Part shown: positions 1 through 64,000 of the stretch, piece by piece
How the letters are laid out: each line of letters opens with the position of its first letter
Position numbering within the stretch: the stretch's first letter is position 1
IMG/VR virus record: IMGVR_UViG_3300036770_001978
Span: 3,753 to 67,752 of that record
Length of the DNA: 64,000 nt
Source of the DNA: a virus
Reading direction: 5' to 3' (one strand)
Program-made: the position numbers and the translations under genes
The notes under the pieces: model-generated
Seen by the model: only the letters and a program-made list of their open reading frames with translations
Database searches by the model: none
Told to the model about the DNA's origin: nothing

Positions 1-100
1 GAACAATTCGCCCTGATTTCATTGGGCCACATAAGTCTCGCCTGCACGTTCGTGCTTGGCGTTTTGGTCGGTTGTTCTCTTTCGAAGAAAAGGACTTCAC

Positions 101-1213
101 ATGGCTACGGCAACGAAGGAACGTCGCAAGACTGGTGGCATCACATTGAGCGCCGCCGAGCTGAAGAGTGCTCTCGCCGCTGTCAGCCCGGCTGTGCCAA
201 CAAGGGCACCAAAGCCGGTGCTGACGAACGTGCGTCTGGGTGACGGGCTCGTCACCGGCACTGATCTCGAGGTGCGGATCGACGCCGCCATCGACTACCA
301 TGGCGATGCCATGCTGCTGCCGCACGGGCGGCTCATGGCGATCCTGAACGCCGCCGGTGGCGAGGAGGTGACCCTGGAGCCGAAGGGCACGTCGTGCGTC
401 GTGCGGTGCGGACACGGAACGTGGACGCTGCCCGTCGAGGACGCGGCCGAGTACCCGATCTGGGAGCCGAAGGACGCGAAGCCCGTGACGCGGCTCCCGG
501 CTGACCAGTTCGCTCGGGCGGTGCGTGGCGTGGTGTTCGCCGCCGACCAAGAGTCGAGCCGCTACGCCCTCGGGGCGGTGCTCGTGGACGTGAAGGACGG
601 CGTGGTCAACTTCGTGGCCACCGACGGCCGCCGGCTGTGCTCGTCGGAGATGGAGCACGACCTGGCCGTCGATGACACAACCACACTGGTGCCGAGCCGC
701 GTGATGCAGATCCTGGCCCGCGTCGCGGTGGCGGCCGGCGAGGACTCGGTGCAGCTAGAGGCCACGGCGAACGAGCTGCTGGCCACCATCGGCGGCACGA
801 CCGTCACGGCCCGGCTGACTGAGGGCCGCTTCCCCAGGTGGCGTGACGTGATCCCGGCAGACGGTGGCGAGCCGACCACGGTGCTGGCCACGGAACTGTT
901 GTCGGCGACCAGGGCGGCAGCCATCGTGACGAGCGAGCAGTCGAAGGGCGTGCAGTACACCTTCACGGCTGAAGGCATCCACCTGCACGGGCAGTCTGCC
1001 GAGTCCGGCGAGTCGAGCGTGACGTGCGAGATCGTGGAGGCCGGCAAGGCGTGCACGGTGAAGCTCGATCCGGTGTTCGTCCGCAAGTGGCTCTCGGGCC
1101 TGCCGGCTGACGGCGAGCCAACGGTCAGCGTCCAGGCCACGGACGCTCAGTCGGCCGTCGTGCTTCGCACGGACACGTTCACCGGCGTCATCATGCCCCT
1201 GGCCACGGAGTGA
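101..1213 (+). CDS. dnaN: DNA polymerase III beta sliding clamp
   Basis: 370 aa from the ATG after an AAGGA RBS. Clamp motifs KPVLTNV, GTDLE, SRYALGAV, VATDGRRL, EGRFPRWRDVIP and C-terminal VIMPL. Confidence 0.9.
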   Translation: MATATKERRKTGGITLSAAELKSALAAVSPAVPTRAPKPVLTNVRLGDGLVTGTDLEVRIDAAIDYHGDAMLLPHGRLMAILNAAGGEEVTLEPKGTSCVVRCGHGTWTLPVEDAAEYPIWEPKDAKPVTRLPADQFARAVRGVVFAADQESSRYALGAVLVDVKDGVVNFVATDGRRLCSSEMEHDLAVDDTTTLVPSRVMQILARVAVAAGEDSVQLEATANELLATIGGTTVTARLTEGRFPRWRDVIPADGGEPTTVLATELLSATRAAAIVTSEQSKGVQYTFTAEGIHLHGQSAESGESSVTCEIVEAGKACTVKLDPVFVRKWLSGLPADGEPTVSVQATDAQSAVVLRTDTFTGVIMPLATE

Positions 1214-1536
1214 GCGTAATGCGTCAAAACGTTGACGTTGCCAGTCTGTTCAGGCTCTGGAACGACGAGAGCATGACACGGGCTGAAATCGCACGAGAGC
1301 TCGGCGTGACGGCTGGTCAGCTGACAAGGTTGGCCAGCCGTCACGGGCTCGGCGTTCGAGGACGCAAGCACCGGGCGTTTTCAATGACTGACCCGTCGCC
1401 AGACGAGATCGAGCGGCTGAAGGCCGTGCTGAAGGAACGGCACATCCAGGAGCGGATACGTGAGGACGTGACGAACACGAACAGCAAGGTGAGCAAGTGG
1501 CGGAACGGCATCTGCAGCCCGAGAGGTGTGGCGTGA
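1210..1536 (+). CDS. HTH DNA-binding protein (GcrA-like N-terminus)
   Basis: LW..MTRAEIARELGVT..QL helix-turn-helix. GTGA overlaps on both sides. Confidence 0.6.
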   Translation: MSVMRQNVDVASLFRLWNDESMTRAEIARELGVTAGQLTRLASRHGLGVRGRKHRAFSMTDPSPDEIERLKAVLKERHIQERIREDVTNTNSKVSKWRNGICSPRGVA

Positions 1537-2312
1537 CAGACCGCGACCACTTCGCCGCTGCGGCCCTGACGGGGCTGTTGTCCGACAAGGCCAATCAGTA
1601 TCCCACTGCATTGCAGTGGGAGCAACTGCTGAAGCACGCCTACCGCTGTGCCGACGCCATGCTCCGCGCGCGGGAGCGAACCGATCATGACGCCGCGCCG
1701 GCGGCGACAGCCCCGACAGACGCCAGCCCTCTCCGCTCGGCGCAGAGCGTGACGGCTGGTATGGGCACCGGCAATCAGACTGCTCCACCATGCGTGGAGG
1801 CAGATGGCCTCTCGTCTGCGATAGCGCAGCCACCGGCCTCCAGCGATGGAAGCGGCGAGGGGCGGCCCCTAGACGACACGCGGCCCGACACAAAGGGAGA
1901 AGCGACGGGTGGGCGGGGGCGCAATACAAGTGTTACCAACGGAGACACATCAGCAAAGCCTGTTGCCGAATCTCAAGATCAGCGACAGGAGCCGGTGGCG
2001 TGGGCCGTGTTCTGCGGCGACTCTCGCTTCTGCTATGACCACTACGACGACGAGTGCGAGGCGCAGGCCATCGCGGATATGCTGGCGGGCGATGATCGCG
2101 GCGACGGTTTGTGGCATATCGTCCCGCTCTACCGCGAGCCGCAGACCTGCCCCTACGTCGTTGGCCGCACCACGCTGCACTGTTCGCTGACGCCGCTCAC
2201 GCTCACCGACGCGGAGCGGGAGGCGATCAGGTTCGCCGCCGTGTTCTACTCGCAGGGAGGGCGAGCGGCTGACGCCGCCACGCTCCGCAACCTACTGGAG
2301 AGGACAAAATGA
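1533..2312 (+). CDS. Mosaic hypothetical protein (TDRDHFAAAAL / LTDAEREAI family), copy 1
   Basis: GTG start overlaps the upstream TGA. Blockwise near-identity to 63025-63981. Confidence 0.7.
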   Translation: MTDRDHFAAAALTGLLSDKANQYPTALQWEQLLKHAYRCADAMLRARERTDHDAAPAATAPTDASPLRSAQSVTAGMGTGNQTAPPCVEADGLSSAIAQPPASSDGSGEGRPLDDTRPDTKGEATGGRGRNTSVTNGDTSAKPVAESQDQRQEPVAWAVFCGDSRFCYDHYDDECEAQAIADMLAGDDRGDGLWHIVPLYREPQTCPYVVGRTTLHCSLTPLTLTDAEREAIRFAAVFYSQGGRAADAATLRNLLERTK

Positions 2313-2587
2313 CCAGCGTCTGGCTCGTCACGAACGGCGGCAGCGGGGAGGATGGCGACGAATGGCTGCTGGACTCCATCTACGCAACGAAGGAAGGCGC
2401 AAAGGCTGGGCGCACCAAGTGGTTCAATGTGGTCGAGGAGTCTGTGCTGCGTGGCAGCATCCTCACCGACGAGGAGCGAGAGGCGATTGAGAGGGCCATC
2501 GGGCGAGAGTTGGACGCCGAGTGGTATGGCGGGCCTGAACCAGACAGGGTGGTGGCGCTTCGCGGGCTACTTGAACGGCTAGGCTGA
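2309..2587 (+). CDS. Hypothetical protein with LTDEEREAI..LLERLG C-terminal module
   Basis: ATGA coupling, GGAG RBS. Stop codon lies in the outer box of attC-like site 1. Confidence 0.75.
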   Translation: MTSVWLVTNGGSGEDGDEWLLDSIYATKEGAKAGRTKWFNVVEESVLRGSILTDEEREAIERAIGRELDAEWYGGPEPDRVVALRGLLERLG

Positions 2588-2672
2588 GAACGCCAGCGAT
2601 CTGCGGCCCGCGACCGCTGACTTACCATACCGGCAGGCGGCATCGCGGGTCCGCTGCATCGCGTGGTTCCAA
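2585..2672 (-). repeat. attC-like recombination site 1
   Basis: GAAC-GCCA-GCGAT-CTGCGG-CCCGCGA...TCGCGGG-T-CCGCTG-C-ATCGC-GTG-GTTC. Imperfect hairpin with AAC/GTT ends and two bulged bases. Confidence 0.75.
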
Positions 2673-2690
2673 AAAGCAAAGGAGACAGAC

Positions 2691-2939
2691 ATGAGTGATT
2701 TGATACCGCCGATGATGCCTGACGATCTGGACGCACTCATTCAGGCGATGGAGCGGGTGCAGCAACTAGAGGCAGAGGTGGCAAAGTTGCGACTTACCGA
2801 CGAGGAGCGGGATGCGGTGATAGCGGCGCGAAAGCACCTCTTGTGGCTCGCGCCGCCAGACTCCAATGCGCAGGACACCGTTGATGCTCTTGGTTCGCTG
2901 CTGGAGCGCTTGGCTCTCAACGTAAAGGAGTTGACATGA
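2691..2939 (+). CDS. Hypothetical protein with LTDEERDAV module
   Basis: AAGGAG RBS. Shares the C-terminal module with its neighbours. Confidence 0.7.
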   Translation: MSDLIPPMMPDDLDALIQAMERVQQLEAEVAKLRLTDEERDAVIAARKHLLWLAPPDSNAQDTVDALGSLLERLALNVKELT

Positions 2940-3229
2940 CGCCGTTTGGATTTGTCCTGTCGGTTGCCGCGCTAGTGGTGGGACTGCTGCTTGGATACTT
3001 CGCATCTTGGGCGACACCAAAGCCTGCGCCAGATGACTACGCCGACTGCCTGATTCACCCCGAGACAACGCCGCAGGTCAAGTGGGTGAAAATGACTCGG
3101 CCGACCAGGGACGCGATCATCGACATCTACGCGGCCAACATGGACGAGTGCAAGAAGTTCATGGAGGCGAACGACCGCGTTACGACTGGCGAGGCGGCGA
3201 TACTGTGGCTGATGGAAAAGGCGAAATGA
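2936..3229 (+). CDS. Hypothetical membrane-anchored protein
   Basis: AAGGAG RBS, ATGA coupling, N-terminal hydrophobic helix. Confidence 0.7.
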   Translation: MTPFGFVLSVAALVVGLLLGYFASWATPKPAPDDYADCLIHPETTPQVKWVKMTRPTRDAIIDIYAANMDECKKFMEANDRVTTGEAAILWLMEKAK

Positions 3230-3483
3230 TTCACAACACATGCCCATGCTGCGAAGTGTCACGCCCGCCGCACCGCGATGACTGCACGTTTGCGGTCGAT
3301 TGCCCGGAGGCGTGCGCGGACTTTGACTACGTTGCTAACCTGCGGCTCACCGACGAGGAGCGGCACGCCATCGCGGTCGTCCGCAACTGCGCCATGACGC
3401 GAGCCGAGCGGTTTCTAACGCAGAGCGATGCGGAGAGGGAGGCGACACTGGTGCTGTGGAGATTGCGGGAACGGCTAGGCTGA
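3226..3483 (+). CDS. Small Cys/His-containing protein with LTDEERHAI module
   Basis: ATGA coupling. CPCC..H..C motif. Ends RERLG inside attC-like site 2. Confidence 0.65.
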   Translation: MIHNTCPCCEVSRPPHRDDCTFAVDCPEACADFDYVANLRLTDEERHAIAVVRNCAMTRAERFLTQSDAEREATLVLWRLRERLG

Positions 3484-3569
3484 GAACGCCAGCGATCAGC
3501 GGCATCGAACACAGGAGCAACCATGGGAGACGAGGTAGATGAGATGTCCGCTGCATCGCGTGGTTCTGT
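3481..3569 (-). repeat. attC-like recombination site 2 (loop holds the RBS and ATG of the next gene)
   Basis: GAAC-GCCA-GCGAT-CAGCGG-CATC...GATG-T-CCGCTG-C-ATCGC-GTG-GTTCTGT. Confidence 0.8.
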
Positions 3570-4002
3570 GATCGCACCCCGCGACATCCTTGACGAAGCC
3601 CGAGACTTCCTGAAGCCGCACGGGTCGGCAGACGAGGTTGCCCGCTACCCGGTCGCTTCCCTTGTGCTGCGGCTGGCGGATGAGTTGCGTCAGACGCGAG
3701 CCGCGTTCGGCGATCTGGACGAGCAGGAAAAACTGATCGCGCAACTGGAATCACAACTGGATGGCTGCTGCAAGAAACTGTGGGTGGAGTGGGTGCCGGT
3801 TGCCGAGCAACTGCCGACACGCGATCAGGTTGTTCTCGTCGCGTGGGAAGGTTGGGAGTTGGTGACGTTGGGGCACTTCATCGACGGCGATTGGTTCGAC
3901 CCGGTGGTAGCCATTTCCGAGTACGGGCCGCCGACGCACTGGATGCCGCTGCCGATTGGGCCGCGACCGCCAGTTCCGGCCCCGCCGAGCGACAGTAAGT
4001 AG
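3523..4002 (+). CDS. DUF551-like (Eaa/Ead-type) phage protein
   Basis: WVPVAEQLP...VLVAW...PTHWMPLP motif. Confidence 0.75.
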   Translation: MGDEVDEMSAASRGSVIAPRDILDEARDFLKPHGSADEVARYPVASLVLRLADELRQTRAAFGDLDEQEKLIAQLESQLDGCCKKLWVEWVPVAEQLPTRDQVVLVAWEGWELVTLGHFIDGDWFDPVVAISEYGPPTHWMPLPIGPRPPVPAPPSDSK

Positions 4003-4004
4003 CC

Positions 4005-4094
4005 ACAGAACGACAAGGATAAGGAGCATCGCATGACTGACGAAACAACACCACAGGACGGCAAGGCGATGTCTCCTGCATCCGCTGGTTCGCT
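4005..4094 (-). repeat. attC-like recombination site 3
   Basis: ACAGAAC-GACAA-GGAT-AAGGAG-CATCGC...GCGATG-T-CTCCTG-C-ATCC-GCTG-GTTCGCT. Same bulges as sites 1 and 2, with compensatory stem changes. Confidence 0.75.
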
Positions 4095-4335
4095 GTTCCT
4101 GATTACAGTGCCACTTGGAGACGGACTGGTTGGTATCAAGTGCATTGAGGACGAGGACAAAACGCCCGGCATCCTGATGCGAGCGCTGACCAAGCCATGC
4201 GACATCGGGGCCATGTCGCCAAAAGGCAACAGCGAGAACTTTGGCGTTTTCGTCCGATGCCCGAAACTGGAGTCGGCTCAAGTGCTGCTCAAGGCGGTGC
4301 AAGAACTGTGCGACACACTGAAGGCGAAAGAGTAA
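4033..4335 (+). CDS. Hypothetical cassette protein starting inside attC-like site 3
   Basis: AAGGAG RBS at 4021-4026. Stop codon abuts site 4. Confidence 0.7.
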   Translation: MTDETTPQDGKAMSPASAGSLFLITVPLGDGLVGIKCIEDEDKTPGILMRALTKPCDIGAMSPKGNSENFGVFVRCPKLESAQVLLKAVQELCDTLKAKE

Positions 4336-4376
4336 GCGAACGCCAGCGATCAGCGGCCCGTCCGCTGCATCGCGTG
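4335..4376 (-). repeat. Truncated attC-like site 4
   Basis: AGCGAAC-GCCAGCGATCAGCGG-CCCGT-CCGCTGCATCGCGTG. Loop collapsed and right-hand GTT lost. Confidence 0.65.
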
Positions 4377-4499
4377 ACTGCACACAAACTGTCGAAAAGT
4401 GACACAAACCACCCACCCAGACGTTCGCCCCTGGTTCCATGAGGACGCGGAGCCCGGCCCGTACACCGAAGACCCGGAGGACGGTTACCCGTACGACGA

Positions 4500-4739
4500 A
4501 TGAGCGGCTGCATGATTGAGCGAGGGAGCGCTGGGGTGCCGTGCGTTGGAGGGCCGCTGGACGGAGCGCTCCGGCCTTTCTCGTCGCATGACAGGCTGTG
4601 CGTCTCCATGATCGGCCCGCTTGGCGTTCGGCACCAGTGGTACGAACTGAGGACATGGCGGAAGAAGTCTGGCGAGTACAAGGACAGGTGGGTGTATCTG
4701 GGCTGGGGCGGCACGCACGGCCCGAAGGGGGAACCATGA
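4500..4739 (+). CDS. Hypothetical protein
   Basis: CVGGPLDG motif common in small phage proteins. ATGA coupling to the next gene. Confidence 0.55.
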   Translation: MSGCMIERGSAGVPCVGGPLDGALRPFSSHDRLCVSMIGPLGVRHQWYELRTWRKKSGEYKDRWVYLGWGGTHGPKGEP

Positions 4740-4879
4740 GCGGATGGCTGATAGCCCTGACTGGCTTGATCTACGCCTACGTCTCCGCCGAGCAGTTCTG
4801 GCGTGGCAATCCCGGCATGGGGGTCGCCTACTTGGGGTACGCATTCTCCAATGTGGGCCTGTACCTGCTGGCGAAGTAG
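4736..4879 (+). CDS. Small two-TM membrane protein (47 aa)
   Basis: MSGWLIALTGLIYAYVSAEQFWRGNPGMGVAYLGYAFSNVGLYLLAK. Confidence 0.65.
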   Translation: MSGWLIALTGLIYAYVSAEQFWRGNPGMGVAYLGYAFSNVGLYLLAK

Positions 4880-4880
4880 A

Positions 4881-4893
4881 CGGCCATAAATCC
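4881..4893 (+). promoter_or_regulatory. Candidate late promoter motif (CGGMCATAAATCC)
   Basis: Near-copies at 23942, 44344 and 47146, each upstream of a virion or late gene block. Confidence 0.45.
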
Positions 4894-4907
4894 CGTGAGG
4901 GATTTCT

Positions 4908-6749
4908 ATGGCAACACCCGCTGCGCTCGCTGCCGCCCGTCTGGGGCGGGCCTCTAAGGTCGCGGAGTTGGCAAGCGAGGCGAGGGCGTTCACGCCTGCC
5001 GGGTATCTTCCTGCGCCACCAGTGCCGCGATTTATTTCCAGGGCAGAGGAGGCTGCTGCAAGACTTCCGGCCTCCATCAAGGCAGAGTCCGTGCGAAATG
5101 CGCTCATCAAGGGAGGGGCAAAGCCTGCCGAACTTGACTACGCGGGCCTCGACGGGTTCGTTGCTGACCGCGCCGGGACGAAGGTGTCAGCCGCCGATGT
5201 CCTGTCGCACTTGCGCAGCGAGGGTCCGCTGGAAAGGATTGTGCGAGTCGATCAGCGACGGGGAACAAAAGCGGAGATCGCCGCGCGGAAAATGTCGGGG
5301 GAACCTCCTGAGACATCTTCGATGCGAGAGCCGTTCAACGAGCAGCAGGCATATCCTCGCACGATGTATCACAAACACACAGAGCAGGGGGTCGGCGGCG
5401 ATTATTCCGGATACCGCGAGGTGCTGTTTGGCGACAACCGCAATGACGCCGGTCGTCCCGGAAGAGTGCTGGACGGGCTTGTTGTTCCACACAGGATGAT
5501 GCGTGCTGGCCCAATAGACGCTCACAACTCCACGTACTGGATGCGGTATCACAGCAACCCAGACGCTATTGCAGTCCAAAACGTACAGAGCGATGCCGGT
5601 CAGAATTGGTCGCGCCGCGAAGCCGACCTTCGTCGTGTCGCAAAAAGGCTGGGCGTTCAGCCATATAGCGACGAAATGCCTGCGGCCATAGAGGCGGAGG
5701 CACGGCGACTTTTGTCCGACCTCGCTCGCGCACCAGACGACGAGTACGACGCGCTGTACGACCAGTTGGAAGAAACCCAGATGGCGCAACAGCATCTCAG
5801 CAGGCTGGAGGCAGGAGACAGAGCGCAGGGAGACAAGGTTCGCCGTCTGCAAGAAGATTGGCACCGCGTTTATCTCGACAACGAGTCCATGCGCTGGGCA
5901 GGTCTGGCGGACATGCGCGACAGCGCGGCAGAAGAGGCCGCAGGCGAGGCGCACGACGCAGCGGCCCGAATCGCGGCGTTGTCAGGCAATGTTCACGCGC
6001 CAGAAAGCCCGCTGGTGCAAGAGGATCGCTGGAAGGATTTTCTGGCTCGGCAGATCGTCCTACAAGCGGCCGCAGAAGGGAAGCCAATCACACTGCCGAC
6101 TGGGGCTAACGCCAATCTTGTTGAGGGAATGCCCATTCAAGCGGCGACCGTGTTCTACGAAAAAGACTTCCCTAGCCGCATCGAGAAAGTCCTCAAGGAG
6201 TTTGACCCACAAGGTGGTGGGGCGTCGTCGCGGTATGTCGGCCAAGCCGGAGACATGCGACTTTATGGACCCGCGCCGCGAGACGGAGGCTCCGCGAGCG
6301 AGGCAAGCGCGCTGAACGTTCCGGCTCTTGGCAGCGTGGCGCGGGTTGTGCCGTACACGAACGAATTGGACGGGCTCGTGAGGCAGATTGTGGCTGACGC
6401 TGGGCCAGACGACGCAAGGCTTCTCTCGCTTGTCCGATTTGAGGGCAAGTCAGGAGACGGCAGGCGGCTCGCGATTGACAAGATGCTGGACACGTTATCC
6501 CGCAGCCCTGAGATTGTGGCCCCAGACCAGCAGCCGCACATTTCGCGGCTGTATGGAGTGCTTGAGCGAGCGCGATCGCATCCTGTGCCCGTAGTGGGAG
6601 GAGAGCGTCCGGGAACCCACATCACCATGACACCAGTGGCGCGCCGAAACATCCTGGAGCGCGGAATGCCAATCATGTCGGTGATCCCTGCGGCAGCAAT
6701 CGGCGCATCGCAGGGCGGCGTCCTCGACGGCTTGAAGGAGACACGGTGA
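4908..6749 (+). CDS. Large polyvalent-protein-like / internal virion-like protein
   Basis: 613 aa. YREVL, NVQSD, W....R..L.AAAEG, FYEKD.P and ITMTP...GMP pattern recalled from phage polyvalent and ejected proteins. Confidence 0.55.
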   Translation: MATPAALAAARLGRASKVAELASEARAFTPAGYLPAPPVPRFISRAEEAAARLPASIKAESVRNALIKGGAKPAELDYAGLDGFVADRAGTKVSAADVLSHLRSEGPLERIVRVDQRRGTKAEIAARKMSGEPPETSSMREPFNEQQAYPRTMYHKHTEQGVGGDYSGYREVLFGDNRNDAGRPGRVLDGLVVPHRMMRAGPIDAHNSTYWMRYHSNPDAIAVQNVQSDAGQNWSRREADLRRVAKRLGVQPYSDEMPAAIEAEARRLLSDLARAPDDEYDALYDQLEETQMAQQHLSRLEAGDRAQGDKVRRLQEDWHRVYLDNESMRWAGLADMRDSAAEEAAGEAHDAAARIAALSGNVHAPESPLVQEDRWKDFLARQIVLQAAAEGKPITLPTGANANLVEGMPIQAATVFYEKDFPSRIEKVLKEFDPQGGGASSRYVGQAGDMRLYGPAPRDGGSASEASALNVPALGSVARVVPYTNELDGLVRQIVADAGPDDARLLSLVRFEGKSGDGRRLAIDKMLDTLSRSPEIVAPDQQPHISRLYGVLERARSHPVPVVGGERPGTHITMTPVARRNILERGMPIMSVIPAAAIGASQGGVLDGLKETR

Positions 6750-6750
6750 T

Positions 6751-8220
6751 ATGGCTGGACTGAACGAGGCGGGCATCGACGAGATCTTCGCCTCACGCCC
6801 CAAGCCCAACCCTGCCGCCCAGCCGGGTGCGTTGGGAATGGAGCGAGCCGATGCCATTCGCGGGGAGATTTACCGGCGGCACCGCATCGCCCCCGACACG
6901 CCGCTTGCGGACGCGATGAAGCAGATCGAGCAACGGTCGCAGATGCGGTCGGCTCTCGGCGTGGACGGCGGACAGCCATCGGCATGGGCGAACCCGGAGG
7001 AGCGGGCGAGGGCCAGGGAGGAGTACGCCCGGCAGGGCAGGACTCCGGCGGAGGTGAACAAGCGGTGGGAGGAGTCCACGCACCTGCTCGACCCCCGCAC
7101 CTACCAGTACATGCAGAACTTCGGCCGCGACCTGGACTTCTTGCAGGCTGAATCGCTCAAGAACGAGAGGGCGGCTCGCCTCCAGGATGCGCAAATCCCG
7201 GAGGCTGACCCGACTGGCATGGACATCTGGTCGGCAGCACGCGGAGTGCAGGCTGGAATGCTGGACGAAGGTGCAAAGCGAGCGATTCAGTATTACGACC
7301 AGGGCGGCGGACAGCGTTTGTCTGGTGCTGGTGGAGCAAACCCAGTGCGTGCGCCAAACGGCTACGCACGGTTTGACACTACGCCCAACGCGATCATGGA
7401 CAACATGACCAATCCGGACGTGCCGCTTGGGAACTACCTGACATTCTCGGAGACGGCACCCAACTTTCTTCGCCTGCAAGGAAGCGGGGAGACGGGAACG
7501 GCTGGCGAGTCGTGGGATAGGGCCAACGCCCAGCGACTTGCGGAGAATCGGTATCGCTTGTCCTCGCCGCACGCGATTCTCGACCTCCCATTTGGATCCA
7601 CCAACCAAGAAATCTCCCAGCGGATTGCTGCCTTGCAGAACGAAGTCAGGGCGTCAAGCATCCCGATGGCGGACGAGCGGTGGCAGAGGACGTTGGGCTG
7701 GACTCCTCCAGGCGTTCTTAGTGATGCAGGCGACTTTGCCATCAGCATGGTCGATCCGACTGTCGTAATGCCTGCGGCCAGGGGCGCTGGTGCGCTCACG
7801 AACGCCGCGCGGGCGGCGATGAAGGGCGCCAGAATTGCTGGATCGGGGTGGATCGCACCTGCCGTCCGCTCTGCGGCCGGGTCAGCAGCCAAAGATTTTG
7901 CCGTTGATATGGGCGTCGAGCAGGGCGTTGGGGCTGGTGTGCAAACCTCTATGGGCGGCGTGTTTGGCAGGTCGGACGGCCAGTATTGGCGTGGCGGCGG
8001 GAAGCCGGGCGTGGACTTTGACTACAAGACCGACGAGCAGGTGGCGGAGGCTCGCCGTGCGGGCGACCAACTCCATGCCCGACTGAAGGACGACGACGGA
8101 GTATCGAGAGCGGACAGCGAGGCATACAACCGGCTTGTCGCTACGGGCCTCCTCCCACAGCCCGGCAGTGACCTCCACCCGCGTCCGCAGTGGAGGATGA
8201 ACTCGTCCAACAAGCAGTAG
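6751..8220 (+). CDS. Hypothetical Ala/Gly-rich protein, possibly virion-internal
   Basis: 489 aa ORF with AAGGAG RBS, co-oriented with the head genes. Confidence 0.65.
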   Translation: MAGLNEAGIDEIFASRPKPNPAAQPGALGMERADAIRGEIYRRHRIAPDTPLADAMKQIEQRSQMRSALGVDGGQPSAWANPEERARAREEYARQGRTPAEVNKRWEESTHLLDPRTYQYMQNFGRDLDFLQAESLKNERAARLQDAQIPEADPTGMDIWSAARGVQAGMLDEGAKRAIQYYDQGGGQRLSGAGGANPVRAPNGYARFDTTPNAIMDNMTNPDVPLGNYLTFSETAPNFLRLQGSGETGTAGESWDRANAQRLAENRYRLSSPHAILDLPFGSTNQEISQRIAALQNEVRASSIPMADERWQRTLGWTPPGVLSDAGDFAISMVDPTVVMPAARGAGALTNAARAAMKGARIAGSGWIAPAVRSAAGSAAKDFAVDMGVEQGVGAGVQTSMGGVFGRSDGQYWRGGGKPGVDFDYKTDEQVAEARRAGDQLHARLKDDDGVSRADSEAYNRLVATGLLPQPGSDLHPRPQWRMNSSNKQ

Positions 8221-8227
8221 GGCTCCC

Positions 8228-9328
8228 ATGTCCGACGAAGCATCCGTCATCGACGAATCCGTAGACTCCACGCCAGACACCTCGACTGAAAGCACCTCCA
8301 GTGCCCCCTCGACGCCGGAAACTGCACCTGCGGCGGCTGCTGCACCGGCTCCACAACAGTCGGTCTGGGACGCCTTCAAGAATCTCGATGAGTTCCAGGG
8401 GCAGGACGACTTGGCGATTGCTCGCCGCCTCTATGCCTCTATGGAGCGGGAGAAAGCCGCAACTCAAGCCCTCCAGCAGTACCAGCAGTACATCCCATAC
8501 GCCCAGCAGTACCTCCAGAACCGAGAACCCTTTGAGCGATGGCTCTCCTCCCAGCGAGAGCAGCCCGCCGCCCAGCAGCCTGTCCAGAAGACCACTGCCG
8601 CAGAGGCGGTGAAGAAGTGGTGGAGCCCGCCGGAAGTCCGCGAGTCGTACAAGCAGTACCTCGTGAAAGACGAGAACGGACGGGAGGTGATCTCTGCCGA
8701 CGCCCCGCTCGACGCCAAGCACGCCCTGTACGAGTACCAGAAGTACAAGGCCGACTTCGCCCAGAAGTTCCTCACCAATCCGGAGGAAGCGCTGGGGCCG
8801 ATGATCCAAGAGATCGCCCAGCGTCAGGCCCAGCAGATCGTGGAGAGCCAGTTCCAGGAGGTGCAGCAGCACCAGTACGTCTCCGGACTGGAGAAGGAGA
8901 ACTCGGACTGGCTGTACGAGGCGGACGGCAAGACGCCAACCGCTGAAGGTCTGGCGGCGCAGACGTACATCGAAGAAGCCTCTCGCATGGGCATCCAGAG
9001 CGCAGAGGCGAGGTGGGAATACGCCACGAAAATGATCGAGCGTGATTTGCTTGATCGACTGCGTGGCATGCAGTCGCAGAGCGCCCAGCGAAGTGCGTTT
9101 GAGTCTGCTTTACCGCAGCAAATGGCACCTGCGATGCCTGCTGCTGCTGCGCCTGCGCCGACTGCCGATGCCGCAACTCAGGCACAGAAGGACATAGAGT
9201 TTCTTAGAAGGGAAGCGTCTCGCAATCCGAGTAGGGCTGCGGGGTCAAGCGACCCGAGAACACCGCAAGCACCTCTGACCTTTGAACAGCGTCTCGCTCG
9301 CCAACTGGCACGAGACGGCATCAACTGA
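8228..9328 (+). CDS. Putative capsid scaffolding protein
   Basis: Acidic low-complexity N-terminus, coiled-coil-like. Directly upstream of the MCP. Confidence 0.65.
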   Translation: MSDEASVIDESVDSTPDTSTESTSSAPSTPETAPAAAAAPAPQQSVWDAFKNLDEFQGQDDLAIARRLYASMEREKAATQALQQYQQYIPYAQQYLQNREPFERWLSSQREQPAAQQPVQKTTAAEAVKKWWSPPEVRESYKQYLVKDENGREVISADAPLDAKHALYEYQKYKADFAQKFLTNPEEALGPMIQEIAQRQAQQIVESQFQEVQQHQYVSGLEKENSDWLYEADGKTPTAEGLAAQTYIEEASRMGIQSAEARWEYATKMIERDLLDRLRGMQSQSAQRSAFESALPQQMAPAMPAAAAPAPTADAATQAQKDIEFLRREASRNPSRAAGSSDPRTPQAPLTFEQRLARQLARDGIN

Positions 9329-9342
9329 AAGGGTAACGCGAC

Positions 9343-10461
9343 ATGGCGTCAAGCGTTGACTGGGCTCGTTCGATTGGCACGACTCTGACCCTTCATCTGA
9401 AGGAAGAGGAGCAGACGACCTTCCGCAAGTTCAAGGTCTTCGCGGCCCTCCAGGCGAACGGCAACGTCGCCATGAATCAGGGTGGTCGCGGTTTCGACTG
9501 GCAGGTTCGCTATCGCAACATCCCCGTGTCCACGTACACGGGCGAGTCGCCGCGAGTCTTCGCACGCCACGCGCTCTGGCAGCGAGCCAACCTCCCGTAT
9601 CGGGGCTATTCGGTCACCGATCAGATCAGCAAGCGGGAGATGCTGGAGAATCGCGGTCAGGCCCAACTCATCGACGTGGCCGGGAAGATGACGAACCGGC
9701 TCACGGAGTCGATGCAGGAGCATCTCGCGAAGGAGGTGTTCATCGACGGGTACGCCAGCGGCAACGAGAATCGGTGGCATGGGCTTGAGTCCATGTTCTC
9801 CGTGAACGGGACGATCAACGTCGCCACTGGTGCCCAGCGGACGGCGAACGCCGCTGACCCCTTCGGCTTCCCGAACGACGAGTACGCCGGTCTGAAGACT
9901 GGTCTGGGTCAGTACGCTGGCTCGCAGTTGGCGACCGGCTCGTGGCCCCGAGTTCCGGCCGATCCGGAGTACGACTTCTGGTCGCCCATCGTGTGTAACT
10001 ACACGAGCACGGCCTTCGGTGGTGCGACGGCGACCTGGAAGGATCAGTGCATCGAGGCGATCCGAGAGTCGGTCAACCACGCGAAGCGGAACGACACTCG
10101 CGAGAACCAGATCGACATGATCCTCCTGGATCGGTCGATGTACATCCAGTTCCTCAACCGACTGGACAGCCGCGAGCGGGCCATTGTGTCGAAGACCAAC
10201 GGCCTGAAGTCTTACGGCTTCGGGGATGTGGTCGAAATCGACGGCATCGAAACCGCGAGCGACTACGCCGTGCCGCCGGGTGTGGGCTATGCCCTCTCTA
10301 TCGGCAACATGGAGATGAAGGTGATGACCGGCAACCTGCTGGAAGCGGAGGGACCGTTCTACAACGAGGAACTTTCCGCGTACCGCTACGCAGTCAGTGT
10401 CTTGGCAAACATCAAGATGAAAAGTCCGCGCAACTTTGTGAAGTTCGCGGCCCTCGCCTGA
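9343..10461 (+). CDS. Major capsid protein
   Basis: 372 aa. GG..FDWQV.Y, I.K.E.L.N.G...LID and GL.S pattern of HK97-fold MCPs. Position fits. Confidence 0.8.
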   Translation: MASSVDWARSIGTTLTLHLKEEEQTTFRKFKVFAALQANGNVAMNQGGRGFDWQVRYRNIPVSTYTGESPRVFARHALWQRANLPYRGYSVTDQISKREMLENRGQAQLIDVAGKMTNRLTESMQEHLAKEVFIDGYASGNENRWHGLESMFSVNGTINVATGAQRTANAADPFGFPNDEYAGLKTGLGQYAGSQLATGSWPRVPADPEYDFWSPIVCNYTSTAFGGATATWKDQCIEAIRESVNHAKRNDTRENQIDMILLDRSMYIQFLNRLDSRERAIVSKTNGLKSYGFGDVVEIDGIETASDYAVPPGVGYALSIGNMEMKVMTGNLLEAEGPFYNEELSAYRYAVSVLANIKMKSPRNFVKFAALA

Positions 10462-10495
10462 TCCTCAACAGCCACCAGAAGGAGAGTCCTCGCAG

Positions 10496-11032
10496 ATGAG
10501 TACGCTGACTGCTGATCCCGGATTTGCTCGCGGCCAGACGCTTGGCGTCACCGTGACGCTGTACGAGGCCGAGAACGGCGACGGTTCGACGGTTGTGGGC
10601 GTCCGCAAGGTGTTCCGCGATGAAGACCCGAAGACCGGCGCTCTCAAGAGCAACCGGGAGGTCGAGTGCATCGCCGTGAAGAACACGAGCGGCTCGGCCC
10701 TCCTGCCGGGTTCGGTCGCCAAGTTCAAGGACGCTGCCATCCTGTCCGAAGTGGACGGTCTGGCGACGACCTCGACGGCCCTCATGGGCATCGTGGACGA
10801 GTACCTCCCCGCTGCTGGCGTTGCCAACAACGAGGTGTTCTGGCTCGTGGTTCGTGGCCCCTCGACGGTGACGAAGACCTCGACCAGCGTTTCGGCTGGC
10901 GCCTCCTACGGCCTGTCGGCTACGGCTGGCTCGGCGGCGGCTCAGTCCACGAACCCGCTGCTCGGCTACGCCATCGAGACGAGTGCCACGACCTCCGGTC
11001 GGATCCTGGTTCGCACGAACGCTGGCTTCTGA
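10496..11032 (+). CDS. Putative capsid decoration/cement protein
   Basis: Follows the MCP. VKNTSG..L.PG, GIVDEYLP and FWLVV.GP beta-rich pattern. Confidence 0.6.
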   Translation: MSTLTADPGFARGQTLGVTVTLYEAENGDGSTVVGVRKVFRDEDPKTGALKSNREVECIAVKNTSGSALLPGSVAKFKDAAILSEVDGLATTSTALMGIVDEYLPAAGVANNEVFWLVVRGPSTVTKTSTSVSAGASYGLSATAGSAAAQSTNPLLGYAIETSATTSGRILVRTNAGF

Positions 11033-11060
11033 TTCGGTTCATCTCACGTCGCGACGTTGC

Positions 11061-11106
11061 GGGGCCGCAGGAGGGGAGGGACACCCACCTGCGGCCCCTG
11101 CTCTTT
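11061..11106 (+). terminator. Intrinsic terminator-like hairpin after the MCP and decoration genes
   Basis: GGGGCCGCAGG / CCTGCGGCCCC 11-bp stem followed by TGCTCTTT. Confidence 0.6.
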
Positions 11107-11124
11107 GTATAGGGAGTATCGACA

Positions 11125-11334
11125 GTGCCGCTTCCCAATGAACCTAGTCCGATGAGCCAGTTCGATCAGCCTGACCGGCAGGCGATCATGGCCCAGTTGC
11201 ACACGGCGGGGCTGCTGGACTTCCCGGAGTTGGAGGACTTCAAGGCCAAGCGGGAGGTGGGTGCCGGTCGCGTTCCGGCCCCGAAGGACGGCATGGCCCC
11301 GATGATCTCGTCGGTTCCGCAGGCTGACAGGTGA
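11125..11334 (+). CDS. Hypothetical protein
   Basis: GGGAG RBS. Fills the gap in the late operon. Confidence 0.55.
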   Translation: MPLPNEPSPMSQFDQPDRQAIMAQLHTAGLLDFPELEDFKAKREVGAGRVPAPKDGMAPMISSVPQADR

Positions 11335-11337
11335 AGC

Positions 11338-11616
11338 ATGGGAAAGACAGAGGACAGCATCCGCAGCCTGATCCCCAATCGCCCAGTGCGTGACTCGCAG
11401 GGCGGCAAGAAGTTCGTCGTGCGGGCGAAGGTGGGCGACGAGGAGCGGATCGTTCGCTTTGGCGACTCCTCGATGGGCCACTATCGGGAAGGCGGCAGCG
11501 ATGGGGACGGTCACGGCGACGAGGGTCGTCGGGCCAACTTCAAGTCCCGCCACAACTGCGACGAGAAGAACGACAAACTCACGCCCGGCTGGTGGTCGTG
11601 TAACTGGAGTTGGTGA
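11338..11616 (+). CDS. Conserved small viral protein (DUF5754/DUF6321-like)
   Basis: KKFVV...VRFGD..M...RR.NF..RH.C...TPGWWS motif. Confidence 0.65.
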   Translation: MGKTEDSIRSLIPNRPVRDSQGGKKFVVRAKVGDEERIVRFGDSSMGHYREGGSDGDGHGDEGRRANFKSRHNCDEKNDKLTPGWWSCNWSW

Positions 11617-11619
11617 CGC

Positions 11620-12297
11620 ATGTCCGACAAGACCTGCACCGACTGCGGCCAGTCCTTTCCACTTTCCAGAAACCACTTCCGCGTCAAGAAGGACGGGTCG
11701 TGGGATCCTCGCTGCGTCATGTGCCGCGCGAAGGTGAATCGCGGCAAGAAGTTGAAGCAGAAGAAGCGTGACATGGCGGCAATCGAGCATGGTGCCCTCG
11801 ACGCTTTCGCGAAGGCTGCTGGCAGGGGAGGGGAGAACATCCCGCACTCCAGCGAACTGCTGGAGCGGCTGATGGAGTATTTCGGCGGGTCCAACGGGTT
11901 CGCCGCCATGATGGTCAAGCAGTATTTCGACGCCCCTCCCGGCGGCTCGCACCGCACCAAGTTGCTGGAGGGCATCGTCCGCCTTGTCACGAAGAACACC
12001 GAACTGGGCGGGGCGAAGAAGCCGCTGACTCAGTGGTCTGACGAGGAGTTGGAGTCCGAGTTGGATCAGCGTCTCAGCCGCATTGCCATGAGTATTGGTG
12101 GAGGGTTCCTCAATGTCGAAGTCACGCCGCAAACCCCCTCAGATTTCGCCGCTGCCGTCCGTCAAGCGATTGGGGTCGTTCCAGCAGAGCGAACTCAAGG
12201 AGATGCAGGCGGAGTTGGCGAGCCGCCGGATCGAGGCATTGCGGCTCTACCAGCCGACGCCCAAGCAGGAGGAAGTCCACCAGTCCCGGTCGAGTGA
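11620..12297 (+). CDS. Zn-finger protein, probable terminase small subunit
   Basis: CxxC...CxxC at the N-terminus and ..SDEELE..L motif. Immediately upstream of, and overlapping, terL. Confidence 0.55.
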   Translation: MSDKTCTDCGQSFPLSRNHFRVKKDGSWDPRCVMCRAKVNRGKKLKQKKRDMAAIEHGALDAFAKAAGRGGENIPHSSELLERLMEYFGGSNGFAAMMVKQYFDAPPGGSHRTKLLEGIVRLVTKNTELGGAKKPLTQWSDEELESELDQRLSRIAMSIGGGFLNVEVTPQTPSDFAAAVRQAIGVVPAERTQGDAGGVGEPPDRGIAALPADAQAGGSPPVPVE

Positions 12298-13819
12298 GAT
12301 GCTGGTGCTAGGCGGTAACCGCTCCGGCAAGTCGCTCTGCACCTTCGTGGAGGACGCCCGTGCTGTCTGCGGGAAAGACCCGCACGGGAAGTATCCCGAG
12401 AAGGACGGCATCCTCGCCATCGTCGGCAAGGACTGGAAGCACATCGGCCTTGTGGTCTACCCCATGCTGTTCATGGCTGGGGCGTTCAAGATCATCAAGG
12501 ACGAGAAGACGGGCGAGTGGCGTGCCTACAACCCGGCGACCGACTCTGCCCGTGAGCGTGAGGCCAAGCCCGCCCCGCCACTGATCCCGCCTCGCATGGT
12601 GGCGAAGAAGTCGTGGATTCTGAAGTCCGCTCGCTACATCCAGTCCTGCACGCTGACCAACGGCTGGCAAATCTACTTCTTCTCGTCGGAAGGAGAGCCC
12701 CCACAGGGCTGGCAGGCAAACAGGGTCCACATCGACGAAGACGTAAACAACGGCGATGCGTGGGTTCCGGAAATGCAGGCCCGCCTCTCTGACCGTCGCG
12801 GTGTATTTGCGTGGTCGGCTATGCCGCACAGCAAGAACGACTCGCTCCAGTCGCTTGCGGAGCGGGCCGACAAGTTGGCGGAGGAGGGCGTCGAGAATCC
12901 GACCATCGTCAAGTTCCAACTCAGATTCCTGGACAACCCGCACATCCCGGACGACGAGAAGCGGAAGCGTATCGAAGGCTGGGCGGCGCTGGGCGACGAC
13001 GTGCTGCGGATGCGCAGTGAGGGCGAGTTCATCAGCGACTCGATCCTCTGCTACCCGACGTTCGCCATGCACGTTCACGGCTACGACCGGACGGAACTGG
13101 AGAACCTGACCGTCCCAAACGATTGGTGCCGGTACGCCGCCATCGACCCTGGTCACGCCGTCACGTCGGTGCTATTCGCCGCCGTGCCGCCCGACGAGTC
13201 GATGATGCTGATCTACGACCAACTCTACATCCGCAACTGCAACGCCATCGTCTTTGGCGAGAAGATGCGGGAGAAGTGTCAGGGCCAGAACTTCTACGCC
13301 TTCATCATCGACATGCACGGCGGTCGGCTCCGCGAGATCGGCTCCGGTCGCCTGCCGGTGGAACTGTACACCGAGCAACTCAAGGCGCAGGGGGTGGCCA
13401 GCGAGACGACGGGGCACAGTTTTCTGGCGGGGTGCGACGACGTGCAGGCCCGTATGTCGGCCGTCCGGAACTACCTCCACATCCGCCCTGACGGCAGGCC
13501 CATGCTGCGGGTGCTGCGGAACGCCGTCCCCGACCTGGAGCGGGAACTCAAGCGGTACAAGCACAAGACCCAGTTGGTTGGCGGCACCTACGTCGTGACG
13601 GACCAGCCGAACACACGGGGGGAAGTCCACGCCTGCCAGTGCTTGGAGTACCTCTGTGCCTATCGACCTCGCTGGCACAAGCCTAAAGTCGATGTCGGTC
13701 CCGATCCCTGGTACGTCGATTGGGTGCGGAAACGCAAGAAGCGTCTCGCAGCCGAGTCCGACGAGTTCATCTTCTTAGGCCCACAGTCAGGAGCGAAGTA
13801 TGGAAGCCGAATCCTTTAG
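12113..13819 (+). CDS. terL: Terminase large subunit
   Basis: PTPKQ, Walker A GGNRSGKS, Walker B VHIDE, DNPHI, RNase H-like AIDPG. Confidence 0.92.
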   Translation: MSKSRRKPPQISPLPSVKRLGSFQQSELKEMQAELASRRIEALRLYQPTPKQEEVHQSRSSEMLVLGGNRSGKSLCTFVEDARAVCGKDPHGKYPEKDGILAIVGKDWKHIGLVVYPMLFMAGAFKIIKDEKTGEWRAYNPATDSAREREAKPAPPLIPPRMVAKKSWILKSARYIQSCTLTNGWQIYFFSSEGEPPQGWQANRVHIDEDVNNGDAWVPEMQARLSDRRGVFAWSAMPHSKNDSLQSLAERADKLAEEGVENPTIVKFQLRFLDNPHIPDDEKRKRIEGWAALGDDVLRMRSEGEFISDSILCYPTFAMHVHGYDRTELENLTVPNDWCRYAAIDPGHAVTSVLFAAVPPDESMMLIYDQLYIRNCNAIVFGEKMREKCQGQNFYAFIIDMHGGRLREIGSGRLPVELYTEQLKAQGVASETTGHSFLAGCDDVQARMSAVRNYLHIRPDGRPMLRVLRNAVPDLERELKRYKHKTQLVGGTYVVTDQPNTRGEVHACQCLEYLCAYRPRWHKPKVDVGPDPWYVDWVRKRKKRLAAESDEFIFLGPQSGAKYGSRIL

Positions 13820-14139
13820 CCCGCCGCAGGTCCGCGTTGGGGACAGCGTGTACTGGTATCACGACCCGCTGAACTGCAACGAGCCGACGCTCGGCTGGAT
13901 CGTGGAGCGGCCCGGCGTCATGACGGTCAGCGTCCTCACCTTCTCCCCGAACACGGGCTTCCTGGAGCGTCCGTCCGTGCGGCACAAGGACGATCCCGGC
14001 TTGCAGGAGCACTCCGAGTGGCGGCAGTGGGGCTGCTGGGACTTCACGCCGCAGTCTGCACAGATGCGAAAGATGGATGGCCTCGTGGCTCAGATCGCCA
14101 GCCTGACGGAACAGGTTGCCCTTGCAAGGAAGCAAAACG

Positions 14140-14159
<20 letters not shown>
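13800..14159 (+). CDS. Hypothetical protein
   Basis: AGGAG RBS. Lies between terL and portal. Confidence 0.7.
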
Positions 14160-16164
<2,005 letters not shown>

Positions 16165-16187
16165 CAGGACAAGAACTTATAGACGCC

Positions 16188-16742
16188 ATGAAGACCGACA
16201 TCACACTGCCGCCCGAAATTGCCTCCGCTGGCTGGGAGGTGCAATCGCACTACCTCCGTCTCATCGAGGACGGGCAGACGGAGCGGTTTGCTGCCATGTG
16301 TGCCCTGCGTCAGCCTCCCGGTACAAGAGGCAGCGACCGGGCGTTCATGCAGGGTCGCTATGGTGGCGAGTGGCTCAACAACATTCCCCGCAAGCAGGCG
16401 GACTGGCTGATTGGGCAAGCCCGCGACGCCGGGATCAACACCACCGGCAAGTTCTACATGGGCGGCATCGCTGACAAGCGGGGCCACCTCGACCCGGAGG
16501 CGTGGGTGGACTCGACCGGCGACATTCTGCGGGTCGCCAAGAAGCGTGACCTGGAAGTTCACGGCATCGTGGACTACGTGCCGCCGGAGAAGGGTCCGCC
16601 GAAGGAAGTGGACATCAACCCCCGCATCCTTCGTGAGCATGTCCGCGAGGAGATGAAGAACAACCCGAAACTCAAGCGTGGCGAGGCCATCGAGAAGGTG
16701 AAGGACCGCATCGTGCCTCACTGGAAAAGGAAGAAGAAGTAA
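16188..16742 (+). CDS. Hypothetical protein
   Basis: 184 aa, coupled to the next gene (TAATG). Confidence 0.7.
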   Translation: MKTDITLPPEIASAGWEVQSHYLRLIEDGQTERFAAMCALRQPPGTRGSDRAFMQGRYGGEWLNNIPRKQADWLIGQARDAGINTTGKFYMGGIADKRGHLDPEAWVDSTGDILRVAKKRDLEVHGIVDYVPPEKGPPKEVDINPRILREHVREEMKNNPKLKRGEAIEKVKDRIVPHWKRKKK

Positions 16743-17071
16743 TGCCGAACAAGATCGAGCGACTCAACTCCGTGACGGGCACGTTCGTCGCCACGAACAG
16801 TGCCAGCACCAGCCCCAAGATTCCGTTCGCTGCGGCGGGTGGTGGCGTGCTCATCGTGGACGCCGTGTCCAGTGCCACGACGATTACGTGGCACGTCGCA
16901 TTCGGTCCGGAACTGACGCCCGTCCCGCTCAATGCGGACGGCTCGGGTGTGACCACGACCATTGCGACCAACAACGCCTACACGCTGCCGGATGCCCTGT
17001 TTGCGGCTCCGTTCATCGTGGCGGTGACGAACGCTGGCACGGCGACGTTCCGCGTGAGCGTGAAGGGCTGA
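16742..17071 (+). CDS. Small beta-rich putative virion protein
   Basis: Thr/Ala/Val-rich, in the structural operon. Confidence 0.6.
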   Translation: MPNKIERLNSVTGTFVATNSASTSPKIPFAAAGGGVLIVDAVSSATTITWHVAFGPELTPVPLNADGSGVTTTIATNNAYTLPDALFAAPFIVAVTNAGTATFRVSVKG

Positions 17072-17096
17072 TTATCCGGTCACGCAGGGGGCGTCG

Positions 17097-17981
17097 ATGT
17101 ACTACTGCGGGCAGGACATTCTAGAATACCTGATGAACTCCGTTGGCGGCGGGGCTCAGGACAGCGAGCATCGCCTGCTGCGAGCCGCTGCACACCACGC
17201 CCACCGCGACGTGACGCACGCCCGCGACTGGAACTGGCACGTCACGACGGCCACCCTGACCACGCCCGACGCAGGCGGCGGTCCCGGATTCACCTACACG
17301 CTGCCCGCCAACGTGCGGAACGTGGACTCCATCATTCCGCCCGTGACGAGTCCGTCGTCGGTGAAGTACGTCACGCCGATGGAGTGGGAGCGGCTGAACG
17401 TCGTGCTGCCGGAACTCAACTCGCCCATCCTGTGGACTGTCGTCAAGCATCCGACGCTCTACGACCGCTGGGCCTTGAAGGTCGTGGGCGACCCGGACAT
17501 CACGCAAACGCTGACCTACACCTACCGGCGGAAGCCCGCCCCCTTGCGGTACATGGGATACGAGGCGGCGAGCCGCAATGGGTCGCTGTCCACGACTGGG
17601 TTGGTGAAGCGATACGGCACGGCCACCGCCTTTCCGGAGGGGCCAGCGGGGATCAACCCGTTTACCGCCGAAGAGATCATCGGGGTCGCCGGAAGTCTGG
17701 TGGGCACGCCTCCAGCCAGTGCCAAGACCGTCGTGTCGGATTACCTCGATGTGAGCGACACCATGTTCACTGCCGTCCTGTCTGGCGCTGAGGTGTGGGT
17801 CGCCAAGATGCTGGGCAAGAACGTCGAGGGGTCGCTGACCGTCTACGCCCGCGACCTGCGGATGGCGTTTGAGGCGGATGTTGTGGCGCCCGTCAGCGGC
17901 ACTCGTCCAGACGGCATCGTCGTGAGCGGCCCGCGTTCGCTCGGGTACTACTCGCCCTCTGGTGCAGACACGGGGGTGTAG
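17097..17981 (+). CDS. Putative head-tail adaptor (tail tubular A-like)
   Basis: AHRDV..ARDWNW, YTLP, Y.Y.RKP pattern. Position after portal. Confidence 0.6.
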   Translation: MYYCGQDILEYLMNSVGGGAQDSEHRLLRAAAHHAHRDVTHARDWNWHVTTATLTTPDAGGGPGFTYTLPANVRNVDSIIPPVTSPSSVKYVTPMEWERLNVVLPELNSPILWTVVKHPTLYDRWALKVVGDPDITQTLTYTYRRKPAPLRYMGYEAASRNGSLSTTGLVKRYGTATAFPEGPAGINPFTAEEIIGVAGSLVGTPPASAKTVVSDYLDVSDTMFTAVLSGAEVWVAKMLGKNVEGSLTVYARDLRMAFEADVVAPVSGTRPDGIVVSGPRSLGYYSPSGADTGV

Positions 17982-17983
17982 TC

Positions 17984-18352
17984 ATGGCGGACGCAATGTG
18001 GGCAGGGCTGGTCACCAACGCCAGCCCGTATGCCATCCCTGCTGGCGCTGCCGTCGAGCAGACCAATATCGTCACGTCCACGCCGGGCCAACTCACCAGT
18101 CGCGGCGGCATGCGGCCAGTGTCGTTCACGGGCGCGGCCCCAGAGATCCGGGACTGCTACCCGTACGTGTTTGCGAACATCGCCAAACTGATTGTCCTCG
18201 ACGCTGCCGGTCAAGTGCAGGCGTTGACCTCGCCCGCGTACGGCACCGCCCTGTCGAGTCCCATTGACCCCGTGCTGTCGCCGTCCTCTGGGGAGGTGCA
18301 GAGCAGTTACACGGGCACGTTCTATGACCACGCAGGGGAGCCGCCCTCGTGA
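17984..18352 (+). CDS. Virion protein resembling the N-terminus of nozzle/stabilisation proteins
   Basis: W.GL.T...P..IP.GA....N.....G.L..RGG motif. GTGA-coupled to the next ORF. Confidence 0.5.
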   Translation: MADAMWAGLVTNASPYAIPAGAAVEQTNIVTSTPGQLTSRGGMRPVSFTGAAPEIRDCYPYVFANIAKLIVLDAAGQVQALTSPAYGTALSSPIDPVLSPSSGEVQSSYTGTFYDHAGEPPS

Positions 18353-21312
18353 CCGTCATCGCTTCTGGCTTCAATTCGGCATACCCGATCTCGTGCGCGC
18401 AGGGCCGCTACGGCGAGATGATTATCGCACAGGGCTTCGGCGTCCAGCCCAAGCGATGGTCTGGTGCGGGCACGGCTACGAACGCTGGCATCGTGGCTCC
18501 CGCCAACGCGCCGACGATCACACTGAACACCACGAAGCGGTACTACGTCGCCCGAGCCGACGTTCACAAGCCCGGTGCCGTGTACAACGCCGCCCCGTCC
18601 GTGACGTTCACCGCCCCAACGTCACCTCCGACTGGCTATCGTGCAGCAAAGGCTCAGTCCTATCTGAACCAGTCGGTCGTGAGCGAACTGGTGGTGACGG
18701 ACGGCGGCAAGCACTACCCGGCTCCGCCGCCCATTGTCCTCAGTGCCACGCACGGGACGGGGGCAGTGCTGACGCCGGTCATGGACGGCACGCCCCCTGC
18801 CGCCGATTCGATCACGCACTACGAGATTCTTCAGGGACCGCCGTTCGACGACGAGACGGACTACCTGCCCAACCAGCGTACGGTCTACGACACATGGGGC
18901 GCCGTAGACATCCCGCTCAACAACGGCTCCGGCACCGTCCCGCGCACGGTATGGGTGTACCACAATGCCTGCGGTCTGGGGCCGAGCAACCTCGCCAGTT
19001 ACTACCAGATCACCACTAGCCTGCCGTACACCGTCAGTGGCGCAACTGGCTCTGGTGCGATTGCTCGGGTCAACTTCTACGGCCAGCGCATCCTGTCCAC
19101 TGAATGCACGAACAACGTGTCGTTCGTGTTCTACGCCGAGTCGTGTTTCGTGCGGTCGGTGACGGCCAAGTCGGTCGGGTCCGGGTACGACCCGAATGCG
19201 GCGGTCACGATCACCATTCCCGGCGGGGCGACCCTCGACACGACTACTGGCAACATGACCACGACGGTCCCGGCCAGCAAGTCGATCATCATCGAGGGAT
19301 ACCCGCCGGGCCACGCCAACAACACCTCGACGCCCCGCTTTGCCGTCAAGTCGATCACGATCACCAATGGCGGCAGCGGCTACGTCGTGGCCCCCGAGAT
19401 CAAGATCACCTCGTCCTCCGGGTTCGGAGCGTACGCGACCTGCAAGGTCACCAACGGAGCCATTACGTCGGTGACGCTGGAGTCGGGCGGCGGTGGCTAC
19501 AAACTCCCGCCAGCGGTCACGGCTGTCTCTGGCGGTGCGGAGGCGTTTGCCGTTGCCCGTCCGCACCTGCGTGGCAAGTACCAGTGCTACTACCGCTACG
19601 TGGACAACACGCCAGCCGCCAGCGGCGGGCCGATCCCCAGCAATCTGTCTCCTGTCTTGGAGGTGGACGCAGGCGAAGGCGCTCAGTCGATGGCCTGGAC
19701 AGTGCCCACGCCAAACAACACGGACGGCCGCACGCTCACAGTAGAGTTGTGGCGGACGACGGGCGACCAAGCCCTCATGCTCTATCGGGTCGGCACCGAA
19801 GCCACGCTCACCGATGACCTGACGGATGAGGAGGTTCGGAACCCGGATCGCGTCGGGTACGCCGCCATGCCCATCGTGCTGCCGAACGGCGACCTCAATG
19901 CGATGCGGTTCACGCCGCCTCCGAACGACAAGGCGACCGTCGTGCGATACCAGGACCGCTTCTGGTACGGCGTGGACACCAGCGGGTCCGAGCCGAACTC
20001 GATCTACTTCTCGGAGGTTGACGAGCCTGAGAGCGTTCCGGACATCAACGAACTCGTGCTCCAGCAGAACGCTCGGGACAGTGACGCCATTACGGCCCTG
20101 ATCCCATTCGGCGGCTCCATGCTCATCATGCAGTCGCGGCACGCCTACTCGCTTTCGTACAGCAAGCAACCGCTGCGGGACGCCGACGTGTCACCGATTG
20201 CCAACAGGGGATGCTCCGGCCAGCGGTGCTGGGACATTCATGCGGGCGTCTGCTATGTGCTGGATCAGTACGGCGTCTACTCGATCTCCCCGCAGGGAGA
20301 GTTCAAGGACTTGTCCGCTCCCATCGACGACATCTTCCGGACGCAGGTGGATTGGGCGCAGGGACGAAAGGCATGGAACTTCGTCCTGGTGGATGCGGTC
20401 CGCAAGGTCGTACGGGTGTTCGTGGCATTCAAGGCCGACGTATCGGCGGGGTATCCGACCCGTGCCCTGTGCTACTCCATCGACACTAATACGTGGTGGA
20501 TGGAGCGGTATCCGCAGCGGATCTCGGCTGGCACGACAGTCCCGATGTCGAATGGCGAGTATCGCTGCGTGTACGGCGCATCGAGCGGTGCCTACATGCT
20601 CGACGAAGGTCGCCTCGACGCAGCGGTCGGGGCCATCTCCACCGTGACCATCACGAACAAGGGCGCTGGCTATCGCACGCCTCCGACCGTGACCGTCTCT
20701 GGTGGCGTGGGAGCAGAACTCCAGGCTGCGATCAACGCCGAAGGGCAGGTCAGCGGCATCTGGATTCTGCATCAGGGTCACGGGTACTCCAGCGGAACGG
20801 TGACTATCTCGGCCCCCGATGATCCGAACTGCGCCGCCCCCGTCCAGGCGACGGCCACGTTCACCGCCGTCACTGGCTCCATGTTCCCGGTGTACCGCTA
20901 CAAGACTGGCAACCGGGCGTTCCCAACAGACATGACGGCAAAGGGTGGCGGCTCCGTGCAGCCGCGCGATGTCAGCCTGACCTACAAGCCGCAGTCCGCG
21001 AAGTGCGACATCGCTGCCCGCCTCTACTACAACAACTCGCCGCACGCTCGCCCCAACGTCGCCAACCGCAATCGCGGCGTCGGCTTCACGGCCAGCACCG
21101 TCGATGGGGCATGCCGCCTGGACATGGCGGCTCAGACGACGCGGACGGGGTACGACAGCGGCGTGGCGAAGGCGGCGTTTGCCAGCCGCAGCATGGACGA
21201 CATCCAGTCCTCTGATCGCCATGTGGCCGTCGAACTGATCGGTGCCCGCAAGAACGCCGATCCCGTCATTGTCTACGCCCTCGACGTGTACGGCACAGGC
21301 TCCGGAGGGTAG
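18349..21312 (+). CDS. Tail nozzle / tubular B-like protein with inserted beta-rich GxGY repeat domains
   Basis: 987 aa. DRFWY, SIYFSE, DAITALIP and RGC propeller-like motifs. Repeated ITN.G.GY...P.VT units. Confidence 0.65.
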   Translation: MTVIASGFNSAYPISCAQGRYGEMIIAQGFGVQPKRWSGAGTATNAGIVAPANAPTITLNTTKRYYVARADVHKPGAVYNAAPSVTFTAPTSPPTGYRAAKAQSYLNQSVVSELVVTDGGKHYPAPPPIVLSATHGTGAVLTPVMDGTPPAADSITHYEILQGPPFDDETDYLPNQRTVYDTWGAVDIPLNNGSGTVPRTVWVYHNACGLGPSNLASYYQITTSLPYTVSGATGSGAIARVNFYGQRILSTECTNNVSFVFYAESCFVRSVTAKSVGSGYDPNAAVTITIPGGATLDTTTGNMTTTVPASKSIIIEGYPPGHANNTSTPRFAVKSITITNGGSGYVVAPEIKITSSSGFGAYATCKVTNGAITSVTLESGGGGYKLPPAVTAVSGGAEAFAVARPHLRGKYQCYYRYVDNTPAASGGPIPSNLSPVLEVDAGEGAQSMAWTVPTPNNTDGRTLTVELWRTTGDQALMLYRVGTEATLTDDLTDEEVRNPDRVGYAAMPIVLPNGDLNAMRFTPPPNDKATVVRYQDRFWYGVDTSGSEPNSIYFSEVDEPESVPDINELVLQQNARDSDAITALIPFGGSMLIMQSRHAYSLSYSKQPLRDADVSPIANRGCSGQRCWDIHAGVCYVLDQYGVYSISPQGEFKDLSAPIDDIFRTQVDWAQGRKAWNFVLVDAVRKVVRVFVAFKADVSAGYPTRALCYSIDTNTWWMERYPQRISAGTTVPMSNGEYRCVYGASSGAYMLDEGRLDAAVGAISTVTITNKGAGYRTPPTVTVSGGVGAELQAAINAEGQVSGIWILHQGHGYSSGTVTISAPDDPNCAAPVQATATFTAVTGSMFPVYRYKTGNRAFPTDMTAKGGGSVQPRDVSLTYKPQSAKCDIAARLYYNNSPHARPNVANRNRGVGFTASTVDGACRLDMAAQTTRTGYDSGVAKAAFASRSMDDIQSSDRHVAVELIGARKNADPVIVYALDVYGTGSGG

Positions 21313-21316
21313 CCGC

Positions 21317-22747
21317 ATGGCCGGATTCAGCGAACAGCGGCAGCAGTTGCGGAAGGCGCTCGTGTCGGCCGGGCTGTCGCCTGACGCCGCCACGCAGATT
21401 GCCAGCATCTTGGGCAACAGCGCTCAGGAGATGCGGCACGCCGGTCCGGTGGAGATCGACAGCACGCCCGCCGACCTGCGGATGGTGACGCCCGAGAAGC
21501 GGCGTTTGCGATTCCCGAATCTCGACTTTCGCCCTGCCGACCCCGACCACCGGCAGCAGCGGACGGCCTCGTCCGAGCAGCGTCCAGAGAAAGAGCCCGA
21601 GCCGAACGTGGTTCCGATTGTGGTCCCGCAGCAGACGAACGCCCAGTTTCGGGTCGCTCCCGGCTCGATGACGGACGTGGCTGGCAATGGTCAGGCCGCA
21701 CAAGTCAACGTCCGCAACGTCGTTGCCGCCCAACCGGCCAACGGCCTGCCGCTGGCGATGCTCGATCAGCAGGCCAACCAATTCGTCGGCAAGGCTCCCC
21801 GAGCGCAGGTCGGGAACAACGACGGCACGGCTCGCCTCGACATCCAGGAGACGGGACGGGAGGTGCTGTGGAACCTCCAGATGCTCAACCGCTCCGAGTA
21901 CGACGTGGTGACGAAGGTCGAGTTCATCGACGGCAAGGGGCTGGAGATCACCTACGAGCGGATCAAGGCGTGGGACCAGCAGAAAGAGCGGGTCGATACG
22001 ATTCCCGTCATGCCGCAGACCGTCGTGACCGAGATCGTTGAAGACAAGAAGGGGCTGCGTGGCCGGAGGCGGATCATTCCGGTCTTCTCCTCTCGGGGCG
22101 ACAGCAACACCTACTTCAACACCTACCGCATAGGCACCTTCACTGGGGGCTGGCAGAGTGGCACTACCAAGTCCATCACGCAGGTGTGGCCGACATCGGA
22201 ACTGGCCGTCGATGTAATGAATCTGACGCAGGAGATTGCGGACACGGACGGCGAGAAGTACGTCCTGTTCGCGCCCCGCACGAAGGATGAGGTCACGCCC
22301 CCGCCAGCCAACCCACAAGACCCTACCGCACAGGACACACTGCGAGACGACCCGCATCCGATTGTCTCGCAGCCCCCTGCCTACAACGTCAACGGCGAAT
22401 TGATCGAGGGCGACCCGGACGGCGTTCGCGAACCGGAGGTGACGTACTACGCCATCGAGATTCAGCCTGCCACTGAATGCACGGCGTTCACGTCGCTCAA
22501 CGGCCAGACCGTAGATGAACTCACGGGATACGACGCCACTGCCCCATCCGCGCTGTCGTACTCCACGTCCGCAGAATCCGGGACGCCGTGCCTCAAGTGG
22601 CGGTCGTATCTGGTCACCGTGCTGACAGACGTGGCACTGACGGCCTACGGCCTGGAGTTCTCGCGCAAGAACCTGTACGTGCTGGCGGAGGGCGATCCGG
22701 CCGAGAATCTCATCATTCCGATTGCCGACTGCCCGACTGGGAGTTGA
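21317..22747 (+). CDS. Putative tail fibre/appendage protein
   Basis: 476 aa. Three VVT.V.....GL....R.I.V-like internal repeats. Confidence 0.5.
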   Translation: MAGFSEQRQQLRKALVSAGLSPDAATQIASILGNSAQEMRHAGPVEIDSTPADLRMVTPEKRRLRFPNLDFRPADPDHRQQRTASSEQRPEKEPEPNVVPIVVPQQTNAQFRVAPGSMTDVAGNGQAAQVNVRNVVAAQPANGLPLAMLDQQANQFVGKAPRAQVGNNDGTARLDIQETGREVLWNLQMLNRSEYDVVTKVEFIDGKGLEITYERIKAWDQQKERVDTIPVMPQTVVTEIVEDKKGLRGRRRIIPVFSSRGDSNTYFNTYRIGTFTGGWQSGTTKSITQVWPTSELAVDVMNLTQEIADTDGEKYVLFAPRTKDEVTPPPANPQDPTAQDTLRDDPHPIVSQPPAYNVNGELIEGDPDGVREPEVTYYAIEIQPATECTAFTSLNGQTVDELTGYDATAPSALSYSTSAESGTPCLKWRSYLVTVLTDVALTAYGLEFSRKNLYVLAEGDPAENLIIPIADCPTGS

Positions 22748-22749
22748 CG

Positions 22750-23529
22750 GTGCCGCTCTATCTCAACAACGGGGTGCTGCTCGTGAGGGGCGGCGGACTG
22801 GCGGCCGATGCCGCCTGCTGCTGCGAGCCTCCTTGCGAATATCGCTACATCTGTGCCGAAACCGTGTACTCGACATATCAGGGCTCGATCAACTCCGAGA
22901 CTGGCCCAAACGGAGAGGACAACAGCCTGCGAGACACCATTCCCGCCCAGCCTGCTGGCGTGATTCGCGTGACCGGCCGAAAGAAAGTGGGCGGCGAGTG
23001 GTTTGGCTGGTCGGGGTGCCCAAACGCCGCCGACGGCGTGGAGCAGGAGCGTGGCAGTTTGCCGCCAGCCGCATGCTGCCCGCAGCCCGACGAAAACTGG
23101 GACGAAACCACAATGTGGACGATTCGTCAGCAGTACCATCGACTGCGTGTGGTGGACAGTTGCGACGAGTGCGTGTCTTCGCTGTCATACACATGCGACG
23201 GCAACTGCCTAGTGGGCGTGCAGGCGACGGGGTGCGTCAACTTCTCTGCGTACACGCCACCGCAGTCCACGCAAATGCAGGCGTGCGCTGACGCTCTTGG
23301 GGTTGACCTTTGCGCCCCGCCGCCGCCAGCGTGCGAATCCTCTTGCTACTGGGTCAACTACCAGACGTATCCCTCGCAACTCCCGGCTGAGGGCGGTTGG
23401 TATCTGTACGCCAGTTATTGCACGGGCGACTGCGGGTGCTCCGACCCGTCCGCTGCGTGCGGCGCGGCACCGCCCGAATCTGAATACGGAGAGTGTGTAT
23501 CCCCGTGCAACCAAAACCCCTTCCCATGA
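22750..23529 (+). CDS. Cysteine-rich protein (possible fibre tip)
   Basis: 259 aa with about 23 Cys, including ACCCEPPC. Confidence 0.6.
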   Translation: MPLYLNNGVLLVRGGGLAADAACCCEPPCEYRYICAETVYSTYQGSINSETGPNGEDNSLRDTIPAQPAGVIRVTGRKKVGGEWFGWSGCPNAADGVEQERGSLPPAACCPQPDENWDETTMWTIRQQYHRLRVVDSCDECVSSLSYTCDGNCLVGVQATGCVNFSAYTPPQSTQMQACADALGVDLCAPPPPACESSCYWVNYQTYPSQLPAEGGWYLYASYCTGDCGCSDPSAACGAAPPESEYGECVSPCNQNPFP

Positions 23530-23933
23530 TTACTGGGCCACGATCTCTTTTTGAGGCCAGATGCCGCGAGCGTGGCTACACGCTGGAGCAGGTGCGGGAG
23601 TGCATTGTCAGCGAGGATCGCGACACCATCTTGGTAGACGAACTCCACCCTGCATACCCGAGAGCCGCCCTCCCGCCTCCGGGCGGTCCCGGCACCGAAC
23701 TCAAGAAACTCCTCCGGCTGGTCGGCATCACCGCCACCCCGACCTGCCCGTGCAACGCCCACGCCGTCCAGATGGACATCTGGGGGGCGGACGAGTGCCA
23801 GCAGCGGTTGGACGAGATCGTGGGCTGGCTGCGGGAGGAGGCGGGCCGCAGGCACCTGCCGTTCTCGGAAACCATCGCCCGACAGGTGGTACTCCTAGCC
23901 ATCCGCCGGGCCAGAAAGACCGCCGCTCACTAG
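23526..23933 (+). CDS. Hypothetical protein with CPC..C motif
   Basis: ATGA coupling. GPGTELKKLL..GITATPTCPCN..A.QMD.WG...C. Confidence 0.65.
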   Translation: MITGPRSLFEARCRERGYTLEQVRECIVSEDRDTILVDELHPAYPRAALPPPGGPGTELKKLLRLVGITATPTCPCNAHAVQMDIWGADECQQRLDEIVGWLREEAGRRHLPFSETIARQVVLLAIRRARKTAAH

Positions 23934-23941
23934 CCAATCTG

Positions 23942-23954
23942 CGGACATAAATCC
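23942..23954 (+). promoter_or_regulatory. Candidate late promoter motif CGGACATAAATCC
   Basis: Intergenic, 15 nt before ORF 23970. One of four near-copies. Confidence 0.45.
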
Positions 23955-23969
23955 GTAGAGAGGCTACGC

Positions 23970-24602
23970 ATGGCGGCATTACGGCTCCCGGATTTGCTCA
24001 CGCGCTACAGCGCCCCCAGCACGTCCTCGCAGTCCAGTTCCAGCGAGTCCTACGACTACAGCGGGCTGGACGACCTGACCAAGAAGCAGGACGCCATCGG
24101 GGCACTGCGGGACGCCAAGTTTGAGGCCAACTTCAGGGGCGACCCCAGTGCCGTCACGGCGGGCAACAAGGTCCGCGAACTCGTCAAGGCGGTTCGCTCC
24201 CACCTGCCGACCGCGACGGAGCGGGATCCAGGCCCGTCGCTGGCGCCACTCGTGCGGGTGAACTCCCGCAACAGCAGCAGCAGCAGCAGTTTTGGTGGCG
24301 GTGGCTGGGAGGGCCAGCCTGAGCCGCAGGGCCGCAACGCGGGCGGGCAGCAAGGTCCGCCGCAACTCGCCCCGCTGCCGGGCGATCAAAAGCCCCCAGC
24401 CGCAAGGCCCGCAGGCCCGCGACCACCTGCCGTCAAGCCGCCCATGAAAGACGCTCGCCTTCCTGGCTGGGCCGAAGCGGCGATGCAACGGAGGCTTGAA
24501 GAACTGAACGCTGGCATCCACAGCGAGGCCGAGTTTGATGTCAGCGATGCCCCGCTTGTTCCGGACGGGGCTGATCGTCGTTTTCGCTTCCCAATGGCGT
24601 AA
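23970..24602 (+). CDS. Hypothetical low-complexity protein (ejection module)
   Basis: GAGG RBS, Ser/Pro/Gly-rich. Confidence 0.6.
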   Translation: MAALRLPDLLTRYSAPSTSSQSSSSESYDYSGLDDLTKKQDAIGALRDAKFEANFRGDPSAVTAGNKVRELVKAVRSHLPTATERDPGPSLAPLVRVNSRNSSSSSSFGGGGWEGQPEPQGRNAGGQQGPPQLAPLPGDQKPPAARPAGPRPPAVKPPMKDARLPGWAEAAMQRRLEELNAGIHSEAEFDVSDAPLVPDGADRRFRFPMA

Positions 24603-24610
24603 GGAGTCTC

Positions 24611-24943
24611 GTGATGTACGCAGGGTCGGCTTACGGATTCAACTCGGGCGGATCCTCGCGTCAAGAGGCGTACAACTACAACCCCGTGACCGAGCAGTTG
24701 GCTCGGAACCAGCAGATGCAGGCGTACCAGCAGTCGCCTGACTATCAGCGTGAGATGTACGAGCGCGGCCTCCAGCAGCAGGAGCAGCAGCGCCGCATGT
24801 ACGACTCGCAGACGGCCCGGCAGTCGCAAGAGCGCAAGTACGGCGTCCTCGACGGCCTGATGAAGAAGATGGGGCAGGGCGACGGGGCTGGCATGCCGTC
24901 GTGGGGCTTCAGCGTCGGCAAGGGCGGCACCACGAGGTACTAA
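24611..24943 (+). CDS. Gln-rich small protein (ejection module)
   Basis: AAGGAG RBS, Gln-rich helical sequence. Confidence 0.65.
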   Translation: MMYAGSAYGFNSGGSSRQEAYNYNPVTEQLARNQQMQAYQQSPDYQREMYERGLQQQEQQRRMYDSQTARQSQERKYGVLDGLMKKMGQGDGAGMPSWGFSVGKGGTTRY

Positions 24944-24946
24944 GCC

Positions 24947-25309
24947 GTGAACGCCATCGGATTCAATCCCGGCTCCAGGCTGCTGTCTGGTCTGTCTCGC
25001 AAGGCGAGTCCGCTTGCGAAAGGACAGGCCATGCAGGCGGCGTCCGCCCTGAACATGGATCGGGAGCAGAAGAACCAGGACTTCGCCCTCAAACAGATGC
25101 AGGACGAGAGCCAGCAGCGTCAGGCAGCGGCCCGCAATTCCGCCCAGCAGGCCGCGAACGCCTCGCAGGAGCGGATGGCTGCTGGGTCCGCCCAAAACCG
25201 CTCCGTCGTGTTCGACATGGGCATGGGCTTTGACTACGCCGCCATGCAAAAGCGGCGGAATCTAAATCTCCAGCAGGCACTCCTCAATGGCATGGCGAGG
25301 GACTTCTGA
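24947..25309 (+). CDS. Gln/Ala-rich small protein (ejection module)
   Basis: GAGG RBS, TGATG coupling to the next gene. Confidence 0.65.
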   Translation: MNAIGFNPGSRLLSGLSRKASPLAKGQAMQAASALNMDREQKNQDFALKQMQDESQQRQAAARNSAQQAANASQERMAAGSAQNRSVVFDMGMGFDYAAMQKRRNLNLQQALLNGMARDF

Positions 25310-25842
25310 TGGCCGTTGGCCTCGATCCATCTCTGCCCAAGAGCAGCCCGCCTGCGTTGCGGCAGAAGCCGCAGGCGCCCATGCGGGCGAACGCTCCGCA
25401 GTACCCCATGCGGCCTCCGGCGATTGCTGACTCGGCCGTGCAGGCTGCGGTCAACAACCAGATGGCCGCAGGCTACGGCGCTCGCGAGTCCGCGCTGGCG
25501 GGCCAAGACCGTCGCGGCGTCTCTCGCGGCAAGGGTCAGCAGTACGCCGCCCAGATGGCACAGGACGCGGCGGATGCCCAAGCCAGTGCGGGTGCCGTGC
25601 AGACGGAGATGGCGGCAGCGAACGCCAATGCCGTCGCTCGCCAGACCGCCGACAGCATGCAGGCCAACGAGCGACTCGCCAATGCGGGGCTGCTTGAGGG
25701 TCTTCGCAACACGAAAGCGATGGAGCAACAGCAACGACGCGGATGGCAACAGGACTTGTACGAGGCTATCCGCAGGGGGCAGTTCGGTTTAGACCAGCAG
25801 CAACTCGACTACACGCCGCTACTTGGAAGGCTTTTTGAATGA
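25309..25842 (+). CDS. Ala/Gln-rich putative DNA-transfer protein
   Basis: Composition typical of pilot/ejection proteins. Coupled to its neighbours. Confidence 0.6.
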   Translation: MAVGLDPSLPKSSPPALRQKPQAPMRANAPQYPMRPPAIADSAVQAAVNNQMAAGYGARESALAGQDRRGVSRGKGQQYAAQMAQDAADAQASAGAVQTEMAAANANAVARQTADSMQANERLANAGLLEGLRNTKAMEQQQRRGWQQDLYEAIRRGQFGLDQQQLDYTPLLGRLFE

Positions 25843-26129
25843 AGGAGCAAGGCATGGACGCCGCTGAACTCGATCTGGAAGACCTGCCGCCGAAGGCACT
25901 TCGCAAACTCATCAAGAGCATGCTGGCGAAGGCCGGGAAGAATCCGGAAGGCAAGGACGCCGAGAAGTCGGACGAGGAGCGTGAGGCACTCACTGATCTT
26001 CACGAGCAGACCAATGGCAAGCCCGCACCGATCCCGGTGACGAAGGACGACCTGCCTCCGGAACTCTTGCAGGACGACGAGGACGAGGAGTCGGACGACG
26101 AGAAGCCCTCCAAGAAGAAGGGCAAGTAA
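25839..26129 (+). CDS. Small highly charged protein
   Basis: Coupled ORF, acidic with a Lys-rich tail. Confidence 0.6.
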   Translation: MKEQGMDAAELDLEDLPPKALRKLIKSMLAKAGKNPEGKDAEKSDEEREALTDLHEQTNGKPAPIPVTKDDLPPELLQDDEDEESDDEKPSKKKGK

Positions 26130-29100
26130 TGGCGTCTCCATCGGCACTGCGGCTGCGTCAACTCCAGCAGGCGGCGAAGGATGCCGCTGCCCGTGCTGCC
26201 ATGCAGGAGGCTGCGCTGGTCGGTCGTCGGCAGCGGAGTCTCCCGAAGCCCCGCGCCGTGCCGGTGGAAGGCGCTCCGATGTACCTGGAGCCGTCTGCTG
26301 GCGAGGTGCCGCGTGGCCCGGTGGGCGTTGGCACGACTGACACCCCGCCACTGCCTGCCGATGACGTGCTGCGGTTCAGCGAGATCGACCCGGAAGACGT
26401 GCCGGGCATGTACGAACTGCTGCGAAAGTTGGGCAACGAAGGCCCGAACGCCCTGCTGCCGGAGGAAGTGCTGGCCCTGACGCGAGCCGGTGCCGACCTC
26501 GACCTCGTAATGGCTGGGCCGATCCCGCAGTCACAGGTGCAGGCGATTCTCCGCAAGGTCGCCAATCAAGGCATCGACTCGCTGACTCCGGAGGAGATCG
26601 CTGGCCTGCGCCGGACTACGGGTACTCCGGAGTTCACTGGCCCATCCACCGCCCCGTCTCAGGAGGTCGCTCCGGCGGTGTCGGGTCGCCGCCCGTTTGC
26701 GCAGCAGGGCGCTGGCGGGCCGCTCGTGGGCGAAGACGGCAGCGTTGTGGTGCCACTGGAAGAAAACACCGACCTGTTCAAGTATCCAGACGGCACCGTC
26801 GTAGACGTTGAAGGCAACGTCATCGGGTCTGCTCCTGGCGACCTGACGGACGTTTCTTCGATGGCGGACGACCTGGAGAACTCTGCCACGCCAATCGACA
26901 CCGACGCCACCGATCCGTCTAACAACCTCACGCCGAACTTCGTCCGCCAAGACAAGGTGGACAGTCTTGCCGAGCGCATTCGTCAGGCGACCGCTCGTGC
27001 GAACGACGAGCCGATTGCTGGCCTTGCTCGACTCCAGAAGGAAGTGACCTCCCTCAGCCCGGCCGAACTGGAGGCTTTGCGTTCGCACCCGATGCTGGCG
27101 GAGGGCATTGAGTCCGTTGCCGCCAAGCGGAACCCAGAGGCCCGACAGGCCGCGATTGCCAACGCGCAGGCTCGCCTCGACTCGCTTGCTCAGATGGCTG
27201 AAGTGCGTGCTTCCGACCGGGCTGCTGGGCAGTTGCGTGCCGCTGCCGCCGCTCGCGACACGGCGGCTGCACCGCGACCGGCAGCGGAAAGCGTCATTCC
27301 GGAAGGCGACTGGAACGCACTGACATCTGCCTTCAATGCCCTGCCTGCCGAACGCAAGGCTGCTGTGCTGTCGCGCATGCCGCAGGCACGCTCGCTGGAC
27401 GGCCTGCTGGACACAAGCACCGGCGAGCCGACGTTCACGCCAAACGCACAGGCACAGTTGTCGCGTGGCATCAACGAGATGGACGATGCCCTGATTCGCC
27501 TCGACGCCGCTATGCGCTCCGGCGACGAGGCGGCGATCACGGCGGCTCGCGACACCGTGATGGACATTCAGACGCGGCCCATGCCGGAAGATGAGCGCAC
27601 GGCGATGCTGGATGCCGCCAAGCAGGCGTTCTTGCAGCGACAGCAAACCGCTGCCGCGCTTCGCAACGCCATCATCGGGACCGACCCCTTGTCTCTCATG
27701 CCTGCCCCGCGACCGGGCATCGCTCCTGGATCACGCACGCCTGTCGTGGCTACCGGCGAGGTCGAGCGGGCCGACATGCCGTCAGCGCTGGACGAAGCGG
27801 TGGCGGTCGCCAGAGATCGCGAGGAGATGCTCGGCAAGCGCGTTGCGGGCGGTGGGCTGACGGAGGCACAGCGGAAACTGATCTTTGAGGGCAAGACTAC
27901 GCCGCTGGCATTCAAGGGCGACGACACTGCGAATCCTCTTGAGGTGCGGCCGGTCCGCGAGCGACTGCCCGACACCGATGACGAGAATGCGATTCGGGCC
28001 GCACAGGAGGCGGATGCGAATCTCAAGGCCGCTCTTGATGAAATGCAGAAGGCCGAAGGCGCTCCAGCACTCGCCCGCGCCCAAAAGAAGGTGGAGGAGG
28101 CGCAGCGTGCAATCGACAAGGCATACCCGCCGCGACTCGTGCATCAAGCCACTGGCCGCGTGAGGAGCGTGCCACGCGGCATGACTTCTGCCGACGTGCC
28201 GAAGGGGTGGGTGATGGAGCGTGGGCGTGCTGCACGTCCCGACAGCAGCCTCGCCCGAGAGAGCATTCAGTCGGTGCGTGATAATTTCATCCTCACGGTC
28301 GTCGGTGGACGCCCGAAGGTTGAGTCGAACATCGACCGGGCCAGCGTCGATCTGTCGCCCAGTGAGCGCGCAGTCATGAACGACGACATGCGCCGCAGTC
28401 TCGGGGAGTCCTTCGCAACCGATGATGTTATCCCGGAGTCTCCGGATGACGACATCGTGCCGCTTGGCAAGCAGGGCAAGCGTGGCCGCATGGGAAGCAC
28501 GCAGCAGCAGAGCCGCGTGCAGGGCGCATTGCGTGGCCTGTACGGCACCCACAATCCTCTGGGACTTGCCACGCCCGGCGAAGGCCCGGAGTTGGGTCCG
28601 TTCCCGGTGTTCCGCACTGCCGAAGAAGCCGCCGACGATTTGCTGGCTGGGCAGACTGTCTTCAAGCCCGGCACGGCGTCGTACGACTACGCCCGCGAGA
28701 AACTCGCCAACGCTATCAACGACTACTACGGACCCAACAGCCTGAACACCTCCAGTCGCTCCGCCACCGGCCAGCAACTTGCGCAGGAGCAGAATGTTGA
28801 TATGCCCTCTAAGTTCAAGGGCGACCGTAAAGGCACCCGCCAGGAACCGTCTCAGGTACCTGTCGTGCAGAACACATGGCCGGAAGGGAGCATGCGGCAG
28901 TTGGCAGCGAGCGGCCCTGGACCCGCCAGAACCAACACGGCGGGTGCCGCACCGACACCAGAGCGCGACCCGTACGTGTCGGCCGCAGACTCCCCCGACC
29001 TTTCCAAGTTTCCGTCGCGCAAACGCAGCCCGTCCGTGACCTCCGCCGACCTGGAGGCCGAGCGTTTCCCTGACGAAGATGGCAAGCCGATTCGCGGCAA

Positions 29101-30019
29101 CAAGCCGTCTGGTCGCCGCAAGCCCGCCACCGCCGAAGACGCCAAACTGGACGCCTCCGACACGGAAATCGCGGACGTGCAGGGCGACCCCTCGCCTGCC
29201 TCTCTGGGTAATCGCGACGAAATCCTGAAGGCGATTGAACAAGAAGGGCAAGAGGTCTTCGACCAGACCTACCGGGACTTGATCGACAGTGGCGATGGCG
29301 AAGACGAGGCTAGAGCCCGCGCCACCAAAGCCAGCAACACGTACATGGAGGAGCAAAGGCAGGTCCGCATCAAGCCCGTGACGGGCGATCCGGCCCCCGC
29401 CGATGCGGCACCGGCAAAGCCTGCCGGGCGTGGTCGTGGCGGGCGGTCGAAGCCCAAGCCGCAGCCTGCTGCCGCCGACAGCACCGCTACAGCGCAGCCT
29501 GCCGACGCCAGCAAGCCGACGCCCCAGCCTGCGTCTGCCAGTGACCCAATCGACCCCGTGCGAGGCGACGGCTCCCGGCCCGTCACGCTGGCCGACGAAG
29601 ACCAGATGGATCTCCCGGCGGCAGCGGACGATGGCCCGAAGACCGAGCCGTCCGCAGACGGTACGTCTCAGCAGCCTGCTGCACCGGCCAAGAAACAGGG
29701 GTGGAGCCGAACGGCCAAGATCGCAGCCGGAACGACGGCGGTCGTCGGCGGTGGTCTTGGCATTTTGGCTCGGATCAACAGCGGTGGCGGCAGCGGCACC
29801 ATCGACATCCCCATTCCTCCGGGTGGTGGTGGCGGAGGTGGCGGTCCTGGCAGCGGAGACTTCTACCCGATTCCTGTGAATACCGATGGTGCGTCCCTAA
29901 TGGACGGCACGCTTTCCCAAGAAGCGGCCATCCAGCGGGCGCTCGACCGGATTCGGGGCGCTCGGGCCAGTGGGCCGCAGACCTACCAGACCTTGCAGAA
30001 CTACACGATTGGAAGGTGA
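26129..30019 (+). CDS. Large putative internal virion/ejection protein (1296 aa)
   Basis: Long Ala/Pro-rich ORF in the post-tail block. No catalytic motif recognised. Confidence 0.6.
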   Translation: MASPSALRLRQLQQAAKDAAARAAMQEAALVGRRQRSLPKPRAVPVEGAPMYLEPSAGEVPRGPVGVGTTDTPPLPADDVLRFSEIDPEDVPGMYELLRKLGNEGPNALLPEEVLALTRAGADLDLVMAGPIPQSQVQAILRKVANQGIDSLTPEEIAGLRRTTGTPEFTGPSTAPSQEVAPAVSGRRPFAQQGAGGPLVGEDGSVVVPLEENTDLFKYPDGTVVDVEGNVIGSAPGDLTDVSSMADDLENSATPIDTDATDPSNNLTPNFVRQDKVDSLAERIRQATARANDEPIAGLARLQKEVTSLSPAELEALRSHPMLAEGIESVAAKRNPEARQAAIANAQARLDSLAQMAEVRASDRAAGQLRAAAAARDTAAAPRPAAESVIPEGDWNALTSAFNALPAERKAAVLSRMPQARSLDGLLDTSTGEPTFTPNAQAQLSRGINEMDDALIRLDAAMRSGDEAAITAARDTVMDIQTRPMPEDERTAMLDAAKQAFLQRQQTAAALRNAIIGTDPLSLMPAPRPGIAPGSRTPVVATGEVERADMPSALDEAVAVARDREEMLGKRVAGGGLTEAQRKLIFEGKTTPLAFKGDDTANPLEVRPVRERLPDTDDENAIRAAQEADANLKAALDEMQKAEGAPALARAQKKVEEAQRAIDKAYPPRLVHQATGRVRSVPRGMTSADVPKGWVMERGRAARPDSSLARESIQSVRDNFILTVVGGRPKVESNIDRASVDLSPSERAVMNDDMRRSLGESFATDDVIPESPDDDIVPLGKQGKRGRMGSTQQQSRVQGALRGLYGTHNPLGLATPGEGPELGPFPVFRTAEEAADDLLAGQTVFKPGTASYDYAREKLANAINDYYGPNSLNTSSRSATGQQLAQEQNVDMPSKFKGDRKGTRQEPSQVPVVQNTWPEGSMRQLAASGPGPARTNTAGAAPTPERDPYVSAADSPDLSKFPSRKRSPSVTSADLEAERFPDEDGKPIRGNKPSGRRKPATAEDAKLDASDTEIADVQGDPSPASLGNRDEILKAIEQEGQEVFDQTYRDLIDSGDGEDEARARATKASNTYMEEQRQVRIKPVTGDPAPADAAPAKPAGRGRGGRSKPKPQPAAADSTATAQPADASKPTPQPASASDPIDPVRGDGSRPVTLADEDQMDLPAAADDGPKTEPSADGTSQQPAAPAKKQGWSRTAKIAAGTTAVVGGGLGILARINSGGGSGTIDIPIPPGGGGGGGGPGSGDFYPIPVNTDGASLMDGTLSQEAAIQRALDRIRGARASGPQTYQTLQNYTIGR

Positions 30020-30022
30020 GTG

Positions 30023-32080
30023 ATGGCGAACGAGACGCCCCAGATTGACGAAGCCCAGTTCGCTGACATGTTCAAGCGGCAGTATCTTGCGCGTGAGGCT
30101 CGCCGCACGGAGGAGCGTGCGTCTCGGGTGCGTGAACTGCAAGCGGCCCAGCGCCAGTTGGCGGCAGAGCGTGCCGCGCGAAAGCGGCAGGCCGACGACC
30201 CGTTGCTGATGCCGGAAGATGGCAGTGCGCCGCCGCAGGAGACGCTCGTTCTCCCGAACCCGACGCCCTATTCCAAGCCGTCGTCGAGGCCGTCTCCTGC
30301 CGCACGGGCTGCTCGTGTGGAGACGAGCCCTGTGGCGAGCGACAACTGGGGGCACTCCGCCGCAGCATCCGACGCCCGCGCTGCTGTTGCCGCCACGACC
30401 GATCCGACGAACCCACTGGGCCTGCCGCCTGCGGATGTCTTGAGCATGGACATTCCTGCGCCCACGCCCAAGACCGGGCTGGACGCCATGCCGACGCCGC
30501 CTGCCTACAGCAAGGCTCCGGTTCACAGTGGCCGCAGTCCCGTTCCTGGCTGGAATCTGCCTCCCGAGTCCGGAACGCTTCCTGGCGAAGAACAGGTCAC
30601 GTCTATGGACGTGTTCAGGCGTCTCTCTGCGAGAGAGCAGGGGGCCATCCGCCAGCAGTACGAGCGAGGATCGCACGCTGACGCAGAGAGTTTTGAGGAC
30701 TATCTGGGATTCAAGTACGGCGACCTTCCGCCCACCAAGCGGGAGGCTGCGATGCGGGCGGAGTATGGTTCGCCGTCCGACCTCAGCCCGCTTGCCCAGC
30801 AGCGTCGGGCAGCAGGCAAGCCCTTGCCGGAGGGACTCAAGCCCGGCGTGTACACGCCTGAGCAGATGCGCGGCATGTCTCGCGACATTTACGCTCCGGA
30901 GGTGCCGCAGACGTATCACGGCGGCACGTTCACGTACAACGTGGACGGCTCGATGTCGTCTCGTGCGGCTGAAGACTTCCGCCTCAAGGACGCCGAGAAG
31001 GCAGCGGCCTACGCTGGCGAGGGGAGTTTTGCACACAACCGTGCGCTCGGCAAGGCGTACGGCATCGACGTGTCGCAGTACGACGGCACCAAGCCGGAAG
31101 ATCAGGCGTTGCTCGCCGCTGACGTGGCCCGCGAGAAGGAGCGGCACGACCGGCTGGCGAACAAGTACGACACGGTTCGCACGCCGATGGGCGGCACTCG
31201 CTATGCCGCCAATCCCGAGAAGATGGCAAAGGCCCGCCTCGACAATGAGGCGCAGATGAGCCCGCAGCGCAAGCAGGAGTTCGCCCGCACGATCTTGCAG
31301 CGGTACGGCCGCATGCTGTCCGATCAGGACCGTGCCAACATCTCCACCTACATCCAGACTCCGGATGGCTTCACCCGCCTCCGCGAACTGAACGAGATGA
31401 AGCGGATGGAGTTGGCGGACAAGGGTGCGCAGTCCTGGCGTGACCGGCAGGCCAACTTCCGCATGACGACAGACCTGCGGAACCCCAACCTCGCTCCCGG
31501 CATGGCCGTCCGGTCGCTGATCGAGGCGGTGCGGGCGGGCGATCCCGTCATGCTCGCCACTATCAATGACATCGCCGGGAACCCGCGTGGTGCCCAGCGG
31601 GCGATGGACTTGGCGATGGGCGAACGTGCCGGTGCGGCTGCGTTGGCACAGGCCGAGATGGCTGCACGCAATGGCGGGGCGCAGGCGGATCCGACTCTTG
31701 GCGCTCAGTGGGATAGGGAAATGCAGGACGCGCTTGGCGGCGATCCCGCCGGGCGACACGACCGGGTTCGCAATCTCGTCGCCCGCAACCCTGCAAACGC
31801 TGGCATGGAACCCGCCATGATCGAGGCACAGACGCAGGAGATCATCGCCGCGCACGAGTATCGGACCGTTGGCCCTACTAGCCCAGTCCTGCAAGGTCAT
31901 CTGCAACGCTTGCGTTCCAACAAGGCTGCGTTCATTCGCTTTGTCGTGGATCGCATGCTGCTTTCTCCGGAACAGGCCGAGAAGATGTACATGGGCGGGC
32001 GGGTAGACGTTGCGACAGCGCTCGGGGAACTGGGGCCGCAGGCGTGGACTGGGGCGCCATCACCAACTCCGGCACGGTGA
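30023..32080 (+). CDS. Putative internal virion/ejection protein
   Basis: 685 aa, helical, co-oriented and tightly packed. Confidence 0.6.
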   Translation: MANETPQIDEAQFADMFKRQYLAREARRTEERASRVRELQAAQRQLAAERAARKRQADDPLLMPEDGSAPPQETLVLPNPTPYSKPSSRPSPAARAARVETSPVASDNWGHSAAASDARAAVAATTDPTNPLGLPPADVLSMDIPAPTPKTGLDAMPTPPAYSKAPVHSGRSPVPGWNLPPESGTLPGEEQVTSMDVFRRLSAREQGAIRQQYERGSHADAESFEDYLGFKYGDLPPTKREAAMRAEYGSPSDLSPLAQQRRAAGKPLPEGLKPGVYTPEQMRGMSRDIYAPEVPQTYHGGTFTYNVDGSMSSRAAEDFRLKDAEKAAAYAGEGSFAHNRALGKAYGIDVSQYDGTKPEDQALLAADVAREKERHDRLANKYDTVRTPMGGTRYAANPEKMAKARLDNEAQMSPQRKQEFARTILQRYGRMLSDQDRANISTYIQTPDGFTRLRELNEMKRMELADKGAQSWRDRQANFRMTTDLRNPNLAPGMAVRSLIEAVRAGDPVMLATINDIAGNPRGAQRAMDLAMGERAGAAALAQAEMAARNGGAQADPTLGAQWDREMQDALGGDPAGRHDRVRNLVARNPANAGMEPAMIEAQTQEIIAAHEYRTVGPTSPVLQGHLQRLRSNKAAFIRFVVDRMLLSPEQAEKMYMGGRVDVATALGELGPQAWTGAPSPTPAR

Positions 32081-32086
32081 CGCACA

Positions 32087-35000
32087 ATGGCCTCCATGTT
32101 CCCGGACGGGCTGTTTCCGCAGGAGCGCAAGCGTTCTCGCGGATACATCCCGCTGCTTGACGACGCCTTGCTGGCTGACGAGCCGGTCGAGGAAGATGCC
32201 GTCACGCCGCAGGAGCGAGCCTCCGTTCTGTCAGAGATTGGTGCCGTAACCGGCGGCACACTGTCCCGAGTCGGTGATGCACTCGCGGCGCCCGGCGACT
32301 ACCTGCGTGGTGCCCTTGCTGGCAAGACGGGCGAGCGGGTCACGGGCCGGGAACTGAACCGGATGGCCGGGCTGGCTGGGCCAGAGGACAACTGGTTCAA
32401 CTTCGCGGGCGGGCTGGCAACCGAACTCGTCACCGATCCGTTGTCCATGCTCAGTGGTGCGTCCAGAGCCCTGACCCCAGCCGGTAAGGCTGCGGCGAAG
32501 TTGGCTGGGCCTGTTGGAAGCCTGCTCGATACGGCCCCGACTGCCCTGACCCGGAAGGCGATCTCCACCGGGATGGCCGACGATCTCCTGCCAGCCGTCG
32601 CCAGACGCACCAAGAAGCAACTGGAGGCCACTGGACGGACGCTCAGTACCTTTGACCCGGCAACCATCGGTCGGCCGCTGTACGGCACCAGGACGGCTCG
32701 CAGGGCAGGGACGCTGGACGACCTCATCAAGTACGCCGACGACCCGAAGGCGGCGGAGGAGTCTGCCCGCCAGTTGCTTGGGGACGCCCAACTTGCCCAG
32801 ATTCGCAACCAGCCGCTCGCCAAGTCCTTTGGCTTGGGCCTGCCGCTGGGCGATCCGCTGGTGGTGGGCGACTGGCTTGGGAAGGGCTTTGGCGACACAT
32901 ACGCCGACGTGCTGGACTCCGTTGGTCAGGCGTACCGCTGGAGTCCTCTTGGTCGCGGGATGGCTGCGGGCTTTGACGCCCGCGTCGGCGGCAAGATCGA
33001 CGCAGAGGAGCAGATCACAAACATCGCCAACTTCCAGGCCCGCAAGGTTGGCGGTGGTGCGGCGACGGCCGAACACACCCTGCAACTGGCCCGCCTACAG
33101 CAAGCCCACCCAGAGGTGTTTGGCGACGAGACTGGGAACCGCGCACTGGGCCGATACGTCGAGGGGCCGAACGCCAGGACTCCTGCCGATGTGGCCTATG
33201 TGGAGAGCCGTCCGCAACTCAAGGCATACGCCGACTGGTGGATGACAAACCGCGAACGCATGCTCAGTGAGTCGCGGCAGATGGGACTCAACGCTGCCCC
33301 GCTGACCGATGCGTACGGCATCGAGTACCTGCCACGCCGAGCCGAAGCGTCCCTGGAGATGGAGGCTCGCAGCAACCGGAAGGTCGGTGACGCCCTGTCC
33401 GCGTTCACCACCGACGCCCTGCGGCGGACCGATGCCATGCAGGTTCCAGGAGGCCGGGACACGATCATCGACCTGTCTCGTGACACGCAGGTGTCAGGCG
33501 GCAAGCGGCTGCTCACCAACGACGAGGATGCCGCCGCGTACATTCGCGACAAACTGAACGCGATGGTCAGTCCCGGCCAGCCGCAGGTCGGCATTTCGCA
33601 GGCTCGCCACATTGCTCGCATCCTCAACAAACTCCCAGACAACGTGGTGCAGAAGGCACCGCTGTTCGGCCAGCATCCGACCGAGATGATCGGTTCGTAC
33701 ATGCGAAACAAGGGCGAGTCGCTGGGAACGGCGCGGACGCTCTACGATTCGCTCGCCACGTTCGCCGTGAACGAGCCGTACAACACGGTGTCTGGCGGAA
33801 GGCACATCTCCCTTCAGACGGCCCTCCAGCGACTCGGACTCAAGACGTACGACGACGCACTGGACGACATCTTTGAGGTGCTGCCGGATGGCACGTCTCG
33901 CACGATCCCGCAGCAGCAGGGAGCCGCCGCCCAGATGCGGGAGCGGCTCGCCAATTTGTTGGGCAAGGACGCCGACGAGATCAACCTCAATCAGTTCTCC
34001 ATCCCGGAAGAACACATCAACCGGCTGACTCGTGCCAAAGACCTGTACAGCACTGGCGAGGCGTCTGGCGCGTTTCTGAAGTACCTCGACTCCTACACGC
34101 AGGCATGGCGTGGCTCGATCTTGGCGTGGCCCTCACGAGCAGTGCGCGATCTGTATTCGGGAGCGCTTAGCAACTGGCTGGAAGGGGCGCTCGACCTGGA
34201 TTCCGTCCGTGCCGCAAAGGCGCTGGTCATGGAAGGCCCAGACAGCGAGAAGTTCCGCCGCACGCTCGCCTCCATTCCCCGCTACGCCAACGACGACGGG
34301 CTGGCCCAGTTCTACGCCGACCTATCCAGCACCGGCCTTGTCAGTAGCGGCTCGGTCAGCGACCTGAGTGCCAGCGTCACCGGCCAGCGGGCACTGGACA
34401 ACATCATCGGATCCGACCCGATCAGCATGTCGTCCATCGGCCGCGAACTGGGCAAGGGATGGAATCGGCAGGACTTCTTCAACTGGCGATCCAAACTCAA
34501 CCCGCTGGCCGAGCAGACCAATCCACTGCTGCGTGCAGGCGAGCGGTTGAACTCCCTGAGCGATGGCGTCAACCGCCTCACCGGATACCTGTCGCTGCTC
34601 AAGCAGGGATACGATCCGATGGCTGCGGCGGCAGCGATGAAACGCGCCCACGTCGATTACTCATCCCTATCCGGGATGGAGAAATCGCTGCTGAAGGCGG
34701 TTTTTCCCTGGTACTCGTACCAGAGCAGGATTTTCCGCGAAGTGCTGCGGCAACTCGCAGAGCGGCCGGGCGGGCGGTACGGACAACTCATCCGCGCCAC
34801 CGAAGCGGTGCAGGACGAGGGCGAGGACACCTACATCCCGTCTGGCCTGCGGTCGCAGTTCGCCTTCCCGATCCCGGAGGTGTTCGGCGGCGTTCCTGCG
34901 CCGGGCACGCAGACCTACTTGACCGACATCGACGCACCGGGCTTCGACCAGATCAACATGATCGAGACTCCGGGAACGATTGGCGGCATGGCGTCTGGGA

Positions 35001-35566
35001 CGGCACGGCAGATCGCCATGCAGACGCATCCCGGCATCCGCATGATCGCGGAGGCGGCGTTTGGCAAAGACCTGTTCACCAACCGCCCGCTCTCCGAAGC
35101 GACCTCCTCGCTCGACGCCATCGCTCGTGCCGTGAGCGGCAACCCGTACGCTGACGTGCCAACCGTCATCGAGAAGCCCGTCGAGTCCCTGCCGTTCGTT
35201 GGCCGTCCGCTGTACGTCGCCCGCTCGCTGCTCGATGATCGCGGAGGTCAGTCGCTCTCGCATCGCGTCGGCAAGACCACCTTGAATGCCCTGTCCGGAA
35301 TCAAGATCCGTGACGTGGCCCAGCAAGACGCTCTCGCGGATGCCGTGCGGCAGATCGAGGAGTCCATCGACCCGTACACCCGTGAGTTCAAACAGACCTA
35401 CATCCCCGAGCATCTCCAGCCGGGCGTGCCGCAGTGGGCGTTGCAGCGGATGGCCGTCTCCCGAGCGCTTGGTCGCGAACGTCGCGAGGCTCGGAAGAAG
35501 GTCGGCGAGAAGAAGAAGCCCAAGAAGCGGAAGTCGGACACCAGTGGCATCTCCCTATTTGAGTAG
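32087..35566 (+). CDS. Large ejection/DNA-transfer protein (1159 aa)
   Basis: GLA.EL.TDPL N-terminus. A.....H.DYS.LS..EK..L...FPWYSY pattern of large podophage ejected proteins. Confidence 0.65.
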   Translation: MASMFPDGLFPQERKRSRGYIPLLDDALLADEPVEEDAVTPQERASVLSEIGAVTGGTLSRVGDALAAPGDYLRGALAGKTGERVTGRELNRMAGLAGPEDNWFNFAGGLATELVTDPLSMLSGASRALTPAGKAAAKLAGPVGSLLDTAPTALTRKAISTGMADDLLPAVARRTKKQLEATGRTLSTFDPATIGRPLYGTRTARRAGTLDDLIKYADDPKAAEESARQLLGDAQLAQIRNQPLAKSFGLGLPLGDPLVVGDWLGKGFGDTYADVLDSVGQAYRWSPLGRGMAAGFDARVGGKIDAEEQITNIANFQARKVGGGAATAEHTLQLARLQQAHPEVFGDETGNRALGRYVEGPNARTPADVAYVESRPQLKAYADWWMTNRERMLSESRQMGLNAAPLTDAYGIEYLPRRAEASLEMEARSNRKVGDALSAFTTDALRRTDAMQVPGGRDTIIDLSRDTQVSGGKRLLTNDEDAAAYIRDKLNAMVSPGQPQVGISQARHIARILNKLPDNVVQKAPLFGQHPTEMIGSYMRNKGESLGTARTLYDSLATFAVNEPYNTVSGGRHISLQTALQRLGLKTYDDALDDIFEVLPDGTSRTIPQQQGAAAQMRERLANLLGKDADEINLNQFSIPEEHINRLTRAKDLYSTGEASGAFLKYLDSYTQAWRGSILAWPSRAVRDLYSGALSNWLEGALDLDSVRAAKALVMEGPDSEKFRRTLASIPRYANDDGLAQFYADLSSTGLVSSGSVSDLSASVTGQRALDNIIGSDPISMSSIGRELGKGWNRQDFFNWRSKLNPLAEQTNPLLRAGERLNSLSDGVNRLTGYLSLLKQGYDPMAAAAAMKRAHVDYSSLSGMEKSLLKAVFPWYSYQSRIFREVLRQLAERPGGRYGQLIRATEAVQDEGEDTYIPSGLRSQFAFPIPEVFGGVPAPGTQTYLTDIDAPGFDQINMIETPGTIGGMASGTARQIAMQTHPGIRMIAEAAFGKDLFTNRPLSEATSSLDAIARAVSGNPYADVPTVIEKPVESLPFVGRPLYVARSLLDDRGGQSLSHRVGKTTLNALSGIKIRDVAQQDALADAVRQIEESIDPYTREFKQTYIPEHLQPGVPQWALQRMAVSRALGRERREARKKVGEKKKPKKRKSDTSGISLFE

Positions 35567-36379
35567 CGCCGGCACGCACGGGATGTCCCTTCGCACCTGC
35601 GACCAGTCGATGTAGCACCGCTCGGCAAGTCCAGGCGTCTTGTGACCGAGATGCAGCCGACCCTTGCCGGGATTCTCCATCTCGATGTGGGTGGCCCCGC
35701 TGCGGCGTAGCCACTTCGATGAGCCCGAGAACTTGATGGAGCGCAGGTACTTCCGCATCCGCCGCCGACCTGAGTTCCTCGACATCACCCACCCCAGCAC
35801 GCGGCCATCGGGTGACCGCGCCAGCATCTCCTGGACGGCCAGCAGGCAGGGCTGGCTCATGATCTTGACGTGCGGCTCGCCGGTCTTGTGCTGCGACCAG
35901 CGGACGGTTCCGGCGTCAAGGTCGAAGTCATCTTGCCGCATCTCCCACAAGTCCCCCTGCCTCGCACCCGTTTCGTACCCCAGCAGCATCCAGCACCGCA
36001 GGAACAGGCCGACCGTCACCCGCTTCCGCCGCACCTCTTTGGTGAAGCCGAACGTCCCCTTGACAGCCGTACAGCACTGTTCTATAGTCCACGCCCGAGT
36101 CGGACGCCGGGCGACTTTGATCTTGACGATTCCGCGTGGCGGTCGATCAACTGCTTCGGTTTCGTAGGCCCATTTCCAGATGCCCACGAGAATCGCTCGC
36201 TCGGTCGCTGCGGTAATCGAAGCCACCTCGACGATTCGCTTTTGCAGATACGTGTTGATGGCATCGACTGACATGGTGCGACAGGCCGAGCAGACAGCAC
36301 GGACATTTCGGGCGTAGTCAGGACTGACGGATCGGGAGCGTAGGTATCGCTCCACCAAAACATGGAGGTTCTTGCACAT
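35555..36379 (-). CDS. Tyrosine recombinase (XerC/integrase family)
   Basis: YETGAR, QHKTG, WLRRSGAT, LGH and ERCY. The R-K-(H)xxR-H-Y set is present with W in place of the first His. Confidence 0.8.
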   Translation of the reverse strand: MCKNLHVLVERYLRSRSVSPDYARNVRAVCSACRTMSVDAINTYLQKRIVEVASITAATERAILVGIWKWAYETEAVDRPPRGIVKIKVARRPTRAWTIEQCCTAVKGTFGFTKEVRRKRVTVGLFLRCWMLLGYETGARQGDLWEMRQDDFDLDAGTVRWSQHKTGEPHVKIMSQPCLLAVQEMLARSPDGRVLGWVMSRNSGRRRMRKYLRSIKFSGSSKWLRRSGATHIEMENPGKGRLHLGHKTPGLAERCYIDWSQVRRDIPCVPALLK

Positions 36380-36487
36380 GGTTGCCCCACTTGATGTGAG
36401 GGGTGGATTTTCTGGATGCGAAACCGACTTGCAACTCGGCGGCGCATCCGGAAAGTCTGGCACCCCTCAGATGGAGCCCCTACAAGC

Positions 36488-36543
36488 AGCATGTACGGCC
36501 CGTGATTCCGGGTCGCACGAGGAGCATGTAGGGGCCGTGATTC
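36488..36543. repeat. 21-bp imperfect direct repeat between divergent genes
   Basis: AGCATGTACGGCCCGTGATTC (36488-36508) and AGCATGTAGGGGCCGTGATTC (36523-36543), 2 mismatches. Confidence 0.6.
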
Positions 36544-37358
36544 GGCGTGGAGAAGCGAACGCCGAGTATCACGCCAATGAAACCCACAGGTCGTGCAGCC
36601 GAGTCCGTACGCTCCTTGACTCGCCTGTCCTGTACTACCAGCGGTACATCGCCAAGACCCTGCCACCGTTCTCCAGCAGCGCCACCGATCACGGCACGCT
36701 GCTGCACTCGTGGCTGGAACTTGGCGACGACTTCCTTGAGTCGCTGGTCGTTCCTCCACCTTCCACCCTAACGGCCACCGGGCTCGTAGGCAAAGAAGCG
36801 GAGAAGTGGGCCAAAAACGAGGCTCCGGAAGGGGCCATTGTCGTGTCTCCGAAGGAGCGAGCCCAGATCGTCGCGGAAGTGGCGGCGATCAAGAACAACC
36901 CCGCCGCCTCTGAACTGCTGTCCAGGCCAGCCGAGCATGAACTCGGCGTGTACTGGGAGTCGTCGGACGGCCACCGGCTCAAGTGCCGGATCGACCTGCT
37001 GACTCAGGACGGCATCGTCGTTGACCTCAAGACCACCCGCGAGGCAGACATCCTCGCGGACTTCTGGAAGTCGGTGATGTCGTTCCGCTACCACCTCCAG
37101 GATGCGTGGTATCGGTGCGGGATGGAGGCGATGGGGCTGGAGCCGCAGCCGCTCCGCTTCATCGTCATCTCCACTTCTCTTCCTCACGACTGTCAGGTCG
37201 TGACTCTGCCTGCGGCTGTGGTCGCAGAAGGTCGGCGTCTCATGGATGCCGCTCTGGCTGAACTTCGTCTTCGTGAAGACCTTGACTGGTGGTTGCCGGA
37301 AACACACGGCGAGGTCGTTGAACTCCAATTTCCGGCTCATGTTCTGGGGAGAATCTGA
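36537..37358 (+). CDS. Exonuclease VIII-like PD-(D/E)XK nuclease (DUF3799/RecE C-terminal-like)
   Basis: N.EYHA, GT.LH..LE, KCRID, VDLKT, YHLQ.AWY. Start position uncertain. Confidence 0.85.
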   Translation: MIRRGEANAEYHANETHRSCSRVRTLLDSPVLYYQRYIAKTLPPFSSSATDHGTLLHSWLELGDDFLESLVVPPPSTLTATGLVGKEAEKWAKNEAPEGAIVVSPKERAQIVAEVAAIKNNPAASELLSRPAEHELGVYWESSDGHRLKCRIDLLTQDGIVVDLKTTREADILADFWKSVMSFRYHLQDAWYRCGMEAMGLEPQPLRFIVISTSLPHDCQVVTLPAAVVAEGRRLMDAALAELRLREDLDWWLPETHGEVVELQFPAHVLGRI

Positions 37359-37359
37359 A

Positions 37360-38013
37360 ATGACTTCGGTAATCGCAGAGTGGCCCGCAAGCAGCGGGCA
37401 TCTCGACAAACTGTTTGAGGCCAAGAGCAAGGCGCTGGGCGCGATGAAGAACGCACCTCGCACCAGCAAGAGCCACTTCGGCAAGTACGCCGACTTGGCG
37501 ACGGTCATCGACACGATCCGGAAGCCGCTGGCCGACAACGGCCTCGACGTGATTCAGTGCTTCGTGCCGTACGACGAGAACTACGTCATGCTGGTCACGA
37601 CGCTGGGTCACTCGTCAGGGCAGTTCATCCGGTCGTTCCTGCCCATCAAGGCATCGCTCCAGCCGCAGCAACTTGCGGCGACGGCGACCTACCTCAAGCG
37701 GGTCGAACTCGCTGCCATCGTGGGGTGTGCGGCGGAGGACGAGGACGACGGTGACACGGCACAGCGGGCCGCTATCGCATCGGCCATCACCGACGAGCCC
37801 AAGATCGAGAAGGCGCTGATCGCCAACATTCGGGCCGCGAAGGACGAGGTGGCAGTGCAGAGCGTTCTCGGCCGCGTCGAGCGGGGCGTCGAGGGTGGGC
37901 AGTTGTCGGCCGCTGCGGCGGAGCGGGTGCGGCTCGTGGCCGCTGACTGCGTGGCGAAGTTCGCCAAGCCGTCCGCCAAGAAGGAACAGCGGGAGCCGGT
38001 GGCGGCTTCTTGA
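37360..38013 (+). CDS. erf: ERF-family ssDNA annealing protein
   Basis: KYADL..V....R.PL..NGL...Q, HSSGQ, TYLKR..L.A..G..A.EDDDG. Confidence 0.88.
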   Translation: MTSVIAEWPASSGHLDKLFEAKSKALGAMKNAPRTSKSHFGKYADLATVIDTIRKPLADNGLDVIQCFVPYDENYVMLVTTLGHSSGQFIRSFLPIKASLQPQQLAATATYLKRVELAAIVGCAAEDEDDGDTAQRAAIASAITDEPKIEKALIANIRAAKDEVAVQSVLGRVERGVEGGQLSAAAAERVRLVAADCVAKFAKPSAKKEQREPVAAS

Positions 38014-38087
38014 TCGGAACTGGCAGGGAAGGGCCACCTCCTCAGCGGCACGCCGGATGCCGTCCTCCCATCCGGCACTTTCAAACC

Positions 38088-38426
38088 ATGACTCCAGACA
38101 TTCAACGCTACATCACGCTGGCTCAGGGCGTTTCAGCGCATGCCCAAGCGGAGACGCTGAATCCCGAGACGGCCGTGCAGTTTTGCAAGGTCATCCTCCC
38201 GGCATTGCTGGTGGAGATCGAACTGGCCCAGCGGGTAGACGCTCGTCTCTCGCAGATGTTCCCGGCTCCGCAGGCCCAGCCGCAGGAGTGTGCGGCGACC
38301 GTGTGCAGCAGCCGGTGGTCGGCCACGCCCTCCGACAAGTCGCGGAAGGCCAAGAAGAAGTCGGCCAAGCGTGCCACCAAGAAGTCCAAGAAGAAGGAGG
38401 GCAAGGATGTCCACGCTGCTTCGTGA
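38088..38426 (+). CDS. Hypothetical protein with basic C-terminus
   Basis: 112 aa, overlaps the helicase start. Confidence 0.55.
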   Translation: MTPDIQRYITLAQGVSAHAQAETLNPETAVQFCKVILPALLVEIELAQRVDARLSQMFPAPQAQPQECAATVCSSRWSATPSDKSRKAKKKSAKRATKKSKKKEGKDVHAAS

Positions 38427-39930
38427 CTACCAGCGGTCTGCCGTAGCCGCCGTGTGCCGTGCCGCCAAGAGCGGTCAGAAGCGGATCGTCGTGTGCCAGC
38501 CGGTCGGCTCCGGCAAGACGGAGGTTATGGCGGAACTGTGCCGCATCGCACGCTATCCGCTGATGGTGGTGCCGCTCATCGACCTCATGCGTCAGGGCCG
38601 GGATCGCCTGGAACTGCGGCTTGGCGAGCGGTGCGACATCGAGCAGGGCGGCAACTTCGCGGAGAGCATCGAGGGTCTGCGGCGTCGGGTGATCGTCGGA
38701 TCCCGAGACAGCCTGCTCTCTAGCGGCCGGTACAAGGCGACGGCCTATGAGCGGGTGTCGCTGGTGCTGGTGGACGAGTGCCATGTCGGCATGACGCCAC
38801 GCATGGAGGAGATGCTCCGCTGGTTTGAAGATCGCGGGGCGACCATCGTGGGCTTCTCCGCCACCCCGTACAAGGGCAAGGGCAAGGCGTTGCGGTACTG
38901 GCCCCGCCCGCAGGTCGTGTACTCGCTGATGGACGGCATCAACGACGGCTACCTCATCGGCCCCAAGTGCTTTCTCAGCGAGGCCAAGTCGTTTGACCTG
39001 ACGCTGGTGGACGACGAGGCCGGATGCTGGAACAAGTCGCAACTGGCGGCGGTACTCACGGCCGAACACTTCGCCCAAGAGGTCACGAGCCTTGTGCTTT
39101 CGACCTACCGGAACCAGCCGTCCGTCATCTACGCCTGCAACCGCAGGCAGGCGGAACTGTTCTGCGACGTGTTCGCCCGCTACCAAGCGCGGGTCAGCCT
39201 CGTCCACTGCCGACAGAATCCGGAGGAGCGGAAGGCCCACATGGACGCCTTCCTGGCTGGCGACACGAAGATCATCGTGAACGTCGGCATCTTGGGGTAC
39301 GGCTGGGATTTTCCAGCGCTCCGAAACATCTATATGGCCGCTCCGACGCGCTCGCTTTCACGCTACGAGCAACGTCTCGGGCGCGGAACACGTCCGCTTC
39401 CAGGCATCATCCGCCCAGAGATGAGCCGTGACGAGCGTCTGGTGGCGATTGCTGCCAGCGAGAAGCCCCACTTCAACATCTACGACATCACCGACAGCAG
39501 CCGGTCGCACCAACTGCTCAATGCCCTGCAAGTGCTGGACGCCAAGAGCAGGCTCAAGGTGAAGCGAAGAGAGCGGATGGCCGCATCGCTGTCGATGGAG
39601 GGCACCAGTGCCGTCGATGCGATCCGTGAGGCCGATGCCGTCGATCTCGCTGAACTGGAAGCCCAAGCGCAGGAGATCATCGAGAAGCGGAAGCGTCTCA
39701 TCGTCGGCGTGAACTTCGACCACTCGACACGCGACCTGTTCTCCGAGCCGGAGGGCAAGAAGAAGCGTGGCTGGCGGATGATGTACGGCAAATACAAGGG
39801 CGTCACTCTCGACTCCATCCCGGAGGGCTACCTCTCGTGGGTGCTGGATGCACAGAAGAAGGAGACGCCGTTCAAGTCTGCGGTTCGGAGGGAACTGAGC
39901 CGCCGCAAGGAGAGCCCTGCGTCCCGGTAG
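38407..39930 (+). CDS. SF2 DExH helicase (RadD/UvsW-like) with C-terminal DUF3820-like GKYKG domain
   Basis: LRDYQ, PVGSGKT, DECH, SATP, QRLGRGTR, then MYGKYKG..L..IP..YL.W. Confidence 0.9.
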   Translation: MSTLLRDYQRSAVAAVCRAAKSGQKRIVVCQPVGSGKTEVMAELCRIARYPLMVVPLIDLMRQGRDRLELRLGERCDIEQGGNFAESIEGLRRRVIVGSRDSLLSSGRYKATAYERVSLVLVDECHVGMTPRMEEMLRWFEDRGATIVGFSATPYKGKGKALRYWPRPQVVYSLMDGINDGYLIGPKCFLSEAKSFDLTLVDDEAGCWNKSQLAAVLTAEHFAQEVTSLVLSTYRNQPSVIYACNRRQAELFCDVFARYQARVSLVHCRQNPEERKAHMDAFLAGDTKIIVNVGILGYGWDFPALRNIYMAAPTRSLSRYEQRLGRGTRPLPGIIRPEMSRDERLVAIAASEKPHFNIYDITDSSRSHQLLNALQVLDAKSRLKVKRRERMAASLSMEGTSAVDAIREADAVDLAELEAQAQEIIEKRKRLIVGVNFDHSTRDLFSEPEGKKKRGWRMMYGKYKGVTLDSIPEGYLSWVLDAQKKETPFKSAVRRELSRRKESPASR

Positions 39931-39938
39931 GAGGCCGC

Positions 39939-40340
39939 ATGAGCGAAGGATCGCCCGATGAGCGTTTCGTATCACAAATCGGCGTGGCAATGGCTGTGGA
40001 GCGGCTGCTTCGGGCAGGCTTCCACGTTGCCGTGCCCATTGTGGACGACGGCTACGACCTGCTGGCCTTCGATGTCCGCCGCTGCTGGCGCATCCAGGTC
40101 AAGGCGTCGTCGTCTCGCGGCGTCAATCGCTCCCGGATCCGCATCGGCAGGGGTCACGCGAAGCGGTCTGTCTACGACCCTCGCCACGTTGATGCGTTCG
40201 TCCTCGTCAACACACGGACGAGCGCCGTCATGTGCGTTCCCGTGTCGGAAACACACGGCAGGAAGTGGTTTTCATGGCTGGCTGCTGACAAGTGGTCAGA
40301 CATGGGCGTCCTGCGGCAAATCAAAACACAGCGCTGTTGA
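39939..40340 (+). CDS. PD-(D/E)XK endonuclease (PDDEXK_5-like)
   Basis: G..V.VP..D.GYDLL...RIQVKAS...Y....VD.F motif. GGAGG RBS. Confidence 0.75.
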   Translation: MSEGSPDERFVSQIGVAMAVERLLRAGFHVAVPIVDDGYDLLAFDVRRCWRIQVKASSSRGVNRSRIRIGRGHAKRSVYDPRHVDAFVLVNTRTSAVMCVPVSETHGRKWFSWLAADKWSDMGVLRQIKTQRC

Positions 40341-40393
40341 TTTTCTCGTATCGGTCAGCGCTCAAGAAATGAAAACGGTCGAGCCTAAACAAA

Positions 40394-40582
40394 CCGCCCT
40401 GGACCGAATCGGGCGGCTGAGTGGTGACGGCACGAAATCCGGGCAACGGGCAGGTATTCGATCCTGCAACAACGCTACGTCCCGGTGGTTTGCTGAGGAC
40501 AGGGCCAAATAAGGCCGTTCACCGCTACCCGCACAGGGTTGCTGACGCAGGGCTCCCGGCCCTTCTCAGCACGGAAGCGGTA
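40394..40582 (+). ncRNA. Candidate structured non-coding element
   Basis: 265-nt intergenic gap with several nested stems and a possible pseudoknot (see findings). Confidence 0.35.
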
Positions 40583-40605
40583 CGGACATAGGGAGCGGTG
40601 GAAAG

Positions 40606-40875
40606 ATGGCGAAAGACTTGGTGCTTCTCCGGTACACGGACAGCAGCGGCGAGAAACTCGCGGCCATGTGCCGCCCGAGCGAGGGCGTGGATGTGCTGCG
40701 GGAGGTGATCGGGGAGGAGACGGACGAGGATCGTCAGTGGTTCTCGCAGGAGCATAAGTCGGCGGTGGTGATCGACACGAGCGGCACGGTGGTGGTGACC
40801 TCTGCGGAGGACTTGACGCTGCTGTCGTTCTGGTTCTCCGTCGCCGCCCAGTGGCTCAAGACGCACGGAGGTTGA
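40606..40875 (+). CDS. Hypothetical protein
   Basis: 89 aa at the head of a tightly packed operon. Confidence 0.65.
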   Translation: MAKDLVLLRYTDSSGEKLAAMCRPSEGVDVLREVIGEETDEDRQWFSQEHKSAVVIDTSGTVVVTSAEDLTLLSFWFSVAAQWLKTHGG

Positions 40876-40876
40876 T

Positions 40877-41155
40877 GTGTCCGATTTCACGAAAGGAGTG
40901 GTGGTCATGGCTGGATTCATGTCGCAGGCATTGAGTGTGTTGCTGAAGGAGAACAAGGAACTGGTGGATGCCGCAAAAAGGCTGGGCGGGCTGGCCGCTT
41001 GTCGTCAGGAGACGTTTGAGCACAGCGTGGACTTGAACACGAAAGAGGAGTCGCATCGGTACGTCATCGCGTTCGCCACTGAGGAGGACGCAGAGAACTT
41101 TGCCCATGCCGTGTGGGACATCGTGGATTTGACAGCGGAGGAGGGCGATGAGTGA
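40877..41155 (+). CDS. Hypothetical protein
   Basis: GGAGG RBS. Alternative ATG at 40907. Confidence 0.6.
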   Translation: MSDFTKGVVVMAGFMSQALSVLLKENKELVDAAKRLGGLAACRQETFEHSVDLNTKEESHRYVIAFATEEDAENFAHAVWDIVDLTAEEGDE

Positions 41156-41849
41156 TGGGCGTAAGGAACTATCGGCCTTCGCGGAGGCTTACGGCTTTTG
41201 CGCGGTGTGCTGGGGGCGAGAGTCTCTGCACATCCACCACTTGCAGCAGGGGGCTGGTCGCTCGCACGACCGCCGGAACCTCCTGCGGCTCTGCATGTGG
41301 TGCCACGAAGGCTTGCACTTCGGGGGGAAGCACGACCTCAAGAAAGGCATGCTCCTCACCGCCAAGCGAGAGGTTGACGACGCCCACTACGACCCAGCGT
41401 TCCTGGCTTCGCTGCGTCTCAAGCGTCATCTGGGCTATGAGCCGGAGCGGTATCCGGTGCGTGTGTTCGTGTTTCGCAGGAAGAACGGAATCCCGCAGGA
41501 GTTGAAGCACATGGCGATCAACAGCAGGCAGAAGGGCAAGCGTGGCGAACTGGAGGCTGCGGCCGAGTGGAACCGGCTGCTGCCGAATGCCCACTCGCGG
41601 CGGTCGCAGCAGCACAGCGGCACGGAGTCGGCCAGCGACCTCATCTCTCCCGGCACGCCGCACCTGTGGCTGGAGGTGAAGCGGGTCGAGCGTGGGCTGA
41701 ACCTGCACGCCGTCATGGACAAGTCCCGTGAGCAGTGCGGGGAACTCTGCCCGGTGGTGCTGCACAGGCAGAACGAGAAGGAGTGGCTTGTGACGTTCCC
41801 GCTGGAGCAGATCAAGCGGTTCGTGCAGCAGGTACAGGGAGCGATGTGA
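41148..41849 (+). CDS. HNH domain fused to Hjc-type Holliday junction resolvase
   Basis: CAVC..HIHH..NLLRLC..CH, then NSRQKGKRGELE..DLI..LEVKR. Confidence 0.75.
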   Translation: MSDGRKELSAFAEAYGFCAVCWGRESLHIHHLQQGAGRSHDRRNLLRLCMWCHEGLHFGGKHDLKKGMLLTAKREVDDAHYDPAFLASLRLKRHLGYEPERYPVRVFVFRRKNGIPQELKHMAINSRQKGKRGELEAAAEWNRLLPNAHSRRSQQHSGTESASDLISPGTPHLWLEVKRVERGLNLHAVMDKSREQCGELCPVVLHRQNEKEWLVTFPLEQIKRFVQQVQGAM

Positions 41850-42106
41850 TGAACGCCCGAGTCATCGACTGGGACGGAGACGACAGCGAGGAGGAGGAAG
41901 TCCACAGCCCGATTCCGGACAAGGACGGCTGGGTCACTCTCAAGGAAGGAAAGAACGATGCGGGTAACGCTGGAGTGGTTCGAGGTCAGCCGAGCGGCGC
42001 TCGTGGGCGTAAGCCGAAACGTGGAGGCTCTGCGAAAGGGTCTGCAAAACGCCCGGCCCACAAACGAAAACGAGTGGCACGTCCACATTCTCGGCGCACT
42101 CGGTGA
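41849..42106 (+). CDS. Hypothetical protein
   Basis: TGATG coupling. The 3' half overlaps the next ORF. Confidence 0.4.
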   Translation: MNARVIDWDGDDSEEEEVHSPIPDKDGWVTLKEGKNDAGNAGVVRGQPSGARGRKPKRGGSAKGSAKRPAHKRKRVARPHSRRTR

Positions 42107-42431
42107 GTGTGCGTTCGCGAAGGCGACCAACCGCTACTGGAACGGCAGTGTCAACACCTTCAAGTCGGGTGGGGATGTCGGTGACAACATCCAGATCCGC
42201 ACGCGATCCAAGCATTCCTATGACCTCATCGTCCGATCAGGCGACAGGGACAGTGACGTGTTTGTGCTGGTCACGGGTGGCCCGCACGAGTTCACCATTC
42301 ACGGCTGGATGCCCGCTGCGGAGGCGAAGCAGCCGAAGTTCAAGGCCAACTACGGCGGATACGGGGAAGCGTATTTCGTCCCGCAGTCGGCGTTGCGTCC
42401 GATAGATCCATTGGTGTGCAAGGAGTGCTGA
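41958..42431 (+). CDS. Conserved phage protein, restriction-endonuclease-like fold suspected
   Basis: GALGE.AFA, GDV...IQIRT, YFVPQS.L.P motifs. Confidence 0.65.
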   Translation: MRVTLEWFEVSRAALVGVSRNVEALRKGLQNARPTNENEWHVHILGALGECAFAKATNRYWNGSVNTFKSGGDVGDNIQIRTRSKHSYDLIVRSGDRDSDVFVLVTGGPHEFTIHGWMPAAEAKQPKFKANYGGYGEAYFVPQSALRPIDPLVCKEC

Positions 42432-42433
42432 CC

Positions 42434-42952
42434 ATGAACGCCACGACGATGCAGACATACACCGGCAGGCTGATCGACCTCGCCCACTTCAGTGAGGAGG
42501 ACGTTCGACTGCCCGACATCTCACATGCCCTGTCCCTCATCAACCGTTTCACGGGCCACTCCAAGTGCCCGTATTCGGTGGCCCAGCACAGCGTCATGGT
42601 GAGCCGCATCACGCAGCCCGAGAACGCCCTGTGGGGGCTGCTGCATGATGCCAGCGAGGCGTACTTGGGGGACGTAGCCACGCCGCTGAAGAACCTACTG
42701 CCCGGCTACCGGGAACTGGAGGAGCGGGTGCAGCGAACCATCGCCCGCGTGTTCCGGCTGTCGTGGCCGATGCCGCCCGACGTGAAGCAGGCCGACCTGC
42801 GGGCGTTGATGGCGGAGAAACGAGACTTGATCTCCTGCTCGCATGACTGGGGGATCGACGTGGAGCCTGAGTGCGGGCCGGTGAATCCGTATTGCTGGAC
42901 GCAGGCGAAGGAGTTGTTTGAGTCGCGCTACAAGGAGTTGGTGAAGTGGTAA
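42434..42952 (+). CDS. HD-domain phosphohydrolase (YfbR/YfdR-like deoxynucleotidase)
   Basis: DI.HALS..NRF.GH, YSVAQHS, LLHDASEAYLGD, VK.AD. Confidence 0.9.
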   Translation: MNATTMQTYTGRLIDLAHFSEEDVRLPDISHALSLINRFTGHSKCPYSVAQHSVMVSRITQPENALWGLLHDASEAYLGDVATPLKNLLPGYRELEERVQRTIARVFRLSWPMPPDVKQADLRALMAEKRDLISCSHDWGIDVEPECGPVNPYCWTQAKELFESRYKELVKW

Positions 42953-43260
42953 AGGTAACTGAGGACAGGTCGGTCAAGTACGACAGCGGTGCCGTTCGGT
43001 CGAGCGATGCGGAGGCGACGAGGTACGACCTCATCACGCCCATCGGATTGGCCGCAGTGGCCGCTGCCTGTGCGGAGGGAGCAGCCAAGTATGGGGGGCG
43101 ACTGAGCGTGCCTGAATGTCTCAACGAGTGCCTCCGAGAGACATACATCTTTCTGGCGGGAGATAGGAATGCCGACCATCTGGCAAACGCTGCGGTTGCA
43201 GTCCTGCACGCCATTCAGGAGAACAGCCGTGTCGAGAAAGAAATGCACGAAGTGCGGTGA
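42946..43260 (+). CDS. dATP/dGTP diphosphohydrolase-domain (DUF5664-like) protein, degenerate copy
   Basis: SGAVR..RYDLI.P..L..VA....EGA.KYG. Lacks NW..G and several His residues. Confidence 0.65.
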   Translation: MVKVTEDRSVKYDSGAVRSSDAEATRYDLITPIGLAAVAAACAEGAAKYGGRLSVPECLNECLRETYIFLAGDRNADHLANAAVAVLHAIQENSRVEKEMHEVR

Positions 43261-43747
43261 GTTGAAGTCGCTGGAGGATTACCACAATTCGGTAAACACG
43301 AAGGACGGGCGCTATGCCATGTGCAAGCCGTGCGTCAATGCGAAAAACAATGAGTGGCGCAAGGCCAACAAGGGCAAAGTGGCAGAAGGCAAAAGGCGCT
43401 ACGCCATGAGGAATTGGGAGGCGATTCGGAAGCACCAGCGTGAGTACATGGAGGCGCACAAAGTCGAGGCGGCGGAGTACAGGCGGCGATGGAATCTTGC
43501 CAAGCGATACGGCATCACGCTTGAACAGTACGCGGACATGTGGGACCGGCAGGGAGGGCTATGCGGTGTGTGTCGGCTGAATCGCAAGAAGATGGTGGTT
43601 GACCATGACCATGACACAGGCAAGGTGCGTGGCATTTTGTGCCAGAGATGCAATGTGAGCATTGGCGGTCTTGGCGACAACGTGGACGGAGTGATGAGGG
43701 CAGTTCGTTATTTATCTGGGAGCAACAAATGTTTCGTTATGACCTGA
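43229..43747 (+). CDS. Recombination endonuclease VII-family nuclease (probable free-standing homing endonuclease)
   Basis: CTKC..CKPC N-terminus, then YGIT.EQY..M...Q.G.C.VC..VDHDH.TGKVRGILC..CN..IG. AGGAG RBS. Confidence 0.9.
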   Translation: MSRKKCTKCGELKSLEDYHNSVNTKDGRYAMCKPCVNAKNNEWRKANKGKVAEGKRRYAMRNWEAIRKHQREYMEAHKVEAAEYRRRWNLAKRYGITLEQYADMWDRQGGLCGVCRLNRKKMVVDHDHDTGKVRGILCQRCNVSIGGLGDNVDGVMRAVRYLSGSNKCFVMT

Positions 43748-44019
43748 TTCCACCGAAGGGCATTGAGGCAGTGGCAAGCGCCTGTGCAGAAGGTGCCGCC
43801 AAGTACAGTCCCTATAACTGGGAAGCCGGGATGGGTGCAGCCGACATACTGAATCATGCCATTCGCCACGTATTCAAGTTCCTGGACGGCGACAGGAGCG
43901 AAGACCATCTGGGCCATGCGGCGTGGAACTTCATGGCAGCGATTCATTCGTTGGAGTTGTGGCCGGAACTCAACGAAGGTTCATTTCGTACCGGCTATTG
44001 TGAGGCACCGACAAAATAA
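43729..44019 (+). CDS. dATP/dGTP diphosphohydrolase-domain (DUF5664-like) protein, intact core without N-terminal leader
   Basis: RYDLIPP, EGAAKY..YNWE.G, NHAIRH, EDHLGHAAWN. Confidence 0.75.
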   Translation: MFRYDLIPPKGIEAVASACAEGAAKYSPYNWEAGMGAADILNHAIRHVFKFLDGDRSEDHLGHAAWNFMAAIHSLELWPELNEGSFRTGYCEAPTK

Positions 44020-44567
44020 TGATCGCCGTCGCCGTAACGGAATACGACGACGAGAACATCGTTGAGGAGTGCGAGACTGGCTGGAGGAGGTTTTGTGCAG
44101 AAGTTCTCGTTCGGACCCACTACCACGTTCGGGAGTTGTGCCGTCGCCACAGGCGTCTGGGGTACAGGCAGATGCTCCCAACAAGCCGAAAGGAGTGGGA
44201 GATCCTGCGCCGTCAGGTAGCCGCCTACAGGTGGGCCTTCGACGGCACGGGAGGGGAGTTCACGTTTGACCAGACGTGCCGGGATTTGAGCCTCGATCCC
44301 GAGATCGTGCGGCGAAAACTCCTGTCCCTGTGCAAGCCTGAGCGGGACATAAATCTTCTGGTGAAGTGGGTGGCCCGCCAGAAGGAGAAGCCGCATGGCA
44401 ACCGTAGCCGAGAAGGTCAAGATGCTGGTGGAATGGGCACCGGCCTTGTCGATGCTGTCCGAGATTTCCGCCGCAGACACGGCGAAAGAACGGGCAGAAG
44501 GGGCGCTCAAACTCATGCGGTTTGTCGCTACCAAGACGGCCACGCCCATCGACGACGATCTTTGTGA
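44019..44567 (+). CDS. Hypothetical protein
   Basis: TAATG coupling. W.F....FTF...C..L.LDP..VR motif seen in phage proteins. Confidence 0.6.
   Translation: MIAVAVTEYDDENIVEECETGWRRFCAEVLVRTHYHVRELCRRHRRLGYRQMLPTSRKEWEILRRQVAAYRWAFDGTGGEFTFDQTCRDLSLDPEIVRRKLLSLCKPERDINLLVKWVARQKEKPHGNRSREGQDAGGMGTGLVDAVRDFRRRHGERTGRRGAQTHAVCRYQDGHAHRRRSL
44344..44356 (+). promoter_or_regulatory. Candidate late promoter motif GGGACATAAATCT
   Basis: Inside the upstream ORF, 38 nt before ATG 44395. Confidence 0.35.
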
Positions 44568-44664
44568 GCGGGTGGAGGCGTGCCTCCTGAGTCCACAGGG
44601 GGAGGAGTTGTTCCGGTACATCGTGGCTCTGGTCACGGCTGTATCGCAGGCGGAGGTGGACTGA
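44395..44664 (+). CDS. Hypothetical protein (holin-like T.T.IDD motif)
   Basis: AAGGAG RBS, KTATPIDD. Confidence 0.6.
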   Translation: MATVAEKVKMLVEWAPALSMLSEISAADTAKERAEGALKLMRFVATKTATPIDDDLCERVEACLLSPQGEELFRYIVALVTAVSQAEVD

Positions 44665-44906
44665 TGCTGCTGTATCTGCTCGCCGCCGCCGCCTTTGCTG
44701 TGGCTGCGGGGGCGTCTGCCCTGCCGTACCTGACTGCGGCCCGGTCGCCGGGAGTCTCACCGGCTGACCGGGCCGGGTGGGTGAATCGCCTCTTCGTCCT
44801 GGCTGGGCAGGCGGAGGAGGCTGGGGAGGCGTCAGTGGCGGCTGCTGCCCGTTCGCTGATCGCCGCTCTGGTGGCGGAAAAGGAACTTCCGAAGAAAGCA
44901 CGGTAG
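44664..44906 (+). CDS. Small membrane-anchored protein
   Basis: GGAGG RBS, TGATG coupling, N-terminal hydrophobic helix. Confidence 0.6.
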   Translation: MLLYLLAAAAFAVAAGASALPYLTAARSPGVSPADRAGWVNRLFVLAGQAEEAGEASVAAAARSLIAALVAEKELPKKAR

Positions 44907-44909
44907 TTC

Positions 44910-45326
44910 ATGGCACGGACGGTCGCAATCTGGGCGGGCCTGCTGATTGGCATTGGGGCCATGACGGCCACCGTCCTGCCCCGCAAGCCCGTCGTGGCTC
45001 CGGTGGTGCCGCAGCCCGCTGGCGTCCTGGCTGGCGTCAGTGCGGCCGACGCCGCGATCCTGCGAGAGTTCCATGCGGCGATGGCGGACATCGTGGTGCG
45101 GGACGGTGCGGCCAAGCAGCCGGTCTGCAAGACGCTGTTCGACCTGCGGGCACGGTACAGGAACGCCCTGTCGCTGGCCTTTGAGAACACGGGGATGGTG
45201 GGCCGGTACGCCGGTCTGGGGCAGCGGCTCGACGAATACCTGCTCCTGGCTGTGGGCGACAAGGACTTGCCGCTCACGCCTGAACTCAGGCAGTCCGCAT
45301 CTCGGGCGTTCGCAGCGATCAAATAG
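44910..45326 (+). CDS. Membrane-anchored/secreted hypothetical protein
   Basis: N-terminal TM helix followed by a Pro linker. Confidence 0.65.
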   Translation: MARTVAIWAGLLIGIGAMTATVLPRKPVVAPVVPQPAGVLAGVSAADAAILREFHAAMADIVVRDGAAKQPVCKTLFDLRARYRNALSLAFENTGMVGRYAGLGQRLDEYLLLAVGDKDLPLTPELRQSASRAFAAIK

Positions 45327-45333
45327 GTGGGGC

Positions 45334-46275
45334 ATGACGGAGTTCTTCGCCTCACCAGAGGACATCGTTCGGGCGTACAACGACGGGCTCATGGGCTCGT
45401 ACTGCGACCCCGATGCCACCGCCCGCCTGCTGCGGTCGCTGCCCATGCCGTTGTTCGGAGGCACGCTGGCGGGTAGCGGTGCGGGCAAACTGTCCCTCGC
45501 CTTCAAGGCAGTCGTCCACTGGGAGACAACGACCGGCCGCAAGCCCTACGACGAGACGCAAACGACGGGCGATTGTGTCAGCCATGCCGTGCGGGGCGGG
45601 TCTGATGTGGCTCGGGCCAACGACCCTGACCTGCACTCGACGGAGGACTGGGTAGACCGCACGGCGACGGAGCCGCTGTACGGCGCTCGGGGTCATGGCG
45701 GTCAGGGGGCGACCTGCTCCCGCATCGTGGAGTGGGCGCACAAGACCGGCGGGCTGATGCTCCGCAAGAAGTACGACTCGCTCGGGATTGACCTCACGGA
45801 ATACAACGCATCGGTGGGCATGCGGTGGGGCTCGCGTGGTGTGCCGTCTGAGGTGACCAGCGAAGCGAAGAAGCACCACATCGGGACGATCAGTCTGGTG
45901 ACGACGTGGCAGCAGGCACGGGACGCCATCGCCAATGGGTACGGGCTGGTGTGCTGCTCGGACGTTGGGTTCGCCGGGATGAAGCGGAACTCGGAGGGCA
46001 TGATCCGCCCGTCCGGGACATGGCACCACGCGATGCAGTGGCACGCGGCCGACGCCACCCGCCCCAATGACTGCCGCTTCTGCGTGCAGAACTCGTGGGG
46101 CTGGAACGCTCACACCGGCCCGAAGGTGCATGACCAGCCGGAAGGGTCGTTCTGGATCGACCAGCAGACGGCCCAGCGGATGATCGCACAAGGGGGAACG
46201 TATGCAGTATCGAACGTGGTGGGCTTTCCTAAGCGGACGCTCAAAGACTGGGGCGCACGGGAGATTCTCGGATGA
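45334..46275 (+). CDS. Papain-family (C1-like) cysteine peptidase
   Basis: QTTGDCVSHA (Gln/Cys), HAM (His), VQNSWG (Asn), GSFWI. Confidence 0.85.
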   Translation: MTEFFASPEDIVRAYNDGLMGSYCDPDATARLLRSLPMPLFGGTLAGSGAGKLSLAFKAVVHWETTTGRKPYDETQTTGDCVSHAVRGGSDVARANDPDLHSTEDWVDRTATEPLYGARGHGGQGATCSRIVEWAHKTGGLMLRKKYDSLGIDLTEYNASVGMRWGSRGVPSEVTSEAKKHHIGTISLVTTWQQARDAIANGYGLVCCSDVGFAGMKRNSEGMIRPSGTWHHAMQWHAADATRPNDCRFCVQNSWGWNAHTGPKVHDQPEGSFWIDQQTAQRMIAQGGTYAVSNVVGFPKRTLKDWGAREILG

Positions 46276-46502
46276 AGATTTCCACCGTTTCTGTCGCCGT
46301 ATGGCTCGCGTTTGCCCCAGACGTGCTGCCTCCGCAGCCCAGTCCGCAGCCGGTGAAGTGCTGCGGCAAGTGCGGGGGAACGGGGATGGTGCCGACAGGC
46401 GACGGGATCACGCGGGTGTGGTGTGAGTGCCCGGCAACGTGCTCGTGTGCGAAGAACCGGCCGAAGCCCCAGCAGTGCCTCAGCGGAACGTGCAGGAAGT
46501 GA
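46272..46502 (+). CDS. Small Cys-rich protein with signal-like N-terminus
   Basis: ATGA coupling. CGKCGGTG..GDG..CEC..C.C and C.SG.C. Confidence 0.6.
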   Translation: MKISTVSVAVWLAFAPDVLPPQPSPQPVKCCGKCGGTGMVPTGDGITRVWCECPATCSCAKNRPKPQQCLSGTCRK

Positions 46503-46504
46503 CC

Positions 46505-46870
46505 ATGCAAGCCGACGAACTGTGCGCGTACGTCCGTCGCCGCCTGCCAGTCAGAGCCCGGCTGGTGGGGAAGGAACGGCTCAACGATCTGGTGCTGATC
46601 GCCGTGACGGAGTGGCCGATTGAGCCGCTGATGGCGGCGGGAAGAGGGTCGGTCGAGGAGGAGAAGATCCTGGACGCGACCACCAAGAGGGTGACCGCCA
46701 CCTACGAGGCGCTGCGTGGCAGCGAGCAGACCTACGGATTCTTCTGGACGCTGATCCTGTCGGCGGCGATCTCCGCCATCGTGCAGCATGTCCTGGAGTG
46801 GTGGCTATCGAGATCGGCCAATCGCGTGAAACTGGCCGGGTGGCAGTGCGCAGCAAGAGGTGAGGCGTGA
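46505..46870 (+). CDS. Hypothetical protein with C-terminal hydrophobic helix
   Basis: 121 aa. GFFWTLILSAAISAIVQ. Confidence 0.6.
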   Translation: MQADELCAYVRRRLPVRARLVGKERLNDLVLIAVTEWPIEPLMAAGRGSVEEEKILDATTKRVTATYEALRGSEQTYGFFWTLILSAAISAIVQHVLEWWLSRSANRVKLAGWQCAARGEA

Positions 46871-47127
46871 GCAGCGTGGAAGTGTACGAGACAGCCCTGC
46901 GAATGCTGGAGCGGTACGGGTTCGGCCTCGTCCTGGCGAGCCTCGTGCTGTGGTTCGTGCGTGTGGACATCGTGCTGCCGATGGTGGAGGCACACCAAGC
47001 GTTCCTGCGGGAGATGTCGCTGACACAGCGAGACATAGCCGAAGCCGTCCACGAACAGACGCGGCTGCTGTACGCCTTGCAGCCGAAGGTGGCTGCGGCG
47101 AGCGGGGTGGACGAGGGAAGGAACTGA
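46867..47127 (+). CDS. Putative holin-like membrane protein
   Basis: ERYGFGLVLASLVLWFV TM helix followed by a coiled coil. Confidence 0.5.
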   Translation: MSSVEVYETALRMLERYGFGLVLASLVLWFVRVDIVLPMVEAHQAFLREMSLTQRDIAEAVHEQTRLLYALQPKVAAASGVDEGRN

Positions 47128-47145
47128 CGCATTCGTCGTGCGTCG

Positions 47146-47158
47146 CGGACATGAATCC
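47146..47158 (+). promoter_or_regulatory. Candidate late promoter motif CGGACATGAATCC
   Basis: Intergenic, upstream of the fibre genes. Confidence 0.4.
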
Positions 47159-47187
47159 AGTAGCCGCCGGGCACCAGAGAGGGCGCG

Positions 47188-47682
47188 ATGAACGATAAAG
47201 ACTTCAAGGCAGACATCTTTTCCAAAACCTCTGCCGAGTGGGCGGCGCAAGATCCGCACCTCGCGCGCAACGATCTTGGCATCGAGTCCGACACCGGCCG
47301 TCAGAAAATAGGTGACGGCAGCAAATGGTCTGCTACTTCGTACCTGAAGTCCGTAGGCGATTCCGTCGTCGTGCCCCTGTCCTACGCCGCCACCGTCACC
47401 ACCGACGCATCGGCTGGCGACATCTTCGACCTCACGCTCACCGGCAACGTGACGCTCGCCAACCCGACGAACCCCGTCGACGGCAAGACGCTCCGCTGGC
47501 GGATTCGCCAGGACGCGACCGGCAGTCGGACGGTGACGCTGGGCAACAAGTTCGTCATCCCGTCCACCGCCACCGACCCGCTGCCGTTCTCAACGACGGC
47601 GAACAAGATGGACATCTTGGCTGCGACTTATCACGCTGGCCGGGATAAGTGGGACATCGTCGCTATGGTTCCAGGGTACTAA
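47188..47682 (+). CDS. Tail fibre protein (hyaluronidase/Mtd N-terminal-like domain plus beta-sandwich)
   Basis: T.AEW...DP.L....GIESDTG..KIGDG..W...Y, then LTLTGN.TLANPTN..DG...IRQDATGSRT. Confidence 0.75.
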   Translation: MNDKDFKADIFSKTSAEWAAQDPHLARNDLGIESDTGRQKIGDGSKWSATSYLKSVGDSVVVPLSYAATVTTDASAGDIFDLTLTGNVTLANPTNPVDGKTLRWRIRQDATGSRTVTLGNKFVIPSTATDPLPFSTTANKMDILAATYHAGRDKWDIVAMVPGY

Positions 47683-47692
47683 GGGGTGACGC

Positions 47693-48541
47693 ATGGCAAC
47701 GCTGTATTTCAATGGGGCGGTCGATGACGATTGGAACGAACTGGGCAACTGGTGGACAGACGCCTCATGCGCGTCCCCATACGAGGCCGCATCGCTGCCC
47801 GGCCCGGCCGATGACGTTTATTTTACTAATGCCTCCAACGTCACCAACAGCGGCGATTCGATAACGGTCGCGAATCTGTTTGTAGCGACAGGCGGCTATA
47901 CAGATTTTTCCGCTGAAGTGACAGTGAATGGCGTCGCCACCTTTAGCGACTCCGCAAGCCTTTCCGGCACTGTCTACGGGGATTGCGTTTTTGACCAGTC
48001 TGCTGCGTTGGCCGGAACGGTCTACGGTAACGCGACGTTCCTTGACTACGCGGCGTGTAATGGTTCTGTCTACGGCGCGGCACTGGTTTTCAACGATTAC
48101 TCAAACATTGGGGCGTCTTTCAATGCCAACCCTAGCGCGACTGCGGTGACGTTCAACGATTACTCGGCGGCCCATTCATTCTATGCCGCTTCTGACGTTG
48201 AGTCCGTTGAGTTCAACGACTTCTCGGCCGCATCGTCATCCGACTTCGCTGTACAGTACCCAATCGTCTGCACGTTCAGCGACATGTCTGTTCTGGGGAA
48301 CTATTACTACGGGAGAGGCGAGGCCGGGAGCGGGATGTCTAACCTGAACGTCGGGGATGAATCAGTGATTATTTTCAGGGGAAACGCCCTTCTCTTTGCC
48401 AGTGGGCTTTTTAGCGGCCCAAGGTTTGAGTTCCATGACAACGCCTACAACGCCACCGGGACGCCACCGTACCCAGACACCAACATCCTCCGACGGCCCT
48501 CTCGCGGCATCAACGGTTCATCAATCCTAGGAGTCATCTAG
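47693..48541 (+). CDS. Beta-helix repeat tail spike/adhesin-like protein
   Basis: W...GNWW.D...LP...DDV start, repeated G.V.G.A.F.D.S units. Lower GC than its flanks. Confidence 0.65.
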   Translation: MATLYFNGAVDDDWNELGNWWTDASCASPYEAASLPGPADDVYFTNASNVTNSGDSITVANLFVATGGYTDFSAEVTVNGVATFSDSASLSGTVYGDCVFDQSAALAGTVYGNATFLDYAACNGSVYGAALVFNDYSNIGASFNANPSATAVTFNDYSAAHSFYAASDVESVEFNDFSAASSSDFAVQYPIVCTFSDMSVLGNYYYGRGEAGSGMSNLNVGDESVIIFRGNALLFASGLFSGPRFEFHDNAYNATGTPPYPDTNILRRPSRGINGSSILGVI

Positions 48542-48543
48542 CC

Positions 48544-48852
48544 ATGCGTCTTTCGCAGCCAGTCACTGTCCAGCCGCCGTCTTACACCCGCAGCACCGGC
48601 GAAGTGCGGACGCTCAGGCCGATCACTCTCGCGGAACTGGACATCACCATCGTTGACAACTCCCGGCAGAGACTATGCAGGGCGAGCATTCGGCCCTGCC
48701 CGCAGCCCGTCACGCTCTGGAGCGGCGATGCCTACGACGCGGCTGGCGACTACACGCAGGCGCAGGTTGAGGCCCGCGTGCTGGAGGTGCTGGGGAGCGA
48801 TGTGAAGGCGGGGCTGGAGGCTCTGTTCGTCAGGCCGCAGCCGGTGCGGTGA
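48544..48852 (+). CDS. Hypothetical protein, possible fibre chaperone
   Basis: AGGAG RBS. LW.G.AYD.AGDYT...VE.R motif. Follows the spike gene. Confidence 0.6.
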   Translation: MRLSQPVTVQPPSYTRSTGEVRTLRPITLAELDITIVDNSRQRLCRASIRPCPQPVTLWSGDAYDAAGDYTQAQVEARVLEVLGSDVKAGLEALFVRPQPVR

Positions 48853-48914
48853 CGCTGCCGGTGGAGGGGGAGTAGCGGCCTATCCACTTGGGCCGCATGC
48901 GTCAGAGTGCTGGG

Positions 48915-49439
48915 ATGCACCTGACAGCAGAGCAGCAGCGGCTTGCCGAGCAGGCGATGGAGATCGTGCCGAAGGCGATTGTGGCCTTCCGGTGCCGGTA
49001 TCCGTCGCTCCGGCGGCAGGTGGCTGCGATAGATGCCACGAGCGTTGCCTACCTTGCCATCTGCAAGGCGGCGGTCACGTATGACCCGGCGCAGTCGAAG
49101 GTCACGACCTACTTCTCGATGGCGATTCGCAACGCACTGCTCAAGGAGATCGACAAGAACCGCCGCATGCGGTACGACTCGCCGGATCGGGTGCCGATGG
49201 AGTTGGCGGAGGCACTGTCGGCCAGCAAGCAGCACGGGTTCTCGACCCGCATCCAGACGGCCATCGCACGGCTCCCCGCCAAGTCCCGCAGACTGATCCA
49301 CTTGCGGTTCTTTCGTGGACTCAGCCTGCGGGAGATTGGCGAGCAGTCCGGGTGCGACCCGCGAACTATCCAGCGGCGACTCGCCGTCGCTTTGGACTGT
49401 CTGGGAACGCTTTTGCAAAGCGAGCCGCTTGGGCCTTGA
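48915..49439 (+). CDS. Sigma-70-family sigma factor (regions 2 and 4 only)
   Basis: AICKAA.TYDP...K.TTY....IRN (region 2). LP...R.LI.LRF..GLSLREIG (region 4 HTH). Confidence 0.85.
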   Translation: MHLTAEQQRLAEQAMEIVPKAIVAFRCRYPSLRRQVAAIDATSVAYLAICKAAVTYDPAQSKVTTYFSMAIRNALLKEIDKNRRMRYDSPDRVPMELAEALSASKQHGFSTRIQTAIARLPAKSRRLIHLRFFRGLSLREIGEQSGCDPRTIQRRLAVALDCLGTLLQSEPLGP

Positions 49440-50106
49440 GTGCCCGGCTGATGGAGTTGATGTTCCACTTGTAGCCGTTCGGCCTGCGGACGTTGTAGTA
49501 CGCCAGCGTCAGCCGCTCCAGCGACCAGCCCGCCTTCCGGCAGCGGGCCATCTCCTCCACCACCGCCCGCTCCTCGTGGTCGGGCAGGTAGTAGGAGTCC
49601 TTGCCCGTGCCGCACTTCTTCCAGCCGATGGGGGCGTGCCTGCCGTGTGGCTTGCCCGCCTTCCGCTTCTCCCGCAGGCTGTCTCGGGTGCGCTGGCGGA
49701 TGAACTCCACCTCCAGTTCCGCGAACGCCGTGAGGATCGTGAACACGCAGCGGCCGATGGGACTGCCGGTGTCCAGCCCAAGATCGAGGGAGTTGAAGGA
49801 CACCTCTTTCCGGTTGAGCAACTGCATCGTCTGGGCGGCGTCGATGACGGAGCGGAAGGCCCGGTCGAGTTTGGCCCACACGATCTTGTCTCCCGGCTGG
49901 ACGAGAGCCCACACCTTGCGGCCCTCGTCCCGCTCAAACATCGGCTTGGTGCCGCTGGTGGCGGAGTCGTAGAGCCAGCCGCCGTAGGTGTAGCCCTCTG
50001 GGACGAGTGCCCGCTTGATGTACTCCTCGCACACGGAGCGCTGGGCGTCCTCCGTGATGGTCTGTCGGCCGGTGGATGCCCGGCCATACGCATAGACGAT
50101 GGGCAT
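49366..50106 (-). CDS. Serine recombinase (resolvase/invertase family)
   Basis: YAYGRAST.RQ, D.A.SG, GD.IV.AKLDRAFRS, DT..P.G, AFAELE..FI..RT. Confidence 0.9.
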   Translation of the reverse strand: MPIVYAYGRASTGRQTITEDAQRSVCEEYIKRALVPEGYTYGGWLYDSATSGTKPMFERDEGRKVWALVQPGDKIVWAKLDRAFRSVIDAAQTMQLLNRKEVSFNSLDLGLDTGSPIGRCVFTILTAFAELEVEFIRQRTRDSLREKRKAGKPHGRHAPIGWKKCGTGKDSYYLPDHEERAVVEEMARCRKAGWSLERLTLAYYNVRRPNGYKWNINSISRALKAQAARFAKAFPDSPKRRRVAAG

Positions 50107-50117
50107 GTGCGTGCCTC

Positions 50118-50330
50118 CTAGAGCAAGTAGAAGAAGACGAAGACCACGACGCAGAGCCAGCCGAACGGTCCCATGTAGATGGGCTCGGTCGGATCGAGGC
50201 TGGTGCGAACCATCAACGCCAGGATCGCAAGCCGGAACACCCACTCGATAGGCCCGGCGTCGAGGCCGAGCATGTTGCGGAACCGTTCGCGGACGGTGCT
50301 GTGGCTGTACTTGTAGTCCAAGAAATCCAT
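50118..50330 (-). CDS. Small membrane protein
   Basis: 70 aa, two hydrophobic segments. Confidence 0.55.
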   Translation of the reverse strand: MDFLDYKYSHSTVRERFRNMLGLDAGPIEWVFRLAILALMVRTSLDPTEPIYMGPFGWLCVVVFVFFYLL

Positions 50331-50343
50331 GTCGGGTTTCCTT

Positions 50344-51234
50344 TCAGAATGAGTCGGGTCCGGGAATGTAGAGGTCACCGAGAATCCACTCCGTGATGCC
50401 AGCGATGGCGTCCTTGCTGCACTTCCACCGCATGCCGCCGTCTCGCCAGGACTTCCCTTCCGGGACGGCAAAGAACTGGCTGTGCTTGCGGGCGTAGTCA
50501 CCGTCAACGTGGTGATGCGTCCGTCCTGTGTCGTCGTACGGGCCGACCTTGATGAGCAGCCGCTTGCCGTCCTGCCCCGCTGTGGGTGCGGTGCAGACGT
50601 GCAGGGTGGCACCCACGAAGGGGATGTGGGCACGGTATCCAGGCAGTTCGTCAAAGACCTGCACCACGCAGGGCGGGCCATCGGCCAGTGCCCGCTTCAG
50701 ACGGGTGGCAAACAGCCTGCACCTGCGGGCCAGCGTCTTGTACTTGCGGTGTTCAAACGGCTTGGCCCAGTTCTTCGGCGCTGGCAGCAGCCCGCGTGGG
50801 ACGTGCTGCCACACTCCAGGCAGTCGGGGGACAAGCGTGGCAACGCCGTCGCGAACGATGTAGTGCATGCGGATGTCGTCCGCGAACACCCGCCGCTCGT
50901 CGTACGGGGTGAACGCCCGCACGTAGCGTTTCCATGTCTCCCGAATCTTCTCGTGCCGCTGGCGGTTCTGCCTGCGGTAGTACGTGTCGGGGCTGACGAC
51001 GGAGTATGCCGTGTCGCCATTCGCCGCACGGTAGACGTACGCCAGCGGCACGACGAGACGGTCTGTCTCGTACGCAATCGCAATGGCGCACGGCGGACGC
51101 TGGCTTTGGGCCGCAACAACGCTGCCGTACAGGGACGTTGACCGTCTGGCTCCCGTCTTGTGCTCACGCAGGATCACCTCCAACTGTTCGTAGGTGTAGA
51201 CCTTCTTCCTGAGTTTCTTCTGTGTCATGCTCAT
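50344..51234 (-). CDS. Hypothetical basic protein
   Basis: 296 aa, ATGA-coupled to the VWA gene. Confidence 0.65.
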   Translation of the reverse strand: MSMTQKKLRKKVYTYEQLEVILREHKTGARRSTSLYGSVVAAQSQRPPCAIAIAYETDRLVVPLAYVYRAANGDTAYSVVSPDTYYRRQNRQRHEKIRETWKRYVRAFTPYDERRVFADDIRMHYIVRDGVATLVPRLPGVWQHVPRGLLPAPKNWAKPFEHRKYKTLARRCRLFATRLKRALADGPPCVVQVFDELPGYRAHIPFVGATLHVCTAPTAGQDGKRLLIKVGPYDDTGRTHHHVDGDYARKHSQFFAVPEGKSWRDGGMRWKCSKDAIAGITEWILGDLYIPGPDSF

Positions 51235-52733
51235 GCCTCTTGTTTGAGTGGCACAACGCGAGCCCACTTGGGGATGGAGTTGTGCCAGTGCGAGTCCTTG
51301 TGACCCGTGTACGCCACAACGATGCGGGCACGTGGCTTCTTGCCATGCCAGTCCGTCGCGGCGTCCGTGATGAGAACGATGGAGTCAGGCTTGTCGGCCT
51401 GCTCAACCTGCTCGATGGCGGTGGACATGTCCGTGCCGCCGCCCCCGTGCCACTCAAACAACTTGGTCGTGGCGACCATCTTGTGCGACTGCACTTGCGT
51501 ATCGGCACAGTAGACTTTGACCCGCCCCAGTTTCCGCAGCCCTTGAGCGATGACGGACAGGGCTTTGGCCTGCACCTCCGTCATCATCATGGAGGCAGAC
51601 GTGTCCACGATCACGACGGCATGCGGCTGCACGGTGATGCGGCCGTGCAGGAGTGGGGCATCGTCGCCCGGCGGCTGCTTGCGTGACCGGCGGCGGTGAG
51701 AGTAGTCCCGTCCGCCAACCGGAGATGCCACGCTGGTGCAGACCGCCGACCGCAACTGATCGAACGGGTTGGGCGTGGGACGCAACTTCTGCTTGAGTGC
51801 CTGCTTGATGGAGCCGGGCACCTTGCCGGGATTGCTGGACTCGTACTGGGCTATGGCTTCTTCCGCTTGGGCTGCTGCCATGTCCTCGCCGTACGCTTCC
51901 CACGAGCCGTCACTTTCGATCTCGTAGGGGCGAGGGCACCCGTCCGCACACGAGCCGCCGGTGCCCGGCGAACCGGGCGGGGGCGGTGCCGAGCCCTGCC
52001 CAGACGGAGGCGATCCCGCTCCGCTGCCAGACGGACTCTTGCTGCCATCCGCGTCAGCACCGTCTTCGCCGGCGTCTCCCCCAGCACCCGGACTGCCAGC
52101 GCCACCGTCGCTGCCCTCGCCGCCCATGTCGTCGTCGCCTTGCCCGTCTCCATCGGGATCATCGCCGCCGGATGTGGACGAATCCCCCTTCTCGCCACCA
52201 CTTCCGGAAGACCCATCGGAATCAGACTCCCCATCGCTGCCTCCTTGCTGTTGGTTGTTGTCGCCGCTCCGCTTCAACTTCTCCATGATGAGGCGGTAAT
52301 ACTCCTGCATCGACTTGTTCTCTGGGAAGTCGAGCGTGATGCCCCATGCCGGGACTTCCACTCCCAGATGCACGGCACCCTCCGGTCGCAGGTGCCGCAT
52401 CATGTCGAGCGTCTGCTCGATGACCAGATCACCGGCCACGTTGCAGACGAACCGCTCCAACTCACTCGGGTTCTTGCCAAGTATCTCCTGCGACCGGGAG
52501 TGGTGGTCGAAGATCAGATGCAACACCTCGTGGGCCACGAGGTAGGCGGTCTGATCCCGGCCGATCTTGGATACGAACTCGGCATCCCAGTACAGGTTGC
52601 CAGCCGCGTCCACTGCTGCCGTGCCGATGCCCGGCGTCTCCTGCTCACGCAGGGAGTAGATGTACGAGGCGAGGTACGGGACATACTCAAAGGTATGCAC
52701 CCGTGCCTGCCCCAGTAGTTGTCGTGGGGTCAT
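51231..52733 (-). CDS. Metallopeptidase-VWA protein (DUF2201-like)
   Basis: TAAVD, HEVLH, N.A.DL.I, Gly/Asp-rich linker, MIDAS DTSAS, GGGGTD, LITD. Confidence 0.88.
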   Translation of the reverse strand: MTPRQLLGQARVHTFEYVPYLASYIYSLREQETPGIGTAAVDAAGNLYWDAEFVSKIGRDQTAYLVAHEVLHLIFDHHSRSQEILGKNPSELERFVCNVAGDLVIEQTLDMMRHLRPEGAVHLGVEVPAWGITLDFPENKSMQEYYRLIMEKLKRSGDNNQQQGGSDGESDSDGSSGSGGEKGDSSTSGGDDPDGDGQGDDDMGGEGSDGGAGSPGAGGDAGEDGADADGSKSPSGSGAGSPPSGQGSAPPPPGSPGTGGSCADGCPRPYEIESDGSWEAYGEDMAAAQAEEAIAQYESSNPGKVPGSIKQALKQKLRPTPNPFDQLRSAVCTSVASPVGGRDYSHRRRSRKQPPGDDAPLLHGRITVQPHAVVIVDTSASMMMTEVQAKALSVIAQGLRKLGRVKVYCADTQVQSHKMVATTKLFEWHGGGGTDMSTAIEQVEQADKPDSIVLITDAATDWHGKKPRARIVVAYTGHKDSHWHNSIPKWARVVPLKQEA

Positions 52734-52984
52734 GGGAGGTTCTCCGTAGGGGTTTCCGGGAGGTCGCACCAGTACCGCACTCGCGGCACCATTCTGGGCG
52801 GCAGCGTGCCGGGCTTGGCCGACCCGTACACGACTGACGGCCAGTCGAAGTCAAAGACCGTGCCGTCCCAGTACGCCATCTCGATGTAGCCATCGTCCTG
52901 TGCGACAAGCACACGACGCTGGCTGTCGGGCAGGCACTTCCGTTCGCCCTGCTCGACTTCATGCCACACAATTCCGATGCACAT
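52730..52984 (-). CDS. DUF551-like small protein
   Basis: WH....LP...RVLV...V.YW..LP. Confidence 0.55.
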   Translation of the reverse strand: MCIGIVWHEVEQGERKCLPDSQRRVLVAQDDGYIEMAYWDGTVFDFDWPSVVYGSAKPGTLPPRMVPRVRYWCDLPETPTENLP

Positions 52985-53304
52985 TACTCGCTCCTTTCTT
53001 CTGCTTTGGCAATCGCCGCATCCGCCATGAGGCAGGCGTTGTGCTGATCGTCCGTGCCGTCTGAGGTGAACGCATCACGCATGGCACGCAGCGCCTCAAG
53101 CAACGCAGGCGCAGCAGCGAACAGGCGACCAGTCTCGCCTGTCATCTCGTATGCCACTGACCAGTTGTCGTCTTCCCCGACGACGCGAGCGTGACCGTTG
53201 TATTGCAGTAGATAGAGCATGCTTTCTGCCCCCTCAGAAGGCTCGCTCATCTCTTGCGCGTCGCCGTCCACCTCCATCTCCACCGTCACGCGAATCGTGC
53301 CCAT
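52984..53304 (-). CDS. Hypothetical protein with RLFAAAPALL..AAIAKAE module
   Basis: TGATG-type coupling. Module shared with the adjacent gene. Confidence 0.65.
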   Translation of the reverse strand: MGTIRVTVEMEVDGDAQEMSEPSEGAESMLYLLQYNGHARVVGEDDNWSVAYEMTGETGRLFAAAPALLEALRAMRDAFTSDGTDDQHNACLMADAAIAKAEERSE

Positions 53305-53597
53305 CACGCGTCCCTCCCTTCTGCTTTGGCGATGGCGGCCTTGCATCGGCCCAGAACGTCGTATCCGTAAGAACCCTGCTCACTGCTGCCCTCGTCGTAG
53401 TGGACGATTTCCCGCAGGGCTGAAAGCAACTCCGGTGCTGCGGCGATGAGGCGGGCGTTAGCCGCCGCCTCTGGGTCAGAGAGGTCGCGAGGGTCGCACG
53501 CGACAGTGGCTATCTCGCGCCACTGCGGATACGGCCGGTCGGATACAATCGCGAAACCTCCAGAAGTCCATGGGCCAGGTGTGTGTGTCATTGTCAT
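53304..53597 (-). CDS. Hypothetical protein, HTPGPW..ANARLIAAAPELL family
   Basis: Common phage motif. AAGGAG RBS. Confidence 0.75.
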   Translation of the reverse strand: MTMTHTPGPWTSGGFAIVSDRPYPQWREIATVACDPRDLSDPEAAANARLIAAAPELLSALREIVHYDEGSSEQGSYGYDVLGRCKAAIAKAEGRDA

Positions 53598-53615
53598 GTC
53601 TCCTTTGTGTGTGAA

Positions 53616-54719
53616 TCACGACTGAACCAACGCCATCAACTTCGCCAGCACGTCCTTCGGCGGGTTCCAGCCGTCCGGTCGCACGCCACCCTTGCTAACG
53701 GGGTTCCAGAACGAACGGAACTGCATGAGGAACGACTCGATCTCCTGTTCACCGATGGTGATGAACGCCTCCGCCGCACGAGTCCACCGCTCCTTGCTGG
53801 TGTTGTCACGCAGGGACTTCACCAGACCAGTGAGGAAGCAGATGTTGGCGTCGGGCCGACGCTCGTACTTGTAGTCCTCCGCACCGGACAGGTACGCCTC
53901 CGGGTTGAGCAGGTCGAGCCGGTGCCAGTACCGGAGGAACTCGCCGCCCACCTCCGCACCGACGCAGCCAACGGCGAGCGGCCGGTAGATGGGGTCTTTC
54001 TGCTCGTACCCGCAGGCACCCGCCGCAGCGAAGCACTTGGCGAGGAACGTCCACGTCCGCAGGTTGGGGAACGCCATCGTCTCGTCGTCCTGCGGCAACT
54101 TCTCCCGAGCGTCGGGAGCCGAGCGGAGGAACGCCTCGACCAGCGAGCCAAACTGCGGAAGGAAGTCGGTCCAGTGTTCAGGCACGATGGGGAACTGCGG
54201 GGCAGTCCACTGGCACCCAGCCCGCAGGCCGGTGAACCAGTGCTCGTAGTCCACCTCCCAAGGGAAGTGAACGAACCGTGCCCGCATGGCTGGTGCGAGA
54301 GGCACCGCATTGGGACACAGTTCCGGTGGGTTGCAGGCACCGACGATGATGGTCGATGCAGGCATCACGTAGTCACCGACCCGTCGCTCCGACAGGACGG
54401 AGAGCAGGCCACCCTGCGTGGCAGACGGCACGTTGGTCACCTCGTCCACGAGGACGAGAGCCTTGCCGTCTTTGGTCTTGTCCCACAACGATGTCGGCAT
54501 CATGCGAACGACGCCAGCCGCGTTATCGGGGATGGGATAGCCAGAGAAATCTTCGGGCAGGTGGGTGGCACCGAGCAGCGGGACGAACGTCCGCTCCAGT
54601 GCCGCAGCCAGCGCCTCCCACGTTGAGGACTTGCCGACGCCAGTGCCACCCGTGACCAGCACGGGAGCGACCTGACAGGCGAGGAACGCAGGGGTGTTGC
54701 CGAGTGTGGTGCGAGACAT
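53616..54719 (-). CDS. MoxR-like AAA+ ATPase
   Basis: Walker A GGTGVGKS, P.DF.GYP, Walker B LVDE, ACNP, A.R.RF, P..RTW. Confidence 0.9.
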   Translation of the reverse strand: MSRTTLGNTPAFLACQVAPVLVTGGTGVGKSSTWEALAAALERTFVPLLGATHLPEDFSGYPIPDNAAGVVRMMPTSLWDKTKDGKALVLVDEVTNVPSATQGGLLSVLSERRVGDYVMPASTIIVGACNPPELCPNAVPLAPAMRARFVHFPWEVDYEHWFTGLRAGCQWTAPQFPIVPEHWTDFLPQFGSLVEAFLRSAPDAREKLPQDDETMAFPNLRTWTFLAKCFAAAGACGYEQKDPIYRPLAVGCVGAEVGGEFLRYWHRLDLLNPEAYLSGAEDYKYERRPDANICFLTGLVKSLRDNTSKERWTRAAEAFITIGEQEIESFLMQFRSFWNPVSKGGVRPDGWNPPKDVLAKLMALVQS

Positions 54720-54796
54720 GACAGGAATGCTCCTGAGTAGGGGACCAATGGGACGGGGGACGGGGCGGCACGATGCTACCCCGTCCCCCTACAAAC

Positions 54797-54833
54797 CAGA
54801 CTCCGCAGCGGGAAAACTGCGGGGAAAACGTCA
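54797..54833 (-). repeat. 15-bp motif copy 1, within a 37-bp repeat identical to 56808-56844
   Basis: CAGACTCCGCAGCGGGAAAACTGCGGGGAAAACGTCA on the + strand. Confidence 0.9.
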
Positions 54834-55160
54834 GCCGCCGACGCAGATGACGAACGTCGGGGAGGCGGCTGGTGCGGCAGCGGGTTCGCTGCGGCGAGCG
54901 GTCGGCTGGGCAGAGGTCCGGGTGATCTTGGCCCTCCGCTTGACCTTCCGCTTGGCGGGTACGATCCCGCTTGGCCTGTTCCGCATGCCCTTCAACTTGG
55001 GCAGGACGAGCCCGCGCTGGGCCAGCGTCTTGAGCCGGTCGTTGAGCATGTATGGACTGATGCCAGTGAGTTCCAAGAACTCCTTGAAGTGCAGGTCGCA
55101 GGTCAGGGCGTCCTTGTACTCGCTGATGAACTTGCTGTAGTCGAGGCGAAGCGTACGCAT
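54831..55160 (-). CDS. Hypothetical basic protein, possible HTH
   Basis: AAGGAG RBS. EFLELTGIS...L..R...L..RG..LP.L. Confidence 0.65.
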   Translation of the reverse strand: MRTLRLDYSKFISEYKDALTCDLHFKEFLELTGISPYMLNDRLKTLAQRGLVLPKLKGMRNRPSGIVPAKRKVKRRAKITRTSAQPTARRSEPAAAPAASPTFVICVGG

Positions 55161-55187
55161 AACACTCTCCTTAGTGGATGGGATGGG

Positions 55188-56066
55188 TCAGACAGCCGCA
55201 GCCAGCAGCCGATTGACGGCGACTGCCTGCTTCACTTGGTCGATGGCCGCAGTCAGTTCGGGCAACGGTCGCCCGAGAACCTGCTCGTACAACCGCACCT
55301 TCTCCAGAAACCTGTCGGCCCTGTTGATTCGCACGTTGATGGAGCGGTCGGCCATGCCGCCGGTCGCCTCCATCACGTCGGTCATGATCTCCGCCAGACC
55401 TGCCTGCACTTCCGAGCCGAGCCGGTCGAGGACGTGCATCACCGTGTCGGGATCGGATGCGATCTCGACTTGGTGAACGGTGAATCGCGGGCCGTCTGCG
55501 TGCGGTCCGAGCAGCAGGCTTGCGAACGTGCGGAAGTCCTCAAGCGTCTGGCCCAGCATGAACCACACGCCGCCGTCGTCCTTCAGTGGCGTGGCCTTCC
55601 AGTGGCGGAGCATCTTGACCACCACCTGACCGACCACGCTGGACGGCAGGTAGTCCCGCTGCTGCACGACCGCAGGGTCGAGCGAGGCGAGAACCTGTGA
55701 GCCGCGTGGCCCGGCGGAGTCGTACTCCAGGATGCCCACGCCCCAGTTGGTGTCGATGAGGGCAGAGAACAGGAAGCGGTACTCGTTCTGCGACTGGCCC
55801 GGCACCACACGCACCACCTCAAACGAGGCTGGGTCGTCCAGTTGCCGCACCACGTTGGGTTGCCTGCGGATGCGGCCGTACAGGCTGTCGGCTACGTCCT
55901 TCATGCAGTCCCGCAGCACGGTCGTGCGAGCGGGCTGGGCAGGGACGAACTGCCCGCAGCGTACGGCATCCGCCGCGTAGTAGAGGCGGTCGCGGTTGAC
56001 CGTCTTGGTGTTGAGGATGGCGATGCCGCCGAGCCCCGACCCGATGGTGAGAGTTGTCGGTGTCAT
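55188..56066 (-). CDS. Conserved phage protein (DUF3150/DUF6744-like)
   Basis: 292 aa. PL...GGVWF motif and helical C-terminus. Typical MoxR-VWA neighbour. Confidence 0.6.
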   Translation of the reverse strand: MTPTTLTIGSGLGGIAILNTKTVNRDRLYYAADAVRCGQFVPAQPARTTVLRDCMKDVADSLYGRIRRQPNVVRQLDDPASFEVVRVVPGQSQNEYRFLFSALIDTNWGVGILEYDSAGPRGSQVLASLDPAVVQQRDYLPSSVVGQVVVKMLRHWKATPLKDDGGVWFMLGQTLEDFRTFASLLLGPHADGPRFTVHQVEIASDPDTVMHVLDRLGSEVQAGLAEIMTDVMEATGGMADRSINVRINRADRFLEKVRLYEQVLGRPLPELTAAIDQVKQAVAVNRLLAAAV

Positions 56067-56077
56067 GGTGGATCCTT

Positions 56078-56254
56078 TCAGTGGGTGATGACTTGGTGCT
56101 GTGCCTTGACGAACCGTCGTTGCAGGACAGCGAACGCCGCTGCCTGCTCGGGTTCATCGAACTGCTCGCGGTCCTCCGCGCTCTCGTGCAGGGCCGTGAT
56201 GATGAGGTCGATCTCGCTGGGCGTGAGGGTCACGGTAGTAGTCGGGTATGGCAT
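56078..56254 (-). CDS. Small hypothetical protein (58 aa, not in ORF track)
   Basis: AGGAGG RBS. MPYPTTTVTLTPSEIDLIITALHESAED... Confidence 0.6.
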   Translation of the reverse strand: MPYPTTTVTLTPSEIDLIITALHESAEDREQFDEPEQAAAFAVLQRRFVKAQHQVITH

Positions 56255-56284
56255 ACCCCGCCTCCTGTGTGAGTGTACATCTAT

Positions 56285-56449
56285 TCAGTTCTCCGTCAAC
56301 GGTTCGACGGGCCGGGAGCCGGTGTTCCAGTTGTCATCCGGATGCCTGAGCATCCCGGTGTAGATGACGACCTCACGCTCGTCGCTCTCGTCGAACATGG
56401 CGTCGGGGAACACGGCGAGTACGCGATCCATCAGTTCTTGCAGCGTCAT
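56285..56449 (-). CDS. Small hypothetical protein (54 aa)
   Basis: AAGGAG RBS. MTLQELMDRVLAVFPDA... Confidence 0.55.
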   Translation of the reverse strand: MTLQELMDRVLAVFPDAMFDESDEREVVIYTGMLRHPDDNWNTGSRPVEPLTEN

Positions 56450-56678
56450 GCTTCTGCTCCTTGAGGTAAGACTTCCAGTCGAACGACCACGCACGGGCAC
56501 CGATCACTTGGGCGTGGCCCTTACGTGCGATGCGGCGGGCGAGGTACTGCAACCAGCCGAGCCCGGTCCACCCGAAGTGGGCGGCGATCTCCCGGTACGA
56601 CGGCTGGTATCCATTGGCGTCAATCGAGCGGGCGATGAGGGTGAGAATCTCTCGCTCGCGTTGGGTCAGGTCAGTCAT
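56373..56678 (-). CDS. LexA N-terminal-like winged-HTH protein
   Basis: LT.RE.EIL..I...I..NGY.PS.REIA.HFG...YL.R..RKG. No peptidase domain. Confidence 0.8.
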   Translation of the reverse strand: MTDLTQREREILTLIARSIDANGYQPSYREIAAHFGWTGLGWLQYLARRIARKGHAQVIGARAWSFDWKSYLKEQKHDAARTDGSRTRRVPRRHVRRERRA

Positions 56679-56687
56679 TGCTTCCTT

Positions 56688-56780
56688 TCAGTCGAGTTCC
56701 GCCCACCGTGCCAGTGCCTTCATGGCGACGTAGCACATGGCGAGGAAGATTTCGATCTCCGCATGGGTCCAGTGGTGCAT
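56688..56780 (-). CDS. Very small ORF (30 aa)
   Basis: AAGGAGG RBS directly after the 15-bp motif. Confidence 0.45.
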   Translation of the reverse strand: MHHWTHAEIEIFLAMCYVAMKALARWAELD

Positions 56781-56807
56781 GGCTTGCCTCCTTGCTTGCC
56801 GTATAGA

Positions 56808-56844
56808 CAGACTCCGCAGCGGGAAAACTGCGGGGAAAACGTCA
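56808..56844 (-). repeat. 15-bp motif copy 2 (37-bp repeat)
   Basis: Identical to 54797-54833. Confidence 0.9.
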
Positions 56845-57579
56845 ACAGATGGGCGGCAGGCACACCGACCAGTCGTCGGGCTCCGCCACTGCCACTGCCA
56901 CCTGCTCGTCGTCCATCAGTTCCGGGACGGGTGCAGGCTGCGTTGCCTTCTTGCGTGGGCGAGTGACCGGCTCGGCCTTCGCAGCCTGCACTGCGCCCGG
57001 TCTGGGTGGAAACGTAGGCACGGCCTCGTCGTCCGCAGCCAGCGGCATGATGGCGAAGCGGGCAACGTGTCCGTCCTCGCCCAGCGTGGTAGCGAACACG
57101 CAGGACTGCGAGTCCTTGACGAACAGCGTGATTCCCTTGTGCTTGTAGCGGTCGTCGTTCATGGCGTGCGACAAGGCACACAACTTGCCGAGCAGGGCTG
57201 CGTCCAGGTTGACGGACACATACCCCTTCGGGCTGTCGTGAATCGTCATCACCTTCTCGCAGTCAGGGAAACGGCCGCTCGTGTTGAGCGTGACGCTGCC
57301 ACTGACGCCGCCACGAAACTCGTCGCCGTCAAACCGCACCCCGAGCGGGTGCGAGAACGCCTTGACTGGCGGCGACGACAACTCCTTTGCGTCCGCAAGG
57401 GAGTCCAGTGCGATGCCGTCGTCATCCTTCCAGTGGACGCTGGCAAGGATGCGGCCGTCGGTTGCCGTCATGCTGGCCGTCTGGCCGTCGCTCACGCACT
57501 TGATGCAGCCCAGTGCGTACCGTGCCTGCTCCGGGTCGCAGCACTTTGCGAGTTGCTTGATGAACGCTGGTATCTTCAT
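56842..57579 (-). CDS. Truncated beta-clamp-like protein
   Basis: ARYALG.I, ATDGRIL, GRFPD...V and AIMPL mirror the central and C-terminal motifs of DnaN at 101-1213. Confidence 0.65.
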   Translation of the reverse strand: MKIPAFIKQLAKCCDPEQARYALGCIKCVSDGQTASMTATDGRILASVHWKDDDGIALDSLADAKELSSPPVKAFSHPLGVRFDGDEFRGGVSGSVTLNTSGRFPDCEKVMTIHDSPKGYVSVNLDAALLGKLCALSHAMNDDRYKHKGITLFVKDSQSCVFATTLGEDGHVARFAIMPLAADDEAVPTFPPRPGAVQAAKAEPVTRPRKKATQPAPVPELMDDEQVAVAVAEPDDWSVCLPPIC

Positions 57580-57640
57580 GGGAACCTCGTGTGGAAAGAA
57601 AGCGGGGCCAGTGACCCAGTGCCACCGGCCCCGCAGAAAC

Positions 57641-57655
57641 CAGACTCCGCAGCGG
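57641..57655 (-). repeat. 15-bp motif copy 3, followed by a terminator-like hairpin (57593-57634)
   Basis: CAGACTCCGCAGCGG. GCGGGGCC/GGCCCCGC stem plus TTTCTTT on the - strand. Confidence 0.9.
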
Positions 57656-57660
57656 CGAAA

Positions 57661-58509
57661 TCAGATGGCGTCGTGCAGCAACTCGATGCCGTCGTGGCCG
57701 AGCATGTCTTGCACTTCCGCCAAGCACTTGCGACTGAACCCGTAGGCGAGCAAGTCATCCACACGCATGTTGGTGTAGAACGAATCCTCGCGGTCCTCCT
57801 CCTCCTGCTCGTCGGCCATGCGGTCGTACGCTGTTCGGCAGGCGGACGCGGAGTTGTCCTCGTCCACGTACTTCCACTTGCCGTCCTCGACCTCGACCCA
57901 CGAACGCTCGGTCTTGGGGGCCGTCGTGGTGCGAGAGGTCAGGCCGTAGCCGATGCTGCGGTAGTACGAACCCTCGTGCGAGTCATTGCTGTACCAGTGA
58001 CCGTCACGCGACCAGTCGCCATCGTCCTCGTTCCAGATGCAGTAGTCGCCGTCCGCCCGCAGGAACACGAACTTGCTGCCGGAGTGGGCGAGTTGCTGCG
58101 TGTACACCACCTCGCTGCGGCGGTAGAAGTCCTCGTCCCGAGCGTGCAGCGGCTTGAGCACCAACTCGTTGAAGTGCCAAGTGTCACTGCGATCCTTGTC
58201 CACGTCGCACTGAATGGAGATCACGCCGTTGTGGATCACAGCGAGCGAGTCGCTGACCATGAACGGGTGGCAGTTGCCCGTGTCCTTCTTGCCGTGCGTG
58301 GCCCATCGGAAGTGGATGATGGCCTGGCGGTCGGCATACGGACTGAAGGCTTCGCGGAACTCCTCAAAGTTGCCGATGCCGCAGCGGGTGACGAGCGTGC
58401 CGTCAACGACGACGGCGAACCCCCACGAATCGTCGTTCACGGCGAAGCCGTTGCGGTAGGCGGACCAGTCGGGCGTGGTGGTGGCGGGCTTGTAGATGGC
58501 GAGGCACAT
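57661..58509 (-). CDS. Class II (Ntn) glutamine amidotransferase
   Basis: N-terminal MC, N.D.WG, HFRWATHG, NCHPF, HNG, SDT. Confidence 0.9.
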   Translation of the reverse strand: MCLAIYKPATTTPDWSAYRNGFAVNDDSWGFAVVVDGTLVTRCGIGNFEEFREAFSPYADRQAIIHFRWATHGKKDTGNCHPFMVSDSLAVIHNGVISIQCDVDKDRSDTWHFNELVLKPLHARDEDFYRRSEVVYTQQLAHSGSKFVFLRADGDYCIWNEDDGDWSRDGHWYSNDSHEGSYYRSIGYGLTSRTTTAPKTERSWVEVEDGKWKYVDEDNSASACRTAYDRMADEQEEEDREDSFYTNMRVDDLLAYGFSRKCLAEVQDMLGHDGIELLHDAI

Positions 58510-58546
58510 GCAGGAATCTCCTTGTGAGTGTGAGTGAAACTAGGAA

Positions 58547-59791
58547 TCAGGCACCGACGACGGACGACGTACGGATCATGTTGAACACGGGCGACCGCTC
58601 CTTCGGATTGGCGATGCTCGCCGGGAGCGGACTGTTGCTGCGGTAGCCGCCGCTGATGAGCGGATGCGACAGCAGGAACTCATGCAGGTAGCGGTACGCA
58701 CTGCGGTTGACCGCCACGAAGTTGCGGAAGTTGACGAAGTGCAGCGGGTCGAGGGACGACTCGACCGCACCGAACCCGTGTGCCGCCTGCTCGCAGAACT
58801 TGACAGCCGCAACGGCGAACTCGTGGTTCTTGAGGATCGCCCGGCTGTACAGGTTGCTCTTGAACAGGCGGAACTCGACGGTGGTGTTCGTCACGTTCAG
58901 CACTTCGTAGCGGTCGCTGTTCTCCGTCTGGGTCAGTCGCTTGGTGCGGAACTTGTTGAACCCCGCAGGGCGACAGGCGATGGCTTCCAGGAACGCACGG
59001 TTGGGCTCGGCGTTCATGAACACCAGCAACTTGCCCAGCGTGAGCGGACCGATGGCCGCTTTGGACAGGTGGATGTGGTGACCAACGTCCTCGCCCATGT
59101 TCCACGCCGAGCAGCGTCCGTTGCCGAGCGTCTTGAACGCTCCGAAGATGCCGTAGACCTGCTCGGTCGTGAGCGGAACCGTGACCAACTCAAAGCCGCC
59201 TGGACCGTACTCGTCGAGCGAGCCGTCGCGTTTGGCGATGGCGCACTTGCGGTTGCGCGTGAGCGGATTGAGTTTCCGATACAGGTCGTTGACTTGGGCG
59301 AGCGTGTGTTCCACGTCGTCGAAGTCCTCGTCGTCGGAGTACATCTCGATCTCGTGCCCGGCGTACATATACGCGGGTCCGCGAGCCGGGTCAGCCGCCC
59401 AGCCATGCTCGCGGTGAGCCCGCGTGCCGTAGTCCATGAGGCTGTTGTCGAAGTCCGTGTGGTGGCAGTCGCAGTCGTCGTCGCAGCACTCGCCGTTGAC
59501 GCAGCGGGTGTTGCCGTTGGAGTCCTCCCCGTTGCAGTCGTACCCGTCCGAGTCGTACCCATCCCGGTCGTACCCGTCCTCGTTGTAGCCCTCGTAGGTG
59601 TAGCCCTCCGAGTCGTAGTATTCGCCGTCGCGTGTGCGGCGGGTGATGGGGCTGAACTCCGTCTCGGTGGTTTCGTGGATGCCCTCCATGTCGAACCCGC
59701 TGGGGTCGTACAGCGTGCCCGTCTCGTTGTGGATGCCGGTGGACTCATCGAACCCGTACTCGTCGTGCAGGACTTCGTTCTCGTCGCTCAT
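58547..59791 (-). CDS. Putative amidoligase (COOH-NH2 ligase fold) with acidic GYDxD repeats
   Basis: GHEIE, DGSL, GFELVT.P, GHHIH, RY..LN, TVEFRLF. Confidence 0.85.
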   Translation of the reverse strand: MSDENEVLHDEYGFDESTGIHNETGTLYDPSGFDMEGIHETTETEFSPITRRTRDGEYYDSEGYTYEGYNEDGYDRDGYDSDGYDCNGEDSNGNTRCVNGECCDDDCDCHHTDFDNSLMDYGTRAHREHGWAADPARGPAYMYAGHEIEMYSDDEDFDDVEHTLAQVNDLYRKLNPLTRNRKCAIAKRDGSLDEYGPGGFELVTVPLTTEQVYGIFGAFKTLGNGRCSAWNMGEDVGHHIHLSKAAIGPLTLGKLLVFMNAEPNRAFLEAIACRPAGFNKFRTKRLTQTENSDRYEVLNVTNTTVEFRLFKSNLYSRAILKNHEFAVAAVKFCEQAAHGFGAVESSLDPLHFVNFRNFVAVNRSAYRYLHEFLLSHPLISGGYRSNSPLPASIANPKERSPVFNMIRTSSVVGA

Positions 59792-59858
59792 GTCTCGCTC
59801 CTCAGCGAAGGTGAAAAAGAAAGGGCCGCCCCACGACGGGACGGCCCATGCCGAAAAC

Positions 59859-59873
59859 CAGACTCCGCAGCGG
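59859..59873 (-). repeat. 15-bp motif copy 4, followed by a terminator-like hairpin (59813-59847)
   Basis: CAGACTCCGCAGCGG. GGGCCG/CGGCCC stem plus TTTCTTTTT on the - strand. Confidence 0.9.
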
Positions 59874-59877
59874 CGGA

Positions 59878-60006
59878 TCACCGCTGCTTTTGCTTGCGGC
59901 GAGTGGCTCGCTTGGCGTGCTTGCGTGCCACTCGCAGTCGCTCCTCCTCCTTGACGCGTTCAGCCTTGACCAGTGACCACCACTGGTCGTTCCACTTGTT
60001 GCCCAT
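59878..60006 (-). CDS. Small basic protein (42 aa, not in ORF track)
   Basis: AGGAGG RBS, TGATG coupling. MGNKWNDQWWSLVKAERVKEEERLR... Confidence 0.55.
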   Translation of the reverse strand: MGNKWNDQWWSLVKAERVKEEERLRVARKHAKRATRRKQKQR

Positions 60007-60221
60007 CAGTCCTCCTGCCAGGAGGGGAACGCGATGGGGCCGGGATAGCCGCCGCCCACGCAGTCCCGCAGGAAACTGGCGTAGCGTTCCAGTTCATGCG
60101 AGAGGCGCATGGCCTGCTCCTGCCAGGGGATACCCTCGCCAACGTCCTCGCCGCACAGGATGCGATGGCTGGCAAGGATGGAATCGCGGTACGAAACCGC
60201 CACCTTGTAGGCGTCAGCCAT
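60006..60221 (-). CDS. Hypothetical protein
   Basis: AAGGAGG RBS. Confidence 0.6.
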   Translation of the reverse strand: MADAYKVAVSYRDSILASHRILCGEDVGEGIPWQEQAMRLSHELERYASFLRDCVGGGYPGPIAFPSWQED

Positions 60222-60223
60222 GT

Positions 60224-60394
60224 TCAGCCCTCCTTCTTCACGAGGTCGGCCACCTCACGACGCTCACGATGGGTGAGCGTGCGGAGGTCGGCCAGAAGGT
60301 GACGCTGGGACTTCGCACCCACCTCGCGTGCCACGCGGGCGAGCGAGACGAAGTGCATGAGTCGGGGGTTGGTGGTGGTGACATGCGTGCGCAT
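60224..60394 (-). CDS. Hypothetical protein (56 aa)
   Basis: AGGAG RBS. Confidence 0.6.
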   Translation of the reverse strand: MRTHVTTTNPRLMHFVSLARVAREVGAKSQRHLLADLRTLTHRERREVADLVKKEG

Positions 60395-60466
60395 GGGAAC
60401 TCTCCTGTGAAATGCGACGGGGCCAGCCGCCACCGTGACGACTGGCCCCGTTCGCAGTGTGAAAAT

Positions 60467-60481
60467 CAGACGCCGCAGCGG
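60467..60481 (-). repeat. 15-bp motif copy 5 (1 mismatch)
   Basis: CAGACGCCGCAGCGG. Confidence 0.85.
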
Positions 60482-60485
60482 CGAT

Positions 60486-60707
60486 TTACCGGGTCAGCGG
60501 GTTGACATCGGCCTCCTCCGCAGGCAGGCCGTCGCGGAACGCCCGCACCACGTCGTTGCTCCGCTCGTGGCCGGGAATCGTGGCCCGTGCCATGCGGACC
60601 TGCTTCGTGTCCAGGTACGGGCCGTACACGCGACCGTCGCTCTTGAGGTTGACCAGATACAGGCATCCGTCCTTGCCGGTGAACTGGGCGATGGGGGAAC
60701 GGGGCAT
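60486..60707 (-). CDS. Hypothetical protein
   Basis: AAGGAG RBS. Confidence 0.65.
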   Translation of the reverse strand: MPRSPIAQFTGKDGCLYLVNLKSDGRVYGPYLDTKQVRMARATIPGHERSNDVVRAFRDGLPAEEADVNPLTR

Positions 60708-60824
60708 GGTGAACTCCTTGTGAAACAGGGACTAGAAACACAAACGCCCACCGCGAAGTTGCGATGGGCGTAGGTGAGGGGGCGGGCTACGAACCCGCCC
60801 GAGCCGTCGTCGGCCCTCACTGGT

Positions 60825-60839
60825 CAGACTCCGCAGCGG
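60825..60839 (-). repeat. 15-bp motif copy 6
   Basis: CAGACTCCGCAGCGG. Confidence 0.9.
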
Positions 60840-60845
60840 GCGGAA

Positions 60846-61262
60846 TCAGCGAATCTGGGCGGCAACCTTGCGAATCTCGTCGGTGCGGATCACACCGTTG
60901 ATCGCCGCGAACAACTCCGCCTTGCGGGCGTTGTCACCGGCCGGGAGCCATGCGGTGAGCGGGCCGATCTGCACGATCTGGCCCTTCACGCCCTTCTTCG
61001 TGACATGATCCTTGACGCTCCAGGCGGGGCGAGACTTCTTCACCTTCGCGGGCTTCTTCACGGGCTCCGCGACAACGGCAGCGGGCTTGGCCTGTGCCTT
61101 CGCCTTCTTCGCGGCACGGGCCTTCTCCAATGCGGCCAGCCGCTTGGCCTTGAGGTCGCCGCTCGCCTTCTTCACGGGGGCGGGGGCATCTTGGGTCTGC
61201 GTGAGCCGCAGGGCATTGGCAACGGCTTCAGCAGCGATCTTCTGGATTTGGGCAATCGTCAT
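60846..61262 (-). CDS. Lys/Ala-rich protein
   Basis: GAGGAG RBS. R.AALEKARAAKKAK segment. Confidence 0.7.
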   Translation of the reverse strand: MTIAQIQKIAAEAVANALRLTQTQDAPAPVKKASGDLKAKRLAALEKARAAKKAKAQAKPAAVVAEPVKKPAKVKKSRPAWSVKDHVTKKGVKGQIVQIGPLTAWLPAGDNARKAELFAAINGVIRTDEIRKVAAQIR

Positions 61263-61329
61263 GGCAATTCTCCTCATGGAAAGAAACAACCGAACCAGTG
61301 ACGAACGGCAACGTGCCGCCGCCACAATT

Positions 61330-61344
61330 CAGACTCCGCAGCGG
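61330..61344 (-). repeat. 15-bp motif copy 7
   Basis: CAGACTCCGCAGCGG. Confidence 0.9.
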
Positions 61345-61348
61345 CGAT

Positions 61349-61528
61349 TCACGCCACCAGAAGCACCGGGAACCGAGACTCGACCACGACCTCACCGGCA
61401 GGGTCGTACAACACGAACAGCCGCACGCCGTCCGCGTTGTCGTTGATGTACCAGCGGGCCTTCCGCTCGCTGGGAAAGACGTAAGCACGACGCTCGCCGC
61501 TGGCGTTGATGGACACGACGCAGAACAT
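61349..61528 (-). CDS. Small hypothetical protein (59 aa, not in ORF track)
   Basis: GGAG RBS. MFCVVSINASGERRAYVFPSERKARWYIND... Bracketed by motif copies 8 and 7. Confidence 0.6.
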   Translation of the reverse strand: MFCVVSINASGERRAYVFPSERKARWYINDNADGVRLFVLYDPAGEVVVESRFPVLLVA

Positions 61529-61586
61529 GGGACGCTCCGGTGTCGGTCACGAGACGGTCACTCGCCGTCGTCGATCCGACACAAGG

Positions 61587-61601
61587 CAGACTCCGCAGCG
61601 G
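61587..61601 (-). repeat. 15-bp motif copy 8 (head of the leftward arm)
   Basis: CAGACTCCGCAGCGG. Confidence 0.9.
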
Positions 61602-61801
61602 ACGGACCGCGATGGAAACGGGTTCCGGCGGCAGGTTTCATGTCTGCCCTCGACAGCGTGAAGCGGAAGCCGTTGGAAATGCTGGGCTTGGGGCGGCGTA
61701 TAGATGGAACGCCCCCGAGCCCCCCCAGCCGCGTCACGTATCAGTTACGTGCCCCTCCTGGATTTTTTCCCAAAATAGATCGACCCCTGCCCGTTGGGGG
61801 G

Positions 61802-61829
61802 TTGCTAAACGCCTGTCCAGGCGTATGCT
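61802..61829 (+). promoter_or_regulatory. Sigma70-like promoter with palindromic spacer, upstream of ssb
   Basis: TTGCTA-N16-TATGCT. Spacer carries ACGCCTG-TC-CAGGCGT. Confidence 0.5.
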
Positions 61830-61867
61830 GTCCACCTGTCCAGCATCCCAATGAGAGAGAGGAACCG

Positions 61868-62221
61868 ATGATCGAAGCGACCGTGACTGGCAATGTGGGC
61901 AAGGTGAACGAACTCCGGATCACCAAGAGCGGGAAGGCGATGCTGACCTTCTCGGTGGCCTCGACGGAGAAGAAGGACGGGCCGACGACGTGGGTGGAGG
62001 TGGTCTGCTTTGACGAGCAGGCGGAGACATGCTCCCAGACGCTCCAGAAGGGCCAGAGAGTCGTCGTCTCCGGCCGGGCTGGTCTGGAGACGTACGAGAA
62101 GAAGGACGGCTCACAGGGCTTCTCGTTGCGTCTAATGGCGAACGAGGTGGGTGTCAGCCTGCGGTGGCCCAAGCGGGAACCGGCGGGCGTGGGTGCGGAT
62201 GACGAGATTCCCTTCGCATGA
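61868..62221 (+). CDS. ssb: Single-stranded DNA-binding protein
   Basis: GNVG...ELR.T.SG....FSVA, T.W..V.CF...AE....L.KG..V.V.G, C-terminal DDEIPF. Confidence 0.92.
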   Translation: MIEATVTGNVGKVNELRITKSGKAMLTFSVASTEKKDGPTTWVEVVCFDEQAETCSQTLQKGQRVVVSGRAGLETYEKKDGSQGFSLRLMANEVGVSLRWPKREPAGVGADDEIPFA

Positions 62222-62508
62222 GCGTCGAGGAACTCGACCGTATCGCCGCTGCGTTGCCGGAGTGGGAAAGGATGCCCCCTCCGGCTTCCGGCGTTGATGT
62301 GGATCGGATGGCCCTTGTGGCCCGAGTGGAGGCGGAATCGGCGGCGGTCTACCGGCAGCACGAGTCCCGCATGGAGAGCCTGCGGGGCATGGAGCGGACG
62401 GTGTGGGTGCTGGCGGTGGCCTTGCTGGCCGGGACTGTGGCGGCGGTGGTGGCGGAGGTGTTCTCCGGCCCGCCTGCGACCCCTGAGTTTTTTCGGGAGA
62501 AATCATGA
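62218..62508 (+). CDS. Hypothetical protein with C-terminal TM helix
   Basis: ATGA coupling on both sides. Confidence 0.6.
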   Translation: MSVEELDRIAAALPEWERMPPPASGVDVDRMALVARVEAESAAVYRQHESRMESLRGMERTVWVLAVALLAGTVAAVVAEVFSGPPATPEFFREKS

Positions 62509-62732
62509 CACTTCCCTACGAACGAACGCTGGCGGTCTTGCGTGCCCGCAATTTCCTGGTGCGGCTCTCCAACGTCTACGTGGAGGGGGGCATCAAGGGG
62601 ATCCGTAGGGAGGTTCGCCAGGAAGCAAGGTCTGTGCTGCGGCATTTCCCACACTGGTCCGACATTGGGCGTGCCGAATGCTGGGACGAGCAGGCTGCGA
62701 TGCTGTGGGCCAACGAGGAGGACAAGGCATGA
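62505..62732 (+). CDS. BPSL0761-like small phage protein
   Basis: MTLP.ERT.AV...R.FL..L....VR.EAR..LRHFP. Confidence 0.65.
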   Translation: MTLPYERTLAVLRARNFLVRLSNVYVEGGIKGIRREVRQEARSVLRHFPHWSDIGRAECWDEQAAMLWANEEDKA

Positions 62733-63028
62733 CCGACCGTGACCACTTCGCACTCGCCGCCGAAGACCACGCCATGTCTCGCGGCTGGATGCCGCACAAG
62801 CCAGAAACGTGGCCGCACAGGTACGCCACGCTGAAGCGTGATGTTGTCATGCTGCACCTGCGTGATGGCAAAGAAGTGGAGAGCCCCGTTCTTGCTGGGG
62901 CCACCGTAAAACTCGTCATGGTGTCTCGGTTTGGGGACGTTGGCGTTACGGAAGACCTGACGGCGGAGAATGGCTACGGCGTTCGCTTGCCTTTGTGCGA
63001 CCTGTGCGAGTGGAGGGATGCACCGTGA
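62729..63028 (+). CDS. Hypothetical protein starting with the MTDRDHFA module
   Basis: GAGGAGG RBS, ATGA coupling. VMVSRFGDVG.T..L....GY..R. Confidence 0.7.
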   Translation: MTDRDHFALAAEDHAMSRGWMPHKPETWPHRYATLKRDVVMLHLRDGKEVESPVLAGATVKLVMVSRFGDVGVTEDLTAENGYGVRLPLCDLCEWRDAP

Positions 63029-63981
63029 CAGACCGCGACCACTTCGCCGCTGCGGCCCTGACGGGGCTGTTGTCCGACAAGGCCAATCAGTATCCCACTG
63101 CATTGCAGTGGGAGTATCTGCTGAAGCACGCCTACCGCTGGGCCGACGCCATGCTCCGCGCGCGGGAAAAAACAAATGGTGGGTGTCCGTCCGGGTTGGA
63201 CCCGGAGGCGGATCGTAAATCCGTTACCTCTCAACGGTGTCGCGACACCGGAGGTCAGCCGTTCGAATCGGCCCCCGCCACTCCAGAATCCGACCGGCTT
63301 GCGGAATGGGAGCGGCACGGTAGTCACCGCTGGGGGCTCGGCGTTGCCAGCGACCTGCACGACTTGGAGTGCCGGGTAGCGGCAATTGAGAAAACGAATC
63401 ATGACGCCGCGCCGGCGGCGAAAGCCCAGTTGCCAACAGGCGTTCATGCGTCTGAAGGAGGCGGAAGCGACGGGACTGATAAACCCGTGACGCGAACCGC
63501 TGCGGGCGCCGGCAATCAGACTGATCCACCATGCGTGGAGACAGATGGCCCCTCGTCTGCGATAGCGCAGCCACCGGCCTCCAGCGATGGAAGCGGCGAG
63601 GGGCGGCCCCTAGACGACACGCGGCCCGATACAAAGGGAGAAGCGACGGGTGGGCGGGGGCATTTTCCAGTTTCCCGAAACGCGAAAGACGAGCCGGTGG
63701 CGTGGGCTGCTGTCGCGAAGAACGGCAGGCCGATGTGGCTGTCGTACAGCCGCCAAGACGCGGAAGGTGCGGTTGTAGGGACGGCTGAAGTCGTCCCGCT
63801 GTACCGCACCCCGACCTGCCCATACGTCGTTGGTCGCACCACGCAGCACTGCTCGCTGACGCCGTTCACGCTGACCGACGCGGAGCGGGAGGCGATCAGG
63901 TTCGCCGCCGTGTTCTACTCGCAGGGAGGGCGAGCGGCTGACGCCGCCACGCTCCGCAACCTACTGGAGAGGACAAAATGA
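63025..63981 (+). CDS. Mosaic hypothetical protein, copy 2
   Basis: GGAGG RBS, GTGA coupling. Shares blocks with 1533-2312. Confidence 0.7.
   Translation: MTDRDHFAAAALTGLLSDKANQYPTALQWEYLLKHAYRWADAMLRAREKTNGGCPSGLDPEADRKSVTSQRCRDTGGQPFESAPATPESDRLAEWERHGSHRWGLGVASDLHDLECRVAAIEKTNHDAAPAAKAQLPTGVHASEGGGSDGTDKPVTRTAAGAGNQTDPPCVETDGPSSAIAQPPASSDGSGEGRPLDDTRPDTKGEATGGRGHFPVSRNAKDEPVAWAAVAKNGRPMWLSYSRQDAEGAVVGTAEVVPLYRTPTCPYVVGRTTQHCSLTPFTLTDAEREAIRFAAVFYSQGGRAADAATLRNLLERTK
63177..63285 (+). tRNA. Non-canonical tRNA-like element (GTA/Tyr anticodon) inside a CDS
   Basis: Acceptor TGGTGGG/CCCGCCA, D-arm TCCGGG/CCCGGA, anticodon stem GCGGA/TCCGT with loop TCGTAAA, long variable arm, T-arm GCCG-TTCGAAT-CGGC, 3' CTCCA. 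Confidence 0.5.
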
Positions 63982-64000
63982 CCAGCGTCTGGCTCGTCAC
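63874..64000 (+). repeat. 127-bp exact repeat of 2205-2331 (includes the start of a second copy of ORF 2309-2587 at 63978)
   Basis: Base-by-base identity up to the window end. Confidence 0.9.

Follow-up and report, generated by a model that had tools for sequence, protein, structure and literature searches.

The segment at 2588–4380 of a 64,000-nucleotide stretch of viral DNA from IMG/VR (the whole stretch analysed, called the window here) is best explained as a CALIN, that is, a cluster of integron-type attC sites lacking an integrase, carried by a phage. We put the probability of this reading at a little above 80%; no attC-model score stands behind it, and recombination at the sites is inferred. 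The decisive evidence is one of context, since the same hairpin family adjoins integron integrase genes on contigs whose genes are otherwise of chromosomal type. Judged from their sequence, the window sites belong to the attC family of chromosomal integrons that lie beside these IntI genes.

Sites and cassettes of the window

The original prediction had described four related hairpins, each at or just after a stop codon. All four are present as co-oriented imperfect hairpins on the + strand (Table 1), 3–4 bases or less from where they had been placed, and all four adjoin stops as described: TGA/GAAC at sites 1 and 2, TAGccaca/GAAC at site 3 and TAAgc/GAAC at site 4. Allowing up to three mismatches, the left arm occurs three times in the window (0.15 expected) and the right arm four times (0.06 expected; this count was reached in 0 of 100 shuffles). 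Fold z-scores of single sites are modest (site 2, z −0.73), with site 1 folding as DNA at −26 kcal/mol (z −3.05). No Rfam family matches the window at gathering thresholds, and a distant blastn search of window positions 1–8000 against GenBank phages returned no match. The AAC and GTT ends that had been ascribed to every hairpin hold for sites 1–3 and fail for site 4, which has no GTT; because its 3′ arm lacks the terminal GTTC, pairing of the R box is impossible there, and site 4 is probably a decayed terminal site. Site 3 represents a subfamily (GGATAAGGAG / CTCCTGCATCC) whose stem has diverged but with compensatory changes. The 3′ arm of site 2 is translated as SAASRGS.

It had further been claimed that the outer boxes pair across each gene rather than within a site. 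This is so for two of the three window intervals: the ends of cassette B, GTTCTGTG and CACAGAAC, are complementary over a run of five bases, and those of cassette C, GTTCGCT and AGCGAAC, over a run of four. It is not so between sites 1 and 2, where the run is 1, and unit A is therefore not a clean single cassette. The boundaries proposed for cassettes B and C are consistent with the AA/C rule, and cassette C recurs as a 94% identical copy in another array (L095), where the downstream context is different and divergence begins immediately past GAACG. The segment thus holds at least two clean gene cassettes. Just upstream, window positions 2462–2610, comprising the 3′ half of the gene before site 1 plus the left arm, are 93% identical over 149 nt to a cassette in L249, an integrase-linked, chromosomal array.

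Table 1. Positions of hairpin sites, cassettes and genes at the array, in window coordinates
Feature	Position	Strand	Description
Gene upstream of site 1	2309–2587	+	directly before site 1
attC-type site 1	2588–2669	+	44-nt loop forming a stem extension (cccgcga...tcgcggg); + strand bottom-strand-like
Unit A (sites 1 to 2)	2591–3486	+	three small ORFs: 2691–2939, 2936–3229, 3226–3483
attC-type site 2	3484–3566	+	45-nt loop with AGGAG and ATG at 3523
Cassette B	3487–4010	+	site 2 and DUF551 gene 3523–4002 (DUF551 match, E 3.7e-07)
attC-type site 3	4008–4091	+	46-nt loop with AAGGAG and ATG at 4033
Cassette C	4011–4340	+	site 3 and gene 4033–4335
Site 4, short form	4338–4380	+	5-nt loop; 3′ arm ending GTGACTG, not GTGGTTC

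The hairpin family, its cassettes and its integrase neighbours

The hairpin is widespread in environmental phages. Its exact left arm is found in more than 119 IMG/VR stretches and a 15-mer of its right arm in more than 120; arrays reach 12 sites among the matches listed, and the phage genomes that bear them vary in size (47–122 kb). Both arms are 19 nt long. Strictly matched arm pairs enclose only two loop classes, 5–7 nt and 42–47 nt, and a looser scan adds loops of 11–16 nt in 34 of 394 sites and of 32–35 nt in three. Over 291 distinct sites the upper stem is 98%–100% paired, with 10–58 double-sided changes at most pairs (none at l19–r1 and l13–r8), and the spacer pairs l6–l10 are 68%–85% paired with 0–11 double-sided changes, except for 53 at l10–r11. 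AAC is conserved in 95%–97% of these sites, GTT in 98%–99% and the bulged C of the 3′ arm in 95%. The two bulged bases of the original prediction are only partly right: across the 291 distinct sites a single bulged C is conserved, in the 3′ arm, next to a spacer that pairs poorly and has 5 nt on one side and 4 nt on the other. The base preceding AAC is G (82%) or T, that following GTT is C (78%) or A, and typical boxes read TGAGAAC, ACAGAAC and GCATAAC; the consensus RYYYAAC / GTTRRRY is not met, as only AAC and GTT conform to it.

The pairing across genes extends well beyond the window. When the bases after each GTT were compared with those before the next AAC, a complementary run of at least four was found in 77% of 235 adjacent site pairs. 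Within sites the figure was 17% (393 comparisons), and for random pairs it was 16.5% (5,000 pairs). De-duplication leaves 161 of 211 adjacent pairs with such a run, the commonest length being five. Pairing across the gene is the signature of integron cassettes. The flanks of whole arrays (upstream of the first site against downstream of the last) do no better than random, with a run of at least four in five of 52 arrays. The call of attC-type sites is upheld by the AAC/GTT ends, the complementary ends across genes, the covarying stems with bulge and spacer, and the variable terminal loop.

No integrase gene had been seen near the array, and none was found anywhere in the 67,752-base record, which has no TIGR02249 match at E ≤ 0.001. 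With four sites within 1.8 kb and no intI in the record, the CALIN criterion is met. Ten other large array-bearing phage contigs, eight of them at least 90% complete, likewise yielded no IntI. Integrases are found instead on genome contigs, a scan of which gave 15 matches to the hairpin with the full structure in only four; the other 11 were lone left arms and were treated as chance. On one contig the gene at G001:C92:1074-2015(-) scores 443.7 bits against TIGR02249 (cut-off 265), with exact-arm hairpins at 112–195 and 487–535 and the array ending 230 nt from the intI stop. On another, G004:C39:10050-10982(+) scores 457.3 bits against the same cut-off, and six hairpins lie at 13073–15721 on the − strand. 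Across intI from the array, these two contigs encode ABC transporters, LytR, OEP, HlyD, radical SAM, rhodanese and ROK proteins, a gene content of chromosomal type. Two more IntI genes, along with some 20 related attC sites, come from a Pirellulales-labelled MAG (G002). At L211 and L249 the array lies 3′ of intI, with the top-like strand of attC co-oriented with it. No shared attI-like sequence was apparent by eye downstream of four intI genes.

The hosts would seem to be planctomycete-like, as two of the four genome records with full hairpins carry the label of Planctomycetota MAGs. This assignment is based on MAG labels, and one of the contigs with an integrase belongs to an assembly listed as Cyanobium. 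The suggestion that a host IntI serves the phage array gains support from this context, with the hairpin family adjoining integrases that pass TIGR02249 in two bacterial contigs. Since the phage itself has no IntI, service by a host enzyme is presumed, and this remains an inference.

Phage genes in the family are antisense to the array, as had been proposed: read along the coding strand, AAC falls in the 5′ arm and the bulge in the 3′ arm. The available text of PMC5027507 describes the attC bottom strand as arranged in this way. A stop codon adjoins the 5′ arm at 274 of 308 sites; the opposite strand has one at 81 of 308, and random positions give 42 of 308. Of 187 long-loop sites, 138 have a loop ATG that opens at least 60 codons, compared to 61 on the opposite strand. 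These two tests with controls replaced a longest-open-frame test, which is noisy in GC-rich DNA and assigned 127 segments to the same strand and 81 to the opposite one. An open reading frame co-directional with the attC top strand is thus not what these arrays have: genes lie on the bottom-like strand, so that the hairpin precedes and heads its gene. For 8 of 10 host-type cassettes of G002, the same noisy test places the longest open frame on the opposite strand.

As single-stranded DNA, each site folds on an AAC/GTT base. Above this base come a spacer that stays unpaired and a covarying stem of 11 bp, interrupted by one bulged C, and the terminal loop is variable, with either 5–7 nt or about 45 nt. 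The course of recombination is inferred. During infection or lysogeny, a host IntI might cleave AAC between its A and its C on the bottom-like strand, which is the coding one, and it would then excise or insert circles, each consisting of a hairpin and the gene downstream. The loop is predicted commonly to supply the ribosome-binding site and start codon as well as the first ~15 codons.

Proposed cassette turnover and competing mechanisms

Cargo in these arrays is very diverse, as 186 clusters were needed to group the DNA of 235 inter-site segments. It consists of phage accessory genes, encoding DUF551 proteins, DNA methyltransferases, Mom-like proteins and many unknowns. The same cassette occurs in different arrays in clusters 65, 166, 25 and 94, where breaks lie at GAAC either at both ends or at the right-hand one. 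Breakpoints are not all on one arm, as clusters 52 and 120 have their left break at GTTC of the upstream site. Counting by eye, the upstream hairpin type is kept while the downstream type differs in 11 clusters, the reverse is seen in four, and both types differ in five. In a search for close relatives, by which arrays could be compared between fixed flanks, a 613-aa protein recovered one locus, which is cut off by a contig end. The clamp protein gave 57 loci, none with a DNA-level match to the window beyond 4400, and at these loci the arrays are totally different immediately past a conserved block at 1390–1536.

Four read runs contain the stretch, as contigs; all come from one study and one is possibly the source sample. 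Metagenome contigs break at the hairpins. Contig joints there (for instance 2300 to 4338 and 3565 to 4009) have shorter sides of 20–32 nt, or of 50 nt in three runs at the 4338–4733 joint. The short side of the hairpin joints examined lies within the generic arm. Such joints are not evidence for excision, nor for an empty site, and these contig-level read data show no recombination event.

The same observations could be read in another way, in which the hairpins are conserved intergenic modules comparable to the PeSL promoter/stem-loop modules of T4-type phages, and genes are shuffled by homologous recombination between co-infecting phages using the phage exonuclease and Erf, with no part for IntI. 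The phage does encode an exonuclease VIII-like nuclease and an Erf-like annealing protein, and arms plus loop provide 43–83 bp of near-identical sequence. Breakpoints on both arms, and contigs that break at hairpins with a summed depth in hairpin bins 10–25 times that of the backbone (run X2), also fit such shuffling, for which PeSLs are a published precedent in the available text of PMC2839356 and PMC4122927. What it leaves unexplained is the complementarity of the variable bases at a gene's two ends. Clusters 65, 166 and 25 break at the GAAC common to hairpins of different subfamilies, and four nucleotides are too little homology for annealing. The same sites adjoin IntI in chromosomes, and no promoter-like or terminator-like match was found at the hairpins: scanning 1200–5200 gave no promoter-like site (a simple scan for the sigma-70 type only) and two terminator-like sites, neither at a hairpin. 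We consider this mechanism unlikely.

Recombination by one of the phage's own enzymes is a good deal less probable again. Genes for a tyrosine recombinase (35555–36463, −) and a serine recombinase (49366–50244, −) are both present, and the short-form site resembles a classical core site, with two inverted arms and a spacer of 5–7 bp. The original prediction had offered the tyrosine recombinase as an alternative to a host IntI, and this part of it finds no support. The protein has no TIGR02249 match and a Pfam score of just 28.7 bits. Among ten array-bearing phage contigs it has one close homologue (65% identity) and four distant ones (24%–29%), and the remaining five have no match, four of these being at least 92% complete. 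This comparison covered the tyrosine recombinase and not the serine recombinase. The 45-nt loops and the pairing of ends across genes are unlike a double-stranded core site.

We give slightly less credence still to a purely RNA-level role, in which the hairpins would direct RNA processing, stabilise the RNA or serve as translational operators masking the ribosome-binding site, with mobility incidental: they are transcribed in the same sense as the genes, and folding would affect translation since 138 of 187 long loops contain the next gene's start, but the complementary cassette ends, the breaks at AAC and the IntI linkage are left unexplained, and the stems have no following T-run. An RNA role could exist alongside a DNA role. 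A REP/RAYT-type or IS200/IS605-type reading was dropped given one hairpin rather than two between genes and the IntI linkage.

Implications and comparison with known systems

Integrons are known chiefly as bacterial platforms. Here, one attC family connects IntI-carrying chromosomal integrons with arrays in many environmental phages, and its combination with very diverse cargo suggests that phages of this host group routinely turn over accessory genes through integron recombination. The reversed design alters how cassettes are expressed, as the phage's own transcription, not the integron promoter Pc, would drive the genes. The arrays offer a concrete system in which to study how the strand is chosen, how cassettes arise and how they pass between phage and host.

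A more far-reaching proposal, which we regard as possible but on balance doubtful, is that phages of planctomycete-like hosts and the chromosomal integrons of those hosts share one cassette pool. The phage cassette would be a reversed design in which attC is a portable translation-initiation head (ribosome-binding site, ATG and a shared N-terminal peptide), with open reading frames swapped behind the head at GTT and AAC. Were it true, the arrays would reveal the way in which coding sequence is joined to attC, which bears on the open question of the origin of integron cassettes. It would also place phage accessory genes such as those for DNA methyltransferases and Mom-like proteins, whose functions look anti-restriction in nature, on the same integron-type recombination platform.

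We found no published description of this hairpin family, of reversed phage cassettes or of start codons in attC loops, in a literature search that rested mostly on titles and abstract openings and took in no supplementary tables. The supplementary tables of PMC9892861 and PMC8352920 may contain overlapping phage or Planctomycetes attC sites. Phage CALINs as such were reported recently and in small numbers (PMC9892861), the only phage-integron study that surfaced in this search, again mostly of titles and abstract openings. In its available text, 17 CALINs were identified among 21 phages by means of attC models. Like the array described here, those lack intI, carry DNA methyltransferase cargo and have been linked to the idea of cassette exchange between phages and bacteria. 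They differ, as far as that text goes, in that their cassettes have the orientation typical of bacterial arrays, whereas the window's genes are on the bottom-like strand with starts in the attC loop, and in that one homogeneous attC family spans more than 119 environmental phage stretches here.

Among chromosomal integrons, the "inverted integron-integrase group" (PMC4889954, available text) has its integrase co-oriented with the attC sites, as do L211 and L249, and the Planctomycetes attC families of PMC8352920 show, in the part available, the same within-family homogeneity of sites. Unlike both, the window is without intI or attI, and phage-type cassettes are reversed. PeSL modules of T4-type phages share with our arrays repeated intergenic modules, small accessory genes, hyperplastic regions and module-wise shuffling (PMC2839356, PMC4122927, available text). 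PeSLs rely, in those accounts, on homologous recombination and contain a promoter, whereas the hairpins here have no promoter-like match and show complementary ends and IntI linkage.

Comparison with canonical attC sites rests on the accessible text of PMC5027507. Like attCaadA7 and VCR, the sites studied here are proposed to act as a folded single strand with AAC and bottom-strand cleavage between A and C, and they share the extrahelical base near L″, the unpaired central spacer and the variable terminal structure. Canonical attC sites have two or three extrahelical bases where ours have one bulge. In further contrast to them, the RYYY/RRRY positions are unconserved in this family, the arm sequence is near-invariant, and the loop is a predicted translation initiation region.

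Hairpin sites in the window and their relatives

The window's four hairpins are all co-oriented on the + strand, each preceded by a stop codon. The 19-nt left arm (the 5' arm, with AAC; up to three mismatches allowed) has three copies in the window against 0.15 expected, and the 19-nt right arm (the 3' arm, with GTT) has four against 0.06, a number reached in 0 of 100 shuffles. DNA folding yields the expected hairpin at every site, the + strand being slightly more stable than the - strand each time; fold z-scores for single window sites are modest. The stem of site 3 has diverged, yet is preserved through compensatory changes. The loops of sites 2 and 3 hold a good Shine-Dalgarno sequence and the start codon of the downstream gene, so that the 3' arm is translated. 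Since the hairpins enclose start codons, an additional role at the RNA level remains possible. A lone right-arm-like 19-mer with two mismatches (46023-46041, - strand, within ORF 45040-46275) has a best left-arm partner matching at 9/19 and is a chance match or a remnant.

Hairpin sites and recombinase genes, in window coordinates
Feature	Position	Strand	Remarks
Site 1	2588-2669	+	imperfect hairpin
Site 2	3484-3566	+	imperfect hairpin; ATG of next gene (3523) in loop
Site 3	4008-4091	+	imperfect hairpin; ATG of next gene (4033) in loop
Site 4	4338-4380	+	short form, 5-nt loop; 3' arm without final GTTC
Tyrosine integrase	35555-36463	-	
Serine recombinase	49366-50244	-	

More than 119 IMG/VR stretches contain the exact left arm, and more than 120 contain a 15-mer taken from the right arm. 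Strictly matched arm pairs in the fetched loci have loops of either 5-7 nt or 42-47 nt and no other size; the long loops are of a few conserved types, some of which lengthen the stem while others carry AGGAG and an ATG reading MTDEVDEMSAASRGS... into the downstream frame. A looser structural scan gave 394 good sites in 155 loci, with both strands used in only four loci, and added 34 sites with loops of 11-16 nt and three with loops of 32-35 nt. Over 291 distinct sites, the upper stem is paired in 98%-100%; most of its pairs show 10-58 double-sided compensatory changes, and two show none (l19-r1 and l13-r8, numbered by stem position on the left and right arms). AAC and GTT are 95%-99% conserved, as is one unpaired C in the 3' arm (95%). 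In the spacer, five bases after AAC lie opposite four on the other arm; pairs l6-l10 are paired in 68%-85% of sites, with 0-11 double-sided changes but 53 at l10-r11. Across these 291 sites, the left arm's first base does not covary within a site with the right arm's last.

Cassette ends, breakpoints and cargo

The ends of integron cassettes are known to be related as RYYYAAC and GTTRRRY. We compared the bases after GTT(C/A) with those before the next site's (G/T)AAC, counting complementarity from the junction. Runs of at least four cross the gene in 77% of 235 neighbouring site pairs; the share is 17% within a site (393 comparisons) and 16.5% in 5,000 random pairs. This bears out the original observation that the outer boxes pair across each gene and not within a site. 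With identical segments removed, 161 of 211 pairs still have such a run, the commonest being five. In the window itself such runs are present in two of three intervals (runs of five and four) but not between sites 1 and 2, an interval containing three ORFs. Pairing across the gene is what integrated circular cassettes give with crossover in AAC/GTT, and it corresponds to that known relation between cassette ends.

Clustering the 235 inter-site segments by DNA sequence gives 186 clusters; thus, near-identical sites flank highly diverse genes. Among 150 cassette ORFs scanned, Pfam identified 21 DUF551, two Dam, one C5 methylase and one Mom, and PHROGs added further methyltransferase and Mom-like families; most had no named match in either. 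Breaks at the AA|C point had been anticipated in relatives. Clusters 65, 166, 25 and 94, each found in a pair of contexts unrelated to one another, lose homology at GAAC; cluster 94 joins window cassette 4011-4340 to another array-bearing locus at 94% identity, with divergence directly after GAACG. In clusters 52 and 120 the break instead falls at the upstream site's GTTC, indicating that exchange is not strictly one-sided. Counted by eye, 11 clusters keep the upstream hairpin type with the gene and differ in the downstream type, four do the opposite, and five differ in both.

Among loci L256-L283, related through their clamp protein, phages with a clamp gene 84%-94% identical in DNA carry wholly different arrays of zero to at least five sites, which begin where the counterpart of window block 1390-1536 ends. 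In four metagenome runs (X1-X4), contigs over window 1500-5600 break at every hairpin, with uninformative joints, and two alleles of 3740-3966 coexist; in X2, hairpin bins have ~10-25 times the backbone's depth when contig depths are summed.

Integron integrases and cassette orientation

In line with the initial claim of no nearby intI, a TIGR02249 search found no IntI in the whole phage record, and none turned up in 10 further large phage contigs with arrays, eight of them at least 90% complete. Among genomes scanned at one per species, the exact left arm occurred 15 times, with the full hairpin at four, in records labelled Planctomycetaceae MAG, Pirellulales MAG, unclassified MAG and Cyanobium assembly; host identity rests on MAG labels. 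Three of these four genomes have an IntI above the TIGR02249 curated cut-off. On one contig (G001:C92, locus L211), intI lies at 1047-2180 on the - strand and the array ends 230 nt past its stop, with site arms identical to the window's at 19/19 and 18/19 positions. On another (G004:C39, locus L249), intI is on the + strand, and the array behind it reaches the contig end and has six hairpins on the - strand, one an exact short form; part of this array is 93% identical to window 2462-2610 over 149 nt. Ordinary chromosomal genes lie on the other side of intI in both. Two more IntI genes are present in the Pirellulales-labelled MAG, together with ~20 related sites whose loop differs. With the L211 IntI as query, tblastn over the loci fetched up to that stage matched genome contigs only.

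The ~20 host-type attC sites of that MAG (contigs L233, L234, L236, L237 and L240) combine the phage stem with another ~44-nt loop (ctcgcgacc...atcgcgagt); they lie 300-1200 bp apart, pairing of the ends across cassettes is seen here too, and their ORFs are mostly on the opposite strand. In locus L253 (G004:C13), a short IntI-like fragment in a 119-aa frame (68.7 bits, under the cut-off) lies ~5 kb from two hairpins (890-1282 and 6528-6689) and may be an intI remnant beside an integrase-less array (CALIN).

As described in PMC5027507, the attC bottom strand has AAC in the 5' R' box, is cut between A and C, and has its extrahelical bases on the 3' arm, close to L''; the window's + strand has this layout. 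On both integrase contigs the strand opposite the hairpin strand is co-oriented with intI, and in host-type cassettes the longest frame is on the opposite strand in 8 of 10 (a noisy test). Frames of at least 40 codons ending at -12 to +3 of the 5' arm occur on the hairpin strand at 274 of 308 sites, versus 81 on the other strand and 42 at random positions, and a loop ATG opens at least 60 codons at 138 of 187 long-loop sites versus 61 on the other strand. Given the layout and these four agreeing lines, the phage-type cassette is a hairpin followed by its gene, on the bottom-like strand, and the genes are antisense to the array, as had been proposed.

Possible agents of exchange and known systems

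The IMG/VR virus record of 67,752 bases, whose bases 3753-67752 make up the window, encodes a beta clamp, helicase, RusA-like resolvase and SSB, along with an exonuclease VIII-like nuclease and an Erf-like annealing protein. Homologous shuffling by this Exo/Erf pair, in the style of PeSL modules, cannot explain the complementary cassette ends, the breaks at a 4-nt GAAC shared between different hairpin subfamilies, or the IntI linkage; nor, in a simple scan limited to the sigma-70 type, do the hairpins have the promoter-like or terminator-like matches of a PeSL-type module. The phage's own tyrosine recombinase, originally suggested as an agent, is not supported as one: it is not IntI-like and has a close homologue in only one of 10 array-bearing contigs (distant in four, none in five).

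Elsewhere in the window, a second repeat family (core CAGACTCCGCAGCGG) has at least seven copies between leftward-arm genes at 54781-61623, two within one identical 37-mer. The window's two ends (1521-2331 and 63013-64000) have blocks in common at 95%-97% identity, with offsets varying between 61,492 and 61,741, which indicates that a mosaic gene region is present in the record as two diverged copies and that the ends are no exact terminal repeat. A C-terminal module, LTDEEREAI ... LLERLG, recurs in five small genes (2202-2227, 2462-2487, 2793-2818, 3346-3371 and 63871-63896); together with the left arm, it matches a cassette of the integrase-linked L249 array at 93% identity.

An integron-type array in the phage is supported by the cassette ends, the GAAC breaks and the IntI linkage; no recombination event has been seen. 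Literature searches returned no report of a reversed cassette design in phage, of start codons within an attC loop, of one attC family spread over numerous phage contigs, or of direct sharing with integrase-linked chromosomal arrays. Phage CALINs as such have already been published, and IntI1 is reported to recombine some phage attC sites (PMC9892861).

Follow-up and report, generated by a model that had tools for sequence, protein, structure and literature searches.

Inverted integron attC sites of the Planctomycetota type in phage genomes, many with a Shine-Dalgarno sequence and an in-frame ATG inside the site

Four copies of an imperfect hairpin in the genome of a tailed phage are genuine integron attC sites, of the type found in Planctomycetota, and they belong to a family that is present in more than 100 viral contigs. 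The phage cassettes are inverted, i.e. they read attC, gene and stop and end in ...GAA, and thereby form the mirror image of the cassettes found in bacterial arrays. In 88 of the 222 unique phage copies, moreover, a Shine-Dalgarno sequence (SD) and an ATG are located inside the attC site. The explanation that we favor, with a probability of about 0.7, is that of an integron attC cluster (CALIN) residing in a phage in inverted orientation, in which many of the sites have absorbed the start of the gene and in which the cassettes are moved by an integrase of the host. Within this explanation, the sequences show which family the sites belong to, that bacterial copies are linked to integrases, where the cassettes begin and end, that the phage cassettes are inverted, and that SD, ATG and frame are conserved; an integron integrase of the host would then still be moving the phage cassettes.

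Four attC sites clustered in a tailed-phage genome

The window, i.e. the whole stretch of 64,000 bases that was analyzed, comprises bases 3753-67752 of a virus record of 67,752 bases that is 100% complete according to CheckV. It has a G+C content of 63% and derives from a tailed phage, whose genes include those of a portal, a major head protein and a sliding clamp as well as that of an ordinary phage integrase. A blastn search with window positions 2300-4500 against the phage records of GenBank yielded no match. The hairpin occurs four times on the plus strand, between positions 2588 and 4380, in an early or accessory region of the phage. Its general layout is GAAC, a 4-nt spacer, GCGAT-CAGCGG, a loop, CCGCTG-c-ATCGC (with the bulged base in lower case), a 3-nt spacer and GTTC. 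The repeat is not a product of chance: the left arm is found three times in the window at up to 3 mismatches, versus 0.15 expected from shuffles, and the right arm four times, versus 0.06 expected. Among the latter four, the match on the minus strand at 46023-46041 lacks a partner arm. A scan of the window for the structure only recovered sites 1 to 3, together with two matches at the noise level of the shuffles. The R-box triplets AAC and GTT are both present in sites 1 to 3.

Site 1 (2588-2669; class B, the classes being defined below) has a 44-nt loop with an inner hairpin of its own and no SD, and the gene that follows it begins downstream, at 2691, with its own AAGGAG. Site 2 (3484-3566, class C) has the R box GAAC/GTTC, spacers of 4 and 3 nt and a 45-nt loop; its GAAC is located at 3484-3487 and its stem GCGATCAGCGG (3492-3502) pairs with CCGCTG-c-ATCGC (3548-3559), leaving a bulged C at 3554. 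The loop contains a translation initiation region (3512-3525, plus strand) that consists of CAGGAG (3512-3517), a 5-nt spacer and the ATG at 3523. Every coordinate given in the initial annotation of this DNA, which had been made from the sequence alone, was confirmed. Site 3 (4008-4091, class D) runs from GAAC (4008-4011) to GTT (4088-4090), and the stem of its L box, AGGAT-AAGGAG (4016-4026), pairs with CTCCTG-c-ATCCG (4073-4084) around a bulged C at 4079. In this site the SD is part of the stem, i.e. AAGGAG (4021-4026) pairs with 4073-4078 and is followed, after a 6-nt spacer, by the ATG at 4033 (whole region 4021-4035, plus strand). Relative to CAGCGG/CCGCTG a C-G pair has become G-C and a G-C pair has become A-T on both sides, which are the two compensatory pairs that had been described before, and to these a C-to-A mismatch has to be added. 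The layout from AAC to GTT is alike in sites 3 and 2 (82 nt versus 81 nt). Site 4 (4338-4380, class A) has a loop of 5 nt and an intact left R box; its right R box has decayed (GTGACTG where GTGGTTC is expected) and the GTT is missing. Sites 1 and 4 are two further copies, located beyond the range that had been annotated initially.

The gene directly upstream of site 1 (2309-2587, plus strand) ends in LLERLG, and its TGA stop abuts the GAAC of the site. The C-terminal module of this gene recurs in the ORFs 1497-2312, 2691-2939 and 3229-3483.

With four sites within 1.8 kb and no integron integrase close by, the cluster is of the CALIN type. A search of the complete 67.7-kb record with TIGR02249, at E-values of up to 10, gave no integron integrase match, and the sole tyrosine recombinase of the record is the ordinary phage integrase (35555-36463, minus strand). 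The same search target was sought in five other viral records with multiple copies of the hairpin, three of which are at least 97% complete, and none was found (0/6 including the record of the window). Any recombination in these phages would therefore depend on an enzyme of the host.

A family of hairpins with covarying stems

The collection of viral contigs was scanned for 16 bases of the right arm, which yielded at least 119 viral stretches. In 135 of the 154 right-arm matches listed, rows that include the window's own loci, the left arm is located at a distance of at most 120 nt. Using a copy finder that demands AAC, GTT and at least 9 of the 11 stem pairs, 258 unique copies were obtained from the collected loci, 222 of them viral and 36 from bacterial loci. 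The DUF551 protein encoded by ORF 3523-4002 was also used as a query for related loci, without a confirmed relative among the viral contigs.

Among 208 unique cores defined by sequence, both AAC and GTT are found at the expected spacing in 168 (AAC in 182, GTT in 185). A single bulged base is present in the 3' arm of all 208, being a C in 203 and a G in 5; it is the one clear extrahelical base, a C and not the usual G, which weighs against the integron explanation, and the 4-nt/3-nt spacers add one unpaired base. These spacers are variable in sequence and nearly constant in length (left 4 nt in 233 of 242 copies, right 3 nt in 240 of 242), and the length of the loop ranges from 5 to 54 nt within the family. 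The stem covaries: 57 unique arm pairs contain 42 double-compensatory cells, distributed over 10 of the 11 stem positions, where shuffles average 7.9 and reach 17 at most. Beside its structure, the sequence of the hairpin is also unusually conserved.

Arrays of the same element beside integron integrase genes

A 20-mer of the element was searched in a collection of species-representative genomes, in which it recovered 24 stretches, 13 of them labelled Planctomycetota and all of them from metagenome bins, so that the arrays described here, as well as the cassettes shared with genome G126 (see below), could include misassembly at repeats. Several of the stretches are arrays with a spacing of 0.4-1.4 kb. 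One layout is that of contig C19 of genome G003 (labelled Planctomycetaceae), where six copies of the family at 680-6094 are directly followed by an integron integrase gene at 6754-7890 (TIGR02249, 454.5 bits versus a cut-off of 265). The bacterial type of the element, that of G003 included, has a loop of 44-46 nt.

In addition, 151 genomes of the order of G003 were sampled using a pattern with loops of 30-60 nt. At least three exact cores were found in four of the 151 genomes, and all four encode an integron integrase that scores over the cut-off, versus 23 of the 151 overall (hypergeometric probability about 4 in 10,000). In genome G138, two sites are located about 2 kb from an integron integrase gene (contig C155). 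Given these arrays next to integron integrase genes of Planctomycetota, the element is an attC site, and the hairpins of the window are genuine attC sites of the Planctomycetota integron type. The qualification 'attC-like' that had been given to them was borne out by the integrase-linked arrays and, as described in the next section, by complementary cassette ends and breakpoints at AAC. The link to an integrase, the cassette boundaries and the inversion of the phage cassettes were absent from the initial annotation. The portal protein of the window phage was compared to the four array-bearing bacterial genomes and no relative was found, so that the link to a host comes from the type of the attC alone.

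Cassette ends and the point of crossover

In an integron, the two R-box halves that flank one cassette derive from one circular molecule. The ends of a cassette should therefore be complementary, and the two sides of one hairpin need not be. Such complementarity, over at least 4 nt beyond AAC/GTT, was found between the ends of 86 of 119 unique viral cassettes. The two sides of a single hairpin showed it in 31 of 218 cases and randomly paired ends in 15.5%. Among cassettes of the bacterial loci the count was 8 of 21, versus 5% of random pairs.

Three cassettes can be delineated in the window, all on the plus strand. Cassette K2 (3487-4010) consists of an attC core and ORF 3523-4002 (159 aa, DUF551 domain), the TAG stop of which (4000-4002) precedes the crossover by 8 nt. 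It is 92% coding, with site 2 contributing 43 of its 83 bases as codons, and its ends are complementary over 8 nt (GTTCTGTG on the right side of site 2, CACAGAAC on the left side of site 3). Cassette K3 (4011-4340) consists of an attC core and ORF 4033-4335 (100 aa, no family match), and its ends are complementary over 7 nt (GTTCGCT on the right of site 3, AGCGAAC on the left of site 4). Cassette K1 (2591-3486) begins at the C of the AAC in site 1, ends with the AA of site 2 and holds an attC core with three small ORFs (2691-2939, 2936-3229 and 3229-3483); its ends match over 1 nt beyond AAC/GTT, i.e. sites 1 and 2 correspond only in GTTC/GAAC. This cassette, with its three genes and barely matching ends, and site 4, with its lost right R box, count against the integron explanation.

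The position of the break follows from contigs that share one neighboring gene. In 27 contig pairs that have the upstream gene alone in common, the four bases before AAC are identical in 24, the spacer directly after AAC is identical in 2 and differs in 25, and the loop is identical in 1. In 42 pairs that have the downstream gene alone in common, the L box is identical in 34 and the right spacer in 36, versus a baseline identity of 36% and 46%, respectively, in unrelated pairs. As the pairs with a common downstream gene keep the core of the site and those with a common upstream gene do not, the core moves with the downstream gene and the break is located at the left AAC. Crossover would thus take place at the left 5'-AA/C of the phage sense strand (between AA and C), in which case the mobile unit would comprise the attC core, the gene and the stop, and end in ...GAA.

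Three small phage-like contigs aside, an initial comparison of bacterial arrays and viral loci gave no common cassettes. Two were found later, at 94% and 98.5% identity, both of them shared by viral locus L034 with one and the same bacterial genome, G126. Homology extends from one AAC to the next AAC in the first of these; in the second it begins at the end of the bacterial contig and stops at the next AAC. One of the two sits in an array among sites of the bacterial type.

A different view would be that the hairpins are conserved linkers and that the phage genes are shuffled by homologous recombination, with no site-specific recombinase in the phage. A precedent would be the PeSLs of T4-type phages, mobile regulatory cassettes that Arbiol (2010, PMC2839356) reportedly described as units of a promoter and a stem-loop and that are thought to move by homologous recombination. 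The absence of an integron integrase from all six viral records examined would suit this view. So would the comparison of locus L004 with L099 and L106, in which the same downstream gene is preceded by different loops, so that exchange must also occur within the site; for homologous recombination this needs exchange within the conserved arms. Furthermore, the metagenome contigs break and rejoin at the sites: DNA sequencing contigs (four sets from one study) end at attC sites, the word depth at these sites is about 8-17 times that of neighboring unique sequence (run X2), and several contig joints begin or finish at sites (e.g. 3565 to 4009 and 4338 to 4733). The sides of these joints are short (24-50 nt) and the community is mixed, and the joints can therefore not be read as excision events. 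Against shuffling by homology stands the sharpness of the break, because a repeat of 40-80 nt should scatter the breakpoints, whereas the spacer adjacent to AAC differs in nearly all pairs with a common upstream gene (25/27). Neither the complementary ends of the cassettes (86/119) nor the AAC-bounded cassettes in common with a bacterial array are predicted by it. Finally, the early promoter that should accompany the stem-loop was not found, as a scan of positions 1200-5200 for promoters of the sigma-70 type gave 0 matches, a weak test given that the consensus may not be the one used by the host. We therefore regard homologous shuffling as unlikely.

Orientation of the phage cassettes

Three lines of evidence bear on the strand of the attC sites. 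According to Nivina 2016, a hairpin geometry of this kind marks the bottom strand of attC, which is the strand that is recombined, and the geometry of the family matches the bottom strand as presented there. In the bacterial arrays, all seven cassette ORFs that are supported by Pfam (DUF6883, DUF2442, DUF2961, ankyrin, GrpB, DinB_2 and DUF1801) are located on the strand opposite to the element. In the phage contigs, the codon-position G+C of the intervals favors the sense strand in 72 of 104 cases and the opposite strand in 32. The coding strand was judged from codon-position G+C and Pfam matches; the length of open frames alone had been tried and could not discriminate in short, G+C-rich cassettes. 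Because the three lines agree, the sense strand of the phage corresponds to the bottom strand of attC, and because the genes of bacterial cassettes are on the opposite strand, the phage attC lies 5' of its gene. The canonical cassette layout, with the ORF on the top strand and attC at its 3' side, is thus found in the bacterial arrays and not in the phage cassettes, and the phage cassettes are inverted.

The sense orientation of the element in phage contigs, 5' of genes, would also suit an RNA element, such as a processing site, a stabilizer, a terminator or a translational operator, the likeness to attC then being restricted to the shape of a hairpin; the pairing of SD and anti-SD in class D indeed resembles a translational operator. 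Such an RNA-only element is very unlikely, as the same sequence is found antisense to cassette ORFs in bacterial arrays beside integron integrases, and as an RNA role leaves unexplained why the ends of cassettes, and not those of hairpins, are complementary and why homology breaks at AAC. In addition, a scan of positions 1200-5200 for intrinsic terminators found none at any of the four elements, nor a T-run, and a search of Rfam with the hairpin gave no family, only three matches at chance level (E of at least 6.8). G-T and A-C mispairs are equally common in the stems (18 versus 16), and there is therefore no sign of folding in the RNA sense only. The hairpin may nevertheless have a role as RNA alongside its role as DNA.

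Putative gene starts inside the attC site

On the basis of loop and inner stem, the 222 viral copies can be divided into class A with a short loop (90 copies), class B with a long loop and no SD (44), class C with SD and ATG in the loop, like site 2 (56), and class D with the inner stem CAGGAG/CTCCTG and an ATG 6 or 9 nt later, like site 3 (32). None of the 36 copies from bacterial loci belongs to class D, and two of them fit the pattern of class C loosely. The initial annotation had described the stem of site 3 as one that had turned into an SD. The rewritten stem is indeed seen, and yet it is no drifted copy: the form with the SD in the stem is a conserved class that is maintained by compensatory pairing, with the 32 unique viral instances of class D as its members.

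The frame in which the ATG opens the right arm is the same in 55 of 56 copies of class C and in 32 of 32 of class D (87/88 in total). This includes the two ORFs of the window (3523-4002 and 4033-4335), for which a common frame across the right arm had been noted before. Complete ORFs of at least 60 aa were found for 49 of 55 (class C) and 30 of 31 (class D) copies, 79 of 86 in total, and the medians of the complete ORFs are 101 aa and 108 aa, respectively. The control for the frame was read from the right arm, an ATG-based control being biased by ATGA, which is an instant stop in the +1 frame. Read in this way, the leader frame is open over at least 60 codons in 49 of 55 copies of class C and in 29 of 31 copies of class D, and the other two frames in 15/56 and 11/56 (C) and in 7/32 and 8/32 (D), and in class A all three frames score low (32/88, 18/89 and 21/89). 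In both classes the columns of SD and ATG are invariant, and the spacer and codons 2-3 are variable. The distance between SD and ATG is 6 or 9 nt in 29 of the 32 copies of class D, and insertions before the ATG are balanced by deletions after it, by which both the frame and the length of the loop are kept. When the leader is removed, the 79 proteins fall into 36 sequence families, the largest of which has 30 members, and three families include both kinds of leader. Some leaders have no second Met, so that the first ATG is the sole candidate for a start there. The proposal that the hairpin is a dual-use element is thereby supported, in view of the number of copies with a conserved SD and ATG, the fixed frame and the diversity of the proteins that carry a leader.

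From these patterns we infer that translation starts at the ATG in the loop. The N-termini MSAASRGS and MSPASAGS, as proposed initially, have to be abandoned, because the Met codons in question, at 3544 and 4069, are internal ones; the starts that are served by an SD give MGDEVDEMSAASRGS... (3523) and MTDETTPQDGKAMSPASAGS... (4033), and the two proteins of the window thus most likely begin with MGDEVDEM... and MTDETTPQ..., respectively. That the SD and ATG of the loop are unused, the real starts being located downstream of the hairpins and the open frame being a by-product of G+C-rich DNA, is highly improbable, for although the DNA is 63% G+C, copies without an SD are also open for at least 60 codons in the same frame (class A 32/88, class B 21/42) and the downstream gene of L004 has its own ATG and is used leaderless in other contigs, such a by-product accounts neither for the fixed frame (87/88) and the excess of open leader frames (78/86 versus about 18-19/88 per other frame), nor for the preferred SD-ATG distance in class D (29/32), the invariance of SD and ATG amid variable neighbors and the offsetting of insertions by deletions.

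About 40% of the phage attC sites would have taken in the translation start of the gene because attC constitutes the 5' leader in the inverted cassette. Two forms are seen: in class C the SD is placed in the variable terminal loop, and in class D the inner L stem reads CAGGAG/CTCCTG in place of CAGCGG/CCGCTG. Either way, the ATG is located in the loop and the right arm would be translated as codons, in one fixed frame.

Hairpin structure and translation

Predicted RNA folds differ between the two sites of the window. With its hairpin intact, site 2 presents an exposed SD (probability of being unpaired 0.89), and this probability drops to 0.35 when the 5' arm is held open. In site 3 the SD is sequestered (0.17), and holding open the whole sequence as far as 12 nt beyond the upstream stop does not release it. 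Being predicted as paired, the SD of site 3 should hinder initiation. The initial annotation had envisaged a gate, in which the hairpin blocks initiation until it is opened by a ribosome that terminates upstream; the folds of sites 2 and 3 lend no support to such a gate, which folding as such cannot exclude. Judged from the folds, the hairpin would tune translation, with the SD exposed in class C and sequestered in class D.

These elements can be combined in a broader scenario, which we put forward tentatively and at somewhat less than even odds, namely that of a lineage of Planctomycetota phages with a mirror-image integron. Such a lineage would maintain an inverted pool of early-gene cassettes in which attC doubles as leader, ribosome-binding site and first 15-20 codons. 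The integrase of the host would shuffle the cassettes between phages and, occasionally, into an array of the host, where they would be antisense and silent. The hairpin would set the level of translation, by displaying the SD on the loop (class C) or by locking it in the stem (class D). Since it is the non-template strand that would recombine, the site could even be extruded by the transcription of the early region.

Implications

By definition, an integron cassette consists of a promoterless gene followed by attC, and its orientation is held to be essential for expression. Contrary to this definition, an entire lineage of phages has its cassettes in the reverse orientation. The arms and loop of the attC site come under joint selection as recombination site, ribosome-binding site and coding sequence, and the family thereby constitutes a natural data set on the extent to which attC can be rewritten while the fold is kept, with the SD/anti-SD stem of class D as a clean case of compensation. 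The two cassettes in common point to a concrete route for the trade of genes between phages and integrons. The cassettes also represent mobile genes that carry their own translation start; according to a review (PMC8876359), about a fifth of the classical cassettes are without one. How one leader came to be joined to 36 protein families bears on the unsolved problem of the origin of cassettes.

Comparison with known systems

The presence of attC clusters in phages, some of which are recombined by IntI1, and the presence of start sites embedded in integron recombination sites are already known. The openly accessible literature gave no report of full-length genes that start within attC, of a lineage with inverted cassettes or of an L stem that pairs SD and anti-SD.

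Phage genomes with attC clusters that lack an integrase, as in the window, were described by Qi et al. 2023 (PMC9892861), whose accessible text lists 17 CALINs among 21 phages with integrons or integron components, from diverse hosts, and recombination with IntI1 for 5 of 6 phage attC sites tested. Unlike the present case, the same text mentions neither gene starts internal to attC nor an inversion across a lineage, and it describes divergent directions of attC within one phage.

Precedents for translation from within a recombination site are ORF-11 in attI1 and the short ORFs in attC (Hanau-Bercot 2002 and Jacquier 2009, reviewed in PMC8876359; see also PMC11511950). They share with the phage sites the presence of SD and ATG in a recombination site and translation across the crossover or stem that aids the adjacent cassette; such ORFs are, however, about 11 aa long, are located on the top strand and serve the next cassette through coupling or re-initiation. 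In the phage attC sites it is the full-length ORF of the cassette itself that starts in the site, on the bottom strand, with the L and R arms as N-terminal codons.

PeSLs resemble the phage sites in that they are structured and conserved repeats between genes, are found next to small early genes of variable content and delimit the units of gene shuffling. Unlike these sites, they are not known to have an integrase-linked counterpart in bacteria or an AAC/GTT core.

Among the closest known systems are the attC sites of sedentary chromosomal integrons of the Planctomycetota type. Integrons in Planctomycetes and inverted integrases are in print (PMC4889954, PMC8352920), as is an attC model specific for Planctomycetes (Ghaly 2021, PMC8352920). 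The hairpin family shares with the chromosomal sites the R boxes AAC/GTT, the unpaired spacers, an L stem with a bulge opposite the AAC arm, a variable terminal structure (5-54 nt), arrays adjacent to intI, complementary cassette ends and the crossover at AA/C. The phage sites differ from the chromosomal ones in that the phage genes are on the bottom strand with attC 5' of the gene, that the loops are often only 5-6 nt long or rewritten with an SD and an ATG, and that the single bulge is a C.

Left edges of the attC sites and a shared C-terminal module

In the R-box extension at the 3' end of a cassette, more than one reading frame meets a stop codon, in the form of TAGGCTGAG, TAGCCACAG or a TAA that is built together with the AAC of the left R box (e.g. 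at window positions 2576-2591, 3472-3487 and 3997-4011). As a consequence, the distance from the end of the upstream ORF to the crossover is always about 10 nt or less. Four adjacent genes (ORFs 1497-2312, 2309-2587, 2691-2939 and 3229-3483) have a C-terminal module in common, which follows the pattern L-T-D-E/A-E-R-x-A-I, about 25 residues, and then L-L-E-R-L/T-G/K directly before the stop. The module is repeated at the DNA level as well (repeat families D4 and D6), and the metagenome word depth peaks over its motif (2126-2246). The same ending is found in many cassettes of other contigs, and its final codons lie partly within the left R-box extension.

The first of these genes (1497-2312, 271 aa) contains three blocks with a second copy, 95-97% identical, where the record ends (1521-2331 versus 63013-64000), at a spacing of 61.5-61.7 kb. 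The copy at 63013-64000 could represent a paralogue, or it could stem from an assembly that passed through a strain variant and so continued past the starting point of a genome that is circular or has terminal redundancy.

A long-loop subtype with an ATG

One long-loop subtype, beginning with CCCGCGACCTATGACCATGAAC, carries an ATG and lacks a Shine-Dalgarno sequence (loci L011, L021, L029, L036, L046, L051, L062, L085, L090 and L109, among others). Here the right arm is read in a different frame, yielding P-L-H-R-V-V, and this frame stays open over 84-199 aa in 10 of the 11 complete cases. The subtype may constitute a third mode of in-site start, or its open frame may be due to chance.

Minus-strand genes

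A second repeat family is present within the region of minus-strand genes (54781-61623). At least seven copies have the core CAGACTCCGCAGCGG in common, with a short stretch complementary to it just behind (repeat families D5, D7 and D10). These repeats may act as hairpins that regulate the leftward genes. A 512-aa protein encoded on the minus strand at 51231-52769 has a match (E = 3.9e-41) to a PHROG family with the annotation HNH endonuclease.

A phage-type cassette at the end of a bacterial contig

The last 330 bases of contig C6 (233.8 kb) of the bacterial metagenome bin G126 form a phage-type cassette (locus L158, 7433-7762). The sequence past its terminal AAC is not attC, and the cassette may have inserted there at a secondary site or one resembling attI. 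Compared with the viral locus L034, this terminal cassette is 98.5% identical.
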